A DNA stretch of 64,000 nucleotides. Source: Escherichia phage Sa157lw. This document shows, piece by piece, positions 1 to 64,000 of the stretch. Both the position numbers and the translations under genes were made by a program. Location of the stretch: the sequence record OK322699.1; one strand, written 5' to 3'. The notes under the pieces are model-generated. The model did not search any database. It had not been told where the DNA came from and worked only from the letters and a program-made list of their open reading frames with translations. Each line of letters begins with the position of its first letter. Position 1 is the first letter of the stretch.

Positions 1-842
1 TTAATAATGGTCACAATGGGGTTAAGTATGAAACCCCGTTGTTTTACCAAAACGATTTTCCTCTGTTCATCGAGTTCATGGACACGTTCTTTAATTGGCT
101 GTATCGGCAGCAGGGCTTCACTCAAGAAGAAATTTTGGCATATCTGGCAGACACTTCGAGTTGGATGAATCCTGAGAGTGAAGATTCACCTGTTAAACAA
201 CTCATAGATTTAAAGGCCGACAAAACGCCAGGTTCTGAAGCCAAAGATTATTTGTCAGATAAATTTTTGGTCAGAACATTTGAGAACATGATGGCTCTTG
301 ATGCCGAGATGCTGCTAGACGCTGATGGAAGGCCGTTGCTTTCTATTGAAGACAAGAACAAGCAGATAGACGACTGGTATAATGATTTTGGGTTTCAACG
401 AACTGTCGATAAATCATTTCAAGAATTTGGACATTTTATTCCAGTCGGTTCGGATTCTTTATTGACGGCCACGGGCGATACGTTCTCTGTTTATATTGAA
501 GGAACTAAACGAAGAACTCTGGATCATCCGCGTTGGCTGAAATTGTTGAAACACATCTATAAAATACGTGGAACAAAGAAAGCGATTGAATTGTTCTTTT
601 GGATATATTTCGGTTGTCCAGTCAGCGTCTATTTTACGAAAGAAGACATAGGCGGACTGGACGGAAATTTTGAATGTGACGGCACGACAGGGATGCGTGA
701 TGATTACTATTATGATGAATACACTTATGTTATAGGAGTCCCAGGCGACGTATCTGATTTTGAAGGTGTGTTTGAGCGCGTCTTCCGTCAGCATTTCCAT
801 CCTGCTGGATTTACTGTATTCCTAGAAAGCACAAGGAGCTAA
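1..842 (+). CDS. virion structural protein, 3' portion (gene begins upstream of window)
   Basis: Reading frame is open from the window edge; the listed start at 39 is an internal TTG. Sits immediately upstream of the fiber/tailspike cluster. No recognisable motif. Confidence 0.4.
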   Translation, partial: NNGHNGVKYETPLFYQNDFPLFIEFMDTFFNWLYRQQGFTQEEILAYLADTSSWMNPESEDSPVKQLIDLKADKTPGSEAKDYLSDKFLVRTFENMMALDAEMLLDADGRPLLSIEDKNKQIDDWYNDFGFQRTVDKSFQEFGHFIPVGSDSLLTATGDTFSVYIEGTKRRTLDHPRWLKLLKHIYKIRGTKKAIELFFWIYFGCPVSVYFTKEDIGGLDGNFECDGTTGMRDDYYYDEYTYVIGVPGDVSDFEGVFERVFRQHFHPAGFTVFLESTRS

Positions 843-844
843 AA

Positions 845-2035
845 ATGGCCGATTTCCTGAGTCAATATACAGGTCAGCAGATAGATCAGATATTGGGTTC
901 TGTTGACGACAAAGTAAGTAAAAACGACGTCATTGATGATTTTGAAGTCAGTGACCCATTGTTTCCGCCTTCTGCTCGCCTGACTTATGAGTTGAAAAGG
1001 TCTGTGGATACGATTAATGATACCCTGACCAACAAAGTTATAAGAACGGATAGTGGCGAACAGACAATCAACGGTAAGAAGACATTTAATGCGCTGTTGG
1101 TTACTAACGGGGGAATCCAAGTCCCCACTGGGAAATCTGTTTCAATCGCGGACGAACCAACCAACTCAACAGACGGTGTCAACCTGAGTATGTTGAGGAA
1201 ACATGGTGTCAGTGAAGACACCGCGCCAGATGGGTCTGGTTTGGCTGGGGAATTATTGACTTCCGGATATTACAAATTCAAACTGGATTTTAACAGATTG
1301 GCTGCGTATACGGAATTAACTCTCCCAACATCAGTTCCCGTGCAAACAGATTCTGGAGTTCGCACATGGTCAATGACTGCATTTTTTAATGCGTTATTTG
1401 CCGACAACCGTTTTAACGGTTATGTAACGACGACCACGTATGATGCCGACATGTTGAGTCTGGAGTCTCAGCTTAACAATATCAACACGACGTTGAACGG
1501 CAAAGTCAACACGTCAACTTACAACACAAAAATGGCTTCGTTGGATTTGAGTATATCCAACATTAACACATCTTTGAGCAACAAGGTTGAGGTCAGCACA
1601 TATAATACGAAGATGACTTCCTTGGACGGCAGTATCAGTTCTCTTACGACTGGTAAGGTCGATGTATCAACGTATAATGCCAAAATGGCCACAATTGATA
1701 ACAGTTTGGGGAACGCTGTTTATCGCACCAAAACAAACTTGTCATCACTGACGGTATCGGCTTCTGGAACAACAGCTCTGCCAGACTTTGATTTGGTGAA
1801 ACTTTGCCAGATATTGGTAACAGCACAATGGGGTACAGGAGATGTCGTAGACACATATCGAGTCACCATAACTCGAGATGGGACGATTAAGTCTGAGCTG
1901 CTGATCCAGAAAAGTACGAGCGGAACTGTGACGTTTACGGGTTCTGTAGTTGGTGGGAAACTGAGGATTTCTGTTGTCAATGCCAATACGACAACACCTT
2001 GCTCAGTCGATTATTCTATTACAGCATCTTTCTAA
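845..2035 (+). CDS. tail fiber-like protein with tandem repeats
   Basis: ATG at 845 with AAGGAG SD. Ser/Thr/Asn-rich with four ~25-aa repeats (VNTSTYNTKMASLDLSISNINTSLSNK and variants); position directly upstream of tailspikes. Confidence 0.55.
   Translation: MADFLSQYTGQQIDQILGSVDDKVSKNDVIDDFEVSDPLFPPSARLTYELKRSVDTINDTLTNKVIRTDSGEQTINGKKTFNALLVTNGGIQVPTGKSVSIADEPTNSTDGVNLSMLRKHGVSEDTAPDGSGLAGELLTSGYYKFKLDFNRLAAYTELTLPTSVPVQTDSGVRTWSMTAFFNALFADNRFNGYVTTTTYDADMLSLESQLNNINTTLNGKVNTSTYNTKMASLDLSISNINTSLSNKVEVSTYNTKMTSLDGSISSLTTGKVDVSTYNAKMATIDNSLGNAVYRTKTNLSSLTVSASGTTALPDFDLVKLCQILVTAQWGTGDVVDTYRVTITRDGTIKSELLIQKSTSGTVTFTGSVVGGKLRISVVNANTTTPCSVDYSITASF
1427..1745 (+). repeat. in-frame tandem repeats (about 4 x 24-27 codons) inside the fiber gene
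   Basis: Repeated protein motif xSTYNxKMxSLDxSIS visible in translation; boundaries approximate. Confidence 0.5.
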
Positions 2036-2037
2036 AA

Positions 2038-2077
2038 CTAAATACCCCTAGATGACATGAATACATTTAGGGGTATT
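2038..2077 (+). promoter_or_regulatory. late-promoter motif CTAAATACCCC (2038-2048) within a 10-bp perfect inverted repeat (2041-2050 / 2068-2077)
   Basis: AATACCCCTA and TAGGGGTATT are exact reverse complements; motif recurs upstream of other structural genes; ATG at 2082. Confidence 0.6.
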
Positions 2078-2081
2078 ACAA

Positions 2082-5000
2082 ATGGCCAACAAACCAACAC
2101 AGCCTCTTTTCCCTTTGGGTTTAGAAACTTCGGAGTCTTCGAACATAAAAGGCTTCAACAACTCCGGCACCATAGAGCATTCCCCTGGTGCAATATTGAC
2201 GTTCCCTGAAGATACTGATGTTGCGGGTCTCCCATCTTCTGTGCGTTACAATCCTGATAGTGATGAATTCGAAGGTTATTACGAAAATGGCGGGTGGTTG
2301 TCTTTGGGTGGTGGCGGAATACGCTGGGAAACGCTCCCATACGCTCCCTCCAGCAATCTGTTAGAAGGGCGCGGCTATCTCATTAATAACTCCACTGGGA
2401 CTTCTACGGTGGTTCTTCCTTCCCCTACGCGCGTTGGTGACTCGGTTACAATTTGTGATGCCTATGGTAAATTCGCGACGTATCCATTGACCGTATCTCC
2501 AGCGGGAAATAACCTGTACGGCTCCACCGAAGATATGACGATATCCACCGATAACGTGTCGGCGACTTTCACTTGGTCTGGTGCTGAGCAGGGTTGGGTT
2601 GTTACATCTGGTGTTGGCCTCGGTCAAGGTCGTGTGTACAGTCGAGAGATTTTCACTCAAATTTTAGCATCTGATACAAATGAAGTGACTCTCAACATCC
2701 CTCCGACAATTGTGGACGTGTACACTGATGGGAAACGCCTTACAGAATCCAAATATTCTTTAAATGGAAACGTAATCACTTTCGACCCTTCTTTACCTGC
2801 TGGCACTGAATTGCAGGTAATAGAATATACTCCGATTCAGTTAGGTACTGGCGGCGGGGGTTCGGGCGCTTCTGCAATCACCTGGATTTACAATGGCGGA
2901 TCCGCTATCGGCGGCGAAACCGAAATAACGCTAGACATCGTTGTAGATGATGTTCCGGCTATTGATATAAACGGGTCTCGTCAGTACAAAAATCTTGGAT
3001 TCACGTTCGACCCATTGACGAGTAAAATCACTCTGACGCAAGAACTGGAACCAGAAGATGAAGTTGTTGTGGTTATAAATGGGACACCAAACATTTATAA
3101 CCAGATCGATCGTTCTTTACAGGAAGTTGCTCGCGCCTACAATTTTACAAATGCTCAAGTTATTTTGAGCAACGATTATACTTCTGCACTGGATAATAAA
3201 GTCGTTATTTATGATACGACATCCCAACGTTCTTGGGGGATTCCATCTGGAATTCCAGCAGGTTCTACAGTGGTTTCCGTCAATGGGGATCAACTGAAAT
3301 ACAAAAATGGATCAACTGAAACCACTGTTACATTGGTGAGCGTACCAGGTAGTGCAGAGAAGTTGAAGAACGATCTGGCGTCGAACTCTGGCGCGGGCAT
3401 GTTGAAAACTTCTAGAGGTGATACCGTAGAAGAAGAATTGACTTTTATTAATCAGAATATGGTCGTTCAAATTTCAGATTTCGCGAGCCTTAGAACTTTA
3501 GTGCCAGCCACAGCGGGCATCCGAGTCAAATTGAAAGGTTATTATTCTGGTTCTGAAATCGGTGGCGGAGAATTCATTTCCGTCGCTGGTGATGCTGTTG
3601 ATGATGCTGGGATGATTGCTCGAGTGTCAAGCAGCTTTTATTGGAAGAGAATTATCGACAAACATATTACTCCTGGTATGTATGGCATCAAAGGGAATCT
3701 TCCAGAAGATCCGGCAGTGAAACTGAACGCTATGTTTACGGCTGCGGCTGCGGCTAACGCTTATGTCTTACTGAACGATGTTGATACTCTGGTCTGTAAA
3801 AGCCCTGTCGTGATCCCAGCACATTCATTAGTGTACGGCAACAAACGGACCATATTGAAACGTGATGCATCGTTGTCATATGCTAATGATTTCTTGACAA
3901 TTATGAATGATTCATATGTCAAGGGGATCTATGTTGATGGTAGCCGTTTAGATTCTCAGACTCCTCTAGAAGCAGTTTTGGTGCGCATCGCTGGGAATGT
4001 GACTATCCATAAGAGCGAGATCCGAAACAATGCTGGCTATGGCGTTGTTGGTAACGCAGTCCCTGGCATTCGTATCACCAAGAACATTTTTTCCAACTTC
4101 GCCAAAGGTTGTGTGGCTATGTTTGGCGACGGAACGGCGACGAGTGATGATCTGCAAATTAATGATAACAGATTCTTTAACCTGGGCGCGGGAACCATTT
4201 ATGTTGGCGGTTACTCAAACTTCCTTGTCGACAAAAACGTCGGAAGAGGCACTTACGTGGGTTCTCCAGGAAACCGTCTGTATGTTGTGACCAATACCAA
4301 CGGGACTATCACCCAAAGCGCTGGGCCAGATTTTGGGGCGCTGAAAACGGGTATGTTCTTTGTATTGCCTGGTGGTTCTGAACATATGATAACTGCTGTC
4401 AACAGCCTTACAAGTGTGACAGTAACCCCACCACCGCCGTCGAACGCCACAGTTCGTGCAATCGCAGGGACAGGGGATCTTCTGGGCATCCAATCATGCT
4501 CCTACGGCACCATCAGCCGTAACAACCTGACCGATTGTGTGACTTACGGAACTGGTGGAGGCACGATGGAGGGGAGCACTCTGGGTTGCAATTATGTCAC
4601 TTGGGAAGACAACTTCATCCGCAACACAGGTAAGAACGGAATCAACGTCGGGCAATCAGGTGCTGGGGTCGCCACGTGTTCTATCCTGAGGAACACTCTG
4701 ATACAGGTTGGTAACGGCGGTCAGGGTGTTGGCCCAGCGTATCTTCTGCCTTGGTTCGATACGGTAGGTATCGCTCTGTATCAGGGAAACCCAGGTTATA
4801 TGGCGAATATGGACGTCAGTGATAACAACGTCTCTACATGGTCTGGCGATCTGAATGACGGCGCTGCTTGGTTTGGTATGAGCGGTTGTACGGAAGCCAC
4901 TGTGACTTGTACAGGCAACAAATCTTCTGGTTATTCCGACGGCTATGTTCGTGGAGATATATTAGAAGTCACGTTGACAGGTTATGGTACAGGGGCGGCT

Positions 5001-5255
5001 GCGACTTCATTCGTTAGTGATGGTGAGTCTATACAGATAACCGTTCAAACAGGTACTTCACCAACAGCTTCTCCTTATTTTTCAGTGCGGAAGGCGATCC
5101 GCACCCGCCATCAACCGATGATAACGGCGCAGATCGTCACCACAACTGGGAACATGTCTCATTGTTGGGGTATGCAATCTAGTACAGCAGGAAACTGGAT
5201 GGTGGGTCAGAATACAACTCCTTCAGGGGTCACGACGTATTACGCAAAAGGGTAA
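2082..5255 (+). CDS. tailspike protein (1057 aa), T4 gp10-like N-terminal domains plus parallel beta-helix
   Basis: Shares an internal module with the 926-aa tailspike (DRSLQEVARAYNF...VVIYDTTSQ vs DRSIQEIARSANV...VVYDSAAQ); C-terminal NxGxG beta-helix-type repeats. Confidence 0.7.
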   Translation: MANKPTQPLFPLGLETSESSNIKGFNNSGTIEHSPGAILTFPEDTDVAGLPSSVRYNPDSDEFEGYYENGGWLSLGGGGIRWETLPYAPSSNLLEGRGYLINNSTGTSTVVLPSPTRVGDSVTICDAYGKFATYPLTVSPAGNNLYGSTEDMTISTDNVSATFTWSGAEQGWVVTSGVGLGQGRVYSREIFTQILASDTNEVTLNIPPTIVDVYTDGKRLTESKYSLNGNVITFDPSLPAGTELQVIEYTPIQLGTGGGGSGASAITWIYNGGSAIGGETEITLDIVVDDVPAIDINGSRQYKNLGFTFDPLTSKITLTQELEPEDEVVVVINGTPNIYNQIDRSLQEVARAYNFTNAQVILSNDYTSALDNKVVIYDTTSQRSWGIPSGIPAGSTVVSVNGDQLKYKNGSTETTVTLVSVPGSAEKLKNDLASNSGAGMLKTSRGDTVEEELTFINQNMVVQISDFASLRTLVPATAGIRVKLKGYYSGSEIGGGEFISVAGDAVDDAGMIARVSSSFYWKRIIDKHITPGMYGIKGNLPEDPAVKLNAMFTAAAAANAYVLLNDVDTLVCKSPVVIPAHSLVYGNKRTILKRDASLSYANDFLTIMNDSYVKGIYVDGSRLDSQTPLEAVLVRIAGNVTIHKSEIRNNAGYGVVGNAVPGIRITKNIFSNFAKGCVAMFGDGTATSDDLQINDNRFFNLGAGTIYVGGYSNFLVDKNVGRGTYVGSPGNRLYVVTNTNGTITQSAGPDFGALKTGMFFVLPGGSEHMITAVNSLTSVTVTPPPPSNATVRAIAGTGDLLGIQSCSYGTISRNNLTDCVTYGTGGGTMEGSTLGCNYVTWEDNFIRNTGKNGINVGQSGAGVATCSILRNTLIQVGNGGQGVGPAYLLPWFDTVGIALYQGNPGYMANMDVSDNNVSTWSGDLNDGAAWFGMSGCTEATVTCTGNKSSGYSDGYVRGDILEVTLTGYGTGAAATSFVSDGESIQITVQTGTSPTASPYFSVRKAIRTRHQPMITAQIVTTTGNMSHCWGMQSSTAGNWMVGQNTTPSGVTTYYAKG

Positions 5256-5265
5256 TATTGAATGC

Positions 5266-5302
5266 CTAAATACCCCATATTGGACATCCTTTATGGGGTA
5301 TT
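5266..5302 (+). promoter_or_regulatory. late-promoter motif CTAAATACCCC (5266-5276) within an 11-bp inverted repeat (5269-5279 / 5292-5302)
   Basis: AATACCCCATA / TATGGGGTATT exact reverse complements; right arm contains the GGGG SD of the ATG at 5306. Confidence 0.6.
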
Positions 5303-5305
5303 ATC

Positions 5306-7402
5306 ATGATTTCTCAATTCAATCAGCCACACGGCTCCACTTCAATATTTGTTAACAAACAATCTATCGCTCGAAATTTCGGTGTCAAAGAAGACGAAGT
5401 CGTTTATTTCACTGCTGGTATTGATCTCAGTGGATTTAAAGTAATTTATGATGAGTCTACCCAACGGGCTTATTCTCTTCCTTCGGGTATTGTTTCAGGA
5501 ACGACTGCGATAAGTCTGAACGAACAAGCCATCCTCACTCATTCCGCTGGCTCTGTTGACCTTGGGGAATTAGCAGTAAGCCGCGAAGAATATGTGACTT
5601 TACCTGGTTCTTTTAATTTCGGCCATACCATTAATGTGAAAAATGAACTTCTTGTTCACGATGATAAAAAATATCGATGGGATGGTTCACTTCCTAAAAC
5701 TGTCGATGCTGGCTCAACACCTGAAACATCTGGTGGCGTTGGTATTGGTACATGGCTGAGTGTTGGTGACGCAGCATTTAGACAGGAAGCCAACAAAAAA
5801 TTCAAATATTCAGTAAAGTTATCTGATTATTCTACATTACAGGATGCAGCGACAGCAGCCGTAGATGGATTGCTTATTGATGTTGACTACACTTTTACTG
5901 CAGATGAGAGTGTAGATTTTAGCGGTAAAGTTTTAATCATTGAATGCAAGGGAAAATTCATTGGCGATGGTATGTTGGTTTGGAATGGTTTGGGTGCGGG
6001 TTCAGTAATTAAGAAACCGCACATGCATACTAAAACTACGCCGTATACTGTTTACCGATTCGATGCAAACGGTAATTGGGTTACAGACCCAACACAAGTT
6101 CTGGCATCTGTTCAGCAGCGTTTGGATGTTGGATATAAGCCAAATATTAACGATTTAGATATTTGGGACGACCTTCCTGATAATGTAAAAAATCAGGTTG
6201 CTGGTGCTACTTTGCGAATAATGAGCGGCGATAATATCATCGTAGAGAACCCAGAAGCTACATTTGGTGGTTATCTATTTACTTTATGTAATAGGATTCT
6301 TGTTAAGAATCCACGCAATTTTATTGCTTTGGAATCGGGCATTACATTTGAGAACCATCATACAACTGCATGGGGTACTGGCAACTGGGTTGTTGGGGGT
6401 GAGATTAAATATGGCTCTGGTTCCGCTGTACTGTTCATTCGCAATGATGGTGGTACAGACCATGATGGTGGAGTAAGGGATTTAATATCCTATCGCGTTG
6501 GAGAATCTGGTGTTAAAACCTATCAAAATGAAATAGGTGGTCGTTCAGCCAGGAACTACCGTTTAGTGTTCGACAATATAACTACAATCCAGTGTTACTA
6601 TGATGGTATTGATGTTAATGCTGACACAGGGTCGCCAACTGAACGTGTGGATGACTACTCACTCGCAGAGTATCCATGGTTCCACCTACCTACTCAACAT
6701 ATCATCCGTAATATTATTACTCGTGATTGTATGGGGATTGGTGCTTGGTGGGATGGTCAGAAAAATATTATTGATAATGTTGTTACTTATGAGGCCCATA
6801 AGGAAGGCGTCTTCGATAGGGGTACTAACAATGATATTACTAACATTACTGTAGTAGGTGCGAATAAGGATTTAACTAACCTAAATCAGATTACCTGTGA
6901 GGGAGGTAGTAGACTTCGTGGTATTAACATCCATGCATATACTACACAAGGTTACGCTATATACGCTCCGTCTTCAGAAGTAAGTAATGTTTCCTGTGCT
7001 GGTTCCGGTACTAAGAAATTACTATGTACCTATATAAGCGATATTCAGGGAGGTAATATCAATGTTCAGCATAGTGCCAACCAAATGACACTTGCAATGC
7101 AACCTGCTATGGGTGGTACTACAAACCCATCTTTGCTTATGACGGCAGATTGCCAGGTTGCTACACCAGGGGGTGAGGCAAGTATTGTCAAGCTTTCGGC
7201 AATTCAGGAGGGTGTACGTGTAGGTGAGTTTCAGCTTAACCGCTTAGGCTTTAAGCATATGAGTATACCTGCTGCCCCTTTACAATTACCAGAGAGCGCT
7301 CTGGAACATAATTCATCTATAGGATTCTTCTTCGGAAGTGACGGAGCATTGAGGTTGCTTGCTAAAAAACCAGATGGAAGTTATGTAACATACACACTTT
7401 AA
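5306..7402 (+). CDS. tailspike protein (698 aa) with N-terminal anchor domain shared with the 596-aa tailspike
   Basis: First ~140 aa align with the 10338 gene (GSTS...IARNFGVKEDEVVYFTAG...QRAYSLPS vs GSTS...IARKFGCKKSEVVYAKAG...QRAYSLPS); divergent C-terminus. Confidence 0.65.
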   Translation: MISQFNQPHGSTSIFVNKQSIARNFGVKEDEVVYFTAGIDLSGFKVIYDESTQRAYSLPSGIVSGTTAISLNEQAILTHSAGSVDLGELAVSREEYVTLPGSFNFGHTINVKNELLVHDDKKYRWDGSLPKTVDAGSTPETSGGVGIGTWLSVGDAAFRQEANKKFKYSVKLSDYSTLQDAATAAVDGLLIDVDYTFTADESVDFSGKVLIIECKGKFIGDGMLVWNGLGAGSVIKKPHMHTKTTPYTVYRFDANGNWVTDPTQVLASVQQRLDVGYKPNINDLDIWDDLPDNVKNQVAGATLRIMSGDNIIVENPEATFGGYLFTLCNRILVKNPRNFIALESGITFENHHTTAWGTGNWVVGGEIKYGSGSAVLFIRNDGGTDHDGGVRDLISYRVGESGVKTYQNEIGGRSARNYRLVFDNITTIQCYYDGIDVNADTGSPTERVDDYSLAEYPWFHLPTQHIIRNIITRDCMGIGAWWDGQKNIIDNVVTYEAHKEGVFDRGTNNDITNITVVGANKDLTNLNQITCEGGSRLRGINIHAYTTQGYAIYAPSSEVSNVSCAGSGTKKLLCTYISDIQGGNINVQHSANQMTLAMQPAMGGTTNPSLLMTADCQVATPGGEASIVKLSAIQEGVRVGEFQLNRLGFKHMSIPAAPLQLPESALEHNSSIGFFFGSDGALRLLAKKPDGSYVTYTL

Positions 7403-7417
7403 TTTATCTTGAGCAAA

Positions 7418-7445
7418 AACCCCGCTTTGGCGGGGTTCTTATTAT
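7418..7445 (+). terminator. rho-independent terminator (AACCCCGC-TTTG-GCGGGGTT plus T-rich tail)
   Basis: Perfect 8-bp GC-rich stem directly after the stop at 7402. Confidence 0.6.
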
Positions 7446-7475
7446 ACCTTTGTTCATAAATTTTATTAGTTCAGA

Positions 7476-7513
7476 CTAAATACCCCATATTGGCAAATCC
7501 TTATGGGGTATTT
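7476..7513 (+). promoter_or_regulatory. late-promoter motif CTAAATACCCC (7476-7486) within a 12-bp inverted repeat (7478-7489 / 7502-7513)
   Basis: AAATACCCCATA / TATGGGGTATTT exact reverse complements; right arm contains the SD for the ATG at 7518. Confidence 0.6.
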
Positions 7514-7517
7514 TCAA

Positions 7518-10283
7518 ATGACCAGAAATGTAGAAGAATTATTCGGCGGCGTAATCACAGCTCCCCACCAGATTCCTTTCACGTATAAATCAAATGTCGG
7601 TGGAGAAACTTTCATTTCTCTACCTTTCTATCCTGTCGCTGGTGTTGTCACAATTAACGGCGGGGTGCAAGTTCCGTTAGACAACTTCGAAATAGACGGG
7701 AATACGTTAAACCTCGGGCGCGCATTGTCTAAAGATGACGTGGTTTATTGCCTGTTCGACAAAATCCTTTCACCAGAAGATACTTCTAAAGGTATTCGAA
7801 TATACAAATTTCAAGCCGTGGGTGGAGAAACTGAATTCACGCCTGACTTTACTTCTTATGGTGTCCAGTCTCTTTATATCGGTGGTGAGTACAAAACTCC
7901 TGATATAGAATATTCATACAACAGTACGACTGGGAAAGTTTCCTTACAAACTGCGCTGACTGCAGGGGTGTGGGTTGTTGCGGAGATGTCTGTTAAACAA
8001 CCGAATATCAGTCCGGCGTTCGATCGCAGTATCCAAGAAATTGCCCGTTCGGCTAACGTAAAAGACTCTGAAGTCATTGTCAGCACTGATACCATATCTT
8101 TACTCGACGACAAGAAAGTTGTTTATGATTCAGCGGCGCAGATTATTTATGGTTTACCAACTATCCCTGATGGTTCAGTGATTTCTTCTGTTAGTAATGG
8201 GCAACTTACTTATAATCCAGGTAATGTTGTAGTGGATTTGTTGCCTTTAGAAGATTCATTTATTAATGTGATAAACACTCTGGGGCGCAATGATGGTGCC
8301 AAGTATATCGGAGAATGCCATTCTGTTGCTGATCTCAGGAATACTGAACCCACTATGGATGGACAACGCATTATTCTTAAGCAACACACTGCGGGTACTC
8401 TTCTTGGTGGAGGGGTATTCCGTGCGTTAATTGATGGTACAGGAAAGACTGATGATAACGGCACTGTGATCAAAACTGTTGGAGGCGCAGCCTGGTTACG
8501 TGTTAATGCTGATAGAGTTAACCCATTCATGTTTGGTGCTTTGGGCGGTTCTAATGATGATACTATTCCAGTACAATCTTGTGTGGACAGTGGTAAGGCC
8601 ACACAATTAACTGGTGTACATTACGTTAGCAATATCCGGTTAAAATATAATACGTCGTCTATTTATGGGTCTGGATTACATTACTCCAGGTTGCATCAGT
8701 TGCCTTCTGCTACTGGGAATTGTATTACCATAAAAGATACATGCTCCCTTATTGTATTAGACTCCTTTGGGGTATATGGCACAGGTGCACAACAAGGCAC
8801 ATCATTTACTGCGGGTACAACAGGTATCTATATAGAAACTCCTTCAGGTCTCTCAGCTGATTATCCGTTCCACACTACCGCAGACCCAAGACGCGACTTG
8901 TGTATTTCTAAGGTCCATATAGCAGGTTTTGATGAATATGGGTTAAATATTGATAGTGGTAACTTTAGTGTTACTACAGATTCTCTTTTAGTCAACCACA
9001 TCAATCAGGTGGGCGTCCGTTGTGCTACTACTGATTGGACTTGGACAAATATCCAGGTTAATACCTGCGGTAAACAATGTCTGGTTCTTGATGGTTGTGG
9101 TAATGGTCGTATTATTGGTGGTAAATTCATTTGGGCTAACTGGCAACCTTATGGTACAGTAGGACAGTTCCCAGGCATTACTATTAATAATAGCCAGAAT
9201 ATGGTTATTAATGGTATTGAGGTACAAGATTGTGGCGGGAATGGCATTGAGATTAGCGATTCATATTCAATTTCCATGAACGGATTGAACACCAATCGTA
9301 ACGGCATCAACGCTAACAACACTTTCTACAACATCGTATTTAACAAAAGTGATGCAGTTATCAACGGATTCGTAGGACTCAATTATGCCGCGAATAGTGG
9401 TTCAGGTGCTAACTCTAGTGCGGGCAATTTTCAGTTCCTGTCTAATGATTGCAGCGTCACCATTAATGGTGTGGTTGAGACTGGTTATATGGGCATTAAC
9501 TTTATTGGTGATAACAATATTATCAACCCCACAAATTCCGACCTGAGCATTAACGGATTGGTTAATTATTCCAAGACTGGTTTGCAAACCATGAACGAGA
9601 CCCCTACATTTGATGGTGTTAGCACTACACCTGTTTATGTAAGTGTCCCATCTTCTGTAGGGCAAGTAAATGGTCTGAGACTATCACAAGCCAACAAAGA
9701 TAAATTACTGTACTCAAGAACAGCAGGTCCAGAAGGTATTACCATGGCTGCTGTTGTAGTACCTACCATATCTGGAGCTGAAGTATTTAACTTCATGGCC
9801 ATTGGTTCAGGGTTTAGTGATACATCCAACAGTCTTCATCTTCAATTAGTTATAGACGCTTCCGGAAAACAAACAATTGCTTTGCTATTGGGGGGCGATG
9901 GTACAACCCAAATTTTATCTGGGGATTTACCTAACGACCTTAAACTACAAAGTGGTGTGCCATATCATATAGCTATTGGTGCTAAACCTGGATATTTCTG
10001 GTGGAGTATTCTTAATATTCAGACGGGTAAGAGAATCAGACGGTCATTCCGAGGCGCTTATTTAGCTGTACCATTTAATTCTATATTCGGATTAACTTCT
10101 TCATTAACATTCTTCTCGGATAGCAATGCTGGTGGGGATGCCTGTTCTGGTGTAGGTGCTAAAGTGTATGTTGGTATGTTCTCTTCTGAGAATGATTATG
10201 TAGCTTCACGGTACTACAACCTGATTAATCCTGTAGACCCTAATAAGTTAATTAGTTACCGTATATTGGATTCTTCTATTTAA
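7518..10283 (+). CDS. tailspike protein (921 aa from ATG 7518), gp10-like domains plus parallel beta-helix
   Basis: ORF-track start 7503 lies inside the palindrome; ATG 7518 preferred. Beta-helix repeats (VINGIEVQDCGGNGIEISDS...). Shares module with the 1057-aa tailspike. Confidence 0.7.
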   Translation: MTRNVEELFGGVITAPHQIPFTYKSNVGGETFISLPFYPVAGVVTINGGVQVPLDNFEIDGNTLNLGRALSKDDVVYCLFDKILSPEDTSKGIRIYKFQAVGGETEFTPDFTSYGVQSLYIGGEYKTPDIEYSYNSTTGKVSLQTALTAGVWVVAEMSVKQPNISPAFDRSIQEIARSANVKDSEVIVSTDTISLLDDKKVVYDSAAQIIYGLPTIPDGSVISSVSNGQLTYNPGNVVVDLLPLEDSFINVINTLGRNDGAKYIGECHSVADLRNTEPTMDGQRIILKQHTAGTLLGGGVFRALIDGTGKTDDNGTVIKTVGGAAWLRVNADRVNPFMFGALGGSNDDTIPVQSCVDSGKATQLTGVHYVSNIRLKYNTSSIYGSGLHYSRLHQLPSATGNCITIKDTCSLIVLDSFGVYGTGAQQGTSFTAGTTGIYIETPSGLSADYPFHTTADPRRDLCISKVHIAGFDEYGLNIDSGNFSVTTDSLLVNHINQVGVRCATTDWTWTNIQVNTCGKQCLVLDGCGNGRIIGGKFIWANWQPYGTVGQFPGITINNSQNMVINGIEVQDCGGNGIEISDSYSISMNGLNTNRNGINANNTFYNIVFNKSDAVINGFVGLNYAANSGSGANSSAGNFQFLSNDCSVTINGVVETGYMGINFIGDNNIINPTNSDLSINGLVNYSKTGLQTMNETPTFDGVSTTPVYVSVPSSVGQVNGLRLSQANKDKLLYSRTAGPEGITMAAVVVPTISGAEVFNFMAIGSGFSDTSNSLHLQLVIDASGKQTIALLLGGDGTTQILSGDLPNDLKLQSGVPYHIAIGAKPGYFWWSILNIQTGKRIRRSFRGAYLAVPFNSIFGLTSSLTFFSDSNAGGDACSGVGAKVYVGMFSSENDYVASRYYNLINPVDPNKLISYRILDSSI

Positions 10284-10337
10284 AAATATACCCCTCTTCG
10301 GAGGGTATTTACTAGAGAAAAACAGGAGATTCTTATT

Positions 10338-12128
10338 ATGAATCCGCAATTTGCTCAACCGAAAGGTTCTACTTCAAAAGAAACGAACAAAGATAGCATT
10401 GCCCGTAAATTTGGGTGTAAAAAGTCGGAAGTCGTTTATGCCAAAGCAGGACAGTCCTTGTCTGGTTATAAAGTGATCTATGATAAGGTGTCTCAACGTG
10501 CCTATTCTCTTCCTTCTAACATTGATGCTGTAACGGTCACCAGTTTAGTTGACGGCATCCTTACGCACTCTGGAGGCACCGTAGATTTAAATGAATTGGC
10601 AATGACACGCCGCGAGTTTATTACTTTGCAAGGAGACTTTGTTTCCGGTGTTACCGTCAATGCTAAGCATGAAGTGATCGCATACGGAAATAGCCGATTC
10701 CGTTGGGACGGGGATCTGCCGAAAGTTGTTCCCCCTAATTCAGAACCTGTCATACCAGATTGGGTTAACGTTGATGCCAACCCAGCACTGTCTGAATTAG
10801 CGAAATCTGTTGGCTCGTCTCTGGTGGGATATAAACCAACGGGGACAACCACTACGACTGGTACGGTCAAAGGAAAATTGGATAGTTTTATTGATTTTGC
10901 AAATGACTATTGCGGTGGCCCAATTACAGGACAACCTGATCTCACTTCTCAATTACAACAAGCAATTATTGATGCTTTTAATTCTGGTATTGCCGACATT
11001 AAGATTGTTGGGGATTTTTATATATCTGGCATGATATTATGGTATCCAGGTGTTCGATTGATTGGTGGACGTTATGACTCTACATTGATACGCGTTTCCA
11101 ATACTTTCCCAGTGGGTGGGACAATGTTTCGTTCTTACCGTCCTCCACTGTGGGCGGCGGGTTGTCATGGTCTATCTCTTGAAAATGTGTATTTGGTAGG
11201 CCGCGCCGCCAAGGACGTTTATGGCATAGATATCAATGATGCATCTTATTTTAATCTTGAAGGTGTGCGTCTGGATCTGTTTGATAAAGCAATTTCTTTT
11301 AATAGATGGATTGATGAAACTCGTGTAGACACGAGCGGTACAATTACCTATCCCAACGCGCATAGTGCCGAAATGGGTGGCCAATCATATTTTGGTACAA
11401 TAACTCGTTGCTACGCAGGCAATTGCGTCACGTGCGTTGATTTTAATGGTGTGGTAAACCGTTGTACATTTATTAGCAACACATGGACAACTAGTGATCT
11501 GGCATATAATTTCAGCAACCCGCGTGGAGTTTATGAAACTAACACATTCATCACTTGTAATATTGAAGGTGTGAAGAGTGCATTTGAATGGTTCTTTTCT
11601 ATAAATTCACCATATCACAATGTGTGGATTAATACGAGCATCGATAACGGGAACCCAGATATCACGAGTTTAGCGAAAGATGGTGGTCGACAGACATTTA
11701 TTGGTTTAGCGATTTTCCCTTATGGAAACCCATCGTTGGTTAATTGGTATGGAATTAACCCCAATGGTCATCGGAGTACTGTCTTGGGTACTGATCTTGG
11801 GGAAAATTTACCAGAAGATCAGTTAAAAACTCAGGTTCGGGAAGAATTACACACTTTAACAGGTATTGCCAACAAGCAATGGGCTGGACAACAAGTAACT
11901 GAGACAATTCCCGCCAATGGTTACAAAGCATTGAATATTAGCGTGCCAGGATTAAAAGGTAACTCAGCAGTTATTGCTTCATTATCTGCCATATATCATG
12001 GTATTACAGTTGATGCCGCCAGCAACAACACTGGTACAGTTTCAGTAATAATAAGCAATTACACAGGTTCTCCAATTGATGTAAATGCTTACCTGAGTGT
12101 CACAGGCATAGCCAAAAGTTTCTTGTGA
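10338..12128 (+). CDS. tailspike protein (596 aa) with N-terminal anchor domain shared with the 698-aa tailspike
   Basis: ATG with CAGGAG SD; N-terminal homology to the 5306 gene; C-terminal region differs. Confidence 0.65.
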   Translation: MNPQFAQPKGSTSKETNKDSIARKFGCKKSEVVYAKAGQSLSGYKVIYDKVSQRAYSLPSNIDAVTVTSLVDGILTHSGGTVDLNELAMTRREFITLQGDFVSGVTVNAKHEVIAYGNSRFRWDGDLPKVVPPNSEPVIPDWVNVDANPALSELAKSVGSSLVGYKPTGTTTTTGTVKGKLDSFIDFANDYCGGPITGQPDLTSQLQQAIIDAFNSGIADIKIVGDFYISGMILWYPGVRLIGGRYDSTLIRVSNTFPVGGTMFRSYRPPLWAAGCHGLSLENVYLVGRAAKDVYGIDINDASYFNLEGVRLDLFDKAISFNRWIDETRVDTSGTITYPNAHSAEMGGQSYFGTITRCYAGNCVTCVDFNGVVNRCTFISNTWTTSDLAYNFSNPRGVYETNTFITCNIEGVKSAFEWFFSINSPYHNVWINTSIDNGNPDITSLAKDGGRQTFIGLAIFPYGNPSLVNWYGINPNGHRSTVLGTDLGENLPEDQLKTQVREELHTLTGIANKQWAGQQVTETIPANGYKALNISVPGLKGNSAVIASLSAIYHGITVDAASNNTGTVSVIISNYTGSPIDVNAYLSVTGIAKSFL

Positions 12129-12134
12129 TCAAAC

Positions 12135-12162
12135 AACCCCGCTTCGGCGGGGTTTTTATTTC
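12135..12162 (+). terminator. rho-independent terminator (AACCCCGC-TTCG-GCGGGGTT plus T-run)
   Basis: Perfect stem and T-tract after stop at 12128. Confidence 0.65.
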
Positions 12163-12183
12163 TATCTGTCTGTTGGCTGTATA

Positions 12184-12203
12184 CTAAATATCTCTATAAA
12201 TGG
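12184..12203 (+). promoter_or_regulatory. variant late-promoter-like element (CTAAATATCTC followed by TATAAATGG)
   Basis: Resembles both CTAAATA and T4 TATAAATA boxes; 20-40 nt upstream of ATG 12223. Confidence 0.35.
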
Positions 12204-12222
12204 CACTCGATGGAGCATCAAA

Positions 12223-15200
12223 ATGCAATCTACAAATCTAAACCGTCGCCCGTATTGGGACGACTGGAATCCTGGAAAACGGTTTTCACGGATTCTTTTT
12301 CGCCCGATGCCTATTAAGGTTCAGACACGTGAACTGAACCAGATGCAGACTATTCTACAAGACCAGATTGAAAAGCTGGGAAACCATCTGTTCAAAGATG
12401 GATCTATGGTTATTCCTGGCGGTCTGACGATTACTAACGCCGCTGTGTCTATGAAATTCACCCTGGCTGGTGGCACTGAGTTCACTGATCTGGAAGGGAT
12501 TACTGAACTTTATGTTCTGGGAAAAGACAATAACGCCAAAGCGCGTGTGCTATCTCTTGAACGTGATCTGTCTGCTCCGGATACGATGTTGGCCATCCTT
12601 GAAATGACAGAAGTGGGTAATGCAGATGGCTTCCACGTCAACGACAATCTGTATTTCCAAACTTATGACGTCAATGACAACTTCATTCGTATTGGTTATG
12701 GTATCGCAGCTGCGGTGACTGGTTCTATCGTCGCTCGTATGACGAAGGGCGTTTACTTCATTCGTGGGATGTTCCTTGATGTTGATGACGCGACTCTCAT
12801 CGTCGATAAAACTTCAAACACTTCTTCCCATCGCGTCGGGTTTAAAGTCACCGAAACCATCGTGACTGAATCTGAAGACGAATCCCTTTATTCAAACGCT
12901 CAGGGAACGATTAACTCCAAAGCCCCAGGCGCTCATCGTCTTCGAATAGATCTGGTCTTATCTCGATTTGATTATGATGCTGTGGTTGAAGACTTTGTTG
13001 AACTGGCCAAAGTTCGTGATGGTAAAATCCAGTCTATGGTGACTCAGTCCACCTATAATATTCTGGAAGACACGTTGGCTCAACGGACGTATGAAACCAA
13101 CGGCGATTACAACGTTTCAACGCATCAGATCGACATCCGCGAACACCTGAAAGTCAATAACAATGGTGGTGTATTCAATGCTGCTGATGGCGGCGACGAA
13201 AGTAAATTCGTGTCTGTAATGAAACCAGGTATTTCCTATGTTCGCGGTCGTCGTATCGAAAACGTCGGGGAAGAGTTGGTGATCGTTGACAAGGCACGGG
13301 ATACCGATGTCCTGAATAACACGCCTGTCGCAGTTGCTACAGGGAATTATCTGGTCACCAAGAACTCCAAAGGTGTTCCAGTAATATCTCGCACAGTGCG
13401 ATACAAGTTATTGAACGCATCTGGCGCTGCTCAAGCCACGGCGTTGTGTATATCCGCTGAACGCAATTCAACTGAATTCCGTCTGTACATGCGTGATTTG
13501 GTTGTGACTGGGGACGCGTCCACTATCACCAAAGTGTCTTATGAAGAAAGTGGGATCACCATGTTCTCTGCCGAACTGGAATCCAACCAGTTTAACCAGA
13601 GTTCTATGGTAGACCTGATCTTCTCTCTTCCGGTCTTCGGTGTTAAAACATTAGCGCCAACAGGTTCCGTGGATATCAACTACACAGTCCTCAGAACTTA
13701 TAAGGTGACGCTAGACAGCAGCGGTTCTGGTTCTATTTCAGCCCCGCTGGGATATAGTTTCTCTCCTGAATTTTCGTTGTATTCTTCTGCGAAATCCGAT
13801 GGTTCAGAAGCGCAATTTGATATCTCTGGCTCTTTGTCACTGACTGGTTCTCCGGTGGGTTCGGCTTTGCAGATTTCCCTGGGTAGCGGTAATGCTAACC
13901 AGTCAATCAATTTGCTGGCACTGATGATCCGCACTACGGCCACGATCAAAACGAAGACGATAACTGAAACCACAGAGTCTGTGACTTTTACTTCCCAAAC
14001 CAGTAGACCTCTGGCAAATCACGACGGCTGGAAATTGGTATCTGTCAAAAATGATACTGGCGCGGACGTGACTTCGAGCTTCACCCTCGACGGTGGTCAA
14101 CGCGATGCGGGATATTACAAGGCTAATCTGTTATCCACCGCCGGAGCCATTTCAGGGACGTATACGGTGGTGTATCAATACTTCGCGCATAGTTCGGGGG
14201 ATTTCTTCTCAGCGGATTCGTATACTTCAATGGATTACAAAGATATCCCGAATTATACATCCTCCACATCAGGGGCGGTGTATGGTTTGGCCGATAGCCT
14301 TGATTTCCGTCCGAAAATTACCAACGGGACATCCGACACTGATATGGTTCGCCCGAATACGGCTGTCATCCTGGACACAGAGTATTATTTGCCTCGTATC
14401 GACGCGATTTATCTGGCAGATAATGGCGTGTTTGGTGTAGCCCGTGGCATCAGTTCCAACAACCTGGCGTCCCCAGCAATACCTGCAAACTCCATGCGTT
14501 TGTATGAACTGTTGATTCCCCCATACACGCCGAATATCGATGATATACAAATTCGCACCATCGATAACCGTCGTTATACGATGCGTGATATCGGTAAACT
14601 GGAAACGCGTATTTCCAACGTTGAATACTACACCTCTCTGTCGCAGCTGGAATCTTCGGCGATGACACAACAGGTATTTGATCCAATCACGGGTAATCCG
14701 CGATTCAAAAACGGTATCGCCGCCGATCCATTCAAAGACTTCCGTCTTATTGATGATCTGTCTGAAGATTGGATGGGATCTATCGATACGGAAAATGGAC
14801 GTTTGCGTCCGTTTGTTCAACAGAACGCCGTTGACATGACTCCAGTAGGCTGGAACAAAGTGATGGATGGTATGGTGGTTTGTAACTACACGCCTGAAAT
14901 CTCCGTAAACCAAGAATACGCGACGACGACGATCAACGTTAACCCGTATGCTGTATTCAACTGGGAAGGTTTCTTGAAGATTAACCCGACCACGGATTAC
15001 TGGTTTGAAAACTACTATGTCGCCCCGCGTGTTATCAATGAAACGATCAACACTCGTGGTACTGTACAAGAAGGTTCGGTGTACGGGACGTGGCGTACTG
15101 TTTCTGTTTCTGATCGTGTTTGGGAGCCGCATGGCGCTGGTGGTGTGTGGTGGGGATACCGCTATCGCACGACTGTTTCTGCCCGTGATGTCACCACATA

Positions 15201-17061
15201 CACATACACGGACAAAACAACCACGACCATGACTGGCGAACAGATTGTGGAAACGCAGGTTATCCCATACATGCGCGAAATTGATATTTCTTTCGACGCT
15301 TCTGGGTTGCGACCTTTCACTCGCATGTATGCATTCTTCTCAGGTCGTGATGTGAATCTGTATTGCAAGCCGAATGGCGGTAATTTTGGTGACCCAATCA
15401 CCACTGATGCCAATGGCGCAGTCAAAGGCGTGTTCCGCGTTCCTCAGAACGATACGATCAAGTTCAACACAGGTGACAACGTGTTCCGCTTAACGGATAG
15501 CCCTGTTGACAGTAAATCTGCAGATGATACGCTGACCAATGCTGAAATTGTTCACAAGTCTTTCGGTAAGAAACAAGGGATTCAAAAGACCTTTGTCAAC
15601 ACTCGAGTTCTGGGTTATACCGCAAGCACCAGCACCGAAACCAGCACTTCTGAAGTTGTGGTCGATCAATGGCGTGATCCAATTGCCCAATCGTTTATGG
15701 TGGCAACTAAGATCGGTGGTGAATATATCGAAGGCGTGGAAGTATTCTTCTCCACCAAGTCACGTGATGTTCCGATCACCCTGGAAATTCGCGAGATGGA
15801 GAATGGATTACCGTCCCATACCGTCATAACTCGTAAAACTTTGAACCCGTCTGAAGTGACGATCTCTACAGACTCTTCCGGCGGAACGAAGTTCACCTTC
15901 GATTATCCGGTGTACTTGCAAGCATCGACTGAGTTTGCTATTGTTTTGTTGGCGAATACTCAGGATTACAACGCGTATATCGCGGAAATGGGCAAGAAAA
16001 ACCTTTTGTCCAACGAATATATCGCCAAGCAGCCGTATACAGGGGTGTTCTTCACTTCTTCAAACGGTTCAACATGGTCTCCCAACCAGATGGCAGATAT
16101 GAAGTTCCGTGTTTATCGTTGTAACTTTGCTGCTGGACAGAACGTTGTAACATTTGATCCGAAACTTGGACCGAAACAACGTCCGCTGGGATTGAACACT
16201 CTCAACTGTGTGAGCGGGTCTTCTGTCGTGACCGTGTTTGCGCCTGGTCATGGTTTGGTTGCTGGGAACAATGTTACTCTGTCTGAATTGACAGGTGGCT
16301 GTGGATTTACTCCTGAACAACTTAACAAAACATTTACCGTGACAGATGCGAGCTATACTTCATTCAAGATCGATGTCGGTTCAGCGGCAGACAGCAACGG
16401 GCAAATCGGCGGGGATAATGCTTCATTCTTGGGCAATTATCTGGTTGACATGTTCTATGCCAGTGTCACCAATTCAGCTCTGGAAGGTTCAATTCTGAAA
16501 TTGGAATATCGCTATCGCGATGCTACTTCCAATTCTATGTCTGATTGGGCTGAATTTGAAACTGACACTGACGTGGCGTTGCCGACTGAAGGGATCTATC
16601 GTCAGGTTGGGGATTTCCAGATCCGAGCCACCATGACGCGCAGTGAAAACAACGTGTACACCGCTCCAATGATTGATGGCGATGACCTGAGCGTAATCTT
16701 CAACTCATACGGCGTGGATCCATTTGAAGATGTCTTCAAATATGTGACAAAAGACATCGGATTTGATAACCCATGTTCGACTGTGAAGTTGTTCTTTGGT
16801 GCAATGCTCCCATCTCAGTCTTCTATGAAGGTGCAGGTGAAACTTCTTAGAGCAGGTCAGGAGATGGATAGTGTGGCTTGGGAAGATGTTACTCCAACGT
16901 CGCCTCTGGTCAACGACGGTTCTACATTCTTTGAATATGAATACGACAAGACTGTGGCGAGCAATAACCCGTTTGTTGGCCTGAAAGTCCGAGCGCTTGT
17001 ACGGGGGAACCGCGTTGCTCCTCCATCATTCAAAGACTTCCGTCTTATTGCTCTGGCATAA
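12223..17061 (+). CDS. large virion structural protein (1612 aa), function unassigned
   Basis: Long ORF between the tailspike genes and the neck genes; internal repeat of motif FKDFRLI (mid-protein and C-terminus). No firm homology recalled. Confidence 0.5.
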   Translation: MQSTNLNRRPYWDDWNPGKRFSRILFRPMPIKVQTRELNQMQTILQDQIEKLGNHLFKDGSMVIPGGLTITNAAVSMKFTLAGGTEFTDLEGITELYVLGKDNNAKARVLSLERDLSAPDTMLAILEMTEVGNADGFHVNDNLYFQTYDVNDNFIRIGYGIAAAVTGSIVARMTKGVYFIRGMFLDVDDATLIVDKTSNTSSHRVGFKVTETIVTESEDESLYSNAQGTINSKAPGAHRLRIDLVLSRFDYDAVVEDFVELAKVRDGKIQSMVTQSTYNILEDTLAQRTYETNGDYNVSTHQIDIREHLKVNNNGGVFNAADGGDESKFVSVMKPGISYVRGRRIENVGEELVIVDKARDTDVLNNTPVAVATGNYLVTKNSKGVPVISRTVRYKLLNASGAAQATALCISAERNSTEFRLYMRDLVVTGDASTITKVSYEESGITMFSAELESNQFNQSSMVDLIFSLPVFGVKTLAPTGSVDINYTVLRTYKVTLDSSGSGSISAPLGYSFSPEFSLYSSAKSDGSEAQFDISGSLSLTGSPVGSALQISLGSGNANQSINLLALMIRTTATIKTKTITETTESVTFTSQTSRPLANHDGWKLVSVKNDTGADVTSSFTLDGGQRDAGYYKANLLSTAGAISGTYTVVYQYFAHSSGDFFSADSYTSMDYKDIPNYTSSTSGAVYGLADSLDFRPKITNGTSDTDMVRPNTAVILDTEYYLPRIDAIYLADNGVFGVARGISSNNLASPAIPANSMRLYELLIPPYTPNIDDIQIRTIDNRRYTMRDIGKLETRISNVEYYTSLSQLESSAMTQQVFDPITGNPRFKNGIAADPFKDFRLIDDLSEDWMGSIDTENGRLRPFVQQNAVDMTPVGWNKVMDGMVVCNYTPEISVNQEYATTTINVNPYAVFNWEGFLKINPTTDYWFENYYVAPRVINETINTRGTVQEGSVYGTWRTVSVSDRVWEPHGAGGVWWGYRYRTTVSARDVTTYTYTDKTTTTMTGEQIVETQVIPYMREIDISFDASGLRPFTRMYAFFSGRDVNLYCKPNGGNFGDPITTDANGAVKGVFRVPQNDTIKFNTGDNVFRLTDSPVDSKSADDTLTNAEIVHKSFGKKQGIQKTFVNTRVLGYTASTSTETSTSEVVVDQWRDPIAQSFMVATKIGGEYIEGVEVFFSTKSRDVPITLEIREMENGLPSHTVITRKTLNPSEVTISTDSSGGTKFTFDYPVYLQASTEFAIVLLANTQDYNAYIAEMGKKNLLSNEYIAKQPYTGVFFTSSNGSTWSPNQMADMKFRVYRCNFAAGQNVVTFDPKLGPKQRPLGLNTLNCVSGSSVVTVFAPGHGLVAGNNVTLSELTGGCGFTPEQLNKTFTVTDASYTSFKIDVGSAADSNGQIGGDNASFLGNYLVDMFYASVTNSALEGSILKLEYRYRDATSNSMSDWAEFETDTDVALPTEGIYRQVGDFQIRATMTRSENNVYTAPMIDGDDLSVIFNSYGVDPFEDVFKYVTKDIGFDNPCSTVKLFFGAMLPSQSSMKVQVKLLRAGQEMDSVAWEDVTPTSPLVNDGSTFFEYEYDKTVASNNPFVGLKVRALVRGNRVAPPSFKDFRLIALA

Positions 17062-17113
17062 ATAATGTTGAAAGGTGGGCGTAAAGCCCACCAAACCAAT
17101 AGAGGATAAAGAT

Positions 17114-17362
17114 ATGCGTGGAATGAAAGTACAGGGGCACGCATCCATGTTGAGAAGCAGTTCTTGTCCAGGCGCGATCATTTGTACTGATCATGCTGCA
17201 GGTATGGCTGCATTGCAAGCCCGTCAACGCAACGAAACCCGTGAAGCCACCATTGTTGAACAATCAAACCAGATATCGAATCTGGAGGCGACGATCAAAA
17301 TGATGGCCGAAAAGTTGGGGATAGAAATCCCCGAAGGAGGTCAGAATGGCGACGCAAGCTGA
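17114..17362 (+). CDS. hypothetical small protein
   Basis: ATG with AGGA SD inside the ORF-track frame 17075-17362. Confidence 0.3.
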   Translation: MRGMKVQGHASMLRSSSCPGAIICTDHAAGMAALQARQRNETREATIVEQSNQISNLEATIKMMAEKLGIEIPEGGQNGDAS

Positions 17363-17687
17363 AAGATCTGGGCTTGATATCCGTGGTATCTTGACTGCTG
17401 TCGTGGCTTCTGCATTGGTCTCGGCGGCGTCGTTCCTTTGGTTTATGGGTGGGATGGAAACACGCGTGAATGTATTGGAGCGAGATTCTAATAAAATGGA
17501 TCAGGTCCTTCAAAAGGTGAATGACATGAGTGAGCGCATGGCGATCATGAATACAGACCTCGCATATGTCAAACAAAATATGGCTGAGTTAAAACTCAAT
17601 AGCAGCAGCCTATCAGACGATGTCCGCACATTGCGGATTACTGTATCTGATTTGCAGCAACGAGGGAATAACAATGGCCGTCAATAA
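17346..17687 (+). CDS. membrane-anchored coiled-coil protein (possible i-spanin-like)
   Basis: GAAGGAGG SD; N-terminal TM helix (ILTAVVASALVSAASFLWFMGG) followed by a coiled-coil-like region. Confidence 0.35.
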   Translation: MATQAERSGLDIRGILTAVVASALVSAASFLWFMGGMETRVNVLERDSNKMDQVLQKVNDMSERMAIMNTDLAYVKQNMAELKLNSSSLSDDVRTLRITVSDLQQRGNNNGRQ

Positions 17688-18426
17688 AATTCGCGACAAG
17701 AAATCTTTTATGAACTATGTCTTGCGTAAATTGGGCGCTCCGGTCATCCAAATTAACCTTGACAGTTCACAAGTAGAAGATGCTGTTGATGATGCTCTAC
17801 AGAAGTTTTGGGAATATCATCGCGACGGTAGCCAAGATGCGTTCTTCCTGTACCAAGTTAAGCAAGAAGATATCGACAAGGGTTATATTGAATTCCCAGA
17901 AGATATTGACGATGTGATTGAAGTTATCCCTGGACCTCCTATTGAGTCAATTGGAAACTGGGCAACTCCTCAATGGCAAATGGCCCAAGCCATGCTTGTA
18001 CCAAAAGCGGCGCTTGTGTCTATTCGTCTCATTGATTACGTTTCCATGCAACAGCGCCTGTCTGATATCACAAGCGTCTTGAATGTTCGTCGTAATTTTG
18101 TGTACAAGAAGTTCCAGCGACGCCTTTACCCGCAATTTGCTGCCACCATTGATGAAACTCTGGCTTTCCGTTGTTATCAGAATATCGACCCCGAATCGGA
18201 AGAAAACGCTGAAGCATGGAATGACATGTGGTTGAAAGCGTATGCGACTGCATTGGTTAAGCGCCGTTGGGCTGAGGTGCTTAAGAAGGCAAGAGGCATC
18301 CGTCTCCCAGGTGGTATCGAACTGGATGGTGATAGTATGTTCAGTGAGGCCGAGACCGAGATAGAGCGGTTGGAGGAAGAATTGCGTACTGGTCAGCAAT
18401 ACCCTATCGATTTTATGATGGGATAA
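17674..18426 (+). CDS. gp13: neck protein gp13
   Basis: Alignment to T4 gp13: VLRKLGAPVIQINLDSSQVEDAVDDALQKFWEYHRDG vs [37 protein letters not shown]; C-terminal LPGGIELDG vs LPGGVTIDG. Confidence 0.85.
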   Translation: MAVNKIRDKKSFMNYVLRKLGAPVIQINLDSSQVEDAVDDALQKFWEYHRDGSQDAFFLYQVKQEDIDKGYIEFPEDIDDVIEVIPGPPIESIGNWATPQWQMAQAMLVPKAALVSIRLIDYVSMQQRLSDITSVLNVRRNFVYKKFQRRLYPQFAATIDETLAFRCYQNIDPESEENAEAWNDMWLKAYATALVKRRWAEVLKKARGIRLPGGIELDGDSMFSEAETEIERLEEELRTGQQYPIDFMMG

Positions 18427-18429
18427 GAG

Positions 18430-18457
18430 AAGGCGGGATAACCCGCCTTTCTTTTTA
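18430..18457. terminator. terminator hairpin (AAGGCGGG-ATAA-CCCGCCTT) between convergent genes
   Basis: Perfect 8-bp stem with T-rich 3' flank; lies between gp13 stop and the stop of the minus-strand ORF. Confidence 0.55.
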
Positions 18458-18667
18458 TAACTTGATGTCGCGTTCGGAAGGATTTGAATTTGCTAGAATA
18501 TAACCATCAACCACGTTCTTTTCATCCCACCATTCAATAAAATCATTCCCATCTTTGCCTTTAATAAGACCCACAATGTTATAAGAATTATTTGCGACTT
18601 TAGCGTCCACACAGATAATTCTCACACGCCTTCCGTCACGAGTTTCTTTAATATCTTCAACCTTCAT
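18455..18667 (-). CDS. hypothetical protein (70 aa), opposite strand
   Basis: Minus-strand ORF with GAGGAA SD upstream of its ATG; no + strand ORF in this gap. Confidence 0.45.
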   Translation of the reverse strand: MKVEDIKETRDGRRVRIICVDAKVANNSYNIVGLIKGKDGNDFIEWWDEKNVVDGYILANSNPSERDIKL

Positions 18668-18698
18668 TTATCAATTCCTCAAAAGAATTAATGATTGA

Positions 18699-18709
18699 CT
18701 AAATACCTT
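18699..18709 (+). promoter_or_regulatory. late-promoter motif variant CTAAATACCTT
   Basis: 20 nt upstream of gp14 ATG; matches CTAAATAcC core. Confidence 0.45.
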
Positions 18710-18728
18710 CAAAATTGAGGGTAAAGTC

Positions 18729-19370
18729 ATGGCTACTTCAAAATATTTCAACTATACAGCACACCAAGGTACTCAGAAATTAATTGACGACTTGGTGGTC
18801 GAGATGATACAACTACGTGGGATTGACGTCAAGTATATCCCACGTTCCATCGTTGAAAAATACCCAATTTTAAACGAGGCTGAACATAAATTCGACCAGG
18901 CGTTCGATATCGAAGTATACATGCAAGATTACCAAGGCTTTAACACCCAAATGTGGGAGAAGTTTGGCGGTATTCAATTACAAGATGAAGTGACGTTCAC
19001 CATTGCTCGTCGCCGTTTTTCGGAAGTGATTGGTAATGGGCCAGGACTTGAGCAGATGCCTCAAGAAGGTGATTTGATATACCTCCCAATGGCGAACAAG
19101 ATATTCAAAGTGAATAACCCGAATAACGACGAAGAATTTATGCAATTCGGTAAATGGTACACATATTCCTTACCGTGCACGTTGTTCCAATATGGTAATG
19201 AAGATTTTGATACTGGTGTATCTGAAATTGACGACATCGATAAACGTTTACAAGATCTAGACGGCGATGGTGTCTATAAAGATGCCAGTCTACAGACAGA
19301 TAACCAATTTGCGGACGAAATAGAGAAAGATCTTTCGCCCAATAAAATGAAGATAGACTTCGGGGAATAA
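18729..19370 (+). CDS. gp14: neck protein gp14
   Basis: Synteny (13-14-15) and loose similarity to T4 gp14; strong SD. Confidence 0.65.
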   Translation: MATSKYFNYTAHQGTQKLIDDLVVEMIQLRGIDVKYIPRSIVEKYPILNEAEHKFDQAFDIEVYMQDYQGFNTQMWEKFGGIQLQDEVTFTIARRRFSEVIGNGPGLEQMPQEGDLIYLPMANKIFKVNNPNNDEEFMQFGKWYTYSLPCTLFQYGNEDFDTGVSEIDDIDKRLQDLDGDGVYKDASLQTDNQFADEIEKDLSPNKMKIDFGE

Positions 19371-19372
19371 TC

Positions 19373-20071
19373 ATGGCCAGACCATTTGAAAAATATTTCT
19401 ACCATGAATCGTTGTTGAAATACATTCATGTCTTCAACGCTATCATGTCAGATTTAAAAGTCAAAACCGAACGTGGCTTGATGGAAATCCCGCTGCATAT
19501 GGCTATTGGCCGTCGCAATGACCTCAACAGGAACGTGCCAGCCAATATGCTGCCATTTGCGACTATGTCCTTCGGTCAATTCGAAATTAATAAACAAGTG
19601 ACCAAGTCGTATCATAATCAGATATCGACTGCAACTGCGCGGTCCAAACAACGAATTCCGATCATTATAGATTTTGAATATAACATCAGAACGAAGAAAC
19701 TGGTCGAAATGCTACAGGTGTTGGAACAAATTTATTCTGTGTTCACTCCTTCTATTGATTGTCAGATAAAAGACAACGATACGTTATCTCAAGATCAAAA
19801 CGTGAAGATTATGTTGACATCCCATACCATTTCCGATAACTGGGAAGGGGATGCCGCTGAATCACCCCATATAGATTGCACCTTTAATTTTCAATTACAT
19901 GGGCACATTTATGGCGAAGATTATTGGGTCGATGACGGCTCTGGCGGTGGTGATCCGAACGTTATCAAAGAGATAATTATTGAAATGTCTAATGATTTGA
20001 ACACGCCATGGTCGGAACTGCCTGAGTGGTTCCGAGTTGACAAAGATGGCATACATCATCCGGAGGATTGA
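19373..20071 (+). CDS. gp15: tail sheath stabiliser / tail completion protein gp15
   Basis: Synteny and N-terminal pattern similar to T4 gp15. Confidence 0.7.
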   Translation: MARPFEKYFYHESLLKYIHVFNAIMSDLKVKTERGLMEIPLHMAIGRRNDLNRNVPANMLPFATMSFGQFEINKQVTKSYHNQISTATARSKQRIPIIIDFEYNIRTKKLVEMLQVLEQIYSVFTPSIDCQIKDNDTLSQDQNVKIMLTSHTISDNWEGDAAESPHIDCTFNFQLHGHIYGEDYWVDDGSGGGDPNVIKEIIIEMSNDLNTPWSELPEWFRVDKDGIHHPED

Positions 20072-20073
20072 TC

Positions 20074-20754
20074 ATGAGCAATATGTCAGAAAGGTTACTT
20101 GCGACGCTAGACGCGGTGACTGCCAGAGATGAAGTTGGTAAGGAGGCGATGGAAGCCGTCTCTCCACGTCCAGGTATTGACTTCGATGAAAAAACGGGCG
20201 AGTGGTTTGGTGAACGCCCAGAAGGTTATCAGCCGATTCCAGAACCTCCATCATTGGAAGATATCGCGTCCAAAGAATCCAAGGTTCCGGAGTTTGCGGA
20301 TACTGATGCCACAACAGATTACAAGCGGATACGCGATACAACATACGCCATGCAGGAAGCCACGATGTTCATGATGGGGCAAGCTGCTAAATTAGCTGCA
20401 TCTACCGAAGCCCCAAGAGCGTTTTCCGTGTTTCGTGAATTGGGCGAACTCATGCGCGGCCTGAACAAAGACCTGATGGAAAACCAAAAAACCATCAAAG
20501 CTGTGACAGGGGATAAAGAACCGCCGACTGATGACACAACCGTGGATGTTACCACTTCACCCGACGGGACCACAACAGTATCTGTTGGGAAGAAAGCGAG
20601 ATCTTCGCGCGATTTATTGAAAACGATCGAAGATGCACGCCGCCGCGCTGAAGAACGCGCCCAGGCAAAAGCCACCCAACAAACCGAAGATGAAATTATC
20701 GACGGTGAAACGGTTGACGTGAAGGAAGAAGACGATGGCGTATCAGAAGCGTGA
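20074..20754 (+). CDS. terS: terminase small subunit gp16
   Basis: ATG 20074 with GGAGG SD (ORF-track start 20068 is TTG). Central segment YAMQEATMFMMGQAAKLAASTEAPRAF resembles T4 gp16; acidic C-terminus. Confidence 0.7.
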   Translation: MSNMSERLLATLDAVTARDEVGKEAMEAVSPRPGIDFDEKTGEWFGERPEGYQPIPEPPSLEDIASKESKVPEFADTDATTDYKRIRDTTYAMQEATMFMMGQAAKLAASTEAPRAFSVFRELGELMRGLNKDLMENQKTIKAVTGDKEPPTDDTTVDVTTSPDGTTTVSVGKKARSSRDLLKTIEDARRRAEERAQAKATQQTEDEIIDGETVDVKEEDDGVSEA

Positions 20755-22945
20755 TATAGAATATGCTCCGATAAAAACGGGGTTTAAAATCGACGACGTG
20801 AAATTGCGTATGGACCAGACGTTCATGCGCAAGCCTTCTGTGCGCGCTCCACGAGTCGAGTTGATGCTAACAGATGAACAAGAAGACGAATTTGTTGAAT
20901 GTTCAATGGACGCGCATTACTTCGCTGCCAATTACTACAAGATAACGACAATCGATAAAGGCTTCATCCTTTTCGATATGCATGATTATCAGAAACAATT
21001 ATTTCACGATTTTCAAGATTATCGTTTCAATGCCGTTGTCCAGGCGCGTCAGTCCGGTAAATGCGTCCGTGGTGATACTCTTGTTTATGTCTATGATACA
21101 GTCAGTCAACAAGAGTTGCATCTCACCATAGAAGAGCTTCACAAGCGCTTCGAAGGACCGAACCATGCTGTGCCACTGAATACCATTGGCAACCACAATA
21201 AGTTTGTAGACAGCCGTTTCGGGAAACGATATTTTGTTGAGTCCGACACTGGCTGGGTTCCGGTTATTGCCGCTCATAAAACGAAAGAATACGCTGAATA
21301 CGTGGTCAGGACTGAAACCGGACGCACAATTCATGTCGCAGATGAGCACATGTTCTTCAATGAATATGGGCGCGAAGTATTTGCTAAAGACATGGAGGCC
21401 GGAGATGCCATAATGACCCAGGAGGGAATAGAATTCATCTCTGAGATCTGGGAGACTGGTGAGTACCACCACATGTATGACTTGCAAGTCAAGTCCAGCG
21501 ATCAACGTTATTACACGAATGGGTTCCTCAGCCATAATACCACGGTCGTGGCTGCGTTTCTTCTTTGGTATGCGATGTTCCACTCAGACAAAGAAATCGC
21601 GGTACTGGCAAACAAAGAGAAACAAGCGATTGAAATTCTTGACCGTATCAGGAAGGCGTATCAGGACCTCCCATTCTTCCTTCAGCAGGGTTGTGAGAAG
21701 TTTGGTTCTACACTGATAGAGTTTGAGAACGGCTCTAAGATATATGCTTATGCAACGTCTTCGGACTCTATTCGTGGTCGTTCTGTATCTCTCTTGTACG
21801 TGGACGAAGTCGCATTCATCGAAAATGACTTTGAATTTTGGGAATCAACATTCCCAGCGATCGCATCTGCTGATACTTCACGTTGTATTCTGACCAGTAC
21901 TCCGAAAGGCCAGCGAGGGTTGTTCTATGATATCGTCACCAAAGCAGACCCGCGCCATCCGCAATACAACGACTTCCATCTTACCGAAGTCCCTTGGTAC
22001 AAGGTTCCGGCGTACACCAAAGACCCTGATTGGGAAACCAAACAACGCGCTCGTCTGGGGGATGCCCGTTTTGACCAGGAATTTGGAATCAAGTTCCGTG
22101 GTTCTGTAGGTTCATTGATACCAGCCAAATGCTTGGATAAAATGACATCCAAGTTATATCGAGAGCCTAATGAGTTCACCAAAATTTACAAGGAATATGA
22201 CCCGCAACGCATCTACTTCGGGATCGCAGATACGGGGAAAGGTGTTGAAGGAGATTATTCGGTTCTGACAATTCTGGATATAACGGAATACCCGCATGTC
22301 ATAGCGGCCAAGTACAGGAACAATACAATACCTCCGATGATGTATGCATACACGATAGCTGATATGTGTACTGAATACGGGGAATGCCCTGTCCTTGTCG
22401 AGACGAATAACGACGTTGGTGGACAGGTTATCACGATCTTGTATCAAGAAATTGAGTATCCAGAGATCATATTCACGTCGACGGATAACAAAGGGACAGG
22501 GAAACGGATTGGTGGTCGTAAACCAGAGCCAGGCATTAACACCAACAGGAAAGTGCGATCTATTGGTTGTGCTAACCTGAAAGCGCTTATTGAGAAAGAA
22601 ATGTTGGTGATTGAAGATCAAGACACGATAGATGAACTCAGCACATTCGTGTTCCGTGGTGCGCGTTATGAAGCAGATGATGGATGTCACGACGACTGCG
22701 TTATGCCGTTGGTATTATATTCTTGGGCAGTTAAACAAGAATGGTTCAGTGATCTGACTTCTACCAGTATTTCTCAAGACATGAGAAATAGAATGTCTTC
22801 GACTGAGTCACAACAAGTATTCCCATTTGGTGGTTTAGTCGTGGGAGACACTCCATCTGGAACTGAGCATCTCCCTGGGTTCGGTGGTGTTCAAGTCTTC
22901 GACGAACGTTCAGGGATGACAATGGACGAGTGGTTTAAGAATTGA
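20735..22945 (+). CDS. terL: terminase large subunit gp17, interrupted by an intein
   Basis: Aligns with T4 gp17 on both sides of a 159-aa insertion: Walker A appears as QSGK...TTVVAAF; downstream YAYATSSDSIRGRSVSLLYVDE matches the T4 Walker B region. Confidence 0.9.
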   Translation: MAYQKRDIEYAPIKTGFKIDDVKLRMDQTFMRKPSVRAPRVELMLTDEQEDEFVECSMDAHYFAANYYKITTIDKGFILFDMHDYQKQLFHDFQDYRFNAVVQARQSGKCVRGDTLVYVYDTVSQQELHLTIEELHKRFEGPNHAVPLNTIGNHNKFVDSRFGKRYFVESDTGWVPVIAAHKTKEYAEYVVRTETGRTIHVADEHMFFNEYGREVFAKDMEAGDAIMTQEGIEFISEIWETGEYHHMYDLQVKSSDQRYYTNGFLSHNTTVVAAFLLWYAMFHSDKEIAVLANKEKQAIEILDRIRKAYQDLPFFLQQGCEKFGSTLIEFENGSKIYAYATSSDSIRGRSVSLLYVDEVAFIENDFEFWESTFPAIASADTSRCILTSTPKGQRGLFYDIVTKADPRHPQYNDFHLTEVPWYKVPAYTKDPDWETKQRARLGDARFDQEFGIKFRGSVGSLIPAKCLDKMTSKLYREPNEFTKIYKEYDPQRIYFGIADTGKGVEGDYSVLTILDITEYPHVIAAKYRNNTIPPMMYAYTIADMCTEYGECPVLVETNNDVGGQVITILYQEIEYPEIIFTSTDNKGTGKRIGGRKPEPGINTNRKVRSIGCANLKALIEKEMLVIEDQDTIDELSTFVFRGARYEADDGCHDDCVMPLVLYSWAVKQEWFSDLTSTSISQDMRNRMSSTESQQVFPFGGLVVGDTPSGTEHLPGFGGVQVFDERSGMTMDEWFKN
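21062..21538 (+). mobile_element. mini-intein (159 aa) inserted in the terminase P-loop
   Basis: Begins CVRGDTLV, ends GFLSHN followed by +1 Thr; block B-like TGRTIHVADEH; block G-like YDLQVKS...NGFLSHN; no endonuclease domain. Confidence 0.8.
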
Positions 22946-22948
22946 TCA

Positions 22949-22959
22949 CTAAATATCTT
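22949..22959 (+). promoter_or_regulatory. late-promoter motif variant CTAAATATCTT
   Basis: About 40 nt upstream of gp18 ATG. Confidence 0.4.
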
Positions 22960-22997
22960 TCAAATTGAGCGAAACTCTACCGAGAAGGAATAACATT

Positions 22998-24893
22998 ATG
23001 GCAACTCAAAGCTTCAGCGTTGCGCCGTCCGTACAGTGGACTGAGCGTGATGCCACGCTTCAGACTTCTCCGTCCGTGGTTGTTCAGGGCGCGACAGTCG
23101 GCAAATTTCAATGGGGTGAAGTCGAACTCCCAGTGCTGGTGACTGGTGGTGAGACGGGTTTGGTGAAGAAATTCTTCAAACCTAATGACAGCACTGCGAC
23201 AGATTTCCTTGTGATTGCAGACTTTTTGTCTTACAGCTCTATGGCATGGGTCACTCGTGTTGTTGGTCCTCTGGCCAAGAACTCTGTCACCAAAGGCCAG
23301 ACAGCCATCACGATCAAAAACAAGCTGGATTTTGAAACAGCAAGTCCGTCAGCGTCTATCACTTGGGCTGGTCGTTATCCAGGATCTCTGGGGAATGACA
23401 TCGCCATCAATGTTTGTGACTCCGCTGGATTCCCGACATGGGAATTCCGTAACAACTTTGCGTACGCACCTCAGTCTGGTGAATTCCATGTTGTGGTTGT
23501 AGACAAAGTTGGGCGCATTACTGACTCTGCTGGTGCGGTTGGTCAGGTTGACCGTATCTCTGTTTCTGGCACGGCAACCGCAGCTGGCACCATCAGTGTG
23601 GCGGGTGAAGATATCGCATATCTGGATACTGATACTCCGGCCACTTTGGCGACCAAAATTGGCGCGGCGCTGACGGCGCTAACAGATGTTTATTCTTCTG
23701 TCGTTGTTAAGTCTAACACTGTCATCGTGACCCATAAAGCCATTGGTCCCCAGACAGTTACTGCTATTGTTCCAGATGATAAGGGGCTGACTGCAACCGC
23801 CGTGATTACCACTGTTGGCGCATCTGGTTCTATTATCGAAAAATACGAACTCATGCAGAACACACAGGGTTCCAAAAAGTCCGATGGCGCGAATGCGTAC
23901 TTCAAAGATGTCATCAATGATACATCAAATTGGGTGTACACCTTCGCCACCGCTCTGGCCGCAGGTGTTGTTGAATTAGAAGGCGGCGTAGACGACTACA
24001 ATATCAACCGTGTCGCGGCTATCCAAGTTCTGAACAACGCCGAAGCATATGATGCGAAGCCAGTATTTGCATACTGTGAAGAGTTGATTGAACAACAGGC
24101 ATTAATCGACTTGTCTACCGAGCGAAAAGACACCGTTTCCTTCGTGTCGCCTTTGCGTGATACTGTGGTCGGCAACCGTGGCCGTGAGATGGACGATGTG
24201 GTCGCTTGGCGTGAAAGTCTGGTGCGCGACTCCTCCTATTTCTTCATGGACGACAACTGGGCATACGTGTACGATAAATACAACGATAAGATGCGCTGGA
24301 TCCCTGCTTGCGGCGGTACAGCGGGTGTTTGGGCACGTAGTATTGAAATCGCGGGTATCTACAAATCTCCTGCGTTCCACAACCGTGGCAAATACAACAA
24401 CTACAATCGAATGGCGTGGTCTGCGTCTTCCGATGAACGTGCCGTGTTGTACCGCAACCAGATTAACAGCATCGTGACCTTCTCCAATGAAGGTATCGTG
24501 TTGTATGGTGACAAAACTGGTCTGACTCGTCCGTCTGCTTTCGATCGTATCAATGTTCGCGGTCTGTTTATTATGGCAGAACAGAACATCGCTGCAATCG
24601 CCAAATATTACCTTGGTGAGAACAATGATGCGTTCACTCGCAGTCTGTTCAGCAACGCTGTTCGTCCTTATATTCGCCAGCTGGCAAATATGGGTGCGAT
24701 CTACGATGGTAAAGTCAAGTGTGACGAAGATAACAACACTGCTGACGTTATTGCGGCAAACCAGATGGTCGCTGGTATCTGGCTGAAACCGGAATACAGC
24801 ATCAATTGGGTGTATCTTGACTTTGCTGCAGTTCGTCCGGATATGGAGTTCTCGGAAATTGAATCCGGCGGCGGCATCGTTGCTGCTTCTTAA
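22998..24893 (+). CDS. gp18: tail sheath protein gp18
   Basis: ATG 22998 with GAAGGAA SD; GKFQWGEV and DKYNDKMRWIP motifs match T4 gp18 (GKFQWGP, DKYNDVNRWVP). Confidence 0.9.
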   Translation: MATQSFSVAPSVQWTERDATLQTSPSVVVQGATVGKFQWGEVELPVLVTGGETGLVKKFFKPNDSTATDFLVIADFLSYSSMAWVTRVVGPLAKNSVTKGQTAITIKNKLDFETASPSASITWAGRYPGSLGNDIAINVCDSAGFPTWEFRNNFAYAPQSGEFHVVVVDKVGRITDSAGAVGQVDRISVSGTATAAGTISVAGEDIAYLDTDTPATLATKIGAALTALTDVYSSVVVKSNTVIVTHKAIGPQTVTAIVPDDKGLTATAVITTVGASGSIIEKYELMQNTQGSKKSDGANAYFKDVINDTSNWVYTFATALAAGVVELEGGVDDYNINRVAAIQVLNNAEAYDAKPVFAYCEELIEQQALIDLSTERKDTVSFVSPLRDTVVGNRGREMDDVVAWRESLVRDSSYFFMDDNWAYVYDKYNDKMRWIPACGGTAGVWARSIEIAGIYKSPAFHNRGKYNNYNRMAWSASSDERAVLYRNQINSIVTFSNEGIVLYGDKTGLTRPSAFDRINVRGLFIMAEQNIAAIAKYYLGENNDAFTRSLFSNAVRPYIRQLANMGAIYDGKVKCDEDNNTADVIAANQMVAGIWLKPEYSINWVYLDFAAVRPDMEFSEIESGGGIVAAS

Positions 24894-24899
24894 AAGATC

Positions 24900-24927
24900 A
24901 ACCCCGCTTCGGCGGGGTTTTCCTTTA
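24900..24927 (+). terminator. rho-independent terminator (AACCCCGC-TTCG-GCGGGGTT plus T-run)
   Basis: Same stem as terminators at 7418, 12135, 31257, 47268. Confidence 0.65.
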
Positions 24928-24949
24928 TCCCACATATTTGAGTTATTGA

Positions 24950-25408
24950 ATGATATACGCATACAAAATTGAAATGGTTTGTAATGGAAAGGTCTACATC
25001 GGTGTGACCAATGACCCACAACGAAGATATGATCAGCATTTTGCGAATGCCTTTCATCATGGCGTCCAAAGTGAATTGTATGACGCCATGCGTAAGTATG
25101 GAACATCTGGATTTACTTTCGTTGTAATTGCTCAGACCGATGAAGTCCATAAATGGGAATTAGAGAAGCAACTCATCGCTCAATATAATTCTTATGAGAT
25201 GGGTTACAACATGAATAAAGGCGGTAATGATGGAAGTCATATGCTGGGTAAAACTGCAGCAAAATTGACATCCACAGGTGAACACATTGGTCTTGTTTCT
25301 CTCATAGATCCCCGTTGGGAATTGTGTGAAATCGAACCTGTTTCAAGTAATGTTCATCATAGTTTCGATCTTTCTTCTATGAAGATTAAAAGATTGACGA
25401 CTAATTAG
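24950..25408 (+). CDS. GIY-YIG endonuclease (putative homing endonuclease)
   Basis: N-terminal IYAYKIE...GKVYIGVT...R...H...E fits the GIY-YIG catalytic motif; inserted between the sheath and tube genes. Confidence 0.65.
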   Translation: MIYAYKIEMVCNGKVYIGVTNDPQRRYDQHFANAFHHGVQSELYDAMRKYGTSGFTFVVIAQTDEVHKWELEKQLIAQYNSYEMGYNMNKGGNDGSHMLGKTAAKLTSTGEHIGLVSLIDPRWELCEIEPVSSNVHHSFDLSSMKIKRLTTN

Positions 25409-25438
25409 AATTGTGTACTCTTATTTGGAGATATAAAA

Positions 25439-25972
25439 ATGGCGACAGTCAATGAGTTTCGCGCAGCCATGTCACGAGGGGGCGGCGTACAACGCCAACA
25501 CCGCTGGCGTGTGACTGTAAACTTTCCTTCTTTTGTTGCTGGTTCCGACACAATTCGCGACGTGTCCTTGCTGGCTGTAACTACCAACACCCCGACAGGT
25601 CAGCTGGGTGAAATTCTGGTGCCCTGGGGTGGTCGTGAACTTCCATTCCCAGGCGACCGTCGTTTCGAAGCACTGCCTGTAACATTCATTAACGTTGTGA
25701 ACAACGCGCCGTACAACGCATTTGAAGTGTGGCAGCAATTCATCAATGGTAGTGAAAACAACCGTGCCAGCGCGAATCCAGATGATTATTTCCGTGATAT
25801 CATCATGGAGCTTCTGGATGCGAATGACAATGTCACCAAGACATGGACTTTGCAGGGTGGCTGGCCTCAAAACCTCGGCCAATTGGAACTCGATATGTCT
25901 GCGATGGACTCTTATACACAGTTCACCGTCGATCTGCGTTATTTCCAAGCCGTGTCAGACAAATCTTTATAA
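25439..25972 (+). CDS. gp19: tail tube protein gp19
   Basis: C-terminus GGWPQNLGQLELDMSAMDSYTQFTVDLRYFQ vs T4 GLWPTNVGELQLDWDSNNEIQTFEVTLALDYW. Confidence 0.8.
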   Translation: MATVNEFRAAMSRGGGVQRQHRWRVTVNFPSFVAGSDTIRDVSLLAVTTNTPTGQLGEILVPWGGRELPFPGDRRFEALPVTFINVVNNAPYNAFEVWQQFINGSENNRASANPDDYFRDIIMELLDANDNVTKTWTLQGGWPQNLGQLELDMSAMDSYTQFTVDLRYFQAVSDKSL

Positions 25973-26039
25973 TGTCCTCGGTGCTGGGGGAATCATATTC
26001 CCCCTCACTAATTACAAGAAAATGTTGAGGACTTAGATC

Positions 26040-27722
26040 ATGGCTGGATACGGCAGAGGGTTCTTCGGTTTGTTTGGCGGCGGCGGTTTGGTGAACGCTA
26101 AAGTCGACACCGATAAGTTAGCCCAAAAACAAGATGAACGGTTGCTAACCAAAGCGACAGTTGTTGCTCTGGACGACGCTCAAGACGGTTCTATAATCCT
26201 TCAGGGTGGTGCGAACACCTACAACTATGTTGGCGTTGAAAGTGAACTTCTCAGCGTTAAAACAGTTGTGGAAGAATATCAGTCCATGGCTCAACAGCCT
26301 GAAATTCGCAAAGCGGTGGACATTATTGTCAATGATGTTGTCACCTGTGAGGAAGATGAAACTCCAGTGACAGTAAACCTTGACAAAGTTGAAGGGATAT
26401 CTGATACTGTTAAAGAATCTATCACTGAATGCTTCAAAGAAGTTATGCACTTGATGGACTTTGACAATACGGCATATCAGAAGATCCGGAAATGGTATGT
26501 TGACGGTCGACAAGCATATCATGTCATCGTTGATCCCACGAATAAAAAAGGCGGGATCAAGAAATTAGTTATGCTTGATTCTCGTTGCATTCGTCCTGTC
26601 TATATCGTTGAGAAGGCGATGCGTGAAGGCGGTATTGAAGCAATAGAATCCGTAACATTGAAGTATTATTACAACCCGAATTATAATCGAAACCAATTCA
26701 CTGGCCAATCTGGTACTTCCCAGAACTTCCAGCCTTCACAGCAAGAACTCGTATTCGATGACGAAAGCATTGTTTACATCGATAGTGGTGAAGAGCCATT
26801 GGCCAATGGTATTGTCCCAGGCCTTTTAAATCCTGCTATCCGTCCGTTGAACAACCTGGTTACGACTGAAGATGCGACTGTAATTTATGCCATCACTCGC
26901 GCCCCTGAGAAACGCGCATTCTATCTTGACGTCGGTACTCTCGGTAAGAAATCTGCTGAAGAATACATGACCATGATGATGGGTAAATTCAAAAACCGCA
27001 ACGCATATGACCGCACCACTGGTAAGATAACAGGTAATGCCCATCTTATGGGTATTGCAGAGGATTATTGGTTGCCGCGCCGCGAAGGTCAGAATGCTAC
27101 AGAGATCGCGACTGTTGGGGGTGGGAATCAATTGGGTGAAATGGATCACGTGAACTATTTCCGTGAAAAACTCTATGATGCTCTAATGATCCCTAAGAGC
27201 CGCCTCCAAGAGGAAGGATCTATTAACATTGGGGGTTCTAACCTTGCGGAGATTACACAGGAAGAGCTGCGTTTCAGCAAGTTCTGTGCTGGGTTACGTC
27301 GTCGTTACTCCCATTTCTTTATGGAGTTTTTACGTCGCCAATTAATTTTGAAAGGCGTGACTGACGAAAAAGATTGGAATGAAAAAATCAAGCCGTTTAT
27401 TAAGTTTGAATTCACTTCTGATAGCTATATTCGTGAGCAACAAGAAAACGCCATATTAAATGATCGCCTGGCTTCTCTGAACACTGTTGAGCCTTTTGTT
27501 GGTTCTATATTCTCCATCGATTATGTCATGCGGAATGTTCTGCGTATGTCAGACGAAGAAGTTAAAGAACAACAGGCTAAGATCGCGGAAGAGAAGAAGA
27601 AAGGTCTCTATCCGAAGGTTCAAGCAGATGAAACTGGCAATTATAGTGGTTCAGATGTTAGTCCGTTGAAGTTTAAACCTGAGACTCTCCCATTCTCCGG
27701 TTCAACAGACGATAGTATTTAA
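26040..27722 (+). CDS. gp20: portal vertex protein gp20
   Basis: ITRAPEKRAFYLDVG...GIAEDYWLPRREGQNATEIATVGG matches T4 gp20 ITRAPDRRVWYVDTG...[24 protein letters not shown]. Confidence 0.85.
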   Translation: MAGYGRGFFGLFGGGGLVNAKVDTDKLAQKQDERLLTKATVVALDDAQDGSIILQGGANTYNYVGVESELLSVKTVVEEYQSMAQQPEIRKAVDIIVNDVVTCEEDETPVTVNLDKVEGISDTVKESITECFKEVMHLMDFDNTAYQKIRKWYVDGRQAYHVIVDPTNKKGGIKKLVMLDSRCIRPVYIVEKAMREGGIEAIESVTLKYYYNPNYNRNQFTGQSGTSQNFQPSQQELVFDDESIVYIDSGEEPLANGIVPGLLNPAIRPLNNLVTTEDATVIYAITRAPEKRAFYLDVGTLGKKSAEEYMTMMMGKFKNRNAYDRTTGKITGNAHLMGIAEDYWLPRREGQNATEIATVGGGNQLGEMDHVNYFREKLYDALMIPKSRLQEEGSINIGGSNLAEITQEELRFSKFCAGLRRRYSHFFMEFLRRQLILKGVTDEKDWNEKIKPFIKFEFTSDSYIREQQENAILNDRLASLNTVEPFVGSIFSIDYVMRNVLRMSDEEVKEQQAKIAEEKKKGLYPKVQADETGNYSGSDVSPLKFKPETLPFSGSTDDSI

Positions 27723-27729
27723 AGTTCAA

Positions 27730-27740
27730 CTAAATATAGA
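27730..27740 (+). promoter_or_regulatory. late-promoter motif variant CTAAATATAGA
   Basis: About 25 nt upstream of the small ORF at 27764. Confidence 0.35.
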
Positions 27741-27763
27741 AAATTAATTCGGAGATCAAAATC

Positions 27764-27934
27764 ATGAGCGCAATTGATATCGTTCGTGCAGTAATTGACG
27801 GTGACACTGAAACTGCTGTTGCAGAATGCAACATGGAACTTGATGCACGTAGTCAAGAACTATTGAACCAAGGCACAGCATATGTTCTGGATTCTATCGC
27901 AGCCGATATGAATTCAAACAACAACGGCCAGTAA
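27764..27934 (+). CDS. gp67: prohead core protein gp67-like (56 aa)
   Basis: Short ORF not in the ORF track (<60 aa); position between gp20 and gp68 as in T4; GGAG SD. Confidence 0.45.
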   Translation: MSAIDIVRAVIDGDTETAVAECNMELDARSQELLNQGTAYVLDSIAADMNSNNNGQ

Positions 27935-27942
27935 GGAGATGC

Positions 27943-28260
27943 ATGATGGAAATCACAGAGATCGCCACGTTCGCTGATTTCCTGGCCTCTCGTATGGACG
28001 AGCAGCGAGTCATCGATAAAGTGAACGCTCGTGGTAAACGCCGCCGCCGCTTGAAATGTGCCCCTGGGTTCAAATTGTCGGCTGATGGTTCACGTTGTGA
28101 AGTTATGGACGCCAGCGAACGTCGTGTTCGCAAGATCGGCAACCGCAAAGCCCTCCGCTCTAAAAAGCGTATGGGAATGGGCTATCAACGTAAAATCGAG
28201 CGCCGCAAGAAAAAGGCTATGAAGTTCCGCAAAATGATGGGACTGAGTAAGAACAAGTAA
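27943..28260 (+). CDS. gp68: prohead core protein gp68-like (highly basic)
   Basis: AAGGAG SD; Lys/Arg-rich; synteny 20-67-68-21. Confidence 0.5.
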   Translation: MMEITEIATFADFLASRMDEQRVIDKVNARGKRRRRLKCAPGFKLSADGSRCEVMDASERRVRKIGNRKALRSKKRMGMGYQRKIERRKKKAMKFRKMMGLSKNK

Positions 28261-28267
28261 GGAGTTT

Positions 28268-28936
28268 ATGATGAAACTGTTGCGTGAGATCACAGCGATA
28301 GGGAAGGATCTTCAAATCGGTGAGGCCACAACCTCAACTGGTGGGAAGGCCATGTTCATCGAAGGTCCGTTTGTGATGTGTAACCAAGTCAACCGTAACG
28401 GGCGTAACTATGATCTACAGAAAGTGGGTATTCCTGCTGTCGAAGCATACGACAAAGAGTATATCCAAGATCGTCGCGCAATCGGTGAAGTCACACATCC
28501 TGACTATCCTTTCCCTAATTTAGTGGAAGCTGCGCTCAAAACCGAATCCCTTCGATGGGAAGGCACTAATGCCATCGGTCGGGCGAGAATTTTAAACACA
28601 CCAAAAGGCCAAATCATTCGTGCATTGGCCGAAGCAGACTTCAATCTGGCCGTATCTACTCGTGGCCTGGGTGAGACTAAGTCGGTAAGCGGTTATGATG
28701 ATGTTCAGCCTGGCTTTATGCTTACCGCCGTTGACGCAGTTGACCGTCCTTCTGGACAAGTTTGTTATGTTAAGGCTGTGAGTGAATCTGTTGAATGGCA
28801 GCTGGACGAGGCTTCGGGTATTTGGATGCCTCGTGATGTTAAAGGGAAAGTTGTAGACCAGTTGGTGAAAGCCAATATCCAGGTTGAAGACGATTTCCTG
28901 CGCCGCCTTGATGCAGCATTGAATCATCTGGGCTGA
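28268..28936 (+). CDS. gp21: prohead core protease gp21
   Basis: NRNGRNYDLQKV...GEVTHPDYP...GRARI...STRGLG pattern matches T4 gp21. Confidence 0.85.
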   Translation: MMKLLREITAIGKDLQIGEATTSTGGKAMFIEGPFVMCNQVNRNGRNYDLQKVGIPAVEAYDKEYIQDRRAIGEVTHPDYPFPNLVEAALKTESLRWEGTNAIGRARILNTPKGQIIRALAEADFNLAVSTRGLGETKSVSGYDDVQPGFMLTAVDAVDRPSGQVCYVKAVSESVEWQLDEASGIWMPRDVKGKVVDQLVKANIQVEDDFLRRLDAALNHLG

Positions 28937-28947
28937 ATTTCAGCTCA

Positions 28948-28958
28948 CTAAATACTGA
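28948..28958 (+). promoter_or_regulatory. late-promoter motif variant CTAAATACTGA
   Basis: 25 nt upstream of gp22 ATG. Confidence 0.4.
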
Positions 28959-28982
28959 AAAATCGTTCAGAAGGAAACTATC

Positions 28983-29822
28983 ATGAAACCTGAATTGCAA
29001 AATCTGTTTGAAGGCGTTAACGGCATCAGCCCAGATTTCCTGGATAAAGTATCCAATTTGCTGGAATCGAAAGTTGAAGCGGCTCGTCTGAAAGCTATCC
29101 AAGAAACCGAAGCAGCTGGCAACGTCGAGCGCCTGAATCTGGTAGAATCTCACCAGAAAGAAATCGCCGACCTGAAAGAAAATTTCATTCTGCAATTGGC
29201 TGGGAAAGTTGACTCATTCCTCAACGCGGTGGTTGAAGAATGGGCTAACAAAAATGCCCCAGCTATTGACGCTCAGATCAAAACTGAAGCTGCTGAACGC
29301 TTCCTCACTGGTTTCTCCAACGTGCTGAAAGAAGCAGGTGTGAGTTTCGCTACTGACCCAGACGGTCAGATTGCCGCCCTCACCAGTCGCCTTGCTGAAG
29401 CAGAACAACGCGCCAACATGGCTAATACAGAGTTGAGCCAACTCAAAGAAAGCGAGACTAAACGCCAGCGCACCGACGTAATTGATCGCATTTGTGAAGG
29501 TATGGTTGACACCAAGAAAGACACTGTTGTCAACCTGCTGGAAGGTATTGAATTCCAGACCGAGTCTGAATTCGAATCGCGTGTTCGCACCTTCCGTAAT
29601 CTGGTAGAAGGTAAAGATGACTTCTCTGACAAAGTCGGTAAAGACAATGAAAAGGGTAAGCCAGATGGCGACAAGGCTGAAAAAGACATCAAAGAAGGTA
29701 AGAAACAGAAAAAAGAAGGTGATGATGTTGACGACGATAAAGACGACGACGACAAAGACGAAGTTGGCAAAGAAGTCAACGAAGCCGTCCGTCGCCAGAT
29801 CAGCGCCATTCTGAACGGCTAA
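28983..29822 (+). CDS. gp22: prohead scaffold protein gp22
   Basis: Coiled-coil-rich, acidic Lys/Asp C-terminus (KKEGDDVDDDKDDDDKDE); synteny. Confidence 0.75.
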   Translation: MKPELQNLFEGVNGISPDFLDKVSNLLESKVEAARLKAIQETEAAGNVERLNLVESHQKEIADLKENFILQLAGKVDSFLNAVVEEWANKNAPAIDAQIKTEAAERFLTGFSNVLKEAGVSFATDPDGQIAALTSRLAEAEQRANMANTELSQLKESETKRQRTDVIDRICEGMVDTKKDTVVNLLEGIEFQTESEFESRVRTFRNLVEGKDDFSDKVGKDNEKGKPDGDKAEKDIKEGKKQKKEGDDVDDDKDDDDKDEVGKEVNEAVRRQISAILNG

Positions 29823-29913
29823 TTTTAGCAGCCACAGCCCTCGAAAGGGGGCTTGATTTTGAACTACTAAGTAATTTCAACTTAACTGAATATCAATGTA
29901 AGGAACGAGCATC

Positions 29914-31236
29914 ATGACTAAGAAACTTGTAACCGAAGAAATGCGCAAACAGTGGCTGCCAGTTCTCCAAAAAGAATCTGAAGCCATCCAACCTCTGTCT
30001 GCCGAAAACGTAACCATCCGTCTGATGCAAAACCAGGCCGAGTGGAACGCTAAAAACCTGGGCGAATCCGACGCTCCTGGTTCTGTAAACAGCACTGTCG
30101 GTAAATGGCAGCCAGTCCTGATCGACATGGCAAAACGTCTAGCGCCGATCAACATCGCAATGGACTTCTTCGGCGTTCAGCCGCTGTCTGGTCCTGATGG
30201 TCAGATCTTCGCACTGCGTGCTCGCCAAGGTGTTGGTGACGGTTCTACTACCGCTCAGGCGCGTAAAGAACTGTTCATGAACGAAGCCGATTCCGGCTAC
30301 TCTGGTGATGGCACTGTACAGGCTGGTGACCCGTCAGGCTTCAGTCAGGCTGAGATCGAAGGTTCCGGCTCTGTCGTGACCACTATCGGTAAAGGTATGC
30401 CGTCAACCGACGCGGAACTGCTGGGTACTACCACCAATCCGTGGGCGCGTGTTGGTATTACCGTTCAGAAAGCGACCGTTACTGCCAAGTCTCGCGGCCT
30501 GTATGCTGATTACAGCCATGAACTGCGTCAGGATATGATGGCAATTCACGGCGAAGACGTGGACAATATCCTGTCTGACGTGATGGTAACTGAAATTCAG
30601 GCGGAAATGAACCGTGAATTCATCCGCACCATGAACTTCAGTGCTGTTCGTTTCAAAAAATTCGGCACCAACGGTGTTGTTGATATCGCACAGGACATCT
30701 CCGGTCGTTGGGCGCTGGAAAAATGGAAATTCCTGACTTTCATGCTGGAAGTCGAAGCGAATGGTATCGGCGTTGACACCCGTCGTGGTAAAGGCAACCG
30801 TGTTCTGTGTTCTCCGAACGTGGCGTCTGCTCTGGCGATGTCCGGCATGCTGGACTATGCTCCGGTTCTGCAGGAAAACACCAAACTGGCTGTTGACCCG
30901 ACTGGTCAGACCTTCGCGGGTGTTCTGTCCAACGGCATGCGCGTCTATGTTGACCCATATGCTGTAGCAGAATATATCACCCTGGCGTATAAAGGCGCGA
31001 CCGCGCTGGATGCTGGTATCTTCTTCGCACCGTATGTGCCGCTGGAAATGTACCGTACTCAGGGTGAAACCACCTTCGCTCCGCGTATGGCGTTCAAAAC
31101 CCGTTACGGCATCTGTGCTAACCCGTTCGTTCAGATTCCGGCTAACCAAGACCCGCAGGTTTACGTGACTGCTGACGGTATTGCTCAAGACAGCAACCCA
31201 TACTTCCGTAAAGGTCTCATCAAATCTCTGTTCTAA
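29914..31236 (+). CDS. gp23: major capsid protein gp23
   Basis: IAMDFFGVQPLSGPDGQIFALRAR vs T4 IAFDICGVQPMNSPTGQVFALRAV; C-terminal MAFKTRYGICANPF vs MGFKTRYGIGINPF. Confidence 0.95.
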   Translation: MTKKLVTEEMRKQWLPVLQKESEAIQPLSAENVTIRLMQNQAEWNAKNLGESDAPGSVNSTVGKWQPVLIDMAKRLAPINIAMDFFGVQPLSGPDGQIFALRARQGVGDGSTTAQARKELFMNEADSGYSGDGTVQAGDPSGFSQAEIEGSGSVVTTIGKGMPSTDAELLGTTTNPWARVGITVQKATVTAKSRGLYADYSHELRQDMMAIHGEDVDNILSDVMVTEIQAEMNREFIRTMNFSAVRFKKFGTNGVVDIAQDISGRWALEKWKFLTFMLEVEANGIGVDTRRGKGNRVLCSPNVASALAMSGMLDYAPVLQENTKLAVDPTGQTFAGVLSNGMRVYVDPYAVAEYITLAYKGATALDAGIFFAPYVPLEMYRTQGETTFAPRMAFKTRYGICANPFVQIPANQDPQVYVTADGIAQDSNPYFRKGLIKSLF

Positions 31237-31256
31237 TCAACAGGTTTTGATAAACA

Positions 31257-31285
31257 AACCCCGCCATGTGCGGGGTTTTTCTTTA
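31257..31285 (+). terminator. rho-independent terminator (AACCCCGC-CATGT-GCGGGGTT plus T-run)
   Basis: Directly after the major capsid gene stop. Confidence 0.7.
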
Positions 31286-31330
31286 TAGGGATTCACTATA
31301 AGACCGCTAATAGTTTTCAATAAGTGGGCA

Positions 31331-31567
31331 ATGAACGATCATTACCTAACTTTCACAACTGGAACGCTACTCATGGCTAAAGAAACTCTGACTAAAGAAA
31401 ACTCTAACTTCGCAGAATGGCATGCAGAATTAGAGCGTGTCGCTCGTTCTCAACATGGCTCTGCCGCCGATGCTATGGCGTGGCATGAAGATTATGAGTC
31501 TGGCAAAACCCCGCGTCAGGCTTGGGAAGATGAATGGGGGTGGAATGATGCAGACTCTAATTCGTAA
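31331..31567 (+). CDS. hypothetical protein
   Basis: ORF with ATG; weak SD; no homology recognised. Confidence 0.35.
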   Translation: MNDHYLTFTTGTLLMAKETLTKENSNFAEWHAELERVARSQHGSAADAMAWHEDYESGKTPRQAWEDEWGWNDADSNS

Positions 31568-31778
31568 GATATATCTGGATAAGAACTATTTGGAATCCAA
31601 AATCGAAGTTTTCTCGGCTCAAAAAATAATTGAAGACGGTGAAACGAGATATTATCTGAAACCTGACCTTTATCTTCCAGGAAGTAGTTTGAATCGCGAT
31701 ATAATTCAGTCGGACGGTATTACTGTTCGTTGGGAAATGGCGTCACAGGAAGACAACTGTCATAGCATAACACTTTGA
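31545..31778 (+). CDS. hypothetical protein
   Basis: Internal ATG of ORF-track frame 31437-31778 with G-rich SD; overlaps previous gene end. Confidence 0.35.
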   Translation: MMQTLIRKIYLDKNYLESKIEVFSAQKIIEDGETRYYLKPDLYLPGSSLNRDIIQSDGITVRWEMASQEDNCHSITL

Positions 31779-31793
31779 AGAGAGATCTATATT

Positions 31794-32234
31794 ATGTCAA
31801 AAGAAAAATACATATTCATCAGCCCCGCTACGAAGGAGTTCTTCATCTCCGACGTGAAAGATCGTGTTGAGAAGTTCCGCTACATGCGCAGCTATGGTCT
31901 GGCATCCGGTGATATTGATTATCAGTCACTGGACAATGATCGCCAAGATCTGATCGACGACGGTTGGCGTTTAGTTCCGTCCCCTCAGTACATTCATATC
32001 ACGTTGTACTATATGAAGGACAGCGGGAAGTTCTATTCCGAAGGTGAACTCGTACTCAATCGAGGAGAAGCAGAAGCCGAACCTGCCAAAACCTGGATGT
32101 TGGCGATGGATCAGATCCGTGAATTGCTGGACTCCGGTAATCTGCCTGGCCTGATCAGGGGTTCAAAATTCGACGTGTTCGTTACTGGCCAGGGTCATCC
32201 TGGTGGATACCCACATCTGTTCCGTATTAACTGA
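31794..32234 (+). CDS. hypothetical protein
   Basis: ORF preceded by GAGAGATCTATATT element; no homology recognised. Confidence 0.5.
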   Translation: MSKEKYIFISPATKEFFISDVKDRVEKFRYMRSYGLASGDIDYQSLDNDRQDLIDDGWRLVPSPQYIHITLYYMKDSGKFYSEGELVLNRGEAEAEPAKTWMLAMDQIRELLDSGNLPGLIRGSKFDVFVTGQGHPGGYPHLFRIN

Positions 32235-32242
32235 GGTCAATT

Positions 32243-32617
32243 ATGAGCAATTTACCACTGCTTCAAGTCGGTGACGTATTCATTCTCACGGCAGAAATGA
32301 CCGTTGAAACTCAGGTGCCAAAGCATTTCTTGTATTCTAATTGCAAGGGTGATTGGCAAATGGACTCTGGTTATATCACCCCTGAGGGATTCTTCGGTTA
32401 CATGCAAGGACATTACGTCGTTACCAAAACAGCCCTACAAGGCGGTAGCACTGGTCATGATCCATACCCTGACGGCCATCATGTTTGGGCACAGCATACT
32501 GAAAATGAACGCATCAGAATCTGTTTCTATCAGACAGGTAGTTTCAGGAATATGCACCGGAATGTTCCAGTAGTCGGAAAGGCTAAGGCGCAAACATGGA
32601 CTTGGGAGAAATTATGA
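32243..32617 (+). CDS. hypothetical protein
   Basis: ORF with GAGG SD. Confidence 0.5.
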   Translation: MSNLPLLQVGDVFILTAEMTVETQVPKHFLYSNCKGDWQMDSGYITPEGFFGYMQGHYVVTKTALQGGSTGHDPYPDGHHVWAQHTENERIRICFYQTGSFRNMHRNVPVVGKAKAQTWTWEKL

Positions 32618-32850
32618 AAATCAAAAAGATAGGCGCAAGCCCATTGACGGGAACAATCTTCCAGGGTACTTTGAACACCAAGACCAGTATGTGGGTCGGT
32701 GAGAAGACTGATGTGACTAACGACTGTGTAGCGGCTACGGCTGAACACATGCGTCACATCAAGAAAGACTACTGCTTCCCTACTAAAGACGGCAAGTTCC
32801 TGGTGCTGAGCGCTGAGGTTCACGACACCCTTCCTGATCGCTTCAAATAA
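32614..32850 (+). CDS. hypothetical protein
   Basis: ATG 32614 with GGAGAA SD overlapping previous stop (ATGA). Confidence 0.4.
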   Translation: MKIKKIGASPLTGTIFQGTLNTKTSMWVGEKTDVTNDCVAATAEHMRHIKKDYCFPTKDGKFLVLSAEVHDTLPDRFK

Positions 32851-32953
32851 ATTTAAAATTTATTCAATAAACGGGGTTTACTTCTTCAATAAACCCCGTA
32901 TACTTCATTCCATAAGCAGCACAACACTGACTCTGAAATGAAGGAACTACACC

Positions 32954-33391
32954 ATGACCACAGCAAAAGTTACCATCTACGCTTTCGACGCTTTCTCTAA
33001 ATTTGACGCATTCGTCTCCTCCGCATTTGGTATCAAAGAAGTTGAAGCAGAGAAAACTTTCTGTGGTGGACTCGGCAAGTTTGCCAACCTGAGTTTATCC
33101 CTGACAGAGTTCATGAAATCTCTTGAAGGTCACTTTGACGCCGAAACCATTCGCACTTCCTTACTCAAGAAAGACGGCACCCCTCGCAAACTGTCTGGCA
33201 AGACTAGAATTTACGATGCTGACGGCTTTACTGTGTCTGTGCATTTTACTGAAGAACCTGTGTACGAACTTTTCAGCGGGTCTGAGGACCTCACTCACTA
33301 TGTGGTCAGGAAAGGCGATTCCCGCCCTGTGTTCGAATCTGGCGACATCCTCGCCGCTATCAAAGAACTTGCGCGTCTGAATAGCCTCTAA
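32954..33391 (+). CDS. hypothetical protein
   Basis: ORF with GAAGGAA SD. Confidence 0.5.
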   Translation: MTTAKVTIYAFDAFSKFDAFVSSAFGIKEVEAEKTFCGGLGKFANLSLSLTEFMKSLEGHFDAETIRTSLLKKDGTPRKLSGKTRIYDADGFTVSVHFTEEPVYELFSGSEDLTHYVVRKGDSRPVFESGDILAAIKELARLNSL

Positions 33392-33466
33392 CAGACGTTT
33401 GTTCTAAACCTTTGAACGGGGTATGGTTAATCCATACCCTATCCCATACAAATAGAGGACTTTATC

Positions 33467-33811
33467 ATGACTACAAGAATCCCACCGCAGTCGATTGAAA
33501 TCTCGAAGGTCGTCAATATCGAACCTCGTCGAGGAACCCGTAAACCCCGCGCGGGGCGTCATCTGACCACCAAGCTGGATCTTCTGAAACAGAAGTTCGG
33601 CGACCACAGTGTGTTTACCCGTATCCGCAACGCATTAAAGGAAGGGCGAACCGAGTTGGAGCTATATCGTCCGAACGGTTCGACTCGAGCGTATCAGACC
33701 ACCGACGGTTTGCTGGAACTGATCCGCCTATCAGGGATGAACATAGAACCCCGTTCATCAGGAACCCCGCTATGCAGCCTGTACGTCATCAGCAATCTTG
33801 GGGCGCTGTGA
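33467..33811 (+). CDS. hypothetical protein
   Basis: ORF with AGAGGA SD. Confidence 0.45.
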   Translation: MTTRIPPQSIEISKVVNIEPRRGTRKPRAGRHLTTKLDLLKQKFGDHSVFTRIRNALKEGRTELELYRPNGSTRAYQTTDGLLELIRLSGMNIEPRSSGTPLCSLYVISNLGAL

Positions 33812-33816
33812 GTTCT

Positions 33817-34239
33817 ATGAAGAAGTATATCGTTCTTATAACGGGTTCCCGTTCTATAACTGAGCGGGACAAAATATTTGCCAAATTAGATGAACTCTTA
33901 ATCCCTCACGAGATAGAGACGTTTATTGAAGGTGAAGCAGTGGGTGTGGATCTGATATCCCGTGATTGGTGTGAAATCAATTATGTGCATATCACACCAA
34001 TGCCGATTCCTCAAAATTACCATACGTTATATGGGAAAGGTGCGGGCAATCAACGTAACAAAGATATGCTGGACAAGGCTCTAACATTGGCGAAGCAAAA
34101 AGATCTTGAGGTCTTTGGAATTGCATTATGGGATGGTTCGTCTACTGGGACGCAAGACATGATCAAGCGCATGAAGAAAGCGGGAATAAATGTCAATATC
34201 ACTCTCATGGGCAAACCCAAAACCAAACGATTGTTATAA
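33817..34239 (+). CDS. SLOG/DUF2493-like Rossmann-fold protein
   Basis: VLITGSRS ... EGEAVGVD ... QRNKDML ... WDGSSTGTQDMI pattern resembles the DprA/LOG-like DUF2493 family (from memory). Confidence 0.45.
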   Translation: MKKYIVLITGSRSITERDKIFAKLDELLIPHEIETFIEGEAVGVDLISRDWCEINYVHITPMPIPQNYHTLYGKGAGNQRNKDMLDKALTLAKQKDLEVFGIALWDGSSTGTQDMIKRMKKAGINVNITLMGKPKTKRLL

Positions 34240-34269
34240 ATAAATTTGCCACCCATGAGGAGTTATACC

Positions 34270-34440
34270 ATGTTACAAATACTGTTGGTGCTTTGTGTCG
34301 CATTTACCATGTACTTCATGGCACGCATCGGTTTTATTACTTTAGATGACATGAAGGGTATCCCACGTGAACCCAAATTCATCTTTCTGAAGAAGTTTGC
34401 CAAAAAGTTCTCAGAAAACTTTATTTATCATCTACCATGA
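34270..34440 (+). CDS. small membrane protein
   Basis: ATG 34270 after GAGGAG SD; one hydrophobic helix (LQILLVLCVAFTMYFMARIGFI). Confidence 0.35.
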   Translation: MLQILLVLCVAFTMYFMARIGFITLDDMKGIPREPKFIFLKKFAKKFSENFIYHLP

Positions 34441-34468
34441 TTAAATACCCCCAAAATTGGGGGTATTT
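34441..34468 (+). promoter_or_regulatory. late-promoter motif TTAAATACCCCC within an 11-bp perfect palindrome (34443-34453 / 34458-34468, 4-nt loop)
   Basis: AAATACCCCCA / TGGGGGTATTT exact reverse complements; right arm contains the GGGGG SD of the ATG at 34471. Confidence 0.6.
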
Positions 34469-34470
34469 TT

Positions 34471-35199
34471 ATGAACGCACAAATCTATGATGTCCTTTCC
34501 TCTGGCAATGCATTTAGCAATCCGCTTCCATCCCTCTCCGGTCCTTCTCAGGATTTAATAACCAGTGGCATCACCAATATACCATTGATAACTGCCAACG
34601 CTACTCCGGAGATGCAGGCGGCTATGGCAGCTGGTGGACTAACACCAGAAAAACTCACAGCAGCCAGCACCATGTATAGCACCGCCAACACAGGGATAAC
34701 AACTCTGAACACATATGGCGACCAAAGTATCAATGACGCGTATTCTCGCATCGGTACTTCCGTGTCATACAAATCAGGTCTGAAGGGTATATCACGAGAG
34801 CCAAACAATTGTGATTTGATCAACAAGGCTTTTGGTGTTGTTCAGGATTTAGGACGCCAATGGCTGAATGCTATGGAAGGCGCTCTACAGACCGTAACAA
34901 ACAAGATATCGGAATTGTATGAGATGATCATGGAAGGTGCCTCAGAAGGAATGGCAAAGCTGCAGGAATTGGCTGCAGAAGTAACGGGACACATCAATAC
35001 TGCGATAACCGCAGTCAACGGGGTTATAAGTGATATTACAGATGGTATAGCCGCAGAACTTGCACACATTGAAAGCATGATCAAAGAGTGCTTGAATTTC
35101 TCTTTTGCTAACGTGCTCGGGGAATGGGCTAAAGATCTGTGCGCCGGAGGTGTTATTGACAAAATAGGGACTCCAGCATTAAAAGAATCCCTGAAATAA
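34471..35199 (+). CDS. hypothetical late protein (242 aa)
   Basis: Preceded by the late-promoter palindrome; Ala/Thr/Gly-rich; function unknown. Confidence 0.5.
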   Translation: MNAQIYDVLSSGNAFSNPLPSLSGPSQDLITSGITNIPLITANATPEMQAAMAAGGLTPEKLTAASTMYSTANTGITTLNTYGDQSINDAYSRIGTSVSYKSGLKGISREPNNCDLINKAFGVVQDLGRQWLNAMEGALQTVTNKISELYEMIMEGASEGMAKLQELAAEVTGHINTAITAVNGVISDITDGIAAELAHIESMIKECLNFSFANVLGEWAKDLCAGGVIDKIGTPALKESLK

Positions 35200-35200
35200 A

Positions 35201-35821
35201 TCAATGACGAGCAGGGAGGACTCCCACTGGTTCGATGCCTTCGATCATCAGGGAGTCCACTCCAACATCGCTCAGGCGAATCCAAACCTTACCCCCTGGC
35301 CTTATCTCATAGATGTTCATCTCGTTTCCAACAGCAGACCCATTCACAAAAACGCCTTGAGTAGCAATCCGAATAGGCGTTTTGGTGTTGTTGATTATCT
35401 GAAAAGATATCGTGATATCCCTTGTCAATTCCACATTTCTTGCTTTTGTATATCTCCTCAATTTTTCAAAGAAAGATGGATTGAATGTGGCTATGATGCT
35501 GTTGTTTTGTGAGTAGTAAATACTGGCAGACAGATAAGGGATTTTTCCCTCATCACCTTTCCTCAATAGAGGGATCGTGGTTTTCCAGTACGGTCTCAAC
35601 GCCTGGTTGTTATCATCAAAACAACCGACGGCTTGTATGGTTTGGAAATTCTGGAAGTCTGCCACAACTTGATCCAGTAACTTTTTATTACATTTGTCGA
35701 CATCAGCAGAAATATTGACTGGTATAGTTCTGATTTCAGGATCCCAAAGATCGGTGACAGAAATCACGGACGTGACAAAGATACGGCAGCTTGTAAGTAC
35801 AAGCACCATTATCATCGTCAT
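35201..35821 (-). CDS. hypothetical protein with lipoprotein-like N-terminus, opposite strand
   Basis: Longest ORF in the 35.2-35.9 kb gap is on the minus strand; ATG at 35821; N-terminus MTMIMVLVLTSC resembles a lipobox. Confidence 0.4.
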   Translation of the reverse strand: MTMIMVLVLTSCRIFVTSVISVTDLWDPEIRTIPVNISADVDKCNKKLLDQVVADFQNFQTIQAVGCFDDNNQALRPYWKTTIPLLRKGDEGKIPYLSASIYYSQNNSIIATFNPSFFEKLRRYTKARNVELTRDITISFQIINNTKTPIRIATQGVFVNGSAVGNEMNIYEIRPGGKVWIRLSDVGVDSLMIEGIEPVGVLPARH

Positions 35822-35884
35822 GATCCATTTTCTGAATCCGCGTATCAGGAACACTAAAAAATTCTCCACAGCAAAGGTGCTAAC

Positions 35885-36382
35885 ATGACAGGTGTACAAT
35901 TCAAAAACGAAAATCCTAATTTCGCGGCTTCCGATAAATGGCGCTTAACCATCGGAGACCTGGTGCTGCTAACCCGTTCGATACACGACTTCAGTATCCC
36001 TGGCGTGTATTCCGAAGGTATCGAAGGCCCATCCCCTGGCGATGTCCTAAACTCTATACCTTCAGAACGTCTCACGTATGACCCCATCGTATTTACGTTC
36101 GTTATCGATGAGAGTTGGTACAACTGGGAACAGATTTACAATTGGATCGCTTCGAACGCGGGTTCAGATTTAGCCGTCAGTAGAGATATTACGATTGAAC
36201 TTTTAGACAACATGAACCGTCCTGTTGGGCTTCAGTTGCTTCTAGAAGAAGGGCGACCAACAGCGCTAGACAACGTGTTGGTTGACGTGGATGCATCGGT
36301 TCCTCAGTTGGTCACAACGGTGACATTCAAATATCTGAAACTGACTCCGACCCGCGTAACCCGCGAAATTGATAAACAATAA
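35885..36382 (+). CDS. hypothetical protein
   Basis: ORF with SD; no homology recognised. Confidence 0.45.
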   Translation: MTGVQFKNENPNFAASDKWRLTIGDLVLLTRSIHDFSIPGVYSEGIEGPSPGDVLNSIPSERLTYDPIVFTFVIDESWYNWEQIYNWIASNAGSDLAVSRDITIELLDNMNRPVGLQLLLEEGRPTALDNVLVDVDASVPQLVTTVTFKYLKLTPTRVTREIDKQ

Positions 36383-36420
36383 GTTATAATACAGAGAGTT
36401 GAAACAGCAGGAAATAAATC

Positions 36421-36876
36421 ATGAGTGAAACAAAATTTGAAACAATGAAGACCGAAGATATAATCGCGGAATTAGATCCTCTTATTTCGGTGAATCCTGA
36501 AGACATGAATTTAGACCAAATATCATTGAAAATTGGTCGTTCATGGATGGCTGTCCAGCGCCATTACATTCGTGAAGGGCGTTATCTAGAATTTTTGACA
36601 GGAAAATTCCGTCAAATCGATCTTTATTTACGTCGGTATTATGCAGGGGAATTACCACCCAATATTTATGTCGAACGTCCCCTGAAAGTTCGCCCCCTGA
36701 AATCTGATATAGACGTTTGGGTAAAGGCTGATGACGATTACATTGAGTTATCGAGCATGTTGCAAGAACAAAAAGCCAAAGTAAAATTAATCGAAAGTAG
36801 TTTAGAACGTTTGAATAAACTCGGCTATGAAGTGAAAAATGCGATTGATTGGCGAAAATACTTGGACGGCATGTGA
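36421..36876 (+). CDS. uvsY: UvsY-like recombination mediator
   Basis: Loose similarity to T4 UvsY (YYAG vs YYSG region; C-terminal LNKLGYEVKNAIDWRKY vs IKSRGFAIKHIQDMRAF); sits just upstream of uvsW. Confidence 0.5.
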   Translation: MSETKFETMKTEDIIAELDPLISVNPEDMNLDQISLKIGRSWMAVQRHYIREGRYLEFLTGKFRQIDLYLRRYYAGELPPNIYVERPLKVRPLKSDIDVWVKADDDYIELSSMLQEQKAKVKLIESSLERLNKLGYEVKNAIDWRKYLDGM

Positions 36877-37622
36877 TGGTTTCCCTGCAGGCTTTGCGTA
36901 AACTCAATGATTTTGAGAACCGCCATTACACATTTCAGCAGTATGCCTTGCCCTTTAAGGAACTGACTTGTGTAACAACGGAAAACGGACGCCATTATGT
37001 GTCTCCAACAGGCGTCAAACTCACATCTGTAACAACGATGTTGGGGCGTACCGGAGATCATACATGGTTAGAAGCCTGGCGGGACAAGTTAGGACACGAA
37101 GCCGCCGATATCGAAACAGAGCGTTGCGCAGACCGTGGGGAAAAACTTCATTTGGCCTGTGAATTATATCTCAAAAACAGGCCGATGAAGGAAGTGTTAG
37201 AAGCCGCAGGGGAATACGTGTTTATGTTTAAACAGGTCTTCCCCTACCTGAACAAAATGAGCAAGATATACGCGCAGGAGATTCCGTTATATAGCGAAGT
37301 CCTTGGTCTTGCTGGTCGTGTTGATCTCATCAGCGTTTACGAGGGAATCCCTAGCATTATCGATTTCAAAACATCCAACACCCTGAAAACTCGGAGCATG
37401 ATAGAAGATTACAGCATTCAACTATGCCTGTACTCAGTCATGTTTCAACAGATGTTTAATGTTAAGATCGAACGTTTGGTCAATATTATATCTAACGAAA
37501 ATTCTCTTGTCCCGACTATAATCGAATTTAATCGAAAAGACGTTATTTCTAAAATGTTTGATCGTGTTCGCCTGTATCATAAAATGGATAAAGAACAGAA
37601 CGGGATCTGGGCGGATCGCTAA
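36876..37622 (+). CDS. PD-(D/E)xK family nuclease-like protein
   Basis: ATG overlapping previous stop (TGATG); motif GRVDLI ... IIDFKTS fits D...(D/E)xK. Confidence 0.4.
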   Translation: MVSLQALRKLNDFENRHYTFQQYALPFKELTCVTTENGRHYVSPTGVKLTSVTTMLGRTGDHTWLEAWRDKLGHEAADIETERCADRGEKLHLACELYLKNRPMKEVLEAAGEYVFMFKQVFPYLNKMSKIYAQEIPLYSEVLGLAGRVDLISVYEGIPSIIDFKTSNTLKTRSMIEDYSIQLCLYSVMFQQMFNVKIERLVNIISNENSLVPTIIEFNRKDVISKMFDRVRLYHKMDKEQNGIWADR

Positions 37623-37650
37623 ATACTCCATAATATTGGGGGAATTAGTG

Positions 37651-39156
37651 ATGTCAGAAATTCAAATAATCAAAGTTAACGAAGTGCGCATGCGAATCTT
37701 GGCGGAAGACTATATCCGCGAAGAACTCAATGATTACTTCAAATTTGAAGATCCTAATTTCCAACCGAATCCCTTCAGTAAATGGGATGGCGTGGTACGC
37801 TTGTTCACAAAGAGTTCTGGCCTTATAGACATCGGTCTGTTGTTTGAGGTGTTTAAGTTCTGTAAGATGAATGGTTACACCATCAAATTAGATCCCGCCT
37901 TAAAATATATCCAAGATATACCAGACGAAGAGATACATACATTTATCAATTCCCTGAACGCTGTTTACCGTGATGAAAACAAGCAATACCAAATCGCAAC
38001 AGTGCGCGACTATCAATTCGACTCAGTGGCCACAGCAATACGCCAATCCAGATGCGTGCTAGAAGCGGCTACGAGCGCGGGTAAATCGTTTATTTTGTAC
38101 ATCATGGCGCGTTACTACAGGCAACGCAGAGAGGCACTGGAAAGCAATCTCAAGACGTTGATCGTTGTACCTTCCATTCACTTGGTGACTCAGTTGTATG
38201 ACAACTTTGAGGAATACAGCCATGGCACAAATTGGAATACCATGATGAATGTCCAGATGATATGTGAAGGTGCAACAAAGGATATATTCAAGCCCATAGT
38301 CATTTCCACTTGGCAGGGTATTCAGAATCAGCCCAAAGAATGGTTCCATCAATTTGGGGATATTGTTGTCGACGAAGTACACACATCTAAATCTGAAAAG
38401 CTATCTTATATCCTGAACAACTGCATTAATGCTGACCAAAGATTGGGAGTAACCGGAACCCTCGCGAATACAAAGGTTGCAGGGTTGCAGGTCGTTGCCC
38501 ATTTTGGAGCATACCATAAAATTATTACAGCACGTGATTTAATAAATCTTGGTTATGCCGCAGATATCCATGTCAACATGATTGAAGTCATACATCCCAT
38601 GGCGGATTGTATAGAAATGCATGGTGCTGAGTACCAAAAGGAAATAGAATTCCTCATAGCGAATGAACGTCGAAACGAGTTAATAGCCAGAATGGCATTG
38701 TCTTTGAAAGGTAACGTGGCCGTTATGTTCGAACGCATTGACGCCCATATGATGATTGTTTATGAAATGCTTTCAGCCGTTAAGAAAAACGTATTTGTCA
38801 TTAACGGCGAAGTTAAGACAGAAGTTCGTAAACAAATTCAGGCAGCGATGGAAGAGGGCGAAGATATAACACTGCTGGCATCTTATGGGACCATGCAACA
38901 GGGAGTGTCGATCAAAAAACTTCATCATTTGATATTGGCACACCCGAGTAAATCCTATATTCGTGTCATACAGACTTTAGGGCGTCTCATGCGCCAGCAC
39001 TCTTCAAAGGATGTTGCCAAGATCTGGGATTTAGTAGACAACTTGCGTTACAAAGGATTTTCGTACAACCATGCCCTCAGACATTCGCATGAGAGATATA
39101 AATTTTATCTTATGGAGCGACACCCTGTACAAATGAAGAAAGTGTCGCTCCAGTAA
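37651..39156 (+). CDS. uvsW: UvsW helicase
   Basis: ATG 37651 with GGGGGA SD; ATSAGKS Walker A, VDEVH box, N-terminal region parallels T4 UvsW. Confidence 0.8.
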   Translation: MSEIQIIKVNEVRMRILAEDYIREELNDYFKFEDPNFQPNPFSKWDGVVRLFTKSSGLIDIGLLFEVFKFCKMNGYTIKLDPALKYIQDIPDEEIHTFINSLNAVYRDENKQYQIATVRDYQFDSVATAIRQSRCVLEAATSAGKSFILYIMARYYRQRREALESNLKTLIVVPSIHLVTQLYDNFEEYSHGTNWNTMMNVQMICEGATKDIFKPIVISTWQGIQNQPKEWFHQFGDIVVDEVHTSKSEKLSYILNNCINADQRLGVTGTLANTKVAGLQVVAHFGAYHKIITARDLINLGYAADIHVNMIEVIHPMADCIEMHGAEYQKEIEFLIANERRNELIARMALSLKGNVAVMFERIDAHMMIVYEMLSAVKKNVFVINGEVKTEVRKQIQAAMEEGEDITLLASYGTMQQGVSIKKLHHLILAHPSKSYIRVIQTLGRLMRQHSSKDVAKIWDLVDNLRYKGFSYNHALRHSHERYKFYLMERHPVQMKKVSLQ

Positions 39157-39157
39157 T

Positions 39158-39535
39158 TCATTTATCTTGATTCACATAGGCGGGGGTTGCCTCGCCGTCT
39201 TTGTTAGAACCGAACAAACAACCCATCGTGTTGATGCATTGTTGTAGAACTTCCGGCTCAAGAATCTGACTCATCAGTTCTTCATTAGATTCCATCAGCG
39301 GGATGACTTTCACTTCCCGCGCCTGTCCTTGTTGGATAATGCCGATATACAGACCTTTGGTGTCTGGCAGTAACGGGATCACCATCATTGGTGTCACAAC
39401 AAACTTAGAAGTGCGATAGAGGCTGTGTAAGTAAACACCTTTCAATGTCGGTTGTTCTTCTACCAACATTGAAGACATTGAAAGGTTGGATTCTTGAACT
39501 TCCCCCACTGCATATAAACCCACGAATTGTTTCAT
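39158..39535 (-). CDS. hypothetical protein (125 aa), opposite strand
   Basis: Only long ORF in this gap; convergent with uvsW; plausible SD. Confidence 0.45.
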   Translation of the reverse strand: MKQFVGLYAVGEVQESNLSMSSMLVEEQPTLKGVYLHSLYRTSKFVVTPMMVIPLLPDTKGLYIGIIQQGQAREVKVIPLMESNEELMSQILEPEVLQQCINTMGCLFGSNKDGEATPAYVNQDK

Positions 39536-39871
39536 ATATCACTCTCTTGTTAGTAAACATAACTACATAATAATCTCATGCTGTGTTTAGACCAAATAAA
39601 TTATTTTGCTAGTTGAATAAAAATCGCTTTCTTGTTGAACAATCCGTGCGTAATATACGAGTTGTGAGCTTTGCGAGCAACGAGTATTATCACGAGCGAA
39701 GCGAGTAGACTGATAAAGAAAGGTTTTATTAAAACAGAATATTATAAATGCCGTCAGGCATTTATTTATCGCGCGTAGGGCATTTTAACACTTGTTCTAT
39801 AACTGCAAACACGCGATACTAATTTGCGTCAAACATGACTTGAACCCCACTATATTTTGAGGATATAAACA

Positions 39872-40540
39872 ATGCAAGAGATCACTCTCTCTGAACGCAC
39901 TTTACAACTGCTGGCCAACTTTGAAACCATTTGCCCTTCTATCGTTCTGGCACCTGGTAAAAAGCTGCGCACTGTTAACGACTCCAGCACCGTCATCGCT
40001 ATCGCTGACATCGACGAAGACTTCCCGTTTGAATTCCCTATTTTGGACCTGACCAAACTTCTGGCCATTCAGCGTCTGCCTAGTTTCAAAGGCGGTAAAA
40101 TCGAAATGTCGGAAGATCATATTTTACTGAAAGGTGAAAACTCGCAGCTGCAATTCTGGCGCTCAGCAAAAGAATTGACTGTCGTTCCTGCCGACAGCAT
40201 TGATCTCCCGTCCGTTGAATTCGAAGCGACGGTCACTCCTGAAAAAATGAAAGAGCTGACCCGCGCCTGTTCTACTCTGGGACACAAAACTGTTCGTCTG
40301 GTTGCCAGCGGCGGTAAAACCCGTCTGGTCGGTACGACTACGACTATCGATAATTCCAACGATTACACCGTTGAATTGGGTGAAACTGCTCTGGCTGATT
40401 TCGCTATGCCTGTCGACGTTGTTAACCTGAAAATGATCGAGGGCAACTATGTGATCCGCGCCTGTGCTGAAATGCAGCTTGTTAACTTCCAGTCGGCAGA
40501 TGGTACCATCAACTACTACGTTGGCATGCAGCTGGATTAA
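39872..40540 (+). CDS. gp45: sliding clamp gp45
   Basis: LLANFETICPSIVL vs T4 LLKNFATINSGIML; size 222 aa vs T4 228 aa; followed by gp44 and gp62. Confidence 0.8.
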   Translation: MQEITLSERTLQLLANFETICPSIVLAPGKKLRTVNDSSTVIAIADIDEDFPFEFPILDLTKLLAIQRLPSFKGGKIEMSEDHILLKGENSQLQFWRSAKELTVVPADSIDLPSVEFEATVTPEKMKELTRACSTLGHKTVRLVASGGKTRLVGTTTTIDNSNDYTVELGETALADFAMPVDVVNLKMIEGNYVIRACAEMQLVNFQSADGTINYYVGMQLD

Positions 40541-40570
40541 TCAATATCGCTTCGGCGCTTTATTATCGGT

Positions 40571-40594
40571 GGCGGGGTTATTATCCCGCCCTTT
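40571..40594 (+). terminator. possible terminator hairpin (GGCGGG-8 nt loop-CCCGCC)
   Basis: Perfect 6-bp GC stem after gp45 stop; weak T-tract. Confidence 0.35.
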
Positions 40595-40620
40595 GAAATG
40601 TTTTATCTAAAGAGGCTGCA

Positions 40621-41610
40621 ATGTCCAACATTACTATCGTTACAGACCAATACGCGTGGGAAAACAAATATCGTCCTGATAATTTAGATGAGATCGTTCT
40701 CCCCTCAGACGTCCGTGCCAAGATCCATGGTTATGTTACCTCTGGCAACGGAAACATCCCCTCTATGCTGTTCTACTCCCCTCAGCCTGGTACGGGTAAA
40801 ACTACTTCTGCTCTGGCCGTGTGCAATGAAATCGGTTGTGTGAAACCTCTGATGATCAACGCATCGCTTGACAACAGCATTGATGTGATTCGCGATCGTG
40901 TCATTCAATATGCTACTGGCGTCAGCGTTTTCGGTGGTCGGAAAGTCGTCATCCTCGACGAAGTTGAGCGTCTTTCTATGGCGGCTCAGGAATCATTGAA
41001 AGGTATCGTGGAAAAGGTTTCCAAGAACTGCTCGTTTATCCTGACCACCAACGCCAAACAGCGTGTCAATGAGCCTCTGCGTTCTCGTTGCCGTGAAATT
41101 GATTTCATCTGGTCCGAAAAAGAAGCCGACGAAGTTAAACTTCAATTTATGCGTCGTTGTGCCACTATCCTGACAGAAGAAGGCATTCCATACGAAGCTG
41201 GTGTTATTGCGTCGATTGTCAAGTCGTATTTCCCCGACAACCGTAAGATTATGGGCACCCTTCAGGATAATGCCACCACGTTTGGTAAAATCGATGAACG
41301 TGCTTTGGCTCAGGTGAAAGCGGGTGAATTCCAGGCGTTGGTCGATTTCTTAAAGGCCAATGATTGGGCTGGTATGAAGCAATGGGTGACTGACAACCAA
41401 AACTACATCACAGAGGACTTCTACTCTCGTTTCTTCCATTTCTGTGTTCCGCAGAACAAAGAGAAGAATCCTTTGATCCAAAACGAATCTATCCCAGATT
41501 TGGTCTGTGTTTGTGGTCAGTCACAGATTGAACATCGTTCAGTTGGAGACGTCTGGTTACACGGCGTTTACTTCCTGACCAACGTCATGCTCAACATCAA
41601 GTGGAAGTGA
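40621..41610 (+). CDS. gp44: clamp loader large subunit gp44 (AAA+)
   Basis: KYRP...SPQPGTGKTTSALAV vs T4 KYRP...SPSPGTGKTTVAKAL; RKVVILDEVER Walker B. Confidence 0.85.
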   Translation: MSNITIVTDQYAWENKYRPDNLDEIVLPSDVRAKIHGYVTSGNGNIPSMLFYSPQPGTGKTTSALAVCNEIGCVKPLMINASLDNSIDVIRDRVIQYATGVSVFGGRKVVILDEVERLSMAAQESLKGIVEKVSKNCSFILTTNAKQRVNEPLRSRCREIDFIWSEKEADEVKLQFMRRCATILTEEGIPYEAGVIASIVKSYFPDNRKIMGTLQDNATTFGKIDERALAQVKAGEFQALVDFLKANDWAGMKQWVTDNQNYITEDFYSRFFHFCVPQNKEKNPLIQNESIPDLVCVCGQSQIEHRSVGDVWLHGVYFLTNVMLNIKWK

Positions 41611-41614
41611 TATT

Positions 41615-42037
41615 ATGGCCGCTCCGTCACTGTTCGATTACCTGGGTGCTCTGAACAGCACCAAAGAGAATCTGTTGTTGACCGAAGACCCCGAAATCAG
41701 AAAGGCTTTTGATCCTTTCATGACTCGGCGCGGCCTTGCTCAGAGTAAAGACACGTTGGTGGTTGCAGAACGAATGAACCGCTTCCATGCCATTACTCCT
41801 TGGATGCAATGGAACCTTGCGTTTCATAGTATTCCAGCAAAACGCCGTTATGACAAATGGTCTAAGAAAGGAGCCATGGACCCTGATGTAAAATTGATTT
41901 CTGAGTATTACTACATCAGTCCTGAAAAGGCTTCTGAGTATGTTCGATTCCTGCCGAAAGAAGTCCTGGCTGAAATCAAGGCGAAGGTCGAACGTTCCAA
42001 CAGCAACGAAAAAGCTAAACCGCGCAAGGCTAAGTAA
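41615..42037 (+). CDS. gp62: clamp loader small subunit gp62
   Basis: PAKRRYDKWSKK vs T4 PRGKRYGKWAKL; synteny. Confidence 0.65.
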   Translation: MAAPSLFDYLGALNSTKENLLLTEDPEIRKAFDPFMTRRGLAQSKDTLVVAERMNRFHAITPWMQWNLAFHSIPAKRRYDKWSKKGAMDPDVKLISEYYYISPEKASEYVRFLPKEVLAEIKAKVERSNSNEKAKPRKAK

Positions 42038-42066
42038 TTCAAATTATTGTTAAAGGGGTACGAGTC

Positions 42067-42531
42067 ATGGCGCGTAATACGCTGGACATCTTGAAACTTT
42101 CAGCTGTTAACGATGAGGCCAGCATCGTTGATTGTATGGTTGAAGTTCAATTGAACCAAGATAAACCAGGAATTTTTCTGGGTATCAAGGAAACGCTGAG
42201 CCGCATCGGGGTGAACACTCGTCAAGAGCCGAATACCCTGTACCAAACATGTCATATTCTGCATAAATTTGGCAGATATCACATCGTGCACTTCAAGCAT
42301 CTTTTCATGCTGGATGGGCATTACAACGGCTTTACGCGTGAAGATGTCCTGCGTATGAATCGGATTATTCGGCTTTTGGAGCAGTGGAATATGGTTAAAA
42401 TACTGCATCCGGAACAGATTACCGAAGTTGCTGATATGTCTCGAATCAAAGTTGTAAAACATGACCAAGTTTCTGATTGGAAACTGGTTCCAAAATATAC
42501 CATCCGCCCGACTCGGGCGAAAAGCGAATAA
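42067..42531 (+). CDS. regA: translational repressor RegA
   Basis: LYQTCHILHKFGRYHIVHFKHLFML and DWKLVPKYTIR match T4 RegA. Alignment suggests the true start may be the internal ATG at 42136 (MVEVQLNQDKPGIFLGIKETL vs T4 MIEITLKKPEDFLKVKETL). Confidence 0.8.
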   Translation: MARNTLDILKLSAVNDEASIVDCMVEVQLNQDKPGIFLGIKETLSRIGVNTRQEPNTLYQTCHILHKFGRYHIVHFKHLFMLDGHYNGFTREDVLRMNRIIRLLEQWNMVKILHPEQITEVADMSRIKVVKHDQVSDWKLVPKYTIRPTRAKSE

Positions 42532-42547
42532 CTGGAGTCGCTATATT

Positions 42548-43411
42548 ATGACAACTACATTTAATAAAAACGTGAGACTGAATCTGGCTTTTGGTAATGC
42601 TGCAGGGGACGTGACCGACCCCGACTTTAGCAAAATTCGCAATCAGGCAAAACTCGTGCTGGAAGAGACCCGCGAACTTCTGGAAGCGGCTTATTACGAT
42701 CATCAAGTGGTTCTAACATTAGAATTGAATCCTCGAGAAAGCGAGACGCCGACCACTACCGAAGATCTGATGAAAGCCATCATGGACGCGCAGGGTGATA
42801 TCACTACTGTTAACGACGGTGTGGCCCATATCGCGGGTTTCAATGGTGATGAGTGCTTACAGCGCGTGTTTGCTTCCAACATGAGCAAGTTTATCCGCTC
42901 TGAAGATGAAGTCGGTCCGGCTCTGGACTATTACTATTCTCGCGGTTTCCCTGATGGACAATTGCGTGTGGAAGGCGAATTCCCTCAGGCATGTATTAAA
43001 GTTAATGAAACTGTCGTTTGGAATGGTAAAGAATATCCTAAAGGGAAATTCCTTAAAAACATGGCTGTTTTCCAAGAGCCTGATTTTTCTGACATGCTGA
43101 CCAAAACTCCTTCCCGTCAGATCAACGATATCGTTGCCAGCATGGCGATTGAAGAAGGTCAGGTGTTTATCGATGATCTCAATGGCGTGGCGTTGGTATC
43201 CCCGAACACATTGGGTGTAATCCTTTCCATGGCTGTTGAAAAAACTTCTCAACCTGTAGAGATCGACGGGCAAATCGAAAGTTATGTGCCAGCGTTCATC
43301 GTGGATGACACCAATATGCCTAAGCTGTGTGGGGTGTGGGGTTCTAATGTTCGTGTTTATGCGAGCACTCCAGTGCAGAACACGGTAACACACCTCTCCC
43401 GTATCGATTAA
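42548..43411 (+). CDS. hypothetical protein (287 aa), possible MazG-like N-terminal domain
   Basis: ATG 42548 with GGAG SD; EETRELLEA segment loosely MazG-like; assignment weak. Confidence 0.35.
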   Translation: MTTTFNKNVRLNLAFGNAAGDVTDPDFSKIRNQAKLVLEETRELLEAAYYDHQVVLTLELNPRESETPTTTEDLMKAIMDAQGDITTVNDGVAHIAGFNGDECLQRVFASNMSKFIRSEDEVGPALDYYYSRGFPDGQLRVEGEFPQACIKVNETVVWNGKEYPKGKFLKNMAVFQEPDFSDMLTKTPSRQINDIVASMAIEEGQVFIDDLNGVALVSPNTLGVILSMAVEKTSQPVEIDGQIESYVPAFIVDDTNMPKLCGVWGSNVRVYASTPVQNTVTHLSRID

Positions 43412-43433
43412 TATAAACCGTTATTCATTAAAC

Positions 43434-43465
43434 AACAGAGGCTATAATGGCCTCTGTTTTTGTAT
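43434..43465 (+). terminator. terminator hairpin (ACAGAGGC-TATAATG-GCCTCTGT plus T-run)
   Basis: Perfect 8-bp stem followed by TTTTTGTATT. Confidence 0.55.
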
Positions 43466-43480
43466 TCTAGAGAGGATACC

Positions 43481-44704
43481 ATGAAAGATAAACCGTGTGA
43501 CATTCCTTATTGCGGTGTTCGGGAAACCAAAATTAAATCTGCACACCCCACGTTAAGTCCATTCCATAAACAACTCGCATACGAATGGATGAGCGAGCGC
43601 TATAAGATCCACGTGAGAAAGGACGTCCAACGTCTTCCTGCTCCTTGGACGGATAATCCCATACTACGGCAGGTCAAGTTCTGTAACGTCCGGAGAGAGC
43701 ACGACAGGCAGTCTCTTAACCTGATCAACAATATCGTCAAGAACGATGCTCTGGGCATTGCCGACAAGATGTTCAACTGTGTTCTGTTCCGCATGTTCAA
43801 CCTCTGGGACCCGATCAAGGCTATCGGTGACGCTCGTACTATCAAAGAGTTCGCAAACATCGATCTTGATGCAACCCGCAAAAGTCTTCAGGAATTTGAG
43901 GCCAACGGTGGTAAGATCTTCACCAATGCCTTCAACACAGGCGGTCTAAAGCAGTGTCTGGCGTTCCCCGAACTCGTTGTCAACCACAAGGAGCAGCGCT
44001 TTGGTGGTATGATGGTTAAGGTACACCGTGTTGGCCAGGGTATCGTTGATGAATTGGATTACAAGGTCGCCAAGAAGCTGGTTGAAGAAAATCCTGGGGA
44101 GTACACGATCGAGGGCTGGGAGCCGTACATGCCGATGCGTGTTATCCGTTCCCTGAAGGCATTTGTCAACAAGTATCCTGATTATTTCAATGATCTTTTA
44201 CGTCTTGACTCTCCGCTGAAAGTTTACCAGCGCATGTATGACGACATTGAAGGGCTTGGGCCATTCCTGGCATATCAGATATGGGTGGACTTCACATACA
44301 TCCCTGAGTATCCATTCAGTGAGAATCACTTCACCATCGCTGGCCCAGGTTGCCGTGCGGGTATTGACCTGATGTTCCTGGATAAGGACGGTATGACTCA
44401 TGAAGAGTGCATCTTCTGGGTTCGAGATCACCAGTATCAATTGTTTGCCCAGTATGGTTATGTCCAAGAGCAGTTCTGGTCAGCCGAAGCGCCGGAAGAT
44501 CAGTGCATGAATGTCATGCAGCTGGAGAACATGTTCTGTGAATTGAGCAAGTACACCCGCTGTGTTGAGGCCATTGAGAGAGGGGAAAAGCCACGCGGCA
44601 AGGTCGGTTACGATGGAGGCGGAGAATACAAAAAGCGGTGCGATGAAGTTGTCCTCAAACGCGGTTCCGTCAATTTGTTAGATCGTTTGAAGAAACCTGA
44701 ATAA
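43481..44704 (+). CDS. hypothetical protein (407 aa), Cys-containing N-terminus
   Basis: ATG 43481 with GAGAGGA SD; KPCDIPYCGV N-terminus; no family recognised. Confidence 0.45.
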   Translation: MKDKPCDIPYCGVRETKIKSAHPTLSPFHKQLAYEWMSERYKIHVRKDVQRLPAPWTDNPILRQVKFCNVRREHDRQSLNLINNIVKNDALGIADKMFNCVLFRMFNLWDPIKAIGDARTIKEFANIDLDATRKSLQEFEANGGKIFTNAFNTGGLKQCLAFPELVVNHKEQRFGGMMVKVHRVGQGIVDELDYKVAKKLVEENPGEYTIEGWEPYMPMRVIRSLKAFVNKYPDYFNDLLRLDSPLKVYQRMYDDIEGLGPFLAYQIWVDFTYIPEYPFSENHFTIAGPGCRAGIDLMFLDKDGMTHEECIFWVRDHQYQLFAQYGYVQEQFWSAEAPEDQCMNVMQLENMFCELSKYTRCVEAIERGEKPRGKVGYDGGGEYKKRCDEVVLKRGSVNLLDRLKKPE

Positions 44705-44816
44705 AGAATCGCTTTACTTCATTCTTCAATAACCCCCTTTCAACGTATATTGACCTCACTTTAACGACGCGCCCATTTAGGGCGCTCAATTTGAACTGAA
44801 ACAGGAAGACTATACC

Positions 44817-46838
44817 ATGGCAGAATTCAAACCTTTCGCAACGGCTGTTAATGATAACGTGCTGGCGATGTCCGCAACTGGTCTGTTTATGACCAACGTT
44901 GATAAAGATGCTCTGTGGGATTTGTATTTGGCATCCTTCCCAGCTGGTACCAACCCGATGTACCGCGAACGCACTGAACACGACTGCACCTGCTGTAAAC
45001 AATTCATCCGTAATATCGGCGGCGTCGTGACTATCGATGCTGACCTGAACGTTATCTCGATTTGGGACAACATTGAGCTGGGTAACGAATACGACGTGGT
45101 GGCTGCGGCGCTGTCGACCTTCGTTAAACAACACGCAATCGTCGACGTGTATTTCAACGATTCTGCTAAAGTCGGCCTGTCTCATAACCACGAATCTGGT
45201 GAAGACGGCAAAATCCGCACGTATAACCATTTCCACACCGAACTGCTCGGCAGCTATGTCCTGCGTTCTGATGCTATTGCATCTAAAAAAGGTGAAATCC
45301 GACAGGCTATCGAATTATTTGAACGCGGTCTGCGTGAAATTACTCTGGAATCAGCAGAAATCGTTCTGGAATTGATTGATCAGAATTCTTTGTATCGCGG
45401 CGCTGAACATAAAGCTGCGGTGATGGGCTTCGTAGTAGCCAAGACGGCATATGAAGAAATCCCAGAATCTAACCGTTCTCTGTGGGCATGGCGCACTGGT
45501 TATCGTTCAAACAATCATGTTCCACATGGCATTCGCAACACCGTTATCGGTACTCTGTTGACTGATATCAGTGAAGGCGTGGAACTGGAAAAGGCCGTTA
45601 AGTCGTTTGAAACCAAAGTTGCCCCAGCGAACTACAAACGCCCGACGGCTCTGGTCTCCAAGTCCATGATCGAAAACGCTCAGAAAGAAGTGATTGCTCT
45701 CGGTCTGGAAGATTCGCTGGCGCGTCGTTATGCAGTTTATGACGACCTGACGATCAATAACGTTCTGTTTGCAGACCTGGCTGCTCAAAAAGCGATGGAT
45801 CCATTCGCTCAACTGGCCGCCGAAGTGAAAACGCCGACCAAGTCGCTGGATAAAGTTGAAGAGATTGGCATTGACGACTTCCTGAGCAATATCCTGCCGA
45901 AAGCGCATTCAATGGAAGTGCTGGTTGAAAACTCGCATACTGGCAACCTTATGTCTCTGGTCGCTCCGGCTATTGCAGGTGCTCCTAACCTTTTCAAATG
46001 GGGCAACGGTTTCTCATGGTCATACAACGGCGAAGTGGCCGACTCCATCAAAGAGCGTGTGAAAGCGGCTGGCGGTAAAGTCGACGGGTTCCTCCGTGTA
46101 TCCCTGGCTTGGCACAACAACGATGACCTCGATCTGCATATGTTCTTTAACAATATGGAACATGTGTACTTCCGCGATCGTCGTTCAATGACTGGTGCTC
46201 ATCTCGATATCGACATGAACGGTATGGACGGCATCGACCCGAACCGCTCTCCGGTAGAAAACATCATCTTCACTGATGAAAGAAAGCTGCGTGACGGTGA
46301 ATATCGTTTTGAGATTCACAACTACAACCAACGTGAAAAGATCGACGAAGGGTTTGAAATTGAAGTTGAATACAAAGGCGCTACGCAACGTTTTAGCCAC
46401 AATGGGTTAAAAGACCAGGGGCGCATCACTGCCGTCGTTCTGACTGTTAAAGACAAACAAGTCGTTAGCATCAAGTCTGAGCTGGCGAATGTTGATAAAT
46501 CCAAAGAAATTTGGGGCATTAAGACAGCGACCTTCCAGAAGGTACAGCTGGTCCTGAACTCACCAAACCATTGGGATGGTGAACAAACTGGCAACAAGCA
46601 CGTCTTCTTCATCTTGGAAGGTTGTGCGAATCCTGAAGGTACTCGTGGTTTCTACAATGAATATCTGAAGCCGGAACTGGATAAACATCGTAAGGTTTTT
46701 GAAATGTTGGGTAGTAAAATGAAAGTACAACCCAACGAAAACCAACTGTCTGGTTTGGGGTTCTCGACAACGCAACGCAACCATGTGTTCGTCAAAGTGT
46801 CCGGCGCGTTTAACCGTACTGTAAAAGTCATTTTCTAA
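44817..46838 (+). CDS. hypothetical protein (673 aa)
   Basis: Long ORF with AGGAAG SD; no P-loop or other motif recognised. Confidence 0.5.
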   Translation: MAEFKPFATAVNDNVLAMSATGLFMTNVDKDALWDLYLASFPAGTNPMYRERTEHDCTCCKQFIRNIGGVVTIDADLNVISIWDNIELGNEYDVVAAALSTFVKQHAIVDVYFNDSAKVGLSHNHESGEDGKIRTYNHFHTELLGSYVLRSDAIASKKGEIRQAIELFERGLREITLESAEIVLELIDQNSLYRGAEHKAAVMGFVVAKTAYEEIPESNRSLWAWRTGYRSNNHVPHGIRNTVIGTLLTDISEGVELEKAVKSFETKVAPANYKRPTALVSKSMIENAQKEVIALGLEDSLARRYAVYDDLTINNVLFADLAAQKAMDPFAQLAAEVKTPTKSLDKVEEIGIDDFLSNILPKAHSMEVLVENSHTGNLMSLVAPAIAGAPNLFKWGNGFSWSYNGEVADSIKERVKAAGGKVDGFLRVSLAWHNNDDLDLHMFFNNMEHVYFRDRRSMTGAHLDIDMNGMDGIDPNRSPVENIIFTDERKLRDGEYRFEIHNYNQREKIDEGFEIEVEYKGATQRFSHNGLKDQGRITAVVLTVKDKQVVSIKSELANVDKSKEIWGIKTATFQKVQLVLNSPNHWDGEQTGNKHVFFILEGCANPEGTRGFYNEYLKPELDKHRKVFEMLGSKMKVQPNENQLSGLGFSTTQRNHVFVKVSGAFNRTVKVIF

Positions 46839-46875
46839 TTGATTTGACAACAACTTCGTAATAAGGAACAAAGAA

Positions 46876-47247
46876 ATGTTTGATCAAGCAACCCGTTTAA
46901 AACTGCGTTTTAACTCTAACAAAGGTCTGCTGTCTGTTGAGCAGGTTTGGGATCTGAATCTGAACGCACTGAACGAGCTGGCGAAAGATCTGAGCCGTCA
47001 GGTGAAAGAAGCAGCCAGCGATGAAGAAGACTTCATCGGTGTGAAAAGCGCGGTCGATTCTCAGTTACAACTGCGGTTCGATATCGTGAAAGCGATCATC
47101 GGTGTTAAACTGAAAGAACGCGATGAAAGCGCGACCGCAGCAGAGCGTAAAGCGAACAACCAGGCGATCATGGAACTGATCCAGCGTAAGAAACAACAGG
47201 AACTGGAAGGTCTGTCTGTTGAAGAACTGGAAAAACTCCTGAAATAA
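46876..47247 (+). CDS. hypothetical protein
   Basis: AAGGAA SD; charged, helical-looking. Confidence 0.5.
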   Translation: MFDQATRLKLRFNSNKGLLSVEQVWDLNLNALNELAKDLSRQVKEAASDEEDFIGVKSAVDSQLQLRFDIVKAIIGVKLKERDESATAAERKANNQAIMELIQRKKQQELEGLSVEELEKLLK

Positions 47248-47267
47248 TCTGACGGCTCCGGCCTGAG

Positions 47268-47296
47268 AAACCCCGCCGTGTGCGGGGTTTCTTTTG
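47268..47296 (+). terminator. rho-independent terminator (AAACCCCGC-loop-GCGGGGTTT plus T-run)
   Basis: Perfect stem after stop at 47247. Confidence 0.65.
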
Positions 47297-47306
47297 GACA
47301 AAAATC

Positions 47307-47717
47307 ATGAAATCTATTACGTGTGATTACTGCGGTCAACCTGCCCAATACGTCGGGTGTGATGTTGTATACCCCCACCGCCCCGACCTCCGCAATCTGA
47401 AGTTCTGGGTATGCTCGCCATGCGACGCTCGTGTGGGTTGCCATACCCATGGGGATGGTAGACAACCTCTGGGAAGGATGGCGAATGCCGCTCTCCGTGC
47501 TGCTAAGCAGGAAGCTCATAGATCGTTTGACCCTATCTGGAAAGGTGGGCAGAGGAGCAGGAGTGATGCTTACAGCTGGCTGGCTCATAATCTGGGGATC
47601 AAGAAGCGCGATTGCCATATCGGCTTGTTCGATATCGATATGTGCCGTAAAGTAGTCGCTGTGTGTAATCAACTAAAGGCACAAGATAATGTCAAAGGAA
47701 ATACAAGAAGCATTTGA
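47307..47717 (+). CDS. zinc-ribbon protein (CxxC...CxxC)
   Basis: ATG 47307; CDYCGQ ... CSPCDARVGCH cysteine pairs. Confidence 0.45.
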   Translation: MKSITCDYCGQPAQYVGCDVVYPHRPDLRNLKFWVCSPCDARVGCHTHGDGRQPLGRMANAALRAAKQEAHRSFDPIWKGGQRSRSDAYSWLAHNLGIKKRDCHIGLFDIDMCRKVVAVCNQLKAQDNVKGNTRSI

Positions 47718-47940
47718 AAAATTATCTCAGGTAATGACCGACTGCAACCGCCGGAATTATTGTGATGAAGCGTATACCAAATTGAAAACTGCTGTTGAAA
47801 CCGAGCTGGCAGGTCTTTCCGTTTTCAAAGATATTCAGACCGAAGTGCTATATCTGTCGGATGAAGATTTAAGGCGTTGCCCCCGCAAGATTTACCAATT
47901 ACTGGATCGTTTGGTGAAAGTGGGGGTGAATAATGGGTAA
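47689..47940 (+). CDS. hypothetical protein
   Basis: ORF overlapping neighbours at both ends. Confidence 0.4.
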   Translation: MSKEIQEAFEKLSQVMTDCNRRNYCDEAYTKLKTAVETELAGLSVFKDIQTEVLYLSDEDLRRCPRKIYQLLDRLVKVGVNNG

Positions 47941-48658
47941 TCGTGAAGGGATTAAACTCACACCAGAACTTCTGAAGTCACATATTGCTGAAGTGATTTA
48001 TGAAGACCGTGAAGTTGGTGGTCACCGCGTCATTACATGCCATTTCAAGATGGACAATGGGTTCGTTGTGTGGGGTAAGAATAGTTCCACATCGGTAGAC
48101 CCTGCCAACTTCGATGAAGAAATAGGCAAGCAGCTGGCCTATGAAAAGACCTTTTCTCAACTGTGGGAACTGGAAGCATATCGCGCGATGGTAGAAAAGC
48201 AGATCATCGATGTGTCTGCCGAAGATGCTAAGATCAACATTGATGAATATGTGTCAGAAAGGGAAGCGATACATGAGATGGGTGGTTCTGAATTTCTTAA
48301 GGGTAAAGGACAATCCATCGTGTTTCGTCATCCCAAAGATCCAAGTCGGGGATTTCGCGTTGAATTTGTTCGCACCGATAATGAACGTTATAACGAACGA
48401 CGCAATGGTGAGGCACGATCTTTGGTGGAAGCGTATCTTCGCTCGTTCATGACTTCTGAAGAACTAAATTCTGAACTTGTCTTGCGTTTGGCGAAAACGT
48501 GTAATGCTGCTTCAGGGGATTATCCGTGGTGTGACCTGTCAGAAGACAAACGCCAAGCAGCCTGTGATCGTGTTAAGAAATTCTTGTTAGATCCGAAAGC
48601 CCAACCTGGTGATTCCGTAGGGGCACTGTATAGAGCCATTGTGGTGTCCTACTTGTAA
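47933..48658 (+). CDS. hypothetical protein (241 aa)
   Basis: GGGGGTG SD; N-terminal domain pattern (ITCHFKMDNGFVVWGKNS...NFDEEIGKQLAYEK) recalled as similar to a small phage protein family; uncertain. Confidence 0.45.
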   Translation: MGNREGIKLTPELLKSHIAEVIYEDREVGGHRVITCHFKMDNGFVVWGKNSSTSVDPANFDEEIGKQLAYEKTFSQLWELEAYRAMVEKQIIDVSAEDAKINIDEYVSEREAIHEMGGSEFLKGKGQSIVFRHPKDPSRGFRVEFVRTDNERYNERRNGEARSLVEAYLRSFMTSEELNSELVLRLAKTCNAASGDYPWCDLSEDKRQAACDRVKKFLLDPKAQPGDSVGALYRAIVVSYL

Positions 48659-48925
48659 TTCTTCAAAAGTCTTTCAAAATCAATAACGTCCGGCAAAATG
48701 CTGGGCGTTTCAATTAATAAGCCAAGGTATAATGGCCCAACTGAAAACGCGGGGGAATTTCTTTGTCCAAGCCATTCATTCGTTCCGGAGTTGATTCTCT
48801 AGACTCCCAATTTAAGCCGAGCGAAGTTTTAATCCAACAAATTGAAACCAATCGTGAATTCATAGAACACATGTTGGCAAAGCCGGAAGGCGAAGCCGCT
48901 CAAACCACCAAAGAAGGTAATAACG

Positions 48926-51142
48926 ATGATTGAATCATTAACATTTAAAAATGCGGTAGCAACCGTCGCGCCGTCTAACCATGTAATCGTTGTGGATATC
49001 TCCGGTTCCATGTACCGTTCACTTCCTGAAGTTCGCAAGCATCTGAAGGAAAATCTCCCGTCTCTGGTTAAACCAGAAGATACCGTCAGCATTCTTTACT
49101 TTTCATCCCGTGGTGATTTCGGTACGGTATTCGCTGGCCGTCAGATCAATAGCGCGACCGATCTCAGTGAAATCAATAAACTGATTGACCGCTTCCTGCA
49201 ACCGTCCGGTTGTACGGGATTTGTAGAACCTCTGAAGTTGGCTGCTGAAACCGCGTTGAGCCTGAACAAACCTGGTTATGTCAATAACCTGGCGTTCATG
49301 ACCGACGGCTATGACAACTGCTGGCGCTCTAATGAAATTCTGGCAGCAGCTGAAGTACTGCCCAAGGCGTTCGATAATATTACATTCATCGAATATGGCT
49401 GGTATTGTAACCGCGAACTTCTGGCTCTGATGTCCGAGCGTTCTGGCGCGACTCACGTGTTTGCCGAAGGTCAGACTGAATATCAGACCGAACTGGAAAA
49501 CGTACTGAAATCATCTACGCCGAAAGTGGTTGTTGATGTTCCCCTGGTTTACACTCATGCCATCTACGTTGAAAACGGCGTGGCAACTGTGCTAGCCGTA
49601 CAACCCGATGAAGAACACCCGATTGGCCACGTCAGCATCCCTGAAAGCGTTTCTCAGCTGTGGGTTGTAAACCCTAACATGATCGACCAGCTGGATAATC
49701 TGGCAGACACCCAGGCGGCATACGTGCTGGCATTCTATGGCGTGTACACCATGGACGCCGATCTGGTCTGGGCCGCGCTGAAGAAGACGGGTGACGTCCG
49801 CTTCATCAAACAATACAGCAACTGTTTCACCAAGCAGGACTATTCCAACATCAAAGTCGATCTGACCCAGGCTATCGTGGATGAAACTCTACGCGGCGTA
49901 GATGGCATCGATTACAATATGGTTCCAGCTGAAGATGCAACGACCATTGTTGATGTCTTGACCTACCTGGCCGAAGCCGATGTCTCTGTTGTCACTAAGC
50001 ATCCATTGTTCTCTTACAACAGCATCGGTCGCGGCACTGTGCAGAAAGTTGATGACACTGAAGACAAGCTGGCTGAACAAATCGCCGAAGCCAAAACCAA
50101 AGCAGAGCGTAAAGCGCTGGCTCTCAAACTGGCTGAGCACGAAGATTGGACACCGGAATTTACTCCGGTTGATGACAAAGGGATTGTCCCAATTAGCAAT
50201 CTGGTCTACAATTCAGAGCGCCCTAACATCAGCATTCAGACCGTTCAGCATGGGACGGTTGTTGTGCCGGAGTTCGTACAGAAGAAATATGAACTCCCTG
50301 AAGAACTGGGAACCTGGCGTTATCGTAATTACACCATCGTCAAAGATGGAATCATCAACCTGAAGACGATGCCGATTACTGCCGAATCTCCGATTGTCCG
50401 AGCTAAGGTTGTCCAAGATTTGATCGCCATGGGCGTTAATGTATTTGGTGGACCGGAAATCTTCATCGTTAATTTAGAAAGCGTTCCGATGGTCAACCGC
50501 GCCATGACCAAGAACATCAGTGCTGCCGAATTCTTCGCTGACAACGTTCGTCGCGAAGCGCTGAAGGCAAAACAGAAAGTTCTGAAATTCTATCGTGATG
50601 AACTGGTTGGCAAAGGCAATGCAACTGGTCTGGCTTCTAAATATGGTAAAGAAGCCGCCGATTTCTTGTCGGCAAATGGCATTCGCGACTACGGGTTCTC
50701 GCCGAAAACTACTTCTGTGGAATCAACCGATGTCTACATGAGCCGTGAGCTGAATGTGAAAATCAAAGGTGCTTCGTCGCTGCCGAGCATTGCGTCAGTT
50801 ATCAAAAAGCAAGCAGATGGTAAAAAACTGAATGTCGCTGATCAGTTGATTGCCAATGCTTTGGCCGAATACGACGCTTTTGTTAAATCGCCAATGATCA
50901 CCAGCGTACCTGAAGAGACTCAGAAAAAGCTGATTGAAAGCTGGATCGGAGACGCAGCAAAAGCGGCCATTAACGAAGTCCGCGCCCTGAACAAAACTCT
51001 GTCTAAAGTAGTTTACGGCATCGTCGCTGGTCATGGTTGGTTCACTGATTTGGATCTGGAAGAGTCTACGATGGATGTAGAAGTTGATGGGGTGAAATAC
51101 ACCGTCACTGCCGAACTGGCCGAAAAAGAAATCAAAATCTAA
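48926..51142 (+). CDS. von Willebrand factor A (VWA) domain protein (738 aa)
   Basis: N-terminal VVVDISGSM (MIDAS DxSxS) followed by VWA-like topology; long C-terminal region of unknown function. Confidence 0.6.
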   Translation: MIESLTFKNAVATVAPSNHVIVVDISGSMYRSLPEVRKHLKENLPSLVKPEDTVSILYFSSRGDFGTVFAGRQINSATDLSEINKLIDRFLQPSGCTGFVEPLKLAAETALSLNKPGYVNNLAFMTDGYDNCWRSNEILAAAEVLPKAFDNITFIEYGWYCNRELLALMSERSGATHVFAEGQTEYQTELENVLKSSTPKVVVDVPLVYTHAIYVENGVATVLAVQPDEEHPIGHVSIPESVSQLWVVNPNMIDQLDNLADTQAAYVLAFYGVYTMDADLVWAALKKTGDVRFIKQYSNCFTKQDYSNIKVDLTQAIVDETLRGVDGIDYNMVPAEDATTIVDVLTYLAEADVSVVTKHPLFSYNSIGRGTVQKVDDTEDKLAEQIAEAKTKAERKALALKLAEHEDWTPEFTPVDDKGIVPISNLVYNSERPNISIQTVQHGTVVVPEFVQKKYELPEELGTWRYRNYTIVKDGIINLKTMPITAESPIVRAKVVQDLIAMGVNVFGGPEIFIVNLESVPMVNRAMTKNISAAEFFADNVRREALKAKQKVLKFYRDELVGKGNATGLASKYGKEAADFLSANGIRDYGFSPKTTSVESTDVYMSRELNVKIKGASSLPSIASVIKKQADGKKLNVADQLIANALAEYDAFVKSPMITSVPEETQKKLIESWIGDAAKAAINEVRALNKTLSKVVYGIVAGHGWFTDLDLEESTMDVEVDGVKYTVTAELAEKEIKI

Positions 51143-51150
51143 ATCTAATT

Positions 51151-51175
51151 GGCGGGGAAACCCGCCTTTACTTTC
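51151..51175 (+). terminator. terminator hairpin (GGCGGG-GAAA-CCCGCC plus T-rich tail)
   Basis: Perfect stem with GAAA tetraloop after VWA gene stop. Confidence 0.5.
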
Positions 51176-51186
51176 AGGAAATGAAT

Positions 51187-51498
51187 ATGAGCAACAAACC
51201 GACTTATGTTGATGTCATGCGCGATTTGGCCCAATACGCATGTGACAACCTGAACATGGAAACTTGGCGCGACGGCGATCATAAAGAAAAGTTCGATAAT
51301 ATCGACGACAACATCGATGCGTTGGCTCCTCTTCGGGCCAAGAGCGATCTCGGCGGTGATGATCTTGACATGATTGAACTCATCATGGAAGTTGAAGAAC
51401 AATATGATGTTGAAATCAGTGATGACTGGGTAGGCAAACATGGTGATGATCCCACGCTCGGCGAATTAGCTGAATTGGTAGTTGCCCTCAGCAAGTAA
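51187..51498 (+). CDS. acyl carrier protein-like protein with Ser-to-Asp at the phosphopantetheine site
   Basis: DLGGDDLDMIELIMEVEEQYDVEI aligns with E. coli ACP [24 protein letters not shown]; the conserved Ser is Asp (codon 51361-51363). Confidence 0.6.
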   Translation: MSNKPTYVDVMRDLAQYACDNLNMETWRDGDHKEKFDNIDDNIDALAPLRAKSDLGGDDLDMIELIMEVEEQYDVEISDDWVGKHGDDPTLGELAELVVALSK

Positions 51499-51506
51499 AC
51501 CAAAAG

Positions 51507-51538
51507 AATCCCCAATATTTATTGGGGATTTTTACTTT
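51507..51538 (+). terminator. rho-independent terminator (AATCCCCAAT-ATTT-ATTGGGGATT plus T-run)
   Basis: Perfect 10-bp stem after the ACP-like gene stop. Confidence 0.6.
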
Positions 51539-51618
51539 TAGGGGTTTACTTCTTCTAAAGAATATCCTATTATTCAATAACTGGCTAACGTGGGGTTGGC
51601 TAGAAAAGGAGATACAAA

Positions 51619-51858
51619 ATGAAACTACCAGGTCATATTGAAGTTTATATGCGGTTATACAAAGAAGGTAACGCCGCTGCTAAAGAACTACACGAACTGA
51701 TTTTGTCATACGGCGTTAAGTCTGTTACAGAAGTAAAGAACAACAAAATAGACGGCGAATATGTGTCAATCAATGGGCGTGGTCTGAAAACCAACCCAAC
51801 ATATTTTGTGGGTGTCCATTTAGACACAGGGAAAGAAGTCGTGGAGATCGTGGCATAA
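51619..51858 (+). CDS. hypothetical protein
   Basis: AAGGAG SD. Confidence 0.5.
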   Translation: MKLPGHIEVYMRLYKEGNAAAKELHELILSYGVKSVTEVKNNKIDGEYVSINGRGLKTNPTYFVGVHLDTGKEVVEIVA

Positions 51859-52097
51859 TGTCTAATAAGAAAGTTGAAACGACGGTAGAAATTGATCGTA
51901 ATTGGGGATTACTCCGCGCTAAAGGTTTTCGTCGTGTTTATATGACCAAGGAAGTTTATGTTCAGCGTCGCGACGTTATTATCAGCAAGAAAGGTAAAGA
52001 GTGGGTTGCTGAAGAAGTTGACATTGAAACAGGTGTCGTGGGCAAAGTAAAAGCGAAGGCGGCTATTTTGTTTTCTCTTCTGAAGCATATCAATTAA
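51858..52097 (+). CDS. hypothetical protein
   Basis: ATG overlapping previous stop (TAATG). Confidence 0.45.
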   Translation: MSNKKVETTVEIDRNWGLLRAKGFRRVYMTKEVYVQRRDVIISKKGKEWVAEEVDIETGVVGKVKAKAAILFSLLKHIN

Positions 52098-52181
52098 TTC
52101 TATAAACTCCGGCGGGGTATGATTACCCCGCCTATTTGAAATTGCAGGAACTTATATCATGATCTCTGTCGAGGGTATAAT

Positions 52182-52469
52182 ATGACAAAGGAACAAGAAC
52201 TCGCTTTGTTCTCTATGGTTCGCAGTAATGTTAAATTGAGTTTTAGACAAGTGGACTCCATTATTGATCTTATGAAAATTAAGAATTCCATAGATAACGA
52301 TCATTTGCGCACCGCTCTTTTGGGATTGTTGGAATTCGTTTTGCGCGGATCTGATCTTGGACCAGTGAATGATATTGACGACCTGACCAAATTGTTAAAC
52401 ACTGGCGGTGATGGTTTCGATACCGCTCGTATTCTGATTAACTGTGGTCCTAACAAAGAAGAGGTATGA
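52182..52469 (+). CDS. hypothetical protein
   Basis: GAGGG SD. Confidence 0.45.
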   Translation: MTKEQELALFSMVRSNVKLSFRQVDSIIDLMKIKNSIDNDHLRTALLGLLEFVLRGSDLGPVNDIDDLTKLLNTGGDGFDTARILINCGPNKEEV

Positions 52470-52661
52470 TGTGGACAAAGATTTGGTTTGGGAAATCGTG
52501 AAAGGTATCCTGGTAATAATTGCTGTGGTCTTTATCCTAGGAGGAAACTTCTTCTATTGGTTATTGCGGTATGAAGAGAAGCGTCGAGAGCGGAAAGAAC
52601 AGAAGAGAAAAGATCGATGGATGAACTAACTAAGGGATAACCCTATATCCCGAGGTGTGTC

Positions 52662-53111
52662 ATGTTCCTTACATCCTTTATTGACTGGATGAATATCATA
52701 AATGGCCTGAGGATCCCTGTTGGGAACCTCGGGCTTTCTCGTTCTTCTATGCCGCAAATCGATGCCGACAAACAAGAAGATTTTCACAAATATCTTGAAG
52801 ACAACGGCGTGTCTATAGATGCTGCGCAAGTGCCCATCAAAATGCTTCGTCTTACCCAGAACGAAATCAACAAGATGAAGGTCTGGAAGATTATGAAGCA
52901 AATCCGAAATAAGAAACCTATGGGTCGAGTTTGGGTGTCTTCTGACAATTACGTTGTTGACGGATCTCACCGATTTGTCGCTGCGTTGAACATGGACGGC
53001 AAACAGCGCATGAAGGTCTACAAAGTTGATTTGCCAGCGATGGAATTTGTTAAACTCGCTAAACAGTTTCAAGGGGTGCGATACAGAACGGTCAGCGATA
53101 CCCGTTTCTGA
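52662..53111 (+). CDS. hypothetical protein, possible ParB/Srx-like fold
   Basis: GAGGTG SD; segment VWVSSDNYVVDGSHRFVAA loosely ParB-like; weak. Confidence 0.4.
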   Translation: MFLTSFIDWMNIINGLRIPVGNLGLSRSSMPQIDADKQEDFHKYLEDNGVSIDAAQVPIKMLRLTQNEINKMKVWKIMKQIRNKKPMGRVWVSSDNYVVDGSHRFVAALNMDGKQRMKVYKVDLPAMEFVKLAKQFQGVRYRTVSDTRF

Positions 53112-53190
53112 ATACGATAGTTTATTGAAACCCTTTACTCAACATGGTGACAGCCCTATCATTTTATCCAATGAAATAAGGAGAATCACC

Positions 53191-53880
53191 ATGAAACGTT
53201 TAATCCTCGGGGTTGTGCTGGCAGGTCTGGCATTACCCGCCGCCGCCAAGCTGAACTCCACAGGTGACAAACTGTGGTCTGATCTTTCCTACTGTGCTGG
53301 GTTCTCCCAGGCCGTGGCTATAGACAAGTCCGGTTCCATAGAGAATTTCGCTGAACTTTGGAACACGGGTAACGTCTCCACTGCTGTTGTTAATGCTGGG
53401 ATTGAGTTCAACCGTTACAAACAGGGAGCCTACAACTTGAAAGGCTACCTGAATGACGATGAATTTAACCGAGGAGGCATGGAGGCTGGCGATCTCATCA
53501 TGACTGGCCGTATGGGCACACAAGGCCGTATGACTGTAAGGCAATGCCGTTCTCTCCCCTCTCCGGCATTACAGAAGGGTGTGCAAATCGGGCGTCGACA
53601 TTTGGATCTGATCAATGATGGCAACCAATGCATCAAGGTGTTTGAATATAGTGCCGACCAAGAATCAGATCGACGTTTGAAAAAGGAATGGCGGACACGT
53701 GCCCTTGGATTGAGAGCATGGCTCGTAGAAAACGATTATTACTACGAGGATCGTGTTCAGAACGGATTGAAAGATCTTTCCACTAATTTGTCTGTCAATC
53801 TAGACGACCCAAGGCTTTCGCGTGAACTCAAGCAAACACGGATTGACTGCGACAATATGATGAAGGAGAACGAAAGATGA
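53191..53880 (+). CDS. secreted/periplasmic protein (signal peptide)
   Basis: ATG 53191; N-terminus MKRLILGVVLAGLALPAAAK is a typical Sec signal peptide. Confidence 0.5.
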   Translation: MKRLILGVVLAGLALPAAAKLNSTGDKLWSDLSYCAGFSQAVAIDKSGSIENFAELWNTGNVSTAVVNAGIEFNRYKQGAYNLKGYLNDDEFNRGGMEAGDLIMTGRMGTQGRMTVRQCRSLPSPALQKGVQIGRRHLDLINDGNQCIKVFEYSADQESDRRLKKEWRTRALGLRAWLVENDYYYEDRVQNGLKDLSTNLSVNLDDPRLSRELKQTRIDCDNMMKENER

Positions 53881-54197
53881 GAAACATAATATTCTTGTTA
53901 TTCTTTTCTATGTTGGCATCATTCCAAGTTATGGCGACTCCGGCCAGCAAATTGAATATTTGCGCGGCCTGGTTGTCTACTTATCAACAATTTCACCCTG
54001 ATGATAAAGATACATCTATCCTTTTATCGGATTATGAAGGTGAGTTGAAACGCCTTGATCTCTACAGCGTGGATCAAATAGAGAATGCTTTAGATTTGCC
54101 AATGATGGAGTCCGCTGCCGACAATAGCAAACAGACGATCAAAGATCTGACTATGTGTCGGGAAATAGCCACTAATTTCGTTGGAAATCAAAGATAA
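53877..54197 (+). CDS. small secreted protein (signal peptide)
   Basis: AAGGAG SD; N-terminus MRNIIFLLFFSMLASFQVMA. Confidence 0.5.
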   Translation: MRNIIFLLFFSMLASFQVMATPASKLNICAAWLSTYQQFHPDDKDTSILLSDYEGELKRLDLYSVDQIENALDLPMMESAADNSKQTIKDLTMCREIATNFVGNQR

Positions 54198-54247
54198 TTT
54201 TCAGGTTAAAATTTAACTTCCATTGAACTGAAAGGAAATACTTCGTG

Positions 54248-55054
54248 ATGATTATTACTAAAAAGATCGCCGAATCGATCGTTGAAAAGAATAAGATGTT
54301 CGCGCCCAACAAAGCAAAGGTCATTCTGATTCACGAAGACGGGCGCGTCATCTTCGCTGAGAAGTTTGAGCAGGGTTGTGCTTTCTGGTTCGCAGATACT
54401 ATGCGCGAAAGCAAGCTGCAGGGCATCATCTATAAATTGACCCTGGTTGCCAAGCGCAATGATCAGGGTGATTGGGTTACGGTCTGCGATTTCAGCTCTA
54501 AGGTTGAAACGAAAGCCAAAACCCGCCAAGAAAGAATTTTAGAGGCTCAGGAAAAACTTCGGGTCGCTCGCACATCATCCGCGGAGAAGCCGGAAATAAA
54601 ACCAGCCGTTATGCCTGTCACCAATAATCCGCTCCCACCTGTGGGTCAAAAGGCTTTCGAACAATATGTTGAAAAGAGAAAAGAAGAATCTATGAAGACT
54701 CCGGTAGAAAATAATGATGAGTCTGAATTCATTTCAATACGACAGTTGTGCCCGCAAGAACAACGTTATTCTTCTCCAAATGATTTATTTGTGTCATTCA
54801 GATGCAACGGGAAGATCATCCTGTGTAAAACTCTGCGTGAACAACTACCATGGCCTAACATCAATATGATGGTGAGTCGCAATTTTAAACGATTTGCTAT
54901 TAGTGAAGGGAACGATTATCCCGTAAACAAGAGCGGAACGTATGCCAACAAACATATGTGTGGTAAGTTGTCTTTCCCTAACGATTCCGGAACCATCCGC
55001 GTTCGTTTAGAATGGGATGAAACCCTGAACATGTATGTTGGTGATATAAAATAA
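54248..55054 (+). CDS. hypothetical protein
   Basis: ATG 54248 after AAAGGAAA SD. Confidence 0.45.
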   Translation: MIITKKIAESIVEKNKMFAPNKAKVILIHEDGRVIFAEKFEQGCAFWFADTMRESKLQGIIYKLTLVAKRNDQGDWVTVCDFSSKVETKAKTRQERILEAQEKLRVARTSSAEKPEIKPAVMPVTNNPLPPVGQKAFEQYVEKRKEESMKTPVENNDESEFISIRQLCPQEQRYSSPNDLFVSFRCNGKIILCKTLREQLPWPNINMMVSRNFKRFAISEGNDYPVNKSGTYANKHMCGKLSFPNDSGTIRVRLEWDETLNMYVGDIK

Positions 55055-55111
55055 TTCAATAACATTAGGGCGGTTATTATTAAACCGCCTTTTATTTGAG
55101 AGATCTATATT

Positions 55112-55780
55112 ATGAATAAGAAGAGTCGTATCATCATCGGCGCGGATCAGGGAAATCTGTATTTTGATACAACTGGTGCTATTGCCCACGCCATCCTTCC
55201 AACAGGTATTTCTGTTTATTGTGTCGAACACCCAGATCCAGCGATCAAACGACTTTGTTACATCCATCGTGAAAAGGGATTGATTGTATTACCGGAAGGC
55301 GCAATTATGCGCGCTCGTTCTTGGCCGATCGATTTTAATTCCATGACCGCCAGAGAGATTGACGCCCGTTTCTTCGCATACAATATGAATCGAACTTTAA
55401 GGAACGAAACTCAAAGAGTTGCCCATTTCGATAATGAAACATATACCGTGACATTAGAATTTCGCGTTCTTGGTGAAGCTCTTCAGGTAAAGAAAACGAG
55501 TTGGGCAACCGAAGGGACGTTTACCAATGATTATGCTCTTATCGATAGATTGTGTAATCGGTTCCGAATTAGCCTGACTGCGAATGAAGATTTGGGAGAA
55601 TATGTATCATGGACAGCTCGTTCTCCACATATGAATGGGATCATGATGGAGAGCGGGACTCGTAATCGTGCTGTTCTTCAGCTGCTGTTGTTAGATGCGT
55701 ATTCTCGCAATCCTCTGGAATATTTGTCTCGAGAGCAAATCGACAACGCTCTTTCCCATTGCAATCATCTGGAGGTGTGA
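55112..55780 (+). CDS. hypothetical protein
   Basis: Preceded by the GAGAGATCTATATT element shared with the gene at 31794. Confidence 0.5.
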   Translation: MNKKSRIIIGADQGNLYFDTTGAIAHAILPTGISVYCVEHPDPAIKRLCYIHREKGLIVLPEGAIMRARSWPIDFNSMTAREIDARFFAYNMNRTLRNETQRVAHFDNETYTVTLEFRVLGEALQVKKTSWATEGTFTNDYALIDRLCNRFRISLTANEDLGEYVSWTARSPHMNGIMMESGTRNRAVLQLLLLDAYSRNPLEYLSREQIDNALSHCNHLEV

Positions 55781-55781
55781 T

Positions 55782-56069
55782 ATGTCCGGCGTATGGTGTG
55801 ATGTATTATTAGTGAGATTTTCAAACGGGATGGATAACCAGATTATTTCATTCTTTTATCCTGTTCCCTTTTCTTCTATGGGTCTGACTGTCAAGCGCGT
55901 TCTTGACATAGAAGAAAAACTCAACGCTATGCCGTATATGGCGCGACCACACGTGCTGGGTTGTGAACTGTTAAACGAAATGATGATCGATGAGAATCTT
56001 GTTGAAACAATTATCACGCGTGAACAGATGAAAACTATACTGGCTCAGGGAGAACCCCATGTCGAATAA
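55782..56069 (+). CDS. hypothetical protein
   Basis: ATG 55782 with GGAGG SD overlapping previous stop. Confidence 0.4.
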   Translation: MSGVWCDVLLVRFSNGMDNQIISFFYPVPFSSMGLTVKRVLDIEEKLNAMPYMARPHVLGCELLNEMMIDENLVETIITREQMKTILAQGEPHVE

Positions 56070-56379
56070 ACCGTTTGAACTTAAATTTCGCGTTTGGCAT
56101 ATTCCCCAGGTTCCTGGGATCGCTTTTCATGTTGAGGTTCCAACATTTGAAGAAGCGCAGCGCCTGAAGAATGCTCTGGGTGATTATGATTTGTTCCAGT
56201 TCAACAACAATATCAAGCCGGATTATTGCAATGCTTCGGGCATTCAGATTTATCAACATGATCTGACCGATGATGATCTTAATGATATGGGTCTGGATGA
56301 TCGTTGGGTTGATATGGAAGATGTTGACGAACTCAACGATTATTTCGAGCATCTGCGCAGTACAGGGTGGGAAATATGA
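56059..56379 (+). CDS. hypothetical acidic protein
   Basis: ORF with GGGAGAA SD. Confidence 0.45.
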   Translation: MSNKPFELKFRVWHIPQVPGIAFHVEVPTFEEAQRLKNALGDYDLFQFNNNIKPDYCNASGIQIYQHDLTDDDLNDMGLDDRWVDMEDVDELNDYFEHLRSTGWEI

Positions 56380-56684
56380 TTTCAAAATATATTGTAAAGC
56401 CTGGGGATACTCTGTCCAGCATCGCTCTAAAATTATATGGTGATGCCCAACAGTATATCAAATTAGCCAGATTCAACAATATCCAAAACCCAGGCCATAT
56501 CACGGTTGGTCAGGTTATTTGTTTACCCACACCTGTCGAAGACAAAGAACACATTATGATTCCGGTTCAACCGACTCAGAAGTGTTTGGATGCGATAGCT
56601 GGTTTATTTCGGCCAGGTTTTTGTGATGGAACTATTGAACGTCACATTTATCAAGCGATTGTGGAAAACGCAGGTGTAAAATGA
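56376..56684 (+). CDS. LysM domain protein
   Basis: YIVKPGDTLSSIALKLYGD...YIKLARFNNIQNPGHITVGQVICLP fits the LysM motif. Confidence 0.6.
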   Translation: MISKYIVKPGDTLSSIALKLYGDAQQYIKLARFNNIQNPGHITVGQVICLPTPVEDKEHIMIPVQPTQKCLDAIAGLFRPGFCDGTIERHIYQAIVENAGVK

Positions 56685-56890
56685 TCGGATTAATTCGTTA
56701 CCTGTTCATATTCGTAATTTCAACATTCATTTTATTTTTCTTTTTCAAATACTTGAAAGAGACTAAAATCTACCGAAGTAAACGTTGGCGCAAACGGGTG
56801 AGGGTAACTTTCCTGCTGCTGATTTCTTCGGTTACAATAACCGCACTCACATTGGGTGCATATATCTACATTTTTGAAGGGGTACATTGA
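56681..56890 (+). CDS. small membrane protein
   Basis: Two hydrophobic helices (FIFVISTFILFFFF; VTFLLLISSVTITALTLGAYIYIF); start overlaps LysM stop. Confidence 0.45.
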   Translation: MIGLIRYLFIFVISTFILFFFFKYLKETKIYRSKRWRKRVRVTFLLLISSVTITALTLGAYIYIFEGVH

Positions 56891-57681
56891 TGTTCAAGAA
56901 ATTGGTGTTCGGTGCAATTATGGTTCTGGCTGCAAGTCTACTTTCTGGTTGTGGTGGCGTTATCGATGAAGGTAATGTCGGCGTTCGCACCCAATGGGGT
57001 GAAGTAGACATGAACCCTGTAACAGCGGGGATCTACACCAGCTTTGTTTCAAGCGTGGATGTTTACACGACCAAAGAAGCCGTTGTGAGTCTGACTAAAA
57101 TGACGCCAAAGGCCAAAGACAACCTGACTCTGGAAGACTTGGATGTGGATGTTTATTACACACCCAATGTCGCAAAGGTTCCGTGGTTCCATACCAAATT
57201 TGCTGGCCAGAGCGCTGAACTCGATGATGGCACGATAGCGGTGGGTTTCAATCTAGTTAAAACTGCTGCAGCATCTTCTTCGATGGACGCCGTTTCTTCT
57301 CTTGATTCTATGACAATTCACACCCAACGTGCTGAATTAGAGAAGATGATTAAAGACCGCACTCAGCAACAATTAGAGACTGCTGCGCCTGGCATGTTCA
57401 CAATCACACGCGTGTTGGTCAAAAAGGCGCTGACGGATCCTTCTATTGAGCAGTCTATCCGTGATAATGTTATGGCGGACAAACGATTGGATACGGCAAG
57501 AAAGAACGTTGAAATTCGCGAGCAAGAAGCCCAAGCGAACCAGAAACTGACCACTTCGCTGACGCCTGAATATCTTCAACATGAATATAACATGGTATTA
57601 CAATCATGTGCCAATAGTGGAAAATGTACTCTGATCGTTGACGGATCCGGCTCAGGTAAAATGCTGAACGTCGGCAAATAA
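56890..57681 (+). CDS. lipoprotein with SPFH (band-7/prohibitin-like) domain
   Basis: Signal peptide with lipobox LLSGC; SPFH-like N-terminal segment (GNVGVRTQWGEV...TKEAVV...DVDVYY) and coiled-coil C-terminus. Confidence 0.5.
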   Translation: MFKKLVFGAIMVLAASLLSGCGGVIDEGNVGVRTQWGEVDMNPVTAGIYTSFVSSVDVYTTKEAVVSLTKMTPKAKDNLTLEDLDVDVYYTPNVAKVPWFHTKFAGQSAELDDGTIAVGFNLVKTAAASSSMDAVSSLDSMTIHTQRAELEKMIKDRTQQQLETAAPGMFTITRVLVKKALTDPSIEQSIRDNVMADKRLDTARKNVEIREQEAQANQKLTTSLTPEYLQHEYNMVLQSCANSGKCTLIVDGSGSGKMLNVGK

Positions 57682-57764
57682 ACGCTTTATTCAATAATAT
57701 TTGTTAGGTAAGCTGTAGTCCTCTTGTAGTGAAACATTGTAAACAACTAACTGGAGTAATCCGA

Positions 57765-58043
57765 ATGAACCGTACTGATTTTATCGCTCACATCGCCCAG
57801 ACTCAGGGTATGACCAAAGGCGAAGCAGAGAAGATCGTGGCATCCTTTATCAATGGCGTAAAAACTGCAGTCGCAGCTGGCCAATCTGTCCAATTCGTCG
57901 GCTTCGGCGCGTTTGAAGTTAAACATCAGGAAGCGCGCACTGGTCGCAACCCGCTGAACGGGCAAGCGATTCAGATCGAAGCGAAAAATGTTGTTAAATT
58001 CAAAGTCGGCGAAGGTCTGAAAGCTGCTGCCAACGGCCAGTAA
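57765..58043 (+). CDS. HU/IHF-family DNA-binding protein
   Basis: MNRTDFIAHIAQ...GFGAFEVKHQEARTGRNPLNGQAIQIEAKNVVKFKVG matches the bacterial HU consensus. Confidence 0.8.
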   Translation: MNRTDFIAHIAQTQGMTKGEAEKIVASFINGVKTAVAAGQSVQFVGFGAFEVKHQEARTGRNPLNGQAIQIEAKNVVKFKVGEGLKAAANGQ

Positions 58044-58091
58044 TCACATCCAGAGCGGTCGTGCCTAGCACAGCGTGTTAGGCTAAAAGAG

Positions 58092-58120
58092 AAAGCCGAG
58101 GTTAATGCCTCGGCTTTTTC
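58092..58120 (+). terminator. rho-independent terminator (AAAGCCGAGG-loop-CCTCGGCTTT plus T-run)
   Basis: Perfect 10-bp stem after HU gene stop. Confidence 0.65.
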
Positions 58121-58168
58121 GTTGTTGGAATTCGGGTAAACTATAACAGAACCCAAAGGAGGAACAAC

Positions 58169-59890
58169 GTGACAGCATTTAATCAATACCGAAAGGCGAT
58201 TGACGCCATAGGCCGTAAGGTTCCTATAGAAGAAATACAAAGCCTTGCCAAAAACGAATTTCCATATGACAAGGCGAACCAAGGCCAGATGGAATGTATC
58301 GTCGAAGCCGTTGATGCCTTGGTCAACAAAAAGGTCAAACACGTGATCATTGAAGCCCCAACTGGCGTGGGGAAATCTTTGATTGGGACAACAATTCATA
58401 AAGTGATTCGCCATTTGGTTTTACAGGCCGATCCTTATGGGCAATTCCGCACGTCTATCAGTACGCCCACCAAAGGTCTACAAGATCAGTATGCTGCTGA
58501 AAAGGCGGTGGCGATAGACATCCTGAAAGGCAAGAAGAACTATCGTTGCCACGTACACCCAGATGTGTATTACAACGCCGTGCAATGCCGTATAGCATGC
58601 CGCGACGGGCATTGTAGCAAACGCCGTTGTCCTTATGTACAGGCGCGCAATTTATGGACTGATATTTCGTCATTGCGTTGCACTAATGCAGCTATGATGA
58701 TTGAGATGTGCACCACCATCTGTATGAAGCCTGAAAACCGTTCCGATATGCTGATCTTAGACGAGTGCCATAAGATGCCCTCTACGCTCCTAGAGCACAC
58801 GATAATGGAATACAATACAAAGGCTGTGGATGGGCTGCGAACTATCCCCGAAGGGAAGGAGATAGTCTCTATCATTGCCGATATCGTAGAACGCACCAAG
58901 GACTATGTCTTGGGCAAGTTGTATTCCTTGTCCGGTGAAATGCATTCGATGTTTGAAGACCTCCATCTTAAAGTGGAGTCTTTGTTGGAAGTTCTTGAAG
59001 AATTGGTTGAAGATGACCGCCTGAGTGAAAGCCAGGTGATGAAACTCGCCGACATTATCGATGTACTACACAATCTGAGTGATTATTGTGGTATTATGTC
59101 TCAGACAAAGGCCAGCACCTTTATCGTACAGGAAAAGGGAGATGACTTTATTCGGTTTAAACCCGTCATGCCTTCTGATGTAAGTGAATTTGGATTGTTC
59201 AGGAAAGCCGATTACCATGTTCATATGTCGGCAACAATCTGCGGAATCGATTCATATGCCCGTTCCTTGGGTATCCGCCAGGGGGATTATCATTCAATAC
59301 AGATTGGAAATCCAATCCCAATTGAAAATCGGAAAGTCAACTATATGCCCATCGTTAAGATGACCAACAACATGGGCGATTATGAAATGAAAAGGCTGAC
59401 GGAATACATTGATGAAATAATCGCATTCCATCCAGGGCAATCTGGCATCATACATACGGTGAGCTATGATCGCGCATTAGCAATACAAAAATTCAGCAAA
59501 TACCAGAACTTTATCCATGTGCCACGCACTCGAAAGGCGTTGATGGATATTATGGAAAATGCCTTCAGGACAAAAACACCTTGTGTTATTGCCAGTCCGG
59601 CCATGGAAGAAGGATATGACTTCAAAGGTGATTACAGCCGATTCCAAATACTGATCAAAGTTCCTTACGATTATTTGGGTGATCCATTGATCGCACATAT
59701 TAATTCAGTGGATCCGTCTGCGTACTTCCGCAACGCAGTATTGCGCATTGTTCAGATGTGCGGACGTTCGGTCAGGGGTGTGGATGACTGGGCTGCAACA
59801 TACATAATCGATTCTTCCTTTGAATCTCTTATGATGCGCAACCCAGAGTTCTTCCCAACCTGGTTCACCGATGCAGTATTTGAAGTTTAA
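58169..59890 (+). CDS. DinG/XPD-like Fe-S helicase
   Basis: GTG start after AAGGAGG SD; Walker A EAPTGVGKS; four-Cys cluster (CHVHP...CRIACRDGHCSKRRCPY); DECH box. Confidence 0.7.
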   Translation: MTAFNQYRKAIDAIGRKVPIEEIQSLAKNEFPYDKANQGQMECIVEAVDALVNKKVKHVIIEAPTGVGKSLIGTTIHKVIRHLVLQADPYGQFRTSISTPTKGLQDQYAAEKAVAIDILKGKKNYRCHVHPDVYYNAVQCRIACRDGHCSKRRCPYVQARNLWTDISSLRCTNAAMMIEMCTTICMKPENRSDMLILDECHKMPSTLLEHTIMEYNTKAVDGLRTIPEGKEIVSIIADIVERTKDYVLGKLYSLSGEMHSMFEDLHLKVESLLEVLEELVEDDRLSESQVMKLADIIDVLHNLSDYCGIMSQTKASTFIVQEKGDDFIRFKPVMPSDVSEFGLFRKADYHVHMSATICGIDSYARSLGIRQGDYHSIQIGNPIPIENRKVNYMPIVKMTNNMGDYEMKRLTEYIDEIIAFHPGQSGIIHTVSYDRALAIQKFSKYQNFIHVPRTRKALMDIMENAFRTKTPCVIASPAMEEGYDFKGDYSRFQILIKVPYDYLGDPLIAHINSVDPSAYFRNAVLRIVQMCGRSVRGVDDWAATYIIDSSFESLMMRNPEFFPTWFTDAVFEV

Positions 59891-60654
59891 TAACCTGCAA
59901 TAAACGATAAATGGCACTTGATATTTGGTTCAAGTGTCGTTATCGTGATGATCATATTATCCACATCTTGACTAAAAGATATATTTGCTATTGGTTTAGT
60001 CTGAACGTGGTTGTACAGGCTGTATATCAAATCTTCACCACGGTATCCGACTTTACCATCAGTATCCTGCCAATGGCCTAACGTGGATTCATGAGCATGT
60101 ACTCGGAATTCTATCATATGGAACAATGCTTTTGGGATTGTTTTCAGTATGCTGGTTCCGACAACAGGGATATCAATAGCAGAGTCGTTGGAATTGCCCT
60201 CATATACTGAAGCCCAACCAAATGTTGGATCTCCTCCCGCCACGGGAGTTCTCTTCCAGTATTGGAATTCTGGATTACCCGAAGCGTTCTTTTGCAGAAG
60301 GATTACTTCACCGCCTTCAAAATTAGAAGTGTCTATATCATCACGTGCTAATAAATCAGCTGGAGAACCAATAAATTTCCAGGTTTCGCGATCTAAAATA
60401 GACTTATAATAATCGGTGAATACGTTGCTGTCGTTAGCTGCATTGATTGCGTCTTTAAGACCTTCACCTGTGACCATCTCATTGAGTTTTAGCCACATGT
60501 TTTTGACAGCTGACGCAGCTGCGACTTGACCTTCAGTCCCACCCGCCGTGTAGTCATAAACGATGTCCAGCTTTTGTATGGAATCATTTATAGACAAGAG
60601 CAAACGCTCAATTTCTGGGGCGGTCAGACTGAAACGATATGCGCGTTCTGACAT
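59887..60654 (-). CDS. hypothetical protein (255 aa), opposite strand
   Basis: Minus-strand ORF with GAGGAA SD; no homology recognised. Confidence 0.45.
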   Translation of the reverse strand: MSERAYRFSLTAPEIERLLLSINDSIQKLDIVYDYTAGGTEGQVAAASAVKNMWLKLNEMVTGEGLKDAINAANDSNVFTDYYKSILDRETWKFIGSPADLLARDDIDTSNFEGGEVILLQKNASGNPEFQYWKRTPVAGGDPTFGWASVYEGNSNDSAIDIPVVGTSILKTIPKALFHMIEFRVHAHESTLGHWQDTDGKVGYRGEDLIYSLYNHVQTKPIANISFSQDVDNMIITITTLEPNIKCHLSFIAGY

Positions 60655-60696
60655 GATTCGTTCCTCATCGATAAAACCAGTTTGGGATACTTATAC

Positions 60697-61224
60697 ATGA
60701 TTGAAATATACACTGACGGGGCATCTTCCCCGCAGAAGACACAAGCCGCAGGTTGGGCATTTGCTATCGGTCCAATCACTGGAGAGCAATGGAAAGTGTT
60801 TTATGGGTATTTACCCCCACCGTCAACGAATAATATCGCTGAGTTGCTTGGGGTTATAAACGCCTTGAAGATTCTATGGAAATTCTCTAATTGTGGGGAA
60901 CGCTGTATTCCCTCAGCCAGTATTATATCCGACAGCCAATATGTTATCAATAGTGTTTTGGAGTGGCGTAGAAAATGGGAATATGAAGGAATGCCGCCTA
61001 AGAACACAGAACTTCTGCTCGAGTTGTTCGATTATTATGACAAAGTTTGTTCAATTTGTGAACTTGAATTAAAATGGGTGAAAGGTCATGCGGGGAATAT
61101 CGGCAACGAAATCGCAGATCAGTGGAGCGTCAGAGCCAAAGAAAATAGCTCGATGGTTCTTGAAAATAATCGTTTCCTGGTCAGAAAGGTTGTTGGTTCT
61201 TTCAATGAATTCATTGGTATTTGA
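60697..61224 (+). CDS. ribonuclease H (RnhA-type)
   Basis: IEIYTDGAS...NNIAELLGVINALK...IISDSQYVINSVLEWRRKWEY...WVKGHAGNIGNEIADQ matches bacterial RNase HI active-site segments. Confidence 0.8.
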   Translation: MIEIYTDGASSPQKTQAAGWAFAIGPITGEQWKVFYGYLPPPSTNNIAELLGVINALKILWKFSNCGERCIPSASIISDSQYVINSVLEWRRKWEYEGMPPKNTELLLELFDYYDKVCSICELELKWVKGHAGNIGNEIADQWSVRAKENSSMVLENNRFLVRKVVGSFNEFIGI

Positions 61225-61235
61225 GGATTATCACG

Positions 61236-62006
61236 ATGGGTATGAATTTTGTAGACAGGGGTGATAACGTCACCAAATATTTCACTGACGAAGATAACGA
61301 TCGAGTTGTGGGGATATTGCGTGATTGGATCCCTGCTCGTAAAAAGGCATTAGCCGAAGGAACACCCCTACCAAGAATCCCCAATTATGTGGCCATGAAT
61401 GTTCAGATGATAATCAAGAATATGAGTATGCGTTACAACTACCGTGATTATCCATATCGTGAAGACATGGTGAGTGAAGCGGTTGTGAACATCCTTCGTT
61501 ACCTTCACACCTTTGATGTTAGCCATATCGGCAAGAAAGGAAAGATCAACTTCTTCTCTTGGGTGACTATGTGTGCCGATCGCTCATTCGCCAAGAAACT
61601 CACGAGTGAAGAAGAACACAACTACATTAAATTGCGTTCCTTTGAAGAAGCAGGTGGGTTCGCAGCTTTATCGGATGACCCAGACTTCCAACAACAAACC
61701 TTCGTTGATAGCACTGGGATAACGATGGACTTTCGTGAACGCATCGGTAATTTCGAAAATAAGAAAGAAGCCCAGCGTGAAAAGGAACGCCAAAAGCAAA
61801 CGGCTATCAAAGAAGAGGAAAAGAATAAGAAAATCCCTCGCGGTATACTTCGATGTCTTACGAAGAGTGTAAATACCATTACCGCTGACGCCGAAGACAA
61901 TTCAGATAATGACTTCGGCTCTACTCAATTTAGTCTTGAAGATATAATGGACAGCCCCACATTGTTAGCCGAATCAGTTGGAGAAAAGAATAATGGCGAT
62001 TGCTAA
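61236..62006 (+). CDS. gp55: late sigma factor gp55-like
   Basis: ATG 61236 with GAGGA SD; central region EDMVSEAVVNILRYLHTFD...FFSWVTMCADRSFAKK parallels T4 gp55 QEMIADGIEASIKGLHNFD...YITQACFNAFVQRIKK. Confidence 0.6.
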   Translation: MGMNFVDRGDNVTKYFTDEDNDRVVGILRDWIPARKKALAEGTPLPRIPNYVAMNVQMIIKNMSMRYNYRDYPYREDMVSEAVVNILRYLHTFDVSHIGKKGKINFFSWVTMCADRSFAKKLTSEEEHNYIKLRSFEEAGGFAALSDDPDFQQQTFVDSTGITMDFRERIGNFENKKEAQREKERQKQTAIKEEEKNKKIPRGILRCLTKSVNTITADAEDNSDNDFGSTQFSLEDIMDSPTLLAESVGEKNNGDC

Positions 62007-63108
62007 AATTGGCGATTTACACATCGGGAGCCGCAATGGTTCCCGTTACGTTCGTGAATTCATAAAGAATTATCTCATCAACTATTTTATTCCCGAATTG
62101 GTAGATGCAGACATTAAAGAAGTTTGGCAATTCGGCGACACATTTGATGTTCGTAAATTTATGTACGGGCGCGACAAAGATTGGTTGAAAGATGAACTGA
62201 CTCCAGCCCTGAGAAAGGCGGGTATCAAATGGAATGGCATCGTTGGAAACCATGATATCACCTTAGAAGAATCTAACCGTATCAACTGGCCATCCTATCT
62301 GAATGAATTAGCGCCAGACGTCTATCATTATTACAGTGAACCCACTGAAGTTTCGATTGAAGGCGAAAAGGTATTGCTTCTCCCATGGATCAATAAAGAG
62401 AATTATGATGCATCTGTTAAAGCGATACAAGATACAGACGCCAAGTACTGTTTTGCGCATCTGGAGTTGGCAGGGTTCAAAATGTACCAGTCCTCTGTAT
62501 GTGATAAAGGTCAGATCGACGTGGCGCTCCTTTCCAAGTTCGAACGCGTGGATACCGGACATTTCCATACCCGTTCGATGGAAGGTAACATTCAGTATAT
62601 TGGGACTCCTTATCACCTTACCTGGGAAGACCATAAAGACGGAACGAACCGAGGATTCTATGTAGACGACATGAAAGGCGGGGAATTGTTTATTCCCAAC
62701 AACGAGCAACAAACGTTGTTCCGATTCATCGAATACGACTACACCCAAATGTCTTCCGACACCGAAGGAAACTGGATTGACCCAGATTGGCTAAACAATG
62801 GTTTGGGTATTGAAGGGCAAATCGTTAAAGTGATTGTACAGAACCGCGATAATGCCAAGCATTATGAAAAGTTCTGCGACGCGCTGAAGCGCTGTAAATG
62901 CATCGATTACAACTTTATAGATCGGACTATCACAGTCTCGTCTGAGAAGGTAGAAGTCACTGAAGAGATGGTGGCGACTGATGCTGTGGAAGTCCTAAAG
63001 AAAGATATCCGCGCCGCCAATAATATCCAGCGCCCTGAAAATGTTTGCAAATTAGCAGAACAATTCTATAATGCTGCCCAACAACGCCTGAACACATTGG
63101 ATGCATAA
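61993..63108 (+). CDS. gp47: recombination nuclease gp47 (Mre11/SbcD-like)
   Basis: N-terminus MAIAKIGDLHIG vs T4 MKILNLGDWHLG; GNHD metallophosphatase motif. Confidence 0.75.
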   Translation: MAIAKIGDLHIGSRNGSRYVREFIKNYLINYFIPELVDADIKEVWQFGDTFDVRKFMYGRDKDWLKDELTPALRKAGIKWNGIVGNHDITLEESNRINWPSYLNELAPDVYHYYSEPTEVSIEGEKVLLLPWINKENYDASVKAIQDTDAKYCFAHLELAGFKMYQSSVCDKGQIDVALLSKFERVDTGHFHTRSMEGNIQYIGTPYHLTWEDHKDGTNRGFYVDDMKGGELFIPNNEQQTLFRFIEYDYTQMSSDTEGNWIDPDWLNNGLGIEGQIVKVIVQNRDNAKHYEKFCDALKRCKCIDYNFIDRTITVSSEKVEVTEEMVATDAVEVLKKDIRAANNIQRPENVCKLAEQFYNAAQQRLNTLDA

Positions 63109-63110
63109 TA

Positions 63111-64000
63111 ATGAGCAACGTAGATCTATTATCAAAATTTGGTTCGCTGTTGAAAGAAGCGGACGCTCCTGTTATTGTTGAAGCACCATTTGAAATCCGT
63201 GGGGAAATTACTCACAAACTGACTTTCCATCGTGGTCGCGCTAAGAACTTTCGTTCTATCGGTAATGAATTCATGGAAATTGATTACCAACGCAATTCGG
63301 CAACCTTGGTTACATCCGATGACAATGGCGCTGGTAAATCCACCATGCTTGTCTGGCTGCTGTTCTTCGTTCTGTACAACGACACGTACAGCAAGAAAGA
63401 GAAGAAAGCCGGATTGGTTAACTCTCAAAACAAAAAGGAATGCGTGGGTGAAGTTGAGTTCTCAACTCGCGGTAGTGAATGGAAAGTCCGTCGGGGTATC
63501 AAACCAGATTTTGTAGAAGTTTATCAGATGGTGGAAGGAGAGTGGAAGCAAGTCGTGAACGATGCGGCCAAAGCTGATATGAACAAGTACATCGTGAATC
63601 TCATCGGCGTGGACCAGAAGATGTTCGAGAACTCTTTGGTTCTGGGCAAGGAGAAGTTTATTCCTTTCACAGAGATGTATACCGCTGACCGCCGCGCCAT
63701 GGTTGAAACAATTTGGGACTTGGGTTTCTTCAGCCTGATGAATGAGGATGTTAAAGCATCTATCAAGGCGGTAACGAACGAACTCACGACGGTCACCAAT
63801 GATTACGCCTTTCATGATGTGAATCTAAAAGGCCAGCAAGCGCAGTTGGAACAGATCAATAATTCCAATGCGATGGTTCAGCAACAATCTGCGGATATCC
63901 TTGTCCAAGAGAAGGAACGTCTGAATAGCCTGAATTCAGATATCGGCGCAGTGCAGGAACAACTGACCGAGTCCCGTGCTCAAGACTCTAAATTGGAATC
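63111..64000 (+). CDS. gp46: recombination ATPase gp46 (Rad50/SbcC-like), 5' portion; continues beyond window
   Basis: ATG 63111 right after gp47 stop; Walker A DDNGAGKST; coiled-coil beginning; no stop in window. Confidence 0.7.
   Translation, partial: MSNVDLLSKFGSLLKEADAPVIVEAPFEIRGEITHKLTFHRGRAKNFRSIGNEFMEIDYQRNSATLVTSDDNGAGKSTMLVWLLFFVLYNDTYSKKEKKAGLVNSQNKKECVGEVEFSTRGSEWKVRRGIKPDFVEVYQMVEGEWKQVVNDAAKADMNKYIVNLIGVDQKMFENSLVLGKEKFIPFTEMYTADRRAMVETIWDLGFFSLMNEDVKASIKAVTNELTTVTNDYAFHDVNLKGQQAQLEQINNSNAMVQQQSADILVQEKERLNSLNSDIGAVQEQLTESRAQDSKLE

Follow-up and report, generated by a model that had tools for sequence, protein, structure and literature searches.

In a 64,000-nt stretch of Escherichia phage Sa157lw DNA (record OK322699.1; hereafter the window), the late-promoter boxes of three tailspike genes and of a DUF7217 structural gene are each built into a perfect inverted repeat, the right arm of which holds the Shine-Dalgarno (SD) sequence of the gene. 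These elements are probably composite expression signals of the type described for T4 gene e and I-TevI, gating the translation of late genes. In the model that we propose, the C-rich bases 3’ of the (A)CTAAATA box would act as an anti-SD strand, and a transcript started further upstream would carry both arms and fold into a 10-14 bp hairpin. This hairpin would bury the GGGGU ribosome-binding site, and the gene would therefore be poorly translated on read-through RNA. Polymerase carrying the late sigma factor would initiate at the 3’ end of the left arm, ~6 nt beyond TAAATA, so that the gene’s own late transcript would lack this arm and leave the ribosome-binding site open. Translation would be coupled to the firing of the gene’s own late promoter.

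The window belongs to a Kuttervirus (Ackermannviridae, ViI/CBA120 group), and its positions 1500-9500 are 99.3% identical to Salmonella phage AR2819 (MW021753). Bases 1 to ~38,000 hold a structural module encoded on one strand, with baseplate wedge and tail fibre genes, four tailspike genes and a gene for a VriC-like giant protein, as well as neck, terminase, sheath, tube, portal and head genes. At ~31400-33400, a homing endonuclease gene of AR2819 and its small ORFs gp75-77 and gp79 could not be mapped onto the window, and the fourth tailspike gene differs in length between the two phages (596 against 744 aa); both differences suggest local mosaicism with respect to AR2819, the closest relative.

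A motif scan of the window found exact copies of CTAAATACCCC at 2038, 5266 and 7476, and copies with one mismatch at 34441 (TTAAATACCCC) and 37619 (CTAAATACTCC). These five copies with at most one mismatch compare with 0.57 expected, and none of 100 shuffles gave five. The original prediction had placed the motif, or a near variant, at 2038, 5266, 7476 and 34441, in agreement with the scan; the weaker variants that it listed at 12184, 18699, 22949, 27730 and 28948 each consist of a C followed by TAAATA, 29-48 nt upstream of a gene start. The copy at 37619, absent from that list, is likewise C+TAAATA upstream of a gene start, and in all, (A)CTAAATA is present at 10-11 sites in the window. The motif had also been equated with the late promoter consensus of the ViI/CBA120 group. 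It indeed agrees with the published CTAAATAcCcc, a “unique regulatory motif” of Viunalikevirus/Ackermannviridae found at ~5 positions per genome (PMC7283392), both in its sequence and in its location 5’ of late or structural genes. CTAAATAcCcc has been employed as a late promoter driving reporter expression (PMC9965104). The accounts of it in the searchable papers describe a single promoter motif, with no mention of an inverted repeat or an SD.

Compared with the T4 late consensus, TATAAATA, the window motif deviates mainly at -12, and the box orthologous to that at 34441 is exactly TATAAATA in several other Kuttervirus genomes. The window carries a gene for a gp55-type late sigma factor (61221-62006, plus strand; match to phrog_234, “late sigma transcription factor”, E = 1.4e-53; gp122 in the AR2819 annotation), which would read the CTAAATA promoters. 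The promoter proper seems to be (A)CTAAATA, with the “cCcc” tail marking the subset of sites that pair downstream with a GGGG SD. Since T4 late promoters are A/T-rich immediately 3’ of the box (PMC2988020), the CCCC tail is better explained by pairing with GGGG, and each TAAATACCCC in the scanned stretches of four genera has GGGGTAT downstream. In T4, the late box spans positions -13 to -6 (PMC2988020). Transferred by position to the diverged sigma factor of this phage, the T4 rule places the putative transcription starts of the four genes at A2050, ~5278, ~7488 and A34453, each within the final 1-2 nt of a perfect left arm. Among the papers that could be searched, we found no Ackermannviridae phage with mapped transcription starts, a mapped RNA structure or usable RNA-seq data.

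All four elements lie on the plus strand. At the first tailspike gene (site 1; ATG 2082), the box CTAAATA occupies 2038-2044, the equivalent of T4 TATAAATA, and the hairpin spans 2041-2077. Its perfect 10-bp core (2041-2050/2068-2077) reaches 14 bp with one G-T pair (left arm 2041-2054, right arm 2064-2077), and the SD, GGGGU, is at 2070-2074. Site 2 (5266-5302; ATG 5306) combines CTAAATA at 5266-5272 with a perfect 11-bp repeat (5269-5279/5292-5302) that has an inner GG/CC extension, its GGGGU lying at 5295-5299. Site 3 (7476-7513; ATG 7518) has CTAAATA at 7476-7482, a perfect 12-bp repeat (7478-7489/7502-7513) and GGGGU at 7505-7509, and site 4 (34441-34468), upstream of the DUF7217 structural gene (ATG 34471), has TTAAATA at 34441-34447 and GGGGGU at 34459-34464. 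The first three repeats are exactly as originally predicted; the fourth is also real and perfect, but one bp longer than had been given, at 12 bp (34443-34454/34457-34468).

The geometry of the four sites is stereotyped. Their CTAAATA or TTAAATA boxes lie 29-43 nt upstream of the ATG, left arms begin at base 2-4 of TAAATA, and right arms end 2-5 nt 5’ of the ATG. As had been proposed, the right arm contains the G-rich SD of the downstream ATG: it holds the sole SD-like run (GGGGU), ~6-8 nt before the ATG, and no alternative SD is present 3’ of the hairpin at any of the four sites. Such repeats greatly exceed chance: the window holds 11 that are perfect over at least 10 bp with a 2-20 nt spacer, as compared with 0.87 in order-1 shuffles (maximum 3). 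Four of the 11 begin at base 2-3 of a TAAATA box, and certain others resemble terminators. No Rfam family was matched anywhere in the window. The right arm was also considered as a second, minus-strand late promoter and rejected, its reverse complements being GAAAATA, AAAAATA, GTAATA and GATAATA rather than TAAATA.

Some further observations concern start codons and repeats in the window. In a mechanical ORF list, the longest form of the third tailspike ORF begins with ATG 7503, which is in frame but falls within the right hairpin arm; the start is likely ATG 7518, which has GGGGU 8 nt upstream and is the start annotated in AR2819. A perfect 12-bp inverted repeat (TGGTTATAAATG/CATTTATAACCA) at 3070-3103, within the coding region of the first tailspike gene, includes a late-promoter-like TATAAAT string, and a perfect 13-bp repeat with a 24-nt spacer (ACCTTTCAATGTC/GACATTGAAAGGT; 39437-39486) overlaps the 5’ end of a minus-strand gene (39158-39535).

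The predicted folding of the four leaders depends on whether the promoter is part of the RNA. With the promoter included, the leader of site 1 folded at -19.1 kcal/mol (z = -6.2), as compared with -2.4 kcal/mol (z = -0.6) from the predicted +1. The corresponding values were -19.5 (z = -5.0) and -3.9 kcal/mol (z = +0.2) for site 2, -17.0 (z = -4.5) and -3.8 kcal/mol for site 3, and -16.6 (z = -3.5) and 0 kcal/mol for site 4. RNAs cut to the predicted +1 folded no differently from shuffled sequences at the four sites (z ~0) and had their SD freed, the mean unpaired probability over positions -14 to -5 of longer constructs being 0.33-0.45 without the left arm and 0.00-0.12 with it. Among 44 gene starts in the window, the late-promoter genes had the least accessible SDs (p = 0.002, Mann-Whitney), the three tailspike genes taking ranks 1-3 for inaccessibility and the VriC-like gene the fourth. 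These folding predictions are consistent with the original proposal that a hairpin buries the SD in read-through RNA, a strong SD-occluding fold being predicted only for RNA that includes the promoter.

An intermediate copy of the element is found at the neck (gp14-like) gene (18699-18723, plus strand; ATG 18729), where CTAAATA is followed by the hairpin UACCUUCAA/UUGAGGGUA (arms 18704-18712/18715-18723; 9 bp including a conserved U-G wobble; -13.6 kcal/mol, z = -5.6) and the SD is GAGGG. Weak versions of 5-6 bp occur at the VriC-like, sheath and helicase genes. At the first of these, the box CTAAATA at 12184 is followed by a 6-bp CUCUAU/AUGGAG pairing (12184-12215, plus strand; arms 12192-12197/12210-12215) that covers the SD, GGAG, of the 1612-aa VriC-like gene (ATG 12223), leaving it with an unpaired probability of 0.06-0.07. 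At the UvsW-like helicase gene, the variant CTAAATACTCC is combined with weak CUCCA/UGGGG pairing (37619-37653, plus strand; ATG 37651). This gene is annotated in AR2819 from a TTG equivalent to 37558; judging from the 37619 box, from the SD and from orthologues in three further genera, the start is probably ATG 37651.

The CTAAATA promoter of the tail sheath gene (22949-22955, plus strand), which has no strong SD hairpin, served as a comparison site, and similar plus-strand sites are 27730-27736, 28948-28954 and a TATAAATA at 34235-34242. Folding gave no SD hairpin at the promoters of the scaffold gene and of the small ORF at 27764 or at the TATAAATA of 34235. A hairpin at all late promoters was therefore rejected as a description of this genome, the sheath, scaffold, 27764 small-ORF and 34235 promoters being without a strong one. 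Upstream of the major capsid gene (ATG 29914) there is no exact TAAATA, only ACTAAGTA at ~29867-29873, possibly a variant form of the late promoter, and an SD hairpin is probably lacking there as well; Serratia phage phiMAM1 carries CTAAATA at the equivalent position.

The arrangement had been predicted to apply across the tailspike genes. This holds for three of the four (ATGs 2082, 5306 and 7518), but not for the fourth (10338), which has no TAAATA box and has a free SD, AGGAGA, at ~10324; site 4 belongs to the DUF7217 gene. Upstream of the fourth tailspike gene, at 10288-10308, lies a hairpin with arms like the others (AUACCCCUC UUCG GAGGGUAU), one bulged C and a terminator-like tail; it may represent the cassette in a degenerate or alternative form.

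We assembled the whole genome of AR2819 and listed 25 candidate late promoters. Across these, the longest helix pairing the promoter-proximal segment with the SD region of its own gene averaged 7.5 bp, as compared with 5.1 bp for swapped partners (permutation p = 5e-5), and nine sites had at least 8 effective bp of pairing. Outside the region covered by the window, the same design precedes the endolysin gene (PG_binding_1 + PF11860 muramidase; AAAUACCUCUGCA/UGCGGAGGUAUUU) and the gene for a RuvC-like Holliday-junction resolvase (AAAUACCCAUAAC/GUUAUGGGUAUUU, 13 bp), and further copies precede genes for an ART-PolyVal-like protein and two small proteins, with weaker ones at the tail lysozyme and a baseplate wedge gene. 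The annotated ATG of the resolvase gene falls within the right hairpin arm (37186-37210 in locus L070; 115060-115084 in AR2819). The next in-frame ATG, 12 nt on and right after GGGUAUUUUU, agrees with the geometry of the cassette and is present in all the genera.

The design of promoter, hairpin and SD is kept in all four other genera that we compared, namely Taipeivirus (Klebsiella phage Zahir), Limestonevirus (Dickeya phage JA15), Miltonvirus (Serratia phage phiMAM1) and Agtrevirus-like contigs, with diverged loops and upstream flanks. The inner stem at the first tailspike gene reads CCCCUA(GAUG)/(CAUU)UAGGGG in Kuttervirus, CCCCUAG/CUAGGGG in Taipeivirus and CCCCUAAUG/CAUUAGGGG in Miltonvirus, and the DUF7217 leader closes its stem on the inside with AU, UA or CG, phiMAM1 having a U-G wobble. 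In the resolvase leader, both partners of a pair have changed twice independently (AUAAC/GUUAU to AUAUC/GAUAU; CCCAUAAC/GUUAUGGG to CCCGUAAC/GUUACGGG), and a G:C insertion is compensated; the MAFFT alignment of this leader misplaced the G:C insertion, and two rows scored as unpaired pair on direct reading. The endolysin leader combines a variable left arm (CUCUG or CUUCG) with a fixed SD-bearing right arm; U-G wobbles preserve the pairing, and 98.7% of the alignment cells are paired. U-G wobbles that form on the sense strand only are found in the endolysin, neck, gp30 and phiMAM1 DUF7217 leaders, which argues for an RNA structure of the coding strand rather than a DNA palindrome.

Together with the comparison of own and swapped SD partners, these patterns indicate that pairing has been maintained in evolution. 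The leader alignments are small, with 6-9 distinct sequences each, because protein-anchored searches of IMG/VR returned few loci (~14-23 each, mostly Kuttervirus). Covariation is slight at the four window sites, since the tailspike stems in particular are almost invariant, and the compensatory changes come mostly from paralogous and out-of-window leaders. More distant matches (FelixO1-like phages; loci L066-68 and L091-93) had no such leader.

Could hairpins in such short intergenic spaces instead be 3’-end elements of the upstream gene, weak terminators or stabilisers that overlap the downstream signals for want of room? Site 4 does loosely resemble a terminator, with an A-tract, a G/C stem and a U-rich tail (UUGGGGGUAUUUUUAUG), site 3 does so in part (UAUUUUC), and the related promoterless hairpin at 10288-10308 was flagged as terminator-like. 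Nevertheless, the four sites all went unflagged in a terminator consensus scan (which was limited to loops of 3-8 nt, exceeded at three of them), UAUUACA and UAUUAUC follow sites 1 and 2 in place of the U-tract of a Rho-independent terminator, and site 4 carries an SD in addition to its U-rich tail. The genuine terminators of this genome (7418-7437 and 12135-12154) are, like the hairpins studied here, G/C-containing intergenic stem-loops, but they are uniform (AACCCCGCUUCGGCGGGGUU followed by Us at 7418 and 12135), with GC-rich 8-bp stems, tetraloops and a U-run, and have neither promoter nor SD, whereas the outer stems of the hairpins are A/U-rich and built from the promoter box and the SD spacer. 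One of these terminators (7418-7437) already lies 5’ of site 3. A role at the 3’ end of the upstream gene, which would leave unexplained that the sole SD is always in the right arm and that the left arm always starts inside TAAATA, is in our view unlikely. We assign a similarly low probability to translational coupling as the main explanation, whereby a ribosome ending the upstream gene would melt the left arm and expose the SD on a polycistronic late mRNA. The upstream genes in the module are all late and on the same strand, and their stop codons lie 5 nt before the arm at site 1 (2033-2035), 2 nt at site 4 (34438-34440) and 13 nt at site 2; at distances of 2-5 nt, coupling could contribute at sites 1 and 4, alongside the gating that we favor. 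It cannot do so at site 3, where the upstream stop is 75 nt away with a terminator in between, or at the neck gene, where a terminator lies upstream and, in AR2819, a minus-strand gene precedes, and it leaves unexplained a promoter in the left arm of every copy.

A role of the repeat as DNA, either as a palindrome for a dimeric regulator or as a cassette border for the swapping of tailspike modules, appears least probable of all and would surprise us. Tailspike genes are known to undergo exchange, and their promoter-hairpin-ATG block is nearly invariant across genera that have unrelated upstream flanks. Against this, some copies pair only through sense-strand U-G wobbles, which are mismatches in DNA and in antisense RNA, loops or spacers range from 2 to 17 nt, and the same design is present at genes that do not encode tailspikes (DUF7217, neck, endolysin, resolvase). 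Because arm sequences differ between sites, they have no single protein site in common beyond the promoter box. Given how little the tailspike cassette varies across genera, the repeat may still contribute secondarily to the exchange of modules.

Translational gating by a late promoter located inside a hairpin is textbook knowledge for T4. The precedent of gene e and I-TevI is as originally stated (PMC3014915), and the T4 cases comprise e (lysozyme), soc, 49 (resolvase) and I-TevI, with Aeh1 mobE covered in the same review (PMC3014915). As in T4, a gp55-type late promoter lies within the DNA coding for the 5’ strand of the hairpin, and the 3’ strand, which in T4 sequesters the SD or AUG, is predicted by folding to do so here. 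Long transcripts are silent in T4 and late transcripts lack the 5’ strand, as we propose for Kuttervirus. The gated genes of AR2819 include those for an endolysin and a Holliday-junction resolvase, as do those of T4 (e and 49), although the endolysin is a PF11860 muramidase rather than a member of the T4 lysozyme family and the resolvase is RuvC-like and, to our knowledge, unrelated to T4 endonuclease VII. The elements described here also differ from those of T4 in belonging to a different phage family, in their box (CTAAATA instead of TATAAATA) and in their number and uniformity, with at least 9-10 copies per genome of a stereotyped AAUAC(C/U)... / ...G(G/A)GGUAUU design. A further difference is that three tailspike genes and other virion genes would be gated within an all-late operon in which no early read-through is evident.

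This last point bears on what the gate would be for. The early-type motif of the family (TTCAAT-N13-15-TATAAT) precedes three copies that lie outside the window, those of the endolysin, gp30 and gp34; none was found on the plus strand of the structural module or just upstream of the resolvase gene. With no early-type promoter in the structural module, masked tailspike transcripts would be late and polycistronic, and since read-through would come from upstream late promoters, the rationale of temporal gating is weaker at the tailspike genes. The early-versus-late logic of T4 suits the endolysin, gp30 and gp34 copies better. At the tailspike genes, where read-through transcripts would have to exist and be silent for the gate to matter, it may set stoichiometry or insulate each cassette; given the good terminator before site 3, there may be little read-through to repress at that site. 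The window also encodes a RegA-like translational repressor (42067-42531), and a RegB-like endoribonuclease is annotated outside it (AR2819 gp128), so that other post-transcriptional controls of the T4 type may act on the same GGAG/GGGG sites.

Hairpins at these promoters go unmentioned in the genome papers of CBA120, AG3, LIMEstone and EspM4VN, and the gate is apparently new to the searchable literature for ViI-like phages, its mechanism being known from T4. If the gate operates as proposed, a distant phage family gates its lysis and resolvase genes in the T4 manner, although the enzymes belong to different protein families. The published consensus would be refined to CTAAATA, the promoter, with an optional anti-SD tail; the cassette also points to the true starts of the helicase, resolvase and third tailspike genes.

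A broader reading, which we offer only tentatively and regard as rather doubtful at present, is that the family uses a genome-wide, stereotyped cassette of promoter, anti-SD and SD at no fewer than 10 genes per genome, making the tailspike genes self-contained modules. These host-range genes would then be translated only from their own promoter, silent on polycistronic late mRNA and portable, and the invariant cassette could double as a recombination border for tailspike swapping. On this reading, the “cCcc” of the published consensus would belong to the RNA and not to the promoter.

ViI, CBA120, Det7, S117 and LIMEstone phages are widely used in biocontrol, diagnostics and tailspike engineering; if the gate operates as proposed, tailspike genes that are replaced or moved, or a “late promoter” that is borrowed for reporters, would bring along an anti-SD element that silences read-through transcripts. 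For the Ackermannviridae, the rule would be that a gene behind the cassette is translated only from its own late promoter.

Follow-up and report, generated by a model that had tools for sequence, protein, structure and literature searches.

A Kuttervirus tailspike cluster predicted to build a branched four-spike adsorption organ, with an AR2819-type block on a Vi01-like backbone

Introduction

What do four consecutive large reading frames on the plus strand of a 64-kb stretch of phage DNA (the window, by which we mean the whole stretch analysed) encode, how might their products come together on the virion, and from which phages were they drawn? An earlier note had read them as tandem tailspike genes for proteins of 1057, 698, 921 and 596 aa, forming a branched multi-spike apparatus as in the Ackermannviridae and constituting the probable host-range locus. 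We consider it very probable (roughly 0.93) that the four genes encode a branched, sugar-cutting four-spike adsorption organ in which an AR2819-type block sits on a Vi01-like backbone. [quoted passage not shown]

Gene content and layout of the locus

The four large frames are present at 2082-5255 (1057 aa), 5306-7402 (698 aa), 7503-10283 and 10338-12128 (596 aa), and their order, TSP4, TSP3, TSP2, TSP1, is that of CBA120 orf213-210. The third frame yields 926 aa when read from its first ATG (7503); a start at ATG 7518 gives 921 aa, and only the latter agrees with CBA120 TSP2 and with residues 1-921 of PDB 6W4Q. The 926-aa start was rejected as spurious because ATG 7503 sits in the 3' arm of the upstream hairpin and because all relatives, together with the crystal structure, begin at MTRNV. 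Minus-strand frames of 87-130 aa also occur inside the spike genes, entirely within strongly supported coding sequence.

The flanks place the cluster taxonomically. Upstream lies an orf215-like gene (845..2035, plus strand) whose 396-aa product, with four repeats of ~13 aa, is not a tailspike but a homologue of CBA120 orf215 and Vi01_174c ('putative tail fibre'; phrog_3838, E 9e-214); in relatives, the baseplate wedge genes stand directly upstream of this gene. Downstream, a plus-strand gene at 12223..17061 encodes the 1612-aa DUF4815 protein VriC (Pfam PF16075, E 6e-60), an annotation also carried by AR2819 gp57; VriC is a conserved marker adjoining the tsp cluster (PMC8432352). This order parallels CBA120 orf215, 213, 212, 211, 210 and 209 and Vi01_174c-169c, and in Kuttervirus at most four tsp genes are clustered between the baseplate wedge genes and vriC. 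The assignment of the locus, by sequence comparison, to the tailspike cluster of a Vi01/CBA120-like phage of the genus Kuttervirus, family Ackermannviridae, is therefore supported. Since each spike gene's protein is at least 99.8% identical to a deposited one, the cluster is real but ordinary.

Domain sharing among the four spikes

Pairwise alignment bears out the ~140-aa N-terminal domain that the earlier note had seen in the 698- and 596-aa proteins: TSP3 and TSP1 are 55% identical over 139 N-terminal residues (E 4e-41). The module proposed for the 1057- and 921-aa proteins is likewise real, TSP4 275-543 aligning with TSP2 100-348 (31% identity over ~270 residues, E 3e-29), but it is gp10-like only in part, as the common block consists of XD3, the TD1 head domain, the neck and D3', and the description 'internal' fails for the 921-aa protein, in which the XD domains are N-terminal. 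Moreover, all four spikes have the TD1 head fold in common, a point missed in the earlier note (TSP3 19-102 with TSP4 347-424, E 1e-5; TSP3 7-123 with TSP2 161-263, E 5e-6; TSP1 7-89 with TSP2 161-244, E 8e-7). The two pairs thus align as proposed, but the sharing is nested rather than strictly pairwise.

The C-terminal regions, by contrast with these N-terminal modules, are mutually unrelated, as had been supposed: no pair of the four proteins has significant similarity there. Beta-helix repeats had been noticed in the 1057- and 921-aa proteins, and these are indeed beta-helical, but so are the C-terminal domains of the other two. The right-handed parallel beta-helix follows for TSP2 and TSP3 from near-identity to solved structures; for TSP4 and TSP1 it is predicted from AlphaFold2 models that match tailspikes in Foldseek searches. 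TM-scores for these two models are low (0.2-0.45) and the monomer models position domains otherwise than the trimeric crystal structures do, so that we rely on E-values and consistent hit identity instead.

Architecture of the individual spikes

TSP4 (2082..5255, plus strand; subtype TSP4-12, baseplate-anchored hub spike) is 100% identical in DNA to AR2819 gp53, typed TSP4-12 (PMC10892097) and the sole match in an exact-sequence look-up, and 99.8% identical in amino acids to Vi01_173c. Its N-terminal assembly region (2082..3086, plus strand) matches PDB 7REJ/7RFO/7RFV over aa 1-339 (E ~1e-205). With domain limits taken from PMC8825819, it comprises an anchor domain (aa 1-75), a GGGG linker (76-79), XD1 (80-178), the linker GLGQGRVYSR (179-188), XD2 (189-249), a Gly-rich linker (TPIQLG) from 250, and the gp10-like XD3 (265-335). 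Over aa 1-343 the protein shares 90.4% identity with CBA120 TSP4, and the linkers of the two coincide in position. A TD1 head domain follows (aa 344-421; 3111..3344, plus strand), containing the recombination motif GTTAVSL in its local form, GSTVVSV (PMC8432352). The predicted receptor-binding part (aa ~449-1057; 3426..5252, plus strand), with Pfam Beta_helix at 631-719, is modelled as a neck helix, a D3'-like domain, a right-handed beta-helix and a C-terminal beta-sandwich (pLDDT 82.5, pTM 0.82); its best Foldseek matches are CBA120 TSP2 (7.7e-13), Klebsiella K2 depolymerases and Acinetobacter tailspikes.

TSP3 opens directly with a TD1-TD2 head (Tail_spike_N; aa 1-155; 5306..5770, plus strand; PDB 5W6F/6NW9, E 4e-93; PF18668, E 3e-26), 90.3% identical to CBA120 TSP3 residues 1-165, with an acidic TD1 (pI 4.7) and GTTAISL at aa 65-71. 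Its receptor-binding domain (aa 156-698; 5771..7402, plus strand; subtype TSP3-1) is a P22/9NA-type endorhamnosidase beta-helix that matches PF09251 (PhageP22-tail) over aa 161-697, which takes in profile positions 2-550 of 552 (E 1e-106; score 358 bits, cut-off 25). The domain aligns over its whole length with the P22 and Det7 tailspikes (1TSP, 2V5I) and is 85% identical to that of 9NA (3RIQ). In a HMMER alignment to 1QA1, E400, D433 and D436 align with the P22 catalytic residues Glu359, Asp392 and Asp395 (PMC9965104), leaving the triad intact. Unlike P22, with its own head-binding domain, or 9NA, with its own anchor, the TSP3 module sits on a Kuttervirus TD1-TD2 head. At the DNA level the binding domain is 100% identical to that of Marshall, Mooltan, STML-13-1 and others, these being typed TSP3-1 (PMC8432352).

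TSP2, in the 921-aa numbering and with domain limits from PMC7506556 and PMC8825819, starts at XD2 and XD3 (aa 1-168, gp10-like) followed by a single TD1 (aa 169-250), together forming its assembly region (7518..8267, plus strand), which is 92.4% identical to CBA120 TSP2 over aa 1-250. The receptor-binding domain (aa 251-921; 8268..10283, plus strand; subtype TSP2-1) is a beta-helix and a predicted E. coli O157 O-antigen glycosidase (PDB 6W4Q/5W6P, E = 0), and the full-length match to 6W4Q likewise has E = 0. Full-length identity to CBA120 TSP2 is 97.0%, the catalytic residues D506, E568, D571 and Y623 are conserved (PMC7506556), and the domain is 100% identical in DNA to AR2819 and CBA6.

TSP1, like TSP3, opens with TD1 and TD2 (aa 1-140; 10338..10757, plus strand; PF18668, E 2e-7), and both heads match those in 5W6F, 4OJ5 and 4QNL, the last suggesting a docking partner of the G7C gp63.1 type. 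The TSP1 TD1 is basic (net +4, pI 9.3), and the head is only 47% identical to that of CBA120 TSP1. The predicted receptor-binding domain, of the Vi01 TSP1 type (aa 141-596; 10758..12128, plus strand; beta-helix plus C-terminal beta-sandwich), is 100% identical in DNA to Vi01_170c; its AlphaFold2 model (pLDDT 75) finds CBA120 TSP3, TSP4 and TSP1 as best Foldseek matches (1e-18 to 1e-15), then the Sf6 and HK620 tailspikes. SilasIsHot, typed TSP1-18, is 94% identical at the DNA level.

A branched complex and its alternatives

The branched complex of CBA120 TSP4, TSP3, TSP2 and TSP1 has been solved, and reconstituted by ultracentrifugation; in the resulting model, TSP4 is the spike anchored to the baseplate, XD2-XD2 contacts hold TSP2 on TSP4, TSP1 sits on TSP4 XD3, and TSP3 joins TSP2 XD3 only once TSP4:TSP2 exists (PMC8825819). 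Comparison with the domain maps of CBA120 TSP1-4 (orf210-213; PDB 4OJ5, 6W4Q/5W6P, 5W6F/6NW9, 5W6H, 7REJ) reveals alike gene order and flanks and agreeing N-terminal layouts and linkers, in keeping with the branched apparatus first proposed; domain homology, conserved catalytic residues and folds were established in this analysis, as were gene content and the mosaic map. The differences lie in the binding modules: CBA120 TSP3 carries an O77 enzyme where the window has the endorhamnosidase, and different modules make up TSP4 from about residue 520 onwards and all of TSP1 past the head fold.

By analogy with CBA120, TSP4 would be the hub: its first ~75 residues would fix the trimer to the baseplate, and XD2 and XD3, gp10-like domains of predicted jelly-roll fold, would offer trimeric docking platforms for other fibres, much as in the branching adapters T4 gp10 and G7C gp66/gp63.1. 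[quoted passage not shown] The basic TD1 head of TSP1 (pI 9.3) would dock onto the acidic XD3 of TSP4 (pI 4.05), an electrostatic match also proposed for CBA120 (PMC8825819); with a head so far diverged from that of CBA120, the case for this contact is made by gene position, fold and charge. The earlier statement that two spikes dock onto two others would accordingly hold as in the CBA120 model, but it omits the baseplate anchor, the docking of TSP2 on TSP4 and the condition on TSP3. Each spike's trimeric right-handed beta-helix may bind and cleave one surface polysaccharide, so that the virion would display four specificities at once. Assembly order, docking partners, enzyme activity and receptors are here carried over from experiments on CBA120, S117 and Det7 (PMC8825819, PMC7506556, PMC8432352, PMC9965104, PMC11721090).

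Could each of the four proteins instead attach to the baseplate by itself, as an independent tailspike or fibre, in the manner of a podovirus that has several spike types? Every gene does come with translation signals of its own and three with their own promoter-like motif, yet the anchor domain occurs in TSP4 only, TSP2 begins directly at XD2, and TSP1 and TSP3 begin with the TD1 heads that bind XD3 platforms in CBA120; as N-termini are 90-92% identical to proteins of the reconstituted complex (PMC8825819), we give this reading hardly any weight. It is less improbable, but still unlikely, that the branched complex forms while only TSP2 (O157) and TSP3 (O:4/O:9) work, the C-termini of TSP4 and TSP1 being dead or receptor-less and their N-termini kept for assembly. 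The Kuttervirus literature examined assigns no receptor to TSP4-12 or Vi01-type TSP1, and broad panels found no activity for other Kuttervirus TSP1 and TSP4 types, leaving non-functionality a formal possibility; some such domains may be inactive or directed at untested hosts (PMC9965104). Against this, both domains are kept at 98-100% in many independent isolates, both are predicted with confidence as complete beta-helices, and relatives 50-60% identical occur on other anchors, namely PF09008 in Citrobacter prophages and PF18668 in ~70-kb contigs; this is the pattern expected of a mobile, selected module and not of a decaying one. Nothing contradicts the branched complex with four working spikes.

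Mosaic origin

Outside the block described below the window is about 100% identical to Vi01 (~99% over its 64 kb), and positions 2001-10480 are 100% identical in DNA to AR2819, which together indicate a natural recombinant. The identity to AR2819 gp53-gp56 (TSP4-12, TSP3-1, TSP2-1, TSP1-20) runs from TSP4 through TSP3 and TSP2 into TSP1, of which it takes in the first ~50 codons; beyond it, AR2819 differs, with a 744-aa TSP1 of another subtype and flanks 82-99% identical to the window. The Vi01 (ViI) cluster, Vi01_170c-173c, has a TSP1 as close in protein (99.8%) as its TSP4, and its TSP2 and TSP3 resemble ours N-terminally (94.7% over TSP2 aa 1-247; 89% over 154 aa of TSP3), but it carries the Vi-capsule 'maturation/adhesion' acetylesterase on TSP2 and an 846-aa TSP3 in place of the O157 and O:4/O:9 modules. 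The switches are sharp and fall within sequence shared by the two parents, at about 2000-2080 and 10291-10488. An 8.4-kb AR2819-type TSP4-TSP3-TSP2 block would thus have replaced Vi01's own on a Vi01-like backbone, displacing the acetylesterase TSP2, with one crossover in the conserved promoter/hairpin ahead of tsp4 and the other within the first 50 codons of tsp1.

Switches of this kind, in sequences common to both parents, are also what would result if two Kutterviruses, co-cultured or co-sequenced, had been assembled into a chimera, and an exact-sequence look-up of the 596-aa chimeric TSP1 found no match on record. Such an artefact is nevertheless very unlikely: none of the reading frames is broken, the conserved sites concerned are ones at which recombination is the documented mode of evolution and has been repeated in the laboratory (PMC8432352, PMC11414711), and the complete genome of Hercules_SET has a similar make-up, its Vi01-type TSP1 standing beside the TSP4 and TSP3 seen here. 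All four binding domains have a deposited Kuttervirus counterpart with 100% DNA identity, and the set TSP4-12, TSP3-1, TSP2-1 and Vi01-type TSP1 was found in 0 of the 50,697 phage records searched. On balance, we lean towards a previously unsampled natural recombinant with a Vi01 backbone, an AR2819-like TSP4-TSP3-TSP2 block, a novel spike set and loss of Vi-capsule targeting.

Receptors and host range

Receptor-specific depolymerases had been suggested for all four C-termini. TSP2 and TSP3 are essentially characterised proteins: CBA120 TSP2 is specific for E. coli O157 (PMC7506556), so the TSP2 target is probably the O157 O-antigen, and TSP3 would be an endorhamnosidase acting on the Salmonella O:4/O:9 O-antigen. 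TSP4 and TSP1 stand as predicted beta-helix folds, their C-terminal domains having modelled as beta-helix tailspikes; no catalytic residues could be named in these two domains, which were modelled as monomers, the real active sites of such enzymes often lying between subunits. For close relatives, experiments have demonstrated that host range is determined at this cluster (PMC8432352, PMC9965104, PMC11414711).

On sequence evidence alone, adsorption to E. coli O157 and to Salmonella of serogroups O:4/O:9 is to be expected, and the phage, unlike Vi01, should not need the Vi capsule. A true recombinant would have lost Vi-capsule targeting, gained E. coli O157 and Salmonella O:4/O:9, and retained two orphan binding domains. 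Host range evolves through swaps of binding modules at conserved head and anchor sequences, a process that is also exploited today for engineering the host range of Kutterviruses, and this locus is another natural case.

Expression signals and minor features

Neither tRNA genes, sought throughout the 64-kb window, nor meaningful tandem repeats (Tandem Repeats Finder, positions 1-17100) were found. A scan for sigma-70 promoters returned 28 sites against 36 expected; with no enrichment, host-type promoters are unsupported. The CTAAATACCCC motif, named for the Ackermannviridae in PMC7283392, has five matches in the window against 0.57 expected. It occurs on the plus strand as a regulatory motif with a 14-bp hairpin immediately 5' of TSP4 (2038..2077; dG -19.1, z -5.6), and with a hairpin 5' of TSP3 (5266..5302; dG -19.5, z -4.2) and of TSP2 (7476..7513; dG -16.7, z -3.3). 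Hairpins followed by T-runs, resembling intrinsic terminators, lie on the plus strand 3' of TSP3 (7418..7446) and 3' of TSP1 (12135..12163).

A tailspike cluster of known design

Four consecutive large ORFs on the + strand, as the earlier note had described, encode the tailspikes of Escherichia phage Sa157lw: TSP4 (2082-5255, 1057 aa), TSP3 (5306-7402, 698 aa), TSP2 (7503-10283, 926 aa in the ORF listing, or 921 aa if the ATG at 7518 is used) and TSP1 (10338-12128, 596 aa). The 926-aa version of TSP2 was rejected, as its ATG at 7503 lies within the 3' arm of the conserved hairpin upstream of the gene; the true start, 15 nt downstream at 7518 (MTRNV...), agrees with CBA120 orf211 and with residues 1-921 of PDB 6W4Q. 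The 921-aa length originally given for the third protein is therefore the correct gene model.

The cluster region matched 366 phage records by megablast, nearly all of them Kuttervirus (Ackermannviridae) of Salmonella and E. coli. Its gene order, namely orf215-like, TSP4, TSP3, TSP2, TSP1 and VriC, is identical to that of CBA120 (orf215/213/212/211/210/209) and Vi01 (Vi01_174c-169c). The downstream 1612-aa protein is a DUF4815 protein whose AR2819 homologue carries the annotation VriC, a marker used in the literature for locating the tsp cluster (PMC8432352). The first observation of four tandem tailspike genes is confirmed and its interpretation as a branched adsorption apparatus is supported; the structure, assembly and function of the system itself were known before. 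For every cluster gene, a relative with ≥99.8% protein identity has been deposited, and the sole new element is this particular combination of known alleles.

Nested domain sharing and assembly

The 698- and 596-aa proteins do possess the proposed common N-terminal domain of about 140 residues, with 55% identity across the first 139 residues (BLASTP, E 4e-41). The module shared by the 1057- and 921-aa proteins is likewise real, at 31% identity over ~270 residues (275-543 of TSP4 and 100-348 of TSP2; BLASTP, E 3e-29), but it is not gp10-like alone, as it spans the assembly domain XD3, the head domain TD1, the neck and the following D3' domain. TD1 is present in all four spikes, and in TSP4 and TSP2 it is preceded by the XD domains. 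Residues 19-102 of TSP3 match 347-424 of TSP4, and residues 7-123 of TSP3 and 7-89 of TSP1 match 161-263 and 161-244 of TSP2, respectively (E-values between 1e-5 and 8e-7); the four-way TD1 alignment contains 13 invariant columns. Both pairs of shared anchor domains are thus borne out, but the sharing is nested rather than strictly pairwise. Pairwise comparison of the four proteins revealed no sequence likeness between any two C-terminal regions, which are unrelated as claimed; the beta-helices noted in the 1057- and 921-aa proteins are present in both, but the description was incomplete in that all four C-termini are beta-helices.

Residues 1-339 of TSP4 correspond to the crystallised anchor and assembly fragment of CBA120 TSP4 (7REJ, 7RFO, 7RFV; E ~1e-205). 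Because identity to CBA120 TSP4 is 90.4% across 343 residues and three linkers occupy matching positions (GGGG at 76, GLGQGRVYSR at 179 and TPIQLG at 250), the published layout of anchor domain (AD) 1-75, XD1 80-178, XD2 189-249 and XD3 265-335 (PMC8825819) applies directly, and the suggested comparison with CBA120 domain maps yields agreement for this region. By analogy with experiments on CBA120 (PMC8825819, PMC11721090), TSP4 would be anchored to the baseplate through its AD, TSP2 would attach to TSP4 via XD2-XD2 contacts, and XD3 of TSP4 would hold TSP1. The 596-aa protein has a basic TD1 domain (net +4, pI 9.3), TSP4 a strongly acidic XD3 (net -9, pI 4.05), and the 698-aa protein an acidic TD1, as has CBA120 TSP3. 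These charges reproduce the electrostatic match proposed for TSP1:TSP4 and so support assignment of the 596-aa protein as TSP1 and the 698-aa protein as TSP3, with which gene position agrees.

Receptor-binding modules

Full-length TSP4 is 99.8% identical in protein sequence to Vi01_173c, and the DNA of its binding half is 100% identical to AR2819 gp53, which is typed TSP4-12 (PMC10892097). When residues 431-1057 were modelled with AlphaFold2 (pLDDT 82.5, pTM 0.82), a neck helix and a small domain were seen together with a long beta-helix and a C-terminal beta-sandwich; the model's best Foldseek matches were CBA120 TSP2 (7.7e-13), Klebsiella K2 depolymerases and Acinetobacter tailspikes.

In TSP3, residues 1-165 contain a Pfam Tail_spike_N domain and share 90% identity with the head of CBA120 TSP3. 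The segment 156-698 gives an end-to-end match to Pfam PhageP22-tail (E 1e-106) and shares 85% identity with the tailspike of phage 9NA (3RIQ, identified as such in PMC5015238); the catalytic E359, D392 and D395 of P22 correspond in the alignment to E400, D433 and D436. The DNA of this binding domain is 100% identical to that of Marshall, Mooltan, STML-13-1, SJ2 and many others, a type designated TSP3-1, for which phage S117 shows action on Salmonella O:4 and O:9 (PMC8432352).

Over its full length, TSP2 differs from CBA120 TSP2 by 28 substitutions (97.0% identity), mostly within the first 240 residues, and retains D506, E568, D571 and Y623 (PMC7506556). Judged by its sequence, it is subtype TSP2-1, the predicted E. 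coli O157 determinant. The TSP2 binding domain encoded on an unannotated, 'UNVERIFIED' 25-kb contig of Escherichia phage CBA6 (KM389302.1) and that of Sa157lw are 100% identical, and the vriC region of the contig is 99% identical; its TSP4 and TSP3 modules differ.

TSP1 is 99.8% identical in protein sequence to Vi01_170c, with 100% DNA identity in the binding domain. Its head bears Tail_spike_N and matches the TSP1, TSP3 and gp63.1 heads. The full-length AlphaFold2 model (pLDDT 75) retrieved CBA120 TSP3, TSP4 and TSP1 first in Foldseek, followed by the Sf6 and HK620 tailspikes. No receptor for Vi01-type TSP1 is assigned in the literature searched.

Binding modules of the Vi01 TSP1 type are also found joined to the P22 head-binding domain (PF09008) in tailspikes of Citrobacter prophages (53-64% identity), and TSP4-12 modules joined to Tail_spike_N on ~70-kb contigs (47-56% identity). 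Found on other anchors, both modules therefore circulate among unrelated phage types, and their occurrence in Citrobacter prophages gives a hint of what a receptor might be.

Regulatory sequences

The window contains exactly three copies of CTAAATACCCC, a named Ackermannviridae regulatory motif (PMC7283392), one immediately ahead of each of tsp4, tsp3 and tsp2; with one mismatch allowed, there are 5 matches against 0.57 expected. Each copy is directly followed by a stable hairpin of 11-14 bp (dG -16.7 to -19.5 kcal/mol, z -3.3 to -5.6), the combined elements spanning 2038-2077, 5266-5302 and 7476-7513, and terminator-like hairpins follow tsp3 and tsp1. The hairpin 3' arm (GGGGTAT) contains the only purine-rich, Shine-Dalgarno-like run ahead of the three start codons. 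The tsp1 gene has a plain AGGAG without the motif, and vriC a degenerate copy without a hairpin.

Mosaic origin of the cluster

A 500-bp sliding comparison against Vi01 and AR2819 delineated three segments: 1-2000 is ~99.6% identical to Vi01 and only 82-98% to AR2819, 2001-10480 is 100% identical to AR2819, and 10500-18000 is ~100% identical to Vi01 and 84-99% to AR2819. Both crossovers lie within stretches that the two parents have in common, one in the promoter/hairpin region before tsp4 and the other in the first ~50 codons of tsp1. Vi01 differs in its TSP3 and TSP2 binding modules, the latter annotated as a 'Vi maturation-adhesion' spike, and both are replaced in Sa157lw. A similar arrangement, but with another TSP2, is found in Hercules_SET. 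Megablast found no record with all four tsp genes in the phage collection, where only AR2819 reaches 80% coverage, and an exact-sequence look-up returned no record of the 596-aa TSP1 protein. Such evolution by module swapping has been described and experimentally reproduced for the genus (PMC8432352, PMC11414711, PMC9965104).

VriC (12223-17061, 1612 aa, DUF4815), a baseplate-associated protein, is likewise mosaic: it is ~100% identical to Vi01, but identity to AR2819 is only 84-92% in patches at 12000-14500 and 16500-17000. The most variable flank is the 396-aa orf215/Vi01_174c homologue (845-2035; 'putative tail fibre', phrog_3838), which is 82% identical to AR2819 around 1001-1500 and contains four ~13-aa repeats (V..STYN.KM.SLD); it may be a fifth protein in contact with the host, of fibre-like type.

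Elsewhere the window and Vi01 are colinear, with ~99% identity, the only other breaks being 52166-52621 and 54624-55770, where ORFs of 95, 269 and 222 aa gave no Pfam match. One break is a 455-nt segment that takes the place of 737 nt in Vi01, where Vi01_118c and Vi01_119c, a pyrimidine-dimer DNA glycosylase, are encoded; the other is a diverged stretch of ~1.1 kb with 81% identity or no match to Vi01.

Follow-up and report, generated by a model that had tools for sequence, protein, structure and literature searches.

Does the large terminase subunit (TerL) of Escherichia phage Sa157lw carry an intein inside its ATP-binding loop, and, if so, what does that element mean for DNA packaging? A mini-intein splitting the Walker A motif had been predicted from a 64,000-nt stretch of this phage's genome (OK322699.1; all 64,000 nt are termed "the window" below). 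The window derives from a Vi01-like Kuttervirus (Ackermannviridae); over the TerL region, its DNA is 99.5% identical to that of Salmonella phage Vi01 and 99.3% identical to that of phages Marshall and Maynard. The gene for the T4 gp17-like TerL precursor lies at 20735-22945 on the plus strand (736 codons plus a stop), as judged from the list of open reading frames, Pfam and the identity to Vi01. Its product matches Terminase_6N (E = 3e-16) and Terminase_6C in Pfam. The order of genes around it is T4-like (gp14 neck, gp15, the small terminase TerS, TerL, tail sheath), and the 3' end of the TerS gene (20068-20754) shares 20 nt with the start of the TerL gene. Elsewhere, the window begins with a large tailspike-type gene cluster (39-12128) that includes a P22-type tailspike (5306-7402). 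A 5-hmdU DNA kinase gene is present at 43460-44704; this kinase belongs to the pathway by which ViI-like phages hypermodify thymidine. The 64-kb window has no tRNA genes.

The insert in the TerL reading frame is in frame and comprises 477 nt (159 codons; 21062-21538, plus strand), i.e. precursor residues Cys110-Asn268. These limits were supported by profiles, by a structural model and by the same boundaries in GenBank. The N-extein (20735-21061, plus strand; residues 1-109) was delimited by alignment with intein-free homologues and by empty sites at the DNA level; it terminates in ARQSGK, the first half of Walker A. Its final codon, AAA (Lys109; 21059-21061), is followed directly by TGC (Cys; 21062-21064). 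At the 3' junction, CAT-AAT (His-Asn; 21533-21538) is followed by ACC (21539-21541), the codon of the +1 Thr. The C-extein (21539-22942, plus strand; residues 269-736), assigned from Pfam and the alignments, starts at Thr269 in TTVVAAF and contains the remaining ATPase domain and an RNaseH-like nuclease domain. The coordinates, the lengths and the junctions of the original prediction (ARQSGK/CVRGDTLV and GFLSHN/TTVVAAF) all proved exact when the DNA was read.

That this segment is an insertion was established by comparison with homologues that do not have it. The conceptually spliced 577-aa TerL was used as the query, and homologues of 575-581 aa were recovered alongside intein-bearing ones of 735-738 aa. 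Among the intein-free proteins, one (P0010) is 85% identical to the window TerL, and four (P0013-P0016) are 74-77% identical. In the alignment, ARQSGK-TTVVAAFL is contiguous in P0010, P0013-P0016, P0018, P0021, P0023 and P0113, whereas the window protein has its 159-aa segment at that point. The neighborhood of the intein-free TerL gene is syntenic (DUF4815 protein, gp13, gp14, gp15, TerS, TerL, sheath, tube, portal). At the DNA level, presence or absence of the intein is codon-precise, falling between the Lys and Thr codons. TerL genes with the empty site occur in Ackermannviridae-like metagenomic contigs (L009, 1660-3390; L010 and L011, 6001-7746), and the alleles in these contigs are 85% and 77% identical to the window exteins. 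No cultured close relative without the intein was present among the matches listed. Thus, related TerL proteins lack the segment; they do not carry it as a part of the fold.

The same conclusion was reached with T4 gp17, in which Walker A is essential. Spliced TerL matched the T4 gp17 structures with E = 5e-76 over 490 residues; T4 gp17 aligns SRQLGKTTVVAIF to spliced TerL, uninterrupted across the insertion site. In the sequence of structure 3ezk, SRQLGKTTVVAIFL stands opposite ARQSGKTTVVAAFL of spliced TerL, in agreement with the P-loop alignment given in the prediction. T4 gp17 is 610 aa in length, which makes the 736-aa product 126 aa longer, as had been calculated.

Several methods consistently identified the insert as an intein. 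It scored 26.8 bits against the NCBIfam profile TIGR01445 (intein_Nterm), above the cutoff of 24.5; the match to TIGR01443 (intein_Cterm) was weak (11.9-13.4 bits vs. a cutoff of 15.6). As a single sequence, it matched Pfam Intein_splicing with E = 3.9e-8 and 33.7 bits, slightly under the gathering score of 35.8. When the insert was compared to PDB sequences using phmmer, the gp41-1 intein was matched, with GRTIHVADEHMF aligned to GKEIICSEEHLF and YDLQVKSSDQRYYTNGFLSHN aligned to IDIEVS-GNHLFYANDILTHN; blocks B, F and G align in the way originally proposed. A search of a 5.8-billion-protein index with the insert alone returned only two proteins, of which one was the annotated intein of Maynard/Marshall and the other a fragment, and was uninformative on distribution. 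An alignment of inteins was instead assembled from the TerL matches; it comprised 18 homologous inserts that are 32-79% identical to that of the window. The profile made from these 18 inserts matched VidaL (E = 2e-10) and gp41-1 (E = 4e-10) in the PDB.

The HINT fold was established by structural comparison. An AlphaFold2 model calculated from the 18-insert alignment had a pLDDT of 95.7 and a pTM of 0.88. The best 50 Foldseek matches of this model in the PDB were all intein/HINT structures (VidaL, Mtu RecA, gp41-1, Npu DnaB, Pho RadA and others), with a best E of 7e-11 and TMq values up to 0.78 (the Pho RadA mini-intein) across the whole length. For VidaL (6vgv), gp41-1 (6qaz) and the Pho RadA mini-intein (4e2u), E ranged from 7e-11 to 4e-7 and TMq from 0.69 to 0.78; blocks B, F and G of all three can be aligned with the window intein, although the identity is only 16-20%. 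Relative to gp41-1, the window intein has ca. 30 extra residues. All that it has beyond the smallest inteins is a pair of short helices in its N-terminal lobe (residues 23-43). The Pho RadA mini-intein also sits at a P-loop GK/T.

The catalytic residues are all in place. Block A is CVRGDTLV, and its Cys1 (precursor Cys110) is invariant in the 18 homologues. Block B is GRTIHVADEH, with an invariant His96 (intein numbering). The Thr of the TxxH motif in this block is replaced by Ala93 (ADEH), and ADxH is found in all 18 homologues; VidaL likewise has Ala for Thr in its block B (AFNH). Block F is HMYDLQV, with Asp140, and block G is NGFLSHN, with His158-Asn159. The residues that are invariant in the 18 homologues are C1, A93, D94, H96, D140, S157, H158 and N159; in the TerL alignment, the Walker A Thr (Thr269), which serves as the +1 nucleophile, does not vary either. 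Under the intein class definitions (PMC2807308), the element belongs to class 1 and not to class 2 or 3, because position 1 is a Cys and block F has Asp140 where class 3 has a Cys; position 5 of block G is Ser157, and the WCT triplet of class 3 is absent. The predicted Cys start, His-Asn end and Thr+1 of a class-1 intein are therefore all present.

The element is confirmed as a mini-intein, as had been predicted: it has 159 aa, within the range of ca. 130-200 aa for such elements, and no LAGLIDADG, HNH or GIY-YIG domain. No endonuclease family of Pfam was matched by any of the 18 homologous inserts, and the 43 residues between His96 and Asp140 are all HINT beta strands in the model. Nor did a Pfam comparison of 10 large and 20 mid-sized open reading frames of the window reveal another intein or any homing endonuclease gene. 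An antisense reading frame of 194 aa (20999-21583, minus strand) closely matches the intein in extent and was considered as a hidden gene, e.g. for an endonuclease. It was attributed to chance, because its limits are not conserved in Cba120, Magnus, Ds25CZ and L008 and because this frame is open in long stretches throughout the gene.

The TerL mini-intein is already annotated and published, and the finding as stated is not new. In GenBank, the Marshall entry (KF669653) describes an "intein from Cys110 to Asn268" and places mat_peptide features at the corresponding positions. The same intein is annotated in Maynard (KF669654), Mooltan (MH688040) and Klebsiella phage Magnus (NC_049462). The Marshall intein DNA has 0 differences in 477 nt compared to the window, the protein is 100% identical in Marshall and Maynard, and the Magnus intein, at the same site, is 84% identical; there is no difference of substance between these four inteins and that of the window. 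Luna et al. (2013; PMC3853055) reported that the large terminase of Marshall, unlike that of T4, is interrupted by an intein, and the genome announcement of Magnus describes its TerL gene as likewise interrupted. Most other records of the gene, such as that of Vi01, leave the intein unannotated. The word "intein" did not turn up in the comparative papers and reviews on the Ackermannviridae that were retrieved; the feature therefore appears to be under-noticed, though not new.

In mycobacteriophages, TerL is the commonest intein host, and the site between the P-loop Lys and Thr has been termed "classic" (Kelley et al., 2016; PMC5050341). The mycobacteriophage TerL1-a intein of that study resembles the window intein in its GK/T site, with the Walker A Lys before it and the nucleophilic Thr after it, and in its class 1 chemistry. 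A further likeness is that the mycobacteriophage TerL exteins bind nucleic acid after splicing. The host proteins differ: that of the window is a Terminase_6 (T4 gp17-type) TerL of a Gram-negative myophage. By their published descriptions, a HEN domain can be recognized in TerL1-b and TerL1-c, and both cleave DNA (PMC5050341), whereas the window intein has no such domain.

Taken as a whole, the locus is best explained by a canonical, endonuclease-less class-1 mini-intein that is lodged between Lys and Thr in the TerL P-loop, most probably splices constitutively and behaves as a selfish passenger; a probability of roughly 93% is assigned to this reading. From the sequence comparisons, we infer splicing of the TerL intein and its kinetics. 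After translation, Cys1 would undergo an N-S acyl shift, and Thr+1 would then attack the resulting thioester. Cyclization of Asn159 would free the intein, and an O-N shift would link Lys109 to Thr269. Splicing is predicted to restore ARQSGKTTVVAAF and thereby to yield an active packaging ATPase/nuclease of 577 aa. With its Walker A Lys and Thr held apart by 159 residues, TerL could not bind ATP, and, as TerL is essential, the precursor must mature. The intein is matched in 319 phage records, many of which are cultured Ackermannviridae isolates, and the TerL DNA matches a single place per record in 217 records. Compared to the Magnus allele, the intein has a pN of 0.093 and a pS of 0.725, and it is therefore under purifying selection. 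Splicing is strongly implied by these three observations together. It would most probably be fast and constitutive, and the intein would therefore act as a neutral, selfish passenger, at an insertion site that the phage probably cannot afford to lose imprecisely.

There is an outside chance that the intein does more than ride along passively: conditional splicing might gate the onset of packaging, or the intein might be a hotspot for allele exchange among co-infecting members of different Ackermannviridae subfamilies. The allele-exchange part has direct support in the data; the regulatory part, which would be truly new, has none. The histories of the intein and the exteins disagree. The window phage and Cba120 (both Kuttervirus) have exteins that are 99-100% identical, whereas their intein proteins are only 78.6% identical. 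Nei-Gojobori pS between the Vi01-type and the CBA120-type is 0.78 for the intein vs. 0.54-0.59 for the exteins; however, the cleaner test of separate origins at four-fold degenerate sites gave 28/50 differences in the intein vs. 103/236 in the exteins, which is not significant (p = 0.12).

A clearer disagreement is found in the Aglimvirinae. Ds25CZ, SKML-39 and EspM4VN have one common intein allele (97-99%), and the exteins of A221 and of the metagenomic contig L008 are 94-96% identical to those of these three phages. The A221/L008 intein, however, is of the CBA120-type (96-97% at the amino-acid level), while the A221/L008 exteins are only 87-88% identical to those of Cba120. When Cba120 and L008 were compared at four-fold degenerate sites, 10/63 differed in the intein and 119/206 in the exteins (Fisher p = 3e-9). 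In window coordinates, the tract of low divergence extends over ca. 20984-21463 and has 19 mismatches in its 480 nt, vs. 395 in 1731 nt outside it; it starts ca. 78 nt upstream of the N-junction and stops shortly before the conserved block F/G region. These data indicate that the intein core was passed by recombination between a CBA120-type Kuttervirus and an A221-like member of the Aglimvirinae, although the intein encodes no endonuclease. The direction was probably from Kuttervirus to the A221 lineage. The recorded hosts overlap (E. coli for Cba120, A221 and other close relatives of L008; Salmonella for the closest relative of L008).

A free-standing gene for a 292-aa NUMOD3 homing endonuclease is located in the gap between TerS and TerL in SKML-39 (L013, 1309-2187) and Ds25CZ (L004, 1309-2187). 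The window has no NUMOD3 gene, and TerS and TerL overlap there. Such an endonuclease could drive gene conversion around TerL. Co-conversion with this gene was nevertheless not supported as the cause of the intein exchange: ca. 230 nt of ordinary divergence lie between the exchanged tract and the TerS/TerL junction, and the gene is absent from both Cba120 and L008.

The regulatory possibility can be stated more specifically. The intein would be a switch, with splicing that depends on some condition (e.g. redox state, temperature, DNA or the availability of procapsids) and that thus times or gates packaging; this is judged to be very unlikely. Its position in the P-loop guarantees a precursor without ATP binding, it is under purifying selection and nearly universal in cultured Ackermannviridae, and some other P-loop inteins, such as those of RadA and RecA, are known to splice conditionally. 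However, since an imprecise loss from the P-loop would be lethal, retention can be accounted for just as well without a switch. The sequence contains no sensor and no extra domain. Cys1 is the sole cysteine of the TerL intein, and there can be no intein-internal disulfide trap because there is no second one. The syntenic relatives have intein-free TerL alleles, and the intein is therefore dispensable for the packaging machinery. Finally, other TerL inteins splice efficiently, rapidly and constitutively in reporters (Kelley et al., 2016; PMC5050341). The prediction that packaging is conditional on splicing thus holds only in the trivial sense that the P-loop of the precursor is broken; there was no sign that splicing is regulated.

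It is scarcely credible that the insert is instead an accessory domain that stays in the mature TerL, or that it is a Hint or bacterial intein-like (BIL) domain that has degenerated and lost the ability to splice. Although excision is deduced and the single-sequence Pfam score is marginally sub-threshold, the GK/T that is split here is contiguous in T4 gp17 and all intein-free homologues. Every splicing residue, the +1 Thr among them, is invariant even in the diverged homologues, and TerL is a single-copy, essential gene in many viable isolates.

Other insertions were encountered in related genes. Vibrio phage VP-1 (L006, 1985-4201) has an annotated 738-aa TerL with a longer intein at the same site; in the intact homologue P0029, the intein is 179 aa. 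The VP-1 TerL becomes GIY-YIG-like after FDQEYDC, and an insertion that bears an endonuclease therefore seems to split the gene; the next coding sequence is labeled as a terminase-like family protein. One metagenomic TerL (P0120) has two inteins, one at the P-loop site and one adjoining Walker B (GKS/C...SHN/CALLYLDE), and another (P0106) has only the Walker B-adjacent intein; there are therefore several insertion sites of the TerL6 type. Distant relatives of the intein (ca. 31% identity over the C-terminal 100 aa) are found in the jumbo phages PA5oct (MK797984) and Cassandra (OR805292), in genes annotated as a structural protein and a UvsX-like recombinase.

The value of the finding lies mainly in annotation. 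In most GenBank records of Vi01-like phages, the 736-aa product is named only as the large subunit of the terminase, and the mature 577-aa TerL and the 159-aa intein are therefore unmarked. For expression or modeling of this TerL, residues 110-268 should be removed. The element may be of use in protein engineering as a compact Cys1/Thr+1 mini-intein, although many such inteins exist. The evidence that an endonuclease-less intein core was exchanged between phage subfamilies adds a little to what is known of how mini-inteins persist and spread.

Follow-up and report, generated by a model that had tools for sequence, protein, structure and literature searches.

What maintains a small endonuclease gene between two tail genes of a phage when its product appears to lack a DNA-binding domain? 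Such a gene is found in Escherichia phage Sa157lw (OK322699.1), within the 64,000-nucleotide stretch analysed here, which we call the window. The original prediction described it as a free-standing GIY-YIG endonuclease gene inserted between the tail sheath and tail tube genes, and suggested that it could be decaying. Here we analyze the protein, its insertion site, the related alleles and the selection acting on them, and weigh the possible explanations for its persistence.

The gene and its phage

The open reading frame encodes 152 residues, starts with ATG and occupies positions 24950-25408 on the plus strand. It matches the Pfam GIY-YIG family PF01541 over residues 2-87 (E=2e-10, 41.2 bits, cut-off 22.6). 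The phage family phrog_5123, 'homing endonuclease with GIY-YIG motif', covers its full length (E=1.4e-93). The gp18-like tail sheath gene is located upstream (22998-24893, plus strand). It is identified by Pfam sheath domains and phrog_23, and Vi01_160c maps to it. The mechanical open reading frame of the sheath begins at a TTG at 22965; annotated relatives all use the ATG equivalent to 22998, which gives 631 aa. The gp19-like tail tube gene is located downstream (25439-25972, plus strand; Pfam PF06841, phrog_45) and corresponds to Vi01_158c. The endonuclease gene is a separate reading frame between the sheath stop and the tube start, and an Rfam scan of 22900-26100 found no group I intron or other RNA family. 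Its GC content is 38.3%, below that of the neighboring sheath (49.6%) and tube (50.6%) genes. The gene was predicted to carry its own Shine-Dalgarno sequence. A GAG is indeed present 7 nt 5' of the ATG, but the match is weak and consists of GAG alone. In a phmmer search with 16 family members against open reading frames of at least 60 aa in the window, no paralogue was found besides the gene itself.

The 3 kb from sheath to tube (22965-25972) are 99.8% identical to Salmonella phages AR2819 and Sajous1, and 99.2-99.3% identical to Vi01, Marshall, Maynard and others. Identity to AR2819 is 100% over 24300-25972. The sheath-tube identity to AR2819, Vi01 and Marshall places the Sa157lw stretch in Kuttervirus (Vi01-like, Ackermannviridae). 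The gene corresponds to Vi01_159c (CBW38027.1), CBA120 orf195 and PhiSH19 F416_gp127, which are found at the same position with 95-99% protein identity. The Vi01 record annotates Vi01_159c as 'GIY-YIG endonuclease', and the same name is given in the PhiSH19 paper to a 152-aa product encoded between tube and sheath (PMC3220722). In the CBA120 paper, orf195 is one of two putative homing endonucleases, 'a homolog of T4 segD' (PMC3184105). The Marshall announcement reports a large-terminase intein and six homing endonucleases (PMC3853055). Since they appear in GenBank records and papers of 2010-2013, the gene and the terminase intein were already known as annotation. The PhiSH19 and CBA120 papers annotate only, and note neither the missing DNA-binding domain nor selection. 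The additions made here are modest, namely a conserved form without a DNA-binding domain and a well-populated series of alleles.

The original prediction also counted the terminase intein as a second selfish element in this part of the genome. The intein is confirmed: TerL residues 110-268 (21062-21538, in the TerL gene at 20735-22945) form a mini-intein of 159 aa. Its insertion interrupts the Walker A P-loop between GK and T (GK/C...HN/T; CVRGD...FLSHN/T, slashes marking the junctions). However, it contains no endonuclease domain and is already published. It also looks fixed in the family, because TerL has a length of 734-736 aa in the relatives examined, which belong to Kuttervirus, Agtrevirus, Limestonevirus and Miltonvirus.

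A GIY-YIG nuclease without a DNA-binding domain

The first 92 residues (24950-25225) form the GIY-YIG catalytic domain, identified by PF01541, structure prediction and conserved residues. They are predicted by AlphaFold with pLDDT above 90. The best Foldseek matches of the protein in the PDB are the I-TevI catalytic domain structures 1mk0 and 1ln0 (TM 0.82-0.83, rmsd ~2 Å). Loss of catalytic residues, which the original prediction had named as evidence against it, was not found. Y5, Y16, R26, H30, E72 and N87 align to I-TevI Y6, Y17, R27, H31, E75 and N90, and all six are invariant in an alignment of 11 family sequences. In a wider alignment of 84 sequences, Y5, Y16, H30, E72 and N87 are invariant and R26 is at least 90% conserved. 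Sequence and structure matches, through the fold and the Tyr, Tyr, Arg, His, Glu and Asn residues, assign the protein to the GIY-YIG superfamily.

Residues 93-130 (25226-25339) form a family-specific linker with the motif STGEHIG.VSL.DPRW. This region is predicted by AlphaFold as a β-hairpin (E101-106/E112-117) and a short helix, with pLDDT ~70. The motif, in the form STGE.IG.V...DPRW, is present in every full-length relative at the locus, and A104, T109, G114, D120 and W123 are invariant. The C-terminal tail, residues 131-152 together with the TAG stop (25340-25408), is weakly constrained and predicted to be disordered. Residues 138-152 have pLDDT below 50, and no NUMOD3 or helix-turn-helix domain follows.

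A word-index search with the single protein retrieved 9 close relatives, and a profile search reached the full-length relatives. Those at the same locus include KE27 XCH40957.1 (243 aa), Menlow AUG87764.1 (230 aa) and XF4 'F-LimII' (ASD51526.1). A type on the minus strand in GOT and SW16-7 has 262-264 aa. The full-length proteins share the gap, the catalytic domain and the linker motif with the short protein, with 26-53% identity over the shared part. They add a NUMOD3-like helix and a β-hairpin/helix-turn-helix domain, whereas the short protein stops before these. Their Pfam NUMOD3 matches are weak. The model of one 242-aa relative (P0019) contains a helix at 143-157, and a β-hairpin and helix-turn-helix at 165-205 with pLDDT 84-90. 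Its first Foldseek match is the I-TevI catalytic domain, followed by the modular endonuclease I-HmuI (E=3.5e-3).

The original prediction suspected that a full DNA-binding domain is missing. Three observations bear this out. The C-terminal region present in the 230-264-aa relatives is absent. The TIGR01453 'group I intron endonuclease' model matches the short protein at profile positions 5-93 of 215, below the cut-off. The net charge of the short protein is ~ -2, compared to +5 to +14 for the part after residue 92 in most full-length relatives. The profile search that had been proposed found GIY-YIG, and no NUMOD or helix-turn-helix match was found in the protein by the Pfam search. The modular arrangement of I-TevI and Seg proteins, in which a linker joins the catalytic domain to a C-terminal DNA-binding domain, is not seen in the 152-aa protein. 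Local alignments of the 22-28-aa tail to the NUMOD3 region and C-terminus of full-length relatives gave nothing significant against shuffled sequences, in a weak test whose substring began too early. At the nucleotide level, a resemblance of '...AGATTGACGACTAATTAG' to '...AGATTGAATACCACGGGTTGGCAACTAATTAG' is an unproven impression.

Comparison with known systems places the protein near several phage nucleases. I-TevI, the endonuclease of the T4 td intron, has the same catalytic fold and catalytic residues. It is intron-encoded, has 245 aa and contains a zinc-finger linker and a C-terminal DNA-binding domain. Unlike I-TevI, the 152-aa protein has no intron, zinc finger or DNA-binding domain. 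Like the T4 Seg genes, its gene is free-standing, intergenic between conserved genes and polymorphic among related phages. Seg proteins have ~200-230 aa, with DNA-binding regions. The Pfam SegE_GIY-YIG family matches relatives weakly (E~1e-3), and no T4-type phage is found among the tblastn matches of the 152-aa protein at E<=1e-8. T4 endonuclease II (DenA) is a small stand-alone phage GIY-YIG nuclease with no separate DNA-binding domain. Its resemblance to the 152-aa protein is a lead, and DenA is not known to be associated with any hot spot of homing.

The insertion site

We compared the sheath-tube region in 20 relatives. The gap is empty in five Agtrevirus phages (Ag3, MK-13, Gloob, P46FS4 and EspM4VN), where a 78-bp spacer contains the sheath stop, a hairpin, ATTTCATTGAAAGCA and CTAATTAGAATTGTGTAAC...GGAG...ATG. 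In Ag3, P46FS4 and EspM4VN, the empty gaps read hairpin-ATTTCATTGAAAGCA-CTAATTAGAATTGTGTAAC...ATG. Comparison with these three gaps, together with the dip in GC content, indicates that the inserted DNA extends approximately from 24930 to 25400. The five empty sites support the predicted insertion, and locate it between the native sheath terminator and the native sequence upstream of the tube gene. The tube gene of EspM4VN appears to be frameshifted near its 5' end (2170-2245 of the region) and is annotated from an internal GTG, as 462 rather than 534 bp. An error in the sequencing or assembly of that record is the probable cause.

The predicted terminator upstream of the gene is present, and forms a hairpin at 24900-24919, in which 8 bp of stem enclose a TTCG loop, followed by a T-run. 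However, it belongs to the sheath gene and not to the insert, because relatives with an empty gap have the hairpin as well. It is found at the equivalent position in the empty-site Agtrevirus phages and in all occupied alleles. The complete terminator, AACCCCGC-TTCG-GCGGGGTT followed by the T-run, spans 24900-24929 on the plus strand. At least two main alleles of the sheath terminator hairpin exist, AACCCCGC-TTCG-GCGGGGTT and GCCCTC-TTCG-GAGGGC, and their distribution does not follow genus boundaries. The second accompanies KE27-type endonucleases, and is also found in Miltonvirus genomes with the short gene only and at empty Agtrevirus sites.

On the other side, the native tube-upstream sequence CTAATTAGAATTGTGTAC...GGAG... 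(25401-25438, plus strand) contains a motif also present in empty-site phages. It supplies the last codons and the stop of the endonuclease gene, as well as the Shine-Dalgarno sequence of the tube gene. All gap occupants terminate within the native motif CTAA(A/T)TAGAATTGTGTA. Since this motif is also present in empty sites, the inserted reading frames borrow their last codons and stop from phage sequence. Endonuclease genes read the motif CTAATTAGAATTGTGTA (25401-25417) in two frames, as ...T N and stop in the Kuttervirus short form, and as ...L I R I V and stop in Miltonvirus 3M and the full-length forms. We also considered CTAA(A/T)TAGAATTGTGTA as a repeated late-promoter motif. It has one match in the window, which is not above chance and gives no support for a role as the tube promoter. 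The late promoter of this phage family is stated as unidentified in the CBA120 paper (PMC3184105).

Occupants of the sheath-tube gap

Several different genes occupy the gap in other phages. The short gene is found alone in Vi01 and PhiSH19, in Taipeivirus 0507-KN2-1 and IME250, and in Miltonvirus 3M and Kevin. In ECML-4, phiMAM1 and the metagenome contig L018, a GIY-YIG gene of 225-240 aa (240 aa in ECML-4 and phiMAM1) is located directly upstream of the short gene on the plus strand; in ECML-4 its stop overlaps the ATG of the short gene. GOT combines the short gene with a 262-aa GIY-YIG gene on the minus strand. A full-length gene is found alone in KE27, Se_EM4, Menlow and Limestonevirus XF4, and, on the minus strand, in SW16-7. 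No short gene is present in Agtrevirus or Limestonevirus, nor in the Kutterviruses KE27 and Se_EM4.

In Limestonevirus Ds25CZ, the gap contains a 596-aa Hef-like gene on the minus strand, with DUF7487 and DUF559-like regions. LIMEstone1 also has a Hef-like gene. About 50-25 bp before the tube start at 5202, Ds25CZ retains ACCACTGGTTGGCAGCTAATTAGAATTGT, a footprint that encodes TTGWQLIRIV and corresponds to the 3' end of an XF4-type GIY-YIG gene. This mere 3' footprint indicates that decay does occur at the gap. The conspecific XF4 has an intact GIY-YIG gene (2501-3196 of its sheath-tube region) and no Hef-like replacement. From these sequences, Ds25CZ and XF4 represent an allele replacement within one species. 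The LIMEstone paper describes a Hef-like F-LimVIII on the opposite strand beside the tube gene, between tube ORF144 and ORF146 (PMC3296691). ORF146 is called 'portal' in the text of that paper and sheath in its Table 2 (PMC3296691). A study of Dickeya phages noted that homing endonuclease positions stay fixed while their sequences vary (PMC5582154).

We used tblastn to count the alleles in sequence records, in which GenBank/RefSeq duplicates are included. The short form is present in ~196 records at 80% identity or more. The KE27/Menlow type is present in 57 records, at one place per record, and the minus-strand type in 30 records, at one place per genome. Short-form relatives on metagenome contigs were all found at the sheath-tube locus. 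Presence and absence are polymorphic at a fixed site, with five empty Agtrevirus phages and at least five occupied states elsewhere. Judged from these alleles, homing endonucleases have a hot spot in the sheath-tube gap of Ackermannviridae. Its alleles, whether empty, occupied once, occupied twice or replaced, form a compact natural series in which co-conversion tracts can be seen.

Purifying selection on the short gene

We calculated dN/dS by the Nei-Gojobori method and compared non-synonymous and synonymous changes by Fisher tests. For the short gene, dN/dS is 0.09 between Sa157lw and 0507-KN2-1 (dS 1.46), 0.11 between Sa157lw and IME250, 0.12 between KN2-1 and IME250, and 0.08 between Kevin and L018. 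The comparisons span dS 0.4-1.5. Fisher p values range from 1e-14 to 1e-38, reaching 1e-23 for Kuttervirus versus Taipeivirus and 1e-38 within Miltonvirus. By region, dN/dS is lowest in the linker (0.03-0.07), followed by the catalytic domain (0.06-0.23) and the tail (0.15-0.8).

The gene aligns over its full length as a single piece in all but one of the ~196 records, which cover three genera. The exception is SE14 (NC_049512.1, 90980-91434), the sole two-piece tblastn alignment, with 455 nt compared to 456-459. It is possibly a frameshift or a sequencing error. The protein measures 151-156 aa across the three genera. A 174-aa call (P0007) is the same reading frame with an upstream start.

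A dN/dS of about 0.1 and the intact copies contradict a pseudogene, and also a mere DNA spacer. The suggestion that the gene is decaying is not upheld, with intact copies in three genera, dN/dS of ~0.09-0.12 between Kuttervirus and Taipeivirus or within Taipeivirus, and the linker as the most constrained region. Purifying selection, intact reading frames and invariant catalytic residues lead us to reject a decaying pseudogene. As far as sequences can tell, the short gene is kept by purifying selection and is no pseudogene.

Exchange at the locus

Divergence at the locus is mosaic. In the core of the gene (25000-25299), 4 of 300 positions differ between Sa157lw and PhiSH19. In the flanks, the same two phages have 12-18 differences per 100 bp in the sheath gene and 3-10 per 100 bp in the tube gene. 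The dS is 0.14 for the short gene and 1.05 for the 3' part of the sheath gene. That the flanks have diverged far more than the short gene within Kuttervirus agrees with exchange rather than with vertical descent alone. In comparisons between genera, short gene and flanks show about equal divergence, in agreement with long residence at the locus. Taipeivirus 0507-KN2-1 and Menlow have near-identical tube genes (dS 0.024), whereas their endonuclease alleles differ (151 versus 230 aa).

ECML-4 and GOT are near-identical to Sa157lw over the sheath gene except for its final 100-300 bp. There, in the interval 24700-24950 that includes the terminator, 23 and 16-18 mismatches per 100 bp are found, adjoining the extra full-length endonuclease gene. 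These divergent sheath 3' ends beside full-length genes resemble co-conversion tracts, which would place a cleavage site of the full-length enzymes near the sheath 3' end. Such Seg-like co-conversion of flanking markers is seen for the neighboring full-length genes. Taken as a pattern of sequence differences, the mosaic divergence fits ongoing gene conversion at the locus.

Possible functions of the short gene

The explanation that we favor, with a probability of roughly 0.6, is that the short gene is a selfish gene of homing-endonuclease type that still functions and is under selection despite the loss of its DNA-binding domain. It is a member of a locus-specific GIY-YIG homing-endonuclease family in the Ackermannviridae sheath-tube gap, inserted between the native sheath terminator and the tube-upstream sequence, with its stop codon borrowed from the latter. 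For its expression, nuclease activity, target and homing, we propose the following. Read-through of the sheath terminator may yield late transcripts from which small amounts of the protein are made. During mixed infection, the protein would nick or cleave alleles of the region that are empty or differently occupied. Repair would then copy the gene and nearby sheath or tube markers, by homing or by marker exclusion as for the T4 Seg proteins. Because mixed infections may shuffle the adjoining tail genes, the locus is relevant to engineering therapeutic Kuttervirus phages.

Several observations argue against active homing. The protein has no recognizable DNA-binding domain and a slightly negative net charge, and the isolated I-TevI catalytic domain neither binds nor cuts DNA specifically. 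Full-length endonuclease genes invade regardless, and are located directly upstream in many genomes. The low divergence among Kuttervirus copies could reflect ordinary recombination or hitch-hiking on neighboring endonucleases. In addition, the Shine-Dalgarno sequence is weak and a terminator is located upstream of the gene.

A second explanation, possible but considerably less probable, is that the nuclease has been domesticated. Homing would be lost, and the nuclease-plus-linker module would be retained for the benefit of the phage. It could interfere with invading full-length endonucleases or competitor phages, or act as a non-specific oligomeric nuclease like T4 endonuclease II. The strong purifying selection, strongest on the linker, is consistent with this, as are the constant length in three genera, the strict fidelity to the locus and the lack of a DNA-binding domain. 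The between-genus divergence, similar to that of the flanking genes, is as vertical descent predicts. However, the gene is dispensable, as its absence from two genera and from KE27 and Se_EM4 indicates, and it does not block invasion by full-length endonucleases. The much lower divergence of the Kuttervirus gene than of its flanks points to exchange. Moreover, searches with PADLOC and NCBIfam for a non-homing function gave homing-endonuclease models alone, over the catalytic domain only, with no match to a defence or other non-homing family.

The combination of strong selection, a linker hairpin as the most constrained part and a lost domain makes a new role conceivable. A GIY-YIG nuclease kept without a DNA-binding domain since before the Kuttervirus-Taipeivirus-Miltonvirus split may have acquired one, although on these sequences we regard this as doubtful. 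It could be a minimal endonuclease targeted through its linker alone or by a partner protein, or an 'anti-homing' modulator of adjacent full-length endonucleases. The short form is a rare derivative of a homing endonuclease that lacks the DNA-binding domain and is clearly under selection. It lends itself to studying how free-standing endonucleases survive the loss of a domain.

Compared to the selfish, still-functional gene that we favor, a truncated and non-functional homing endonuclease en route to loss is very unlikely. The protein is ~80-110 aa shorter than its relatives at the locus and lacks their DNA-binding region, its tail is poorly constrained and predicted to be disordered, and the footprint in Ds25CZ shows that decay happens at this site. 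However, dN/dS is ~0.1 at near-saturated dS, the catalytic residues are conserved, and, apart from one possible frameshift, the reading frame is intact in the ~196 records. The comparisons among Kuttervirus, Taipeivirus and Miltonvirus cannot be explained by one allele that spread recently.

Least probable, and hardly to be credited, is that the DNA alone acts as a passive plug, its protein being irrelevant, which interrupts the target of other endonucleases or keeps sheath and tube expression apart: the insert does part the terminator from the tube-upstream sequence, and occupied homing sites are usually immune to the resident endonuclease, but a plug predicts dN/dS near 1 and frequent frameshifts, whereas 0.1 and almost none are seen, and full-length endonuclease genes still insert beside the short gene.

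Follow-up and report, generated by a model that had tools for sequence, protein, structure and literature searches.

The window analysed here is a stretch of 64,000 nucleotides from Escherichia phage Sa157lw (sequence record OK322699.1). It exhibits a 17-mer (GAGAGATCTATATTATG) with two exact matches, 31780-31796 and 55098-55114, both on the + strand. Each copy ends in an ATG that serves as an annotated start in a close relative: the ATG of the ORF 31794-32234 (gene A) is the start of the ortholog sal1 ORF120, and the ATG of the ORF 55112-55780 (gene B) that of the ortholog Mooltan_105. The initial annotation had noticed an identical 17-nt initiation region at two unrelated genes, and this is confirmed; the range 31777-31796 given there for the first copy contains the 17-mer but begins with three bases that the copies do not share. 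Comparison of the two proteins revealed no relatedness between them. A Pfam search gave no match for either one, and the PHROGs assignments are limited to families of unknown function. Both regions are 99-100% identical to Vi01-like phages of the genus Kuttervirus (Ackermannviridae), with FSL SP-063 and 3HA11 matching at both sites. The features of the window that bear on the following analysis are listed below in the order of their positions.

31774-31779, + strand: TTTGAA template element at copy A; the upstream gene 31530-31778 has its stop codon in it (TGA)
31780-31796, + strand: copy A, the start site of gene A, with a weak GAGAG(AUC) Shine-Dalgarno sequence, the spacer UCUAUAUU and the AUG
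31794-32234, + strand: gene A, 146 aa, phrog_4181, labelled 'nucleotide-binding protein' in some records
32940-32956, + strand: template member GAAGGAACTACACCATG, start of the gene 32954-33391
42067-42531, + strand: RegA homologue, 154 aa, PF01818 (E-value 6e-35)
42541-42550, + strand: CTATATTATG, start of the MazG-like gene 42548-43411, directly after regA
44791-44819, + strand: hairpin-preceded template member TTGAACTGAAACAGGAAGACTATACCATG, start of the gene 44817-46838
52111-52161, + strand: full cassette, composed of the hairpin GGCGGGGTATGATTACCCCGCC, TATTTGAAATTGCAGGAACTTATATC and ATG, which opens an 8-codon mini-ORF (52159-52185)
55055-55063, + strand: TTCAATAAC motif just 5' of the hairpin at copy B, recurring in other intergenic regions
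55067-55091, + strand: GC-rich hairpin with a T-run, terminator-like and directly abutting copy B, annotated as a terminator in phage Mooltan
55098-55114, + strand: copy B, the start site of gene B, an exact 17-mer
55112-55780, + strand: gene B, 222 aa, phrog_5426, labelled 'ImpD' in some records

Copy A lies about 560 nt 3' of the major capsid gene, beyond a strong terminator (31256-31278), and copy B sits among a run of small non-structural genes. No third copy of the 17-mer was found in the window on either strand with up to three mismatches allowed; a search for an antisense partner at the same tolerance gave no reverse-complement match either. Outside the 17-mer the two flanks could not be aligned, except for a TTTGA with a 3-nt gap. 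Since the flanks are not alignable and the proteins are unrelated, a longer duplication or paralogy behind the pair is ruled out. The degree of identity was compared with that of other start sites in the window, using the 14 nt before the start codon of 76 genes delimited by a simple heuristic caller (2,850 pairs). The A/B pair matches at 14 of 14 positions, the other 2,849 pairs at 11 or fewer, and a typical pair at 4-5. Under a column-independent model of start sites, the number of 14/14 pairs expected is 6e-4 per window and 0.005 per genome of 210 genes, which supports a non-chance reason for the sharing. The 17-mer is one of five direct repeats of at least 17 nt in the window; another of the five is late-promoter-like and another is a terminator hairpin, as read from the sequence.

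The initial annotation had also called for a search for further copies genome-wide. A scan of IMG/VR turned up at most two exact copies in any Kuttervirus genome, and a regulon built of exact 17-mer copies is thereby ruled out. Outside the Ackermannviridae, AT-rich IMG/VR contigs contain the exact 17-mer as the start site of two unrelated long ORFs (a thymidylate-kinase-like ORF in L018/L022 and a 428-aa ORF in L021). The 17-mer thus appears to be a generically usable start site.

Several other repeats were observed in the window. The motif CTAAATA(C/T)C is found just 5' of structural genes at 2038, 5266, 7476, 12184, 18699, 22949, 27730 and 28948 (+ strand), that is, upstream of eight called genes against 0.25 expected, with an 18-nt identical copy (CTAAATACCCCATATTGG) at 5266 and 7476. 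By its sequence and placement it looks like a candidate late promoter of Ackermannviridae. This motif occurs only at structural genes and is absent from the 17-mer, so that the latter is not a late promoter of this kind. A TTCAATAAC-like 9-mer is found in intergenic positions at 31316, 32863, 32885, 39795, 44725, 48679, 51573, 55055 and 57690 (+ strand), usually just 5' of a GC hairpin or before clusters of non-structural genes; with up to one mismatch it has 46 matches against 23.6 expected, and it is possibly an early/middle promoter or another regulatory element. The 15-mer GGGGTTTACTTCTTC, repeated at 32873-32904 and 51541-51555, contains a T4-early-like -35 box (GTTTAC), which at 32877-32904 is accompanied by TATACT at a 16-nt spacing inside a hairpin. 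Two different structural genes are followed by the same 23-nt terminator hairpin (CAACCCCGCTTCGGCGGGGTTTT), at 12134-12156 and 24899-24921. Both copies of an exact 24-nt direct repeat (14729-14752 and 17027-17050) lie within the 1612-aa gene 12223-17061, and an exact 18-nt direct repeat is found at 3591-3608 and 17779-17796.

Both copies of the 17-mer exhibit the expected features of a Shine-Dalgarno-led initiation region, namely a purine-rich complement of the anti-Shine-Dalgarno sequence, an ATG and a conserved ORF, genes A and B being kept as ORFs across genera. The Shine-Dalgarno sequence GAGAG(AUC) is placed about 8 nt upstream of the AUG in each copy. Its predicted pairing with the 3' end of 16S rRNA, in which GAG and GAUC pair with CUC and GAUC of GAUCACCUCCUUA, amounts to -6.2 kcal/mol for A and -6.0 kcal/mol for B, the window median being -6.35 kcal/mol. 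A+T makes up 87.5% of the spacer TCTATATT, compared with 65% on average in the window. RNA fold z-scores around the copies (+0.66 and +0.45) indicate unstructured sequence, which excludes an RNA structure or riboswitch-like element at the 17-mer. The earlier description of the copies as AU-rich initiation regions is borne out, and the annotated starts in relatives and these z-scores show them to be genuine and unstructured. A sigma-70 promoter over copy A (ATAACA-17-TATTAT) was rejected, the number of such hits being that expected from shuffled sequence and no equivalent being present at B; within the 17-mer region itself, TTGAAG or TTGAGA stands just 4-7 nt from TATATT. We conclude that in this Vi01-like Kuttervirus two unrelated non-structural genes use the 17-mer as their ribosome-binding region. 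The interval from the T-run of the B hairpin to the Shine-Dalgarno sequence is too short for a promoter, so that gene B would have to be translated from a read-through, processed or upstream-initiated mRNA; the hairpin itself would end or stabilise the upstream message.

The two copies turn out to belong to a larger set of start sites. These follow a common template: often a GC hairpin, then yATTTGAA(at), a purine-rich Shine-Dalgarno sequence, (A/T)CTAYATY and ATG. The window has five occurrences of the core CTAYAYYATG, each of them at the start of a gene (31794, 32954, 42548, 44817 and 55112). In 276 kb of sequence from nine genomes of Kuttervirus, Taipeivirus and Agtrevirus its count is 53, where 3.6 would be expected, with 47 occurrences at called starts, corresponding to about 12% (roughly one in eight) of the 403 called genes in the region studied; the genomes being kin, these counts are of non-independent events, and the genes were called heuristically. 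The extended form TTGAR-N(0-14)-CTAYAYYATG was observed 37 times in the same 276 kb against 0.1 expected, with 3-5 copies per 26 kb in each of the eight other genomes. The motif counts are slightly conservative, for the first regular expression used for the template missed gene B, where TTGAG overlaps the Shine-Dalgarno sequence. Within each genome the template precedes many non-orthologous genes, and it is confined to non-structural ones. An alignment of 13 non-orthologous copies yields the consensus GGcGGGGTATGATTaCCCCGCCcATTTGAAaTGAAGGAACTATATCATG, laid out as GC hairpin, yATTTGAA, purine Shine-Dalgarno sequence, spacer CTATATY and ATG. In this family copy B is a complete member with its hairpin, and copy A consists of the 3' half only. 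A and B are thus the two closest members of a widely shared start-site template and, for that reason, probably do not form a private two-gene switch.

Each site was then followed across relatives. The protein-guided locus searches in IMG/VR gave only 7 and 6 close relatives, so that the comparison was moved to GenBank phage records, covering Kuttervirus (Vi01, PhaxI, EP75, barely, aagejoakim, KE31, PhiSH19 and others), Agtrevirus (MK-13, SP-9-14), Limestonevirus (RC-2014) and Taipeivirus (IME250, Menlow). Site A appears as GAGAGATCTATATT (window, Vi01, PhaxI, EP75), GAGAGAACTACATC, GAGGAAACTACATC, GAAGGAACTAYATC, GAAGGATCTATATC, GCGAGATCTATATC or GCAGGATCTATATC, and site B as GAGAGATCTATATT, GAGAGACCTATATC (Vi01), GAGAGA-CTATATC (Agtrevirus) or GAAGGAATAYATT (Taipeivirus); GAGAGAACUACAUCAUG and GAAGGAACUAUAUCAUG are natural variants of GAGAGAUCUAUAUUAUG. 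Each copy is kept at its own locus across genera, with changes that are mostly C/T transitions. The sequence TTTGAGAGATCTATATTATG at site B is unchanged in seven Kutterviruses, including PhiSH19, the gene B of which belongs to the Vi01-type allele group with 38-39% protein identity to that of the window. Nearly all Kuttervirus records have the exact 17-mer at B; at A, no more than 29 of the 191 matching phage records have it. Vi01 carries GAGAGATCTATATT at A and GAGAGACCTATATC at B, and aagejoakim GAGAGAACTACATC at A and the 17-mer at B, amounting to differences at two positions in Vi01 and three in aagejoakim. A and B do not co-vary across genomes; they are exactly alike only where the 'GATCTATATT' haplotype at A meets the near-invariant B site. 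The sites are conserved singly, and the exact A=B identity therefore belongs to some mosaic genomes only. The initial annotation had suggested a translational operator shared by the two genes, and had named a lack of conservation in related phages as one of the observations that would speak against it. The single copies are conserved and the exact pair is not; with a template shared by unrelated genes, no co-variation and the exact sequence at A limited to those 29 records at most, the two-gene version of the operator does not hold.

In four cases a mosaic junction falls at the edge of a cassette. The 17-mer and gene A of PhaxI and EP75 are about 99% identical to the window, whereas the DNA upstream is unrelated to it right up to the first G of the 17-mer. 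At B, a 63-nt island comprising the hairpin and the start site is 97-100% identical in Vi01, PhiSH19 and PhaxI, the identity going down to 60-84% in the flanking genes; in PhiSH19 this 63-nt cassette is 98% identical to the window, yet the gene behind it is a 38%-identity allele. The slot behind one hairpin cassette (52111-52185 in the window) holds three unrelated genes depending on the genome: DenV in Vi01 and aagejoakim, a gene with an Alt-like ADP-ribosyltransferase domain in PhaxI, KE31, PhiSH19 and MK-13, and in the window an unrelated 95-aa gene (phrog_4458) behind an 8-codon remnant ORF, the mini-ORF 52159-52185, which overlaps the start of that gene at 52182 (ATGA). Finally, EP75 and 'barely' differ at 5 of 14 start-site positions and at 1.5-4% of positions in the 750-nt flanks. 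Judged from the alignment, this looks like a short replaced patch, which could have been copied from another family member. The match between cassette edges and mosaic junctions indicates that the recombination component is real. Of the recombination scar that had been proposed as an alternative to the operator, the part that stands is thus the presence of junctions at the start-site edges; recombination products of A and B were not observed, nor do the two sites have homologous flanks.

Some further observations were made at these loci. Alleles of gene B ('ImpD') with about 38% protein identity share an upstream island that is 97-98% identical (window 55052-55780 compared with L032 and L038), and the slot described above corresponds to 4129-4606 in L032 and 3895-4422 in L034. 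Homing/HNH endonuclease genes are found in some relatives, at 6007-6579 and 9573-10229 of L037 (KE31) and 5763-6488 of L036 (Menlow). Their insertion points within the replication module differ, being located behind the exonuclease gene, ahead of the gene 44 homologue and behind uvsY; the window has none of these genes.

Taken together, we consider it probable that the 17-mer is an ordinary, efficient start site drawn from a recurrent and recombination-prone cassette family. The template would act as a good general-purpose initiation region, and a common template, combined with patchy recombination at cassette edges, would keep the family members similar. The identity of the two 17-mers would then be accounted for by family similarity rather than by selection for a match between A and B. 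Three points weigh against this reading: a 14/14 match is improbable under the column-independent model, and membership in the family raises that probability without fully quantifying it; the start-site differences between EP75 and 'barely' could reflect a patch copied from another family member; and TTTGAA and CTAYATY are conserved beyond the strict need of ribosome binding. This last point leaves room for a trans-acting factor.

Among the rival explanations, a short-patch ectopic gene conversion, in which site A was overwritten in the lineage of the window by 14-17 nt from B or another family member, is in our view a minor possibility. The near-invariance of site B in Kuttervirus makes it an available donor, the homology in PhaxI and EP75 stops exactly at the 5' edge of the 17-mer, and the haplotypes GATCTATAT and GAACTACAT at A are each associated with both upstream contexts and several coding alleles; the excess of start-site differences between EP75 and 'barely' is also of the kind that conversion would produce. 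However, GATCTATATY is found at A in Taipeivirus, Agtrevirus and the KE31/PhiSH19 alleles as well, so that the haplotype is old at A and an origin from B is not needed. Ordinary allelic recombination between phages gives the same pattern, and no A/B hybrid or deletion product was found. A pure coincidence of two independent start sites, with no template, factor or history in common, is highly improbable. Start sites do share constraints on composition, and the same 17-mer has arisen at unrelated gene starts in other viral contigs, but the expectation of 6e-4 pairs, the gap to the next best pair (11/14), the TTTGA upstream of both sites and their place within a strongly enriched motif family all stand against it.

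The remaining alternative is that the CUAYAUY-AUG region is a translational operator for the RegA homologue or another RNA-binding protein. Such a factor would compete with the 30S subunit and co-repress a set of non-structural genes including A and B, the 17-mer being the extreme case. RegA is indeed encoded in the window, as had been stated: besides its PF01818 domain, the protein matches PDB 1REG (E-value = 5e-27), and the gene order 45-44-62-regA is as in T4. Three of the five RNA-contact residues of T4 RegA are conserved in it (T18, R21 and W81), whereas K14, R91 and F106 are not, which makes three of the six functionally implicated residues changed. The RegA sites described so far lie over or directly beside the AUG, in A+U-rich sequence free of structure (PMC3014915). 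The 17-mer resembles them in these respects, and its last six bases, AUUAUG, are also those with which the T4 rIIB and gene 44 operators end. Only non-structural genes carry the motif, which is enriched far beyond composition. Its conservation in excess of what ribosome binding requires and the invariance of CTATATTATG at the gene directly after regA, identical in the five Kuttervirus and Taipeivirus genomes examined, are the strongest points for an operator. On the other hand, T4 RegA operators, although without a clear consensus, have a 5' poly(A) tract, and RB69 RegA ligands have UAA repeats (PMC3014915), while GAGAGAUCUAUAUUAUG contains neither an A-run nor UAA. The template is also far more sequence-specific than the T4 operators, and it was not found at the homologues of genes 45, 44, 62 and regA, the classical RegA targets. 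Together with the lack of co-variation between A and B, these differences make an operator of this type unlikely. The RegA-type site of the initial annotation is accordingly upheld in its position at the AUG, its AU-richness and its lack of structure, and not in the poly(A)/UAA elements or in the presence of the motif at the classical targets. A more elaborate version, which we regard as decidedly unlikely, would take TTTGAA, Shine-Dalgarno sequence, CUAYAUY and AUG as one dedicated cis-element of Ackermannviridae. About one in eight non-structural genes would form a translational regulon with this element as operator, read by the divergent RegA homologue or another phage RNA-binding protein; its DNA would at the same time provide a homology patch for cassette-wise gene shuffling. 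If so, the 17-mer pair would represent two full-strength operators.

Returning to the ordinary start site of a cassette family, the nearest known counterpart is found in the PeSL (promoter-early stem-loop) cassettes of T4-like phages (Arbiol et al. 2010, PMC2839356; Comeau et al. 2014, PMC4122927). Like these, the family described here is a short, repeated and conserved intergenic cassette with a Shine-Dalgarno sequence, a start codon and, in most members, a stem-loop; it precedes many unrelated, mostly non-structural genes, and it adjoins indels, allele swaps and gene replacements, as seen for the genes of the DenV slot, the gene B allele and the DNA upstream of gene A. In PeSLs, the stretch from stem-loop to Shine-Dalgarno sequence contains a sigma-70-like promoter (-35/-10). 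In contrast, only about 6-15 nt (yATTTGAA..) lie between hairpin and Shine-Dalgarno sequence here, where no promoter fits and where promoter scans found none. The stem-loop is present at B (55067-55091) and in most family members, but absent at A, and the phage family is a different one, Ackermannviridae. The family is best called a PeSL-like cassette of hairpin and start site without a promoter. As to RegA, the likeness to the T4 and RB69 systems extends to the placement of the homologue, which is encoded nearby, 3' of the gene 62 homologue.

The leader of T7 gene 10 (..TTTAAGAAGGAGATATACATATG) is a strong phage ribosome-binding site. It resembles the template in having a T-rich, TTTAA-like element, a purine Shine-Dalgarno sequence, an alternating AU-rich spacer (ATATACAT, compared with CTATATY) and ATG. 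It belongs to another phage and has no sequence homology to the template, in which TTTGAA and CTAYATY may act as enhancers. In the modular view of phage evolution of Susskind and Botstein, conserved 'linker' sequences are said to lie at gene boundaries. The cassettes are similar to such linkers as short conserved gene-boundary sequences at which mosaic junctions fall; they differ in that the conserved block, whether or not it includes a hairpin, functions as a start site. Selection could for that reason place junctions there without any recombination-promoting role; the cassette may promote exchange or only mark where exchange is tolerated.

Gene regulation in Ackermannviridae is essentially uncharacterised. 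Early promoters, translational controls and a late-promoter signal were not identified in the paper on phage CBA120, and a recent review of the family makes no mention of early promoters or translational controls. The literature searched describes no start-site/hairpin cassette, RegA operator or early regulatory signals in Ackermannviridae, and contains no transcript, ribosome or RegA-binding data for any phage of this family. When two gene starts bear an exact repeat, this alone is no indication of a private regulatory link. The cassette of hairpin and start site provides a handle for correcting gene starts, for testing whether the RegA of Ackermannviridae has a defined operator, and for accounting for the swaps of small accessory genes between phages used in biocontrol and therapy.
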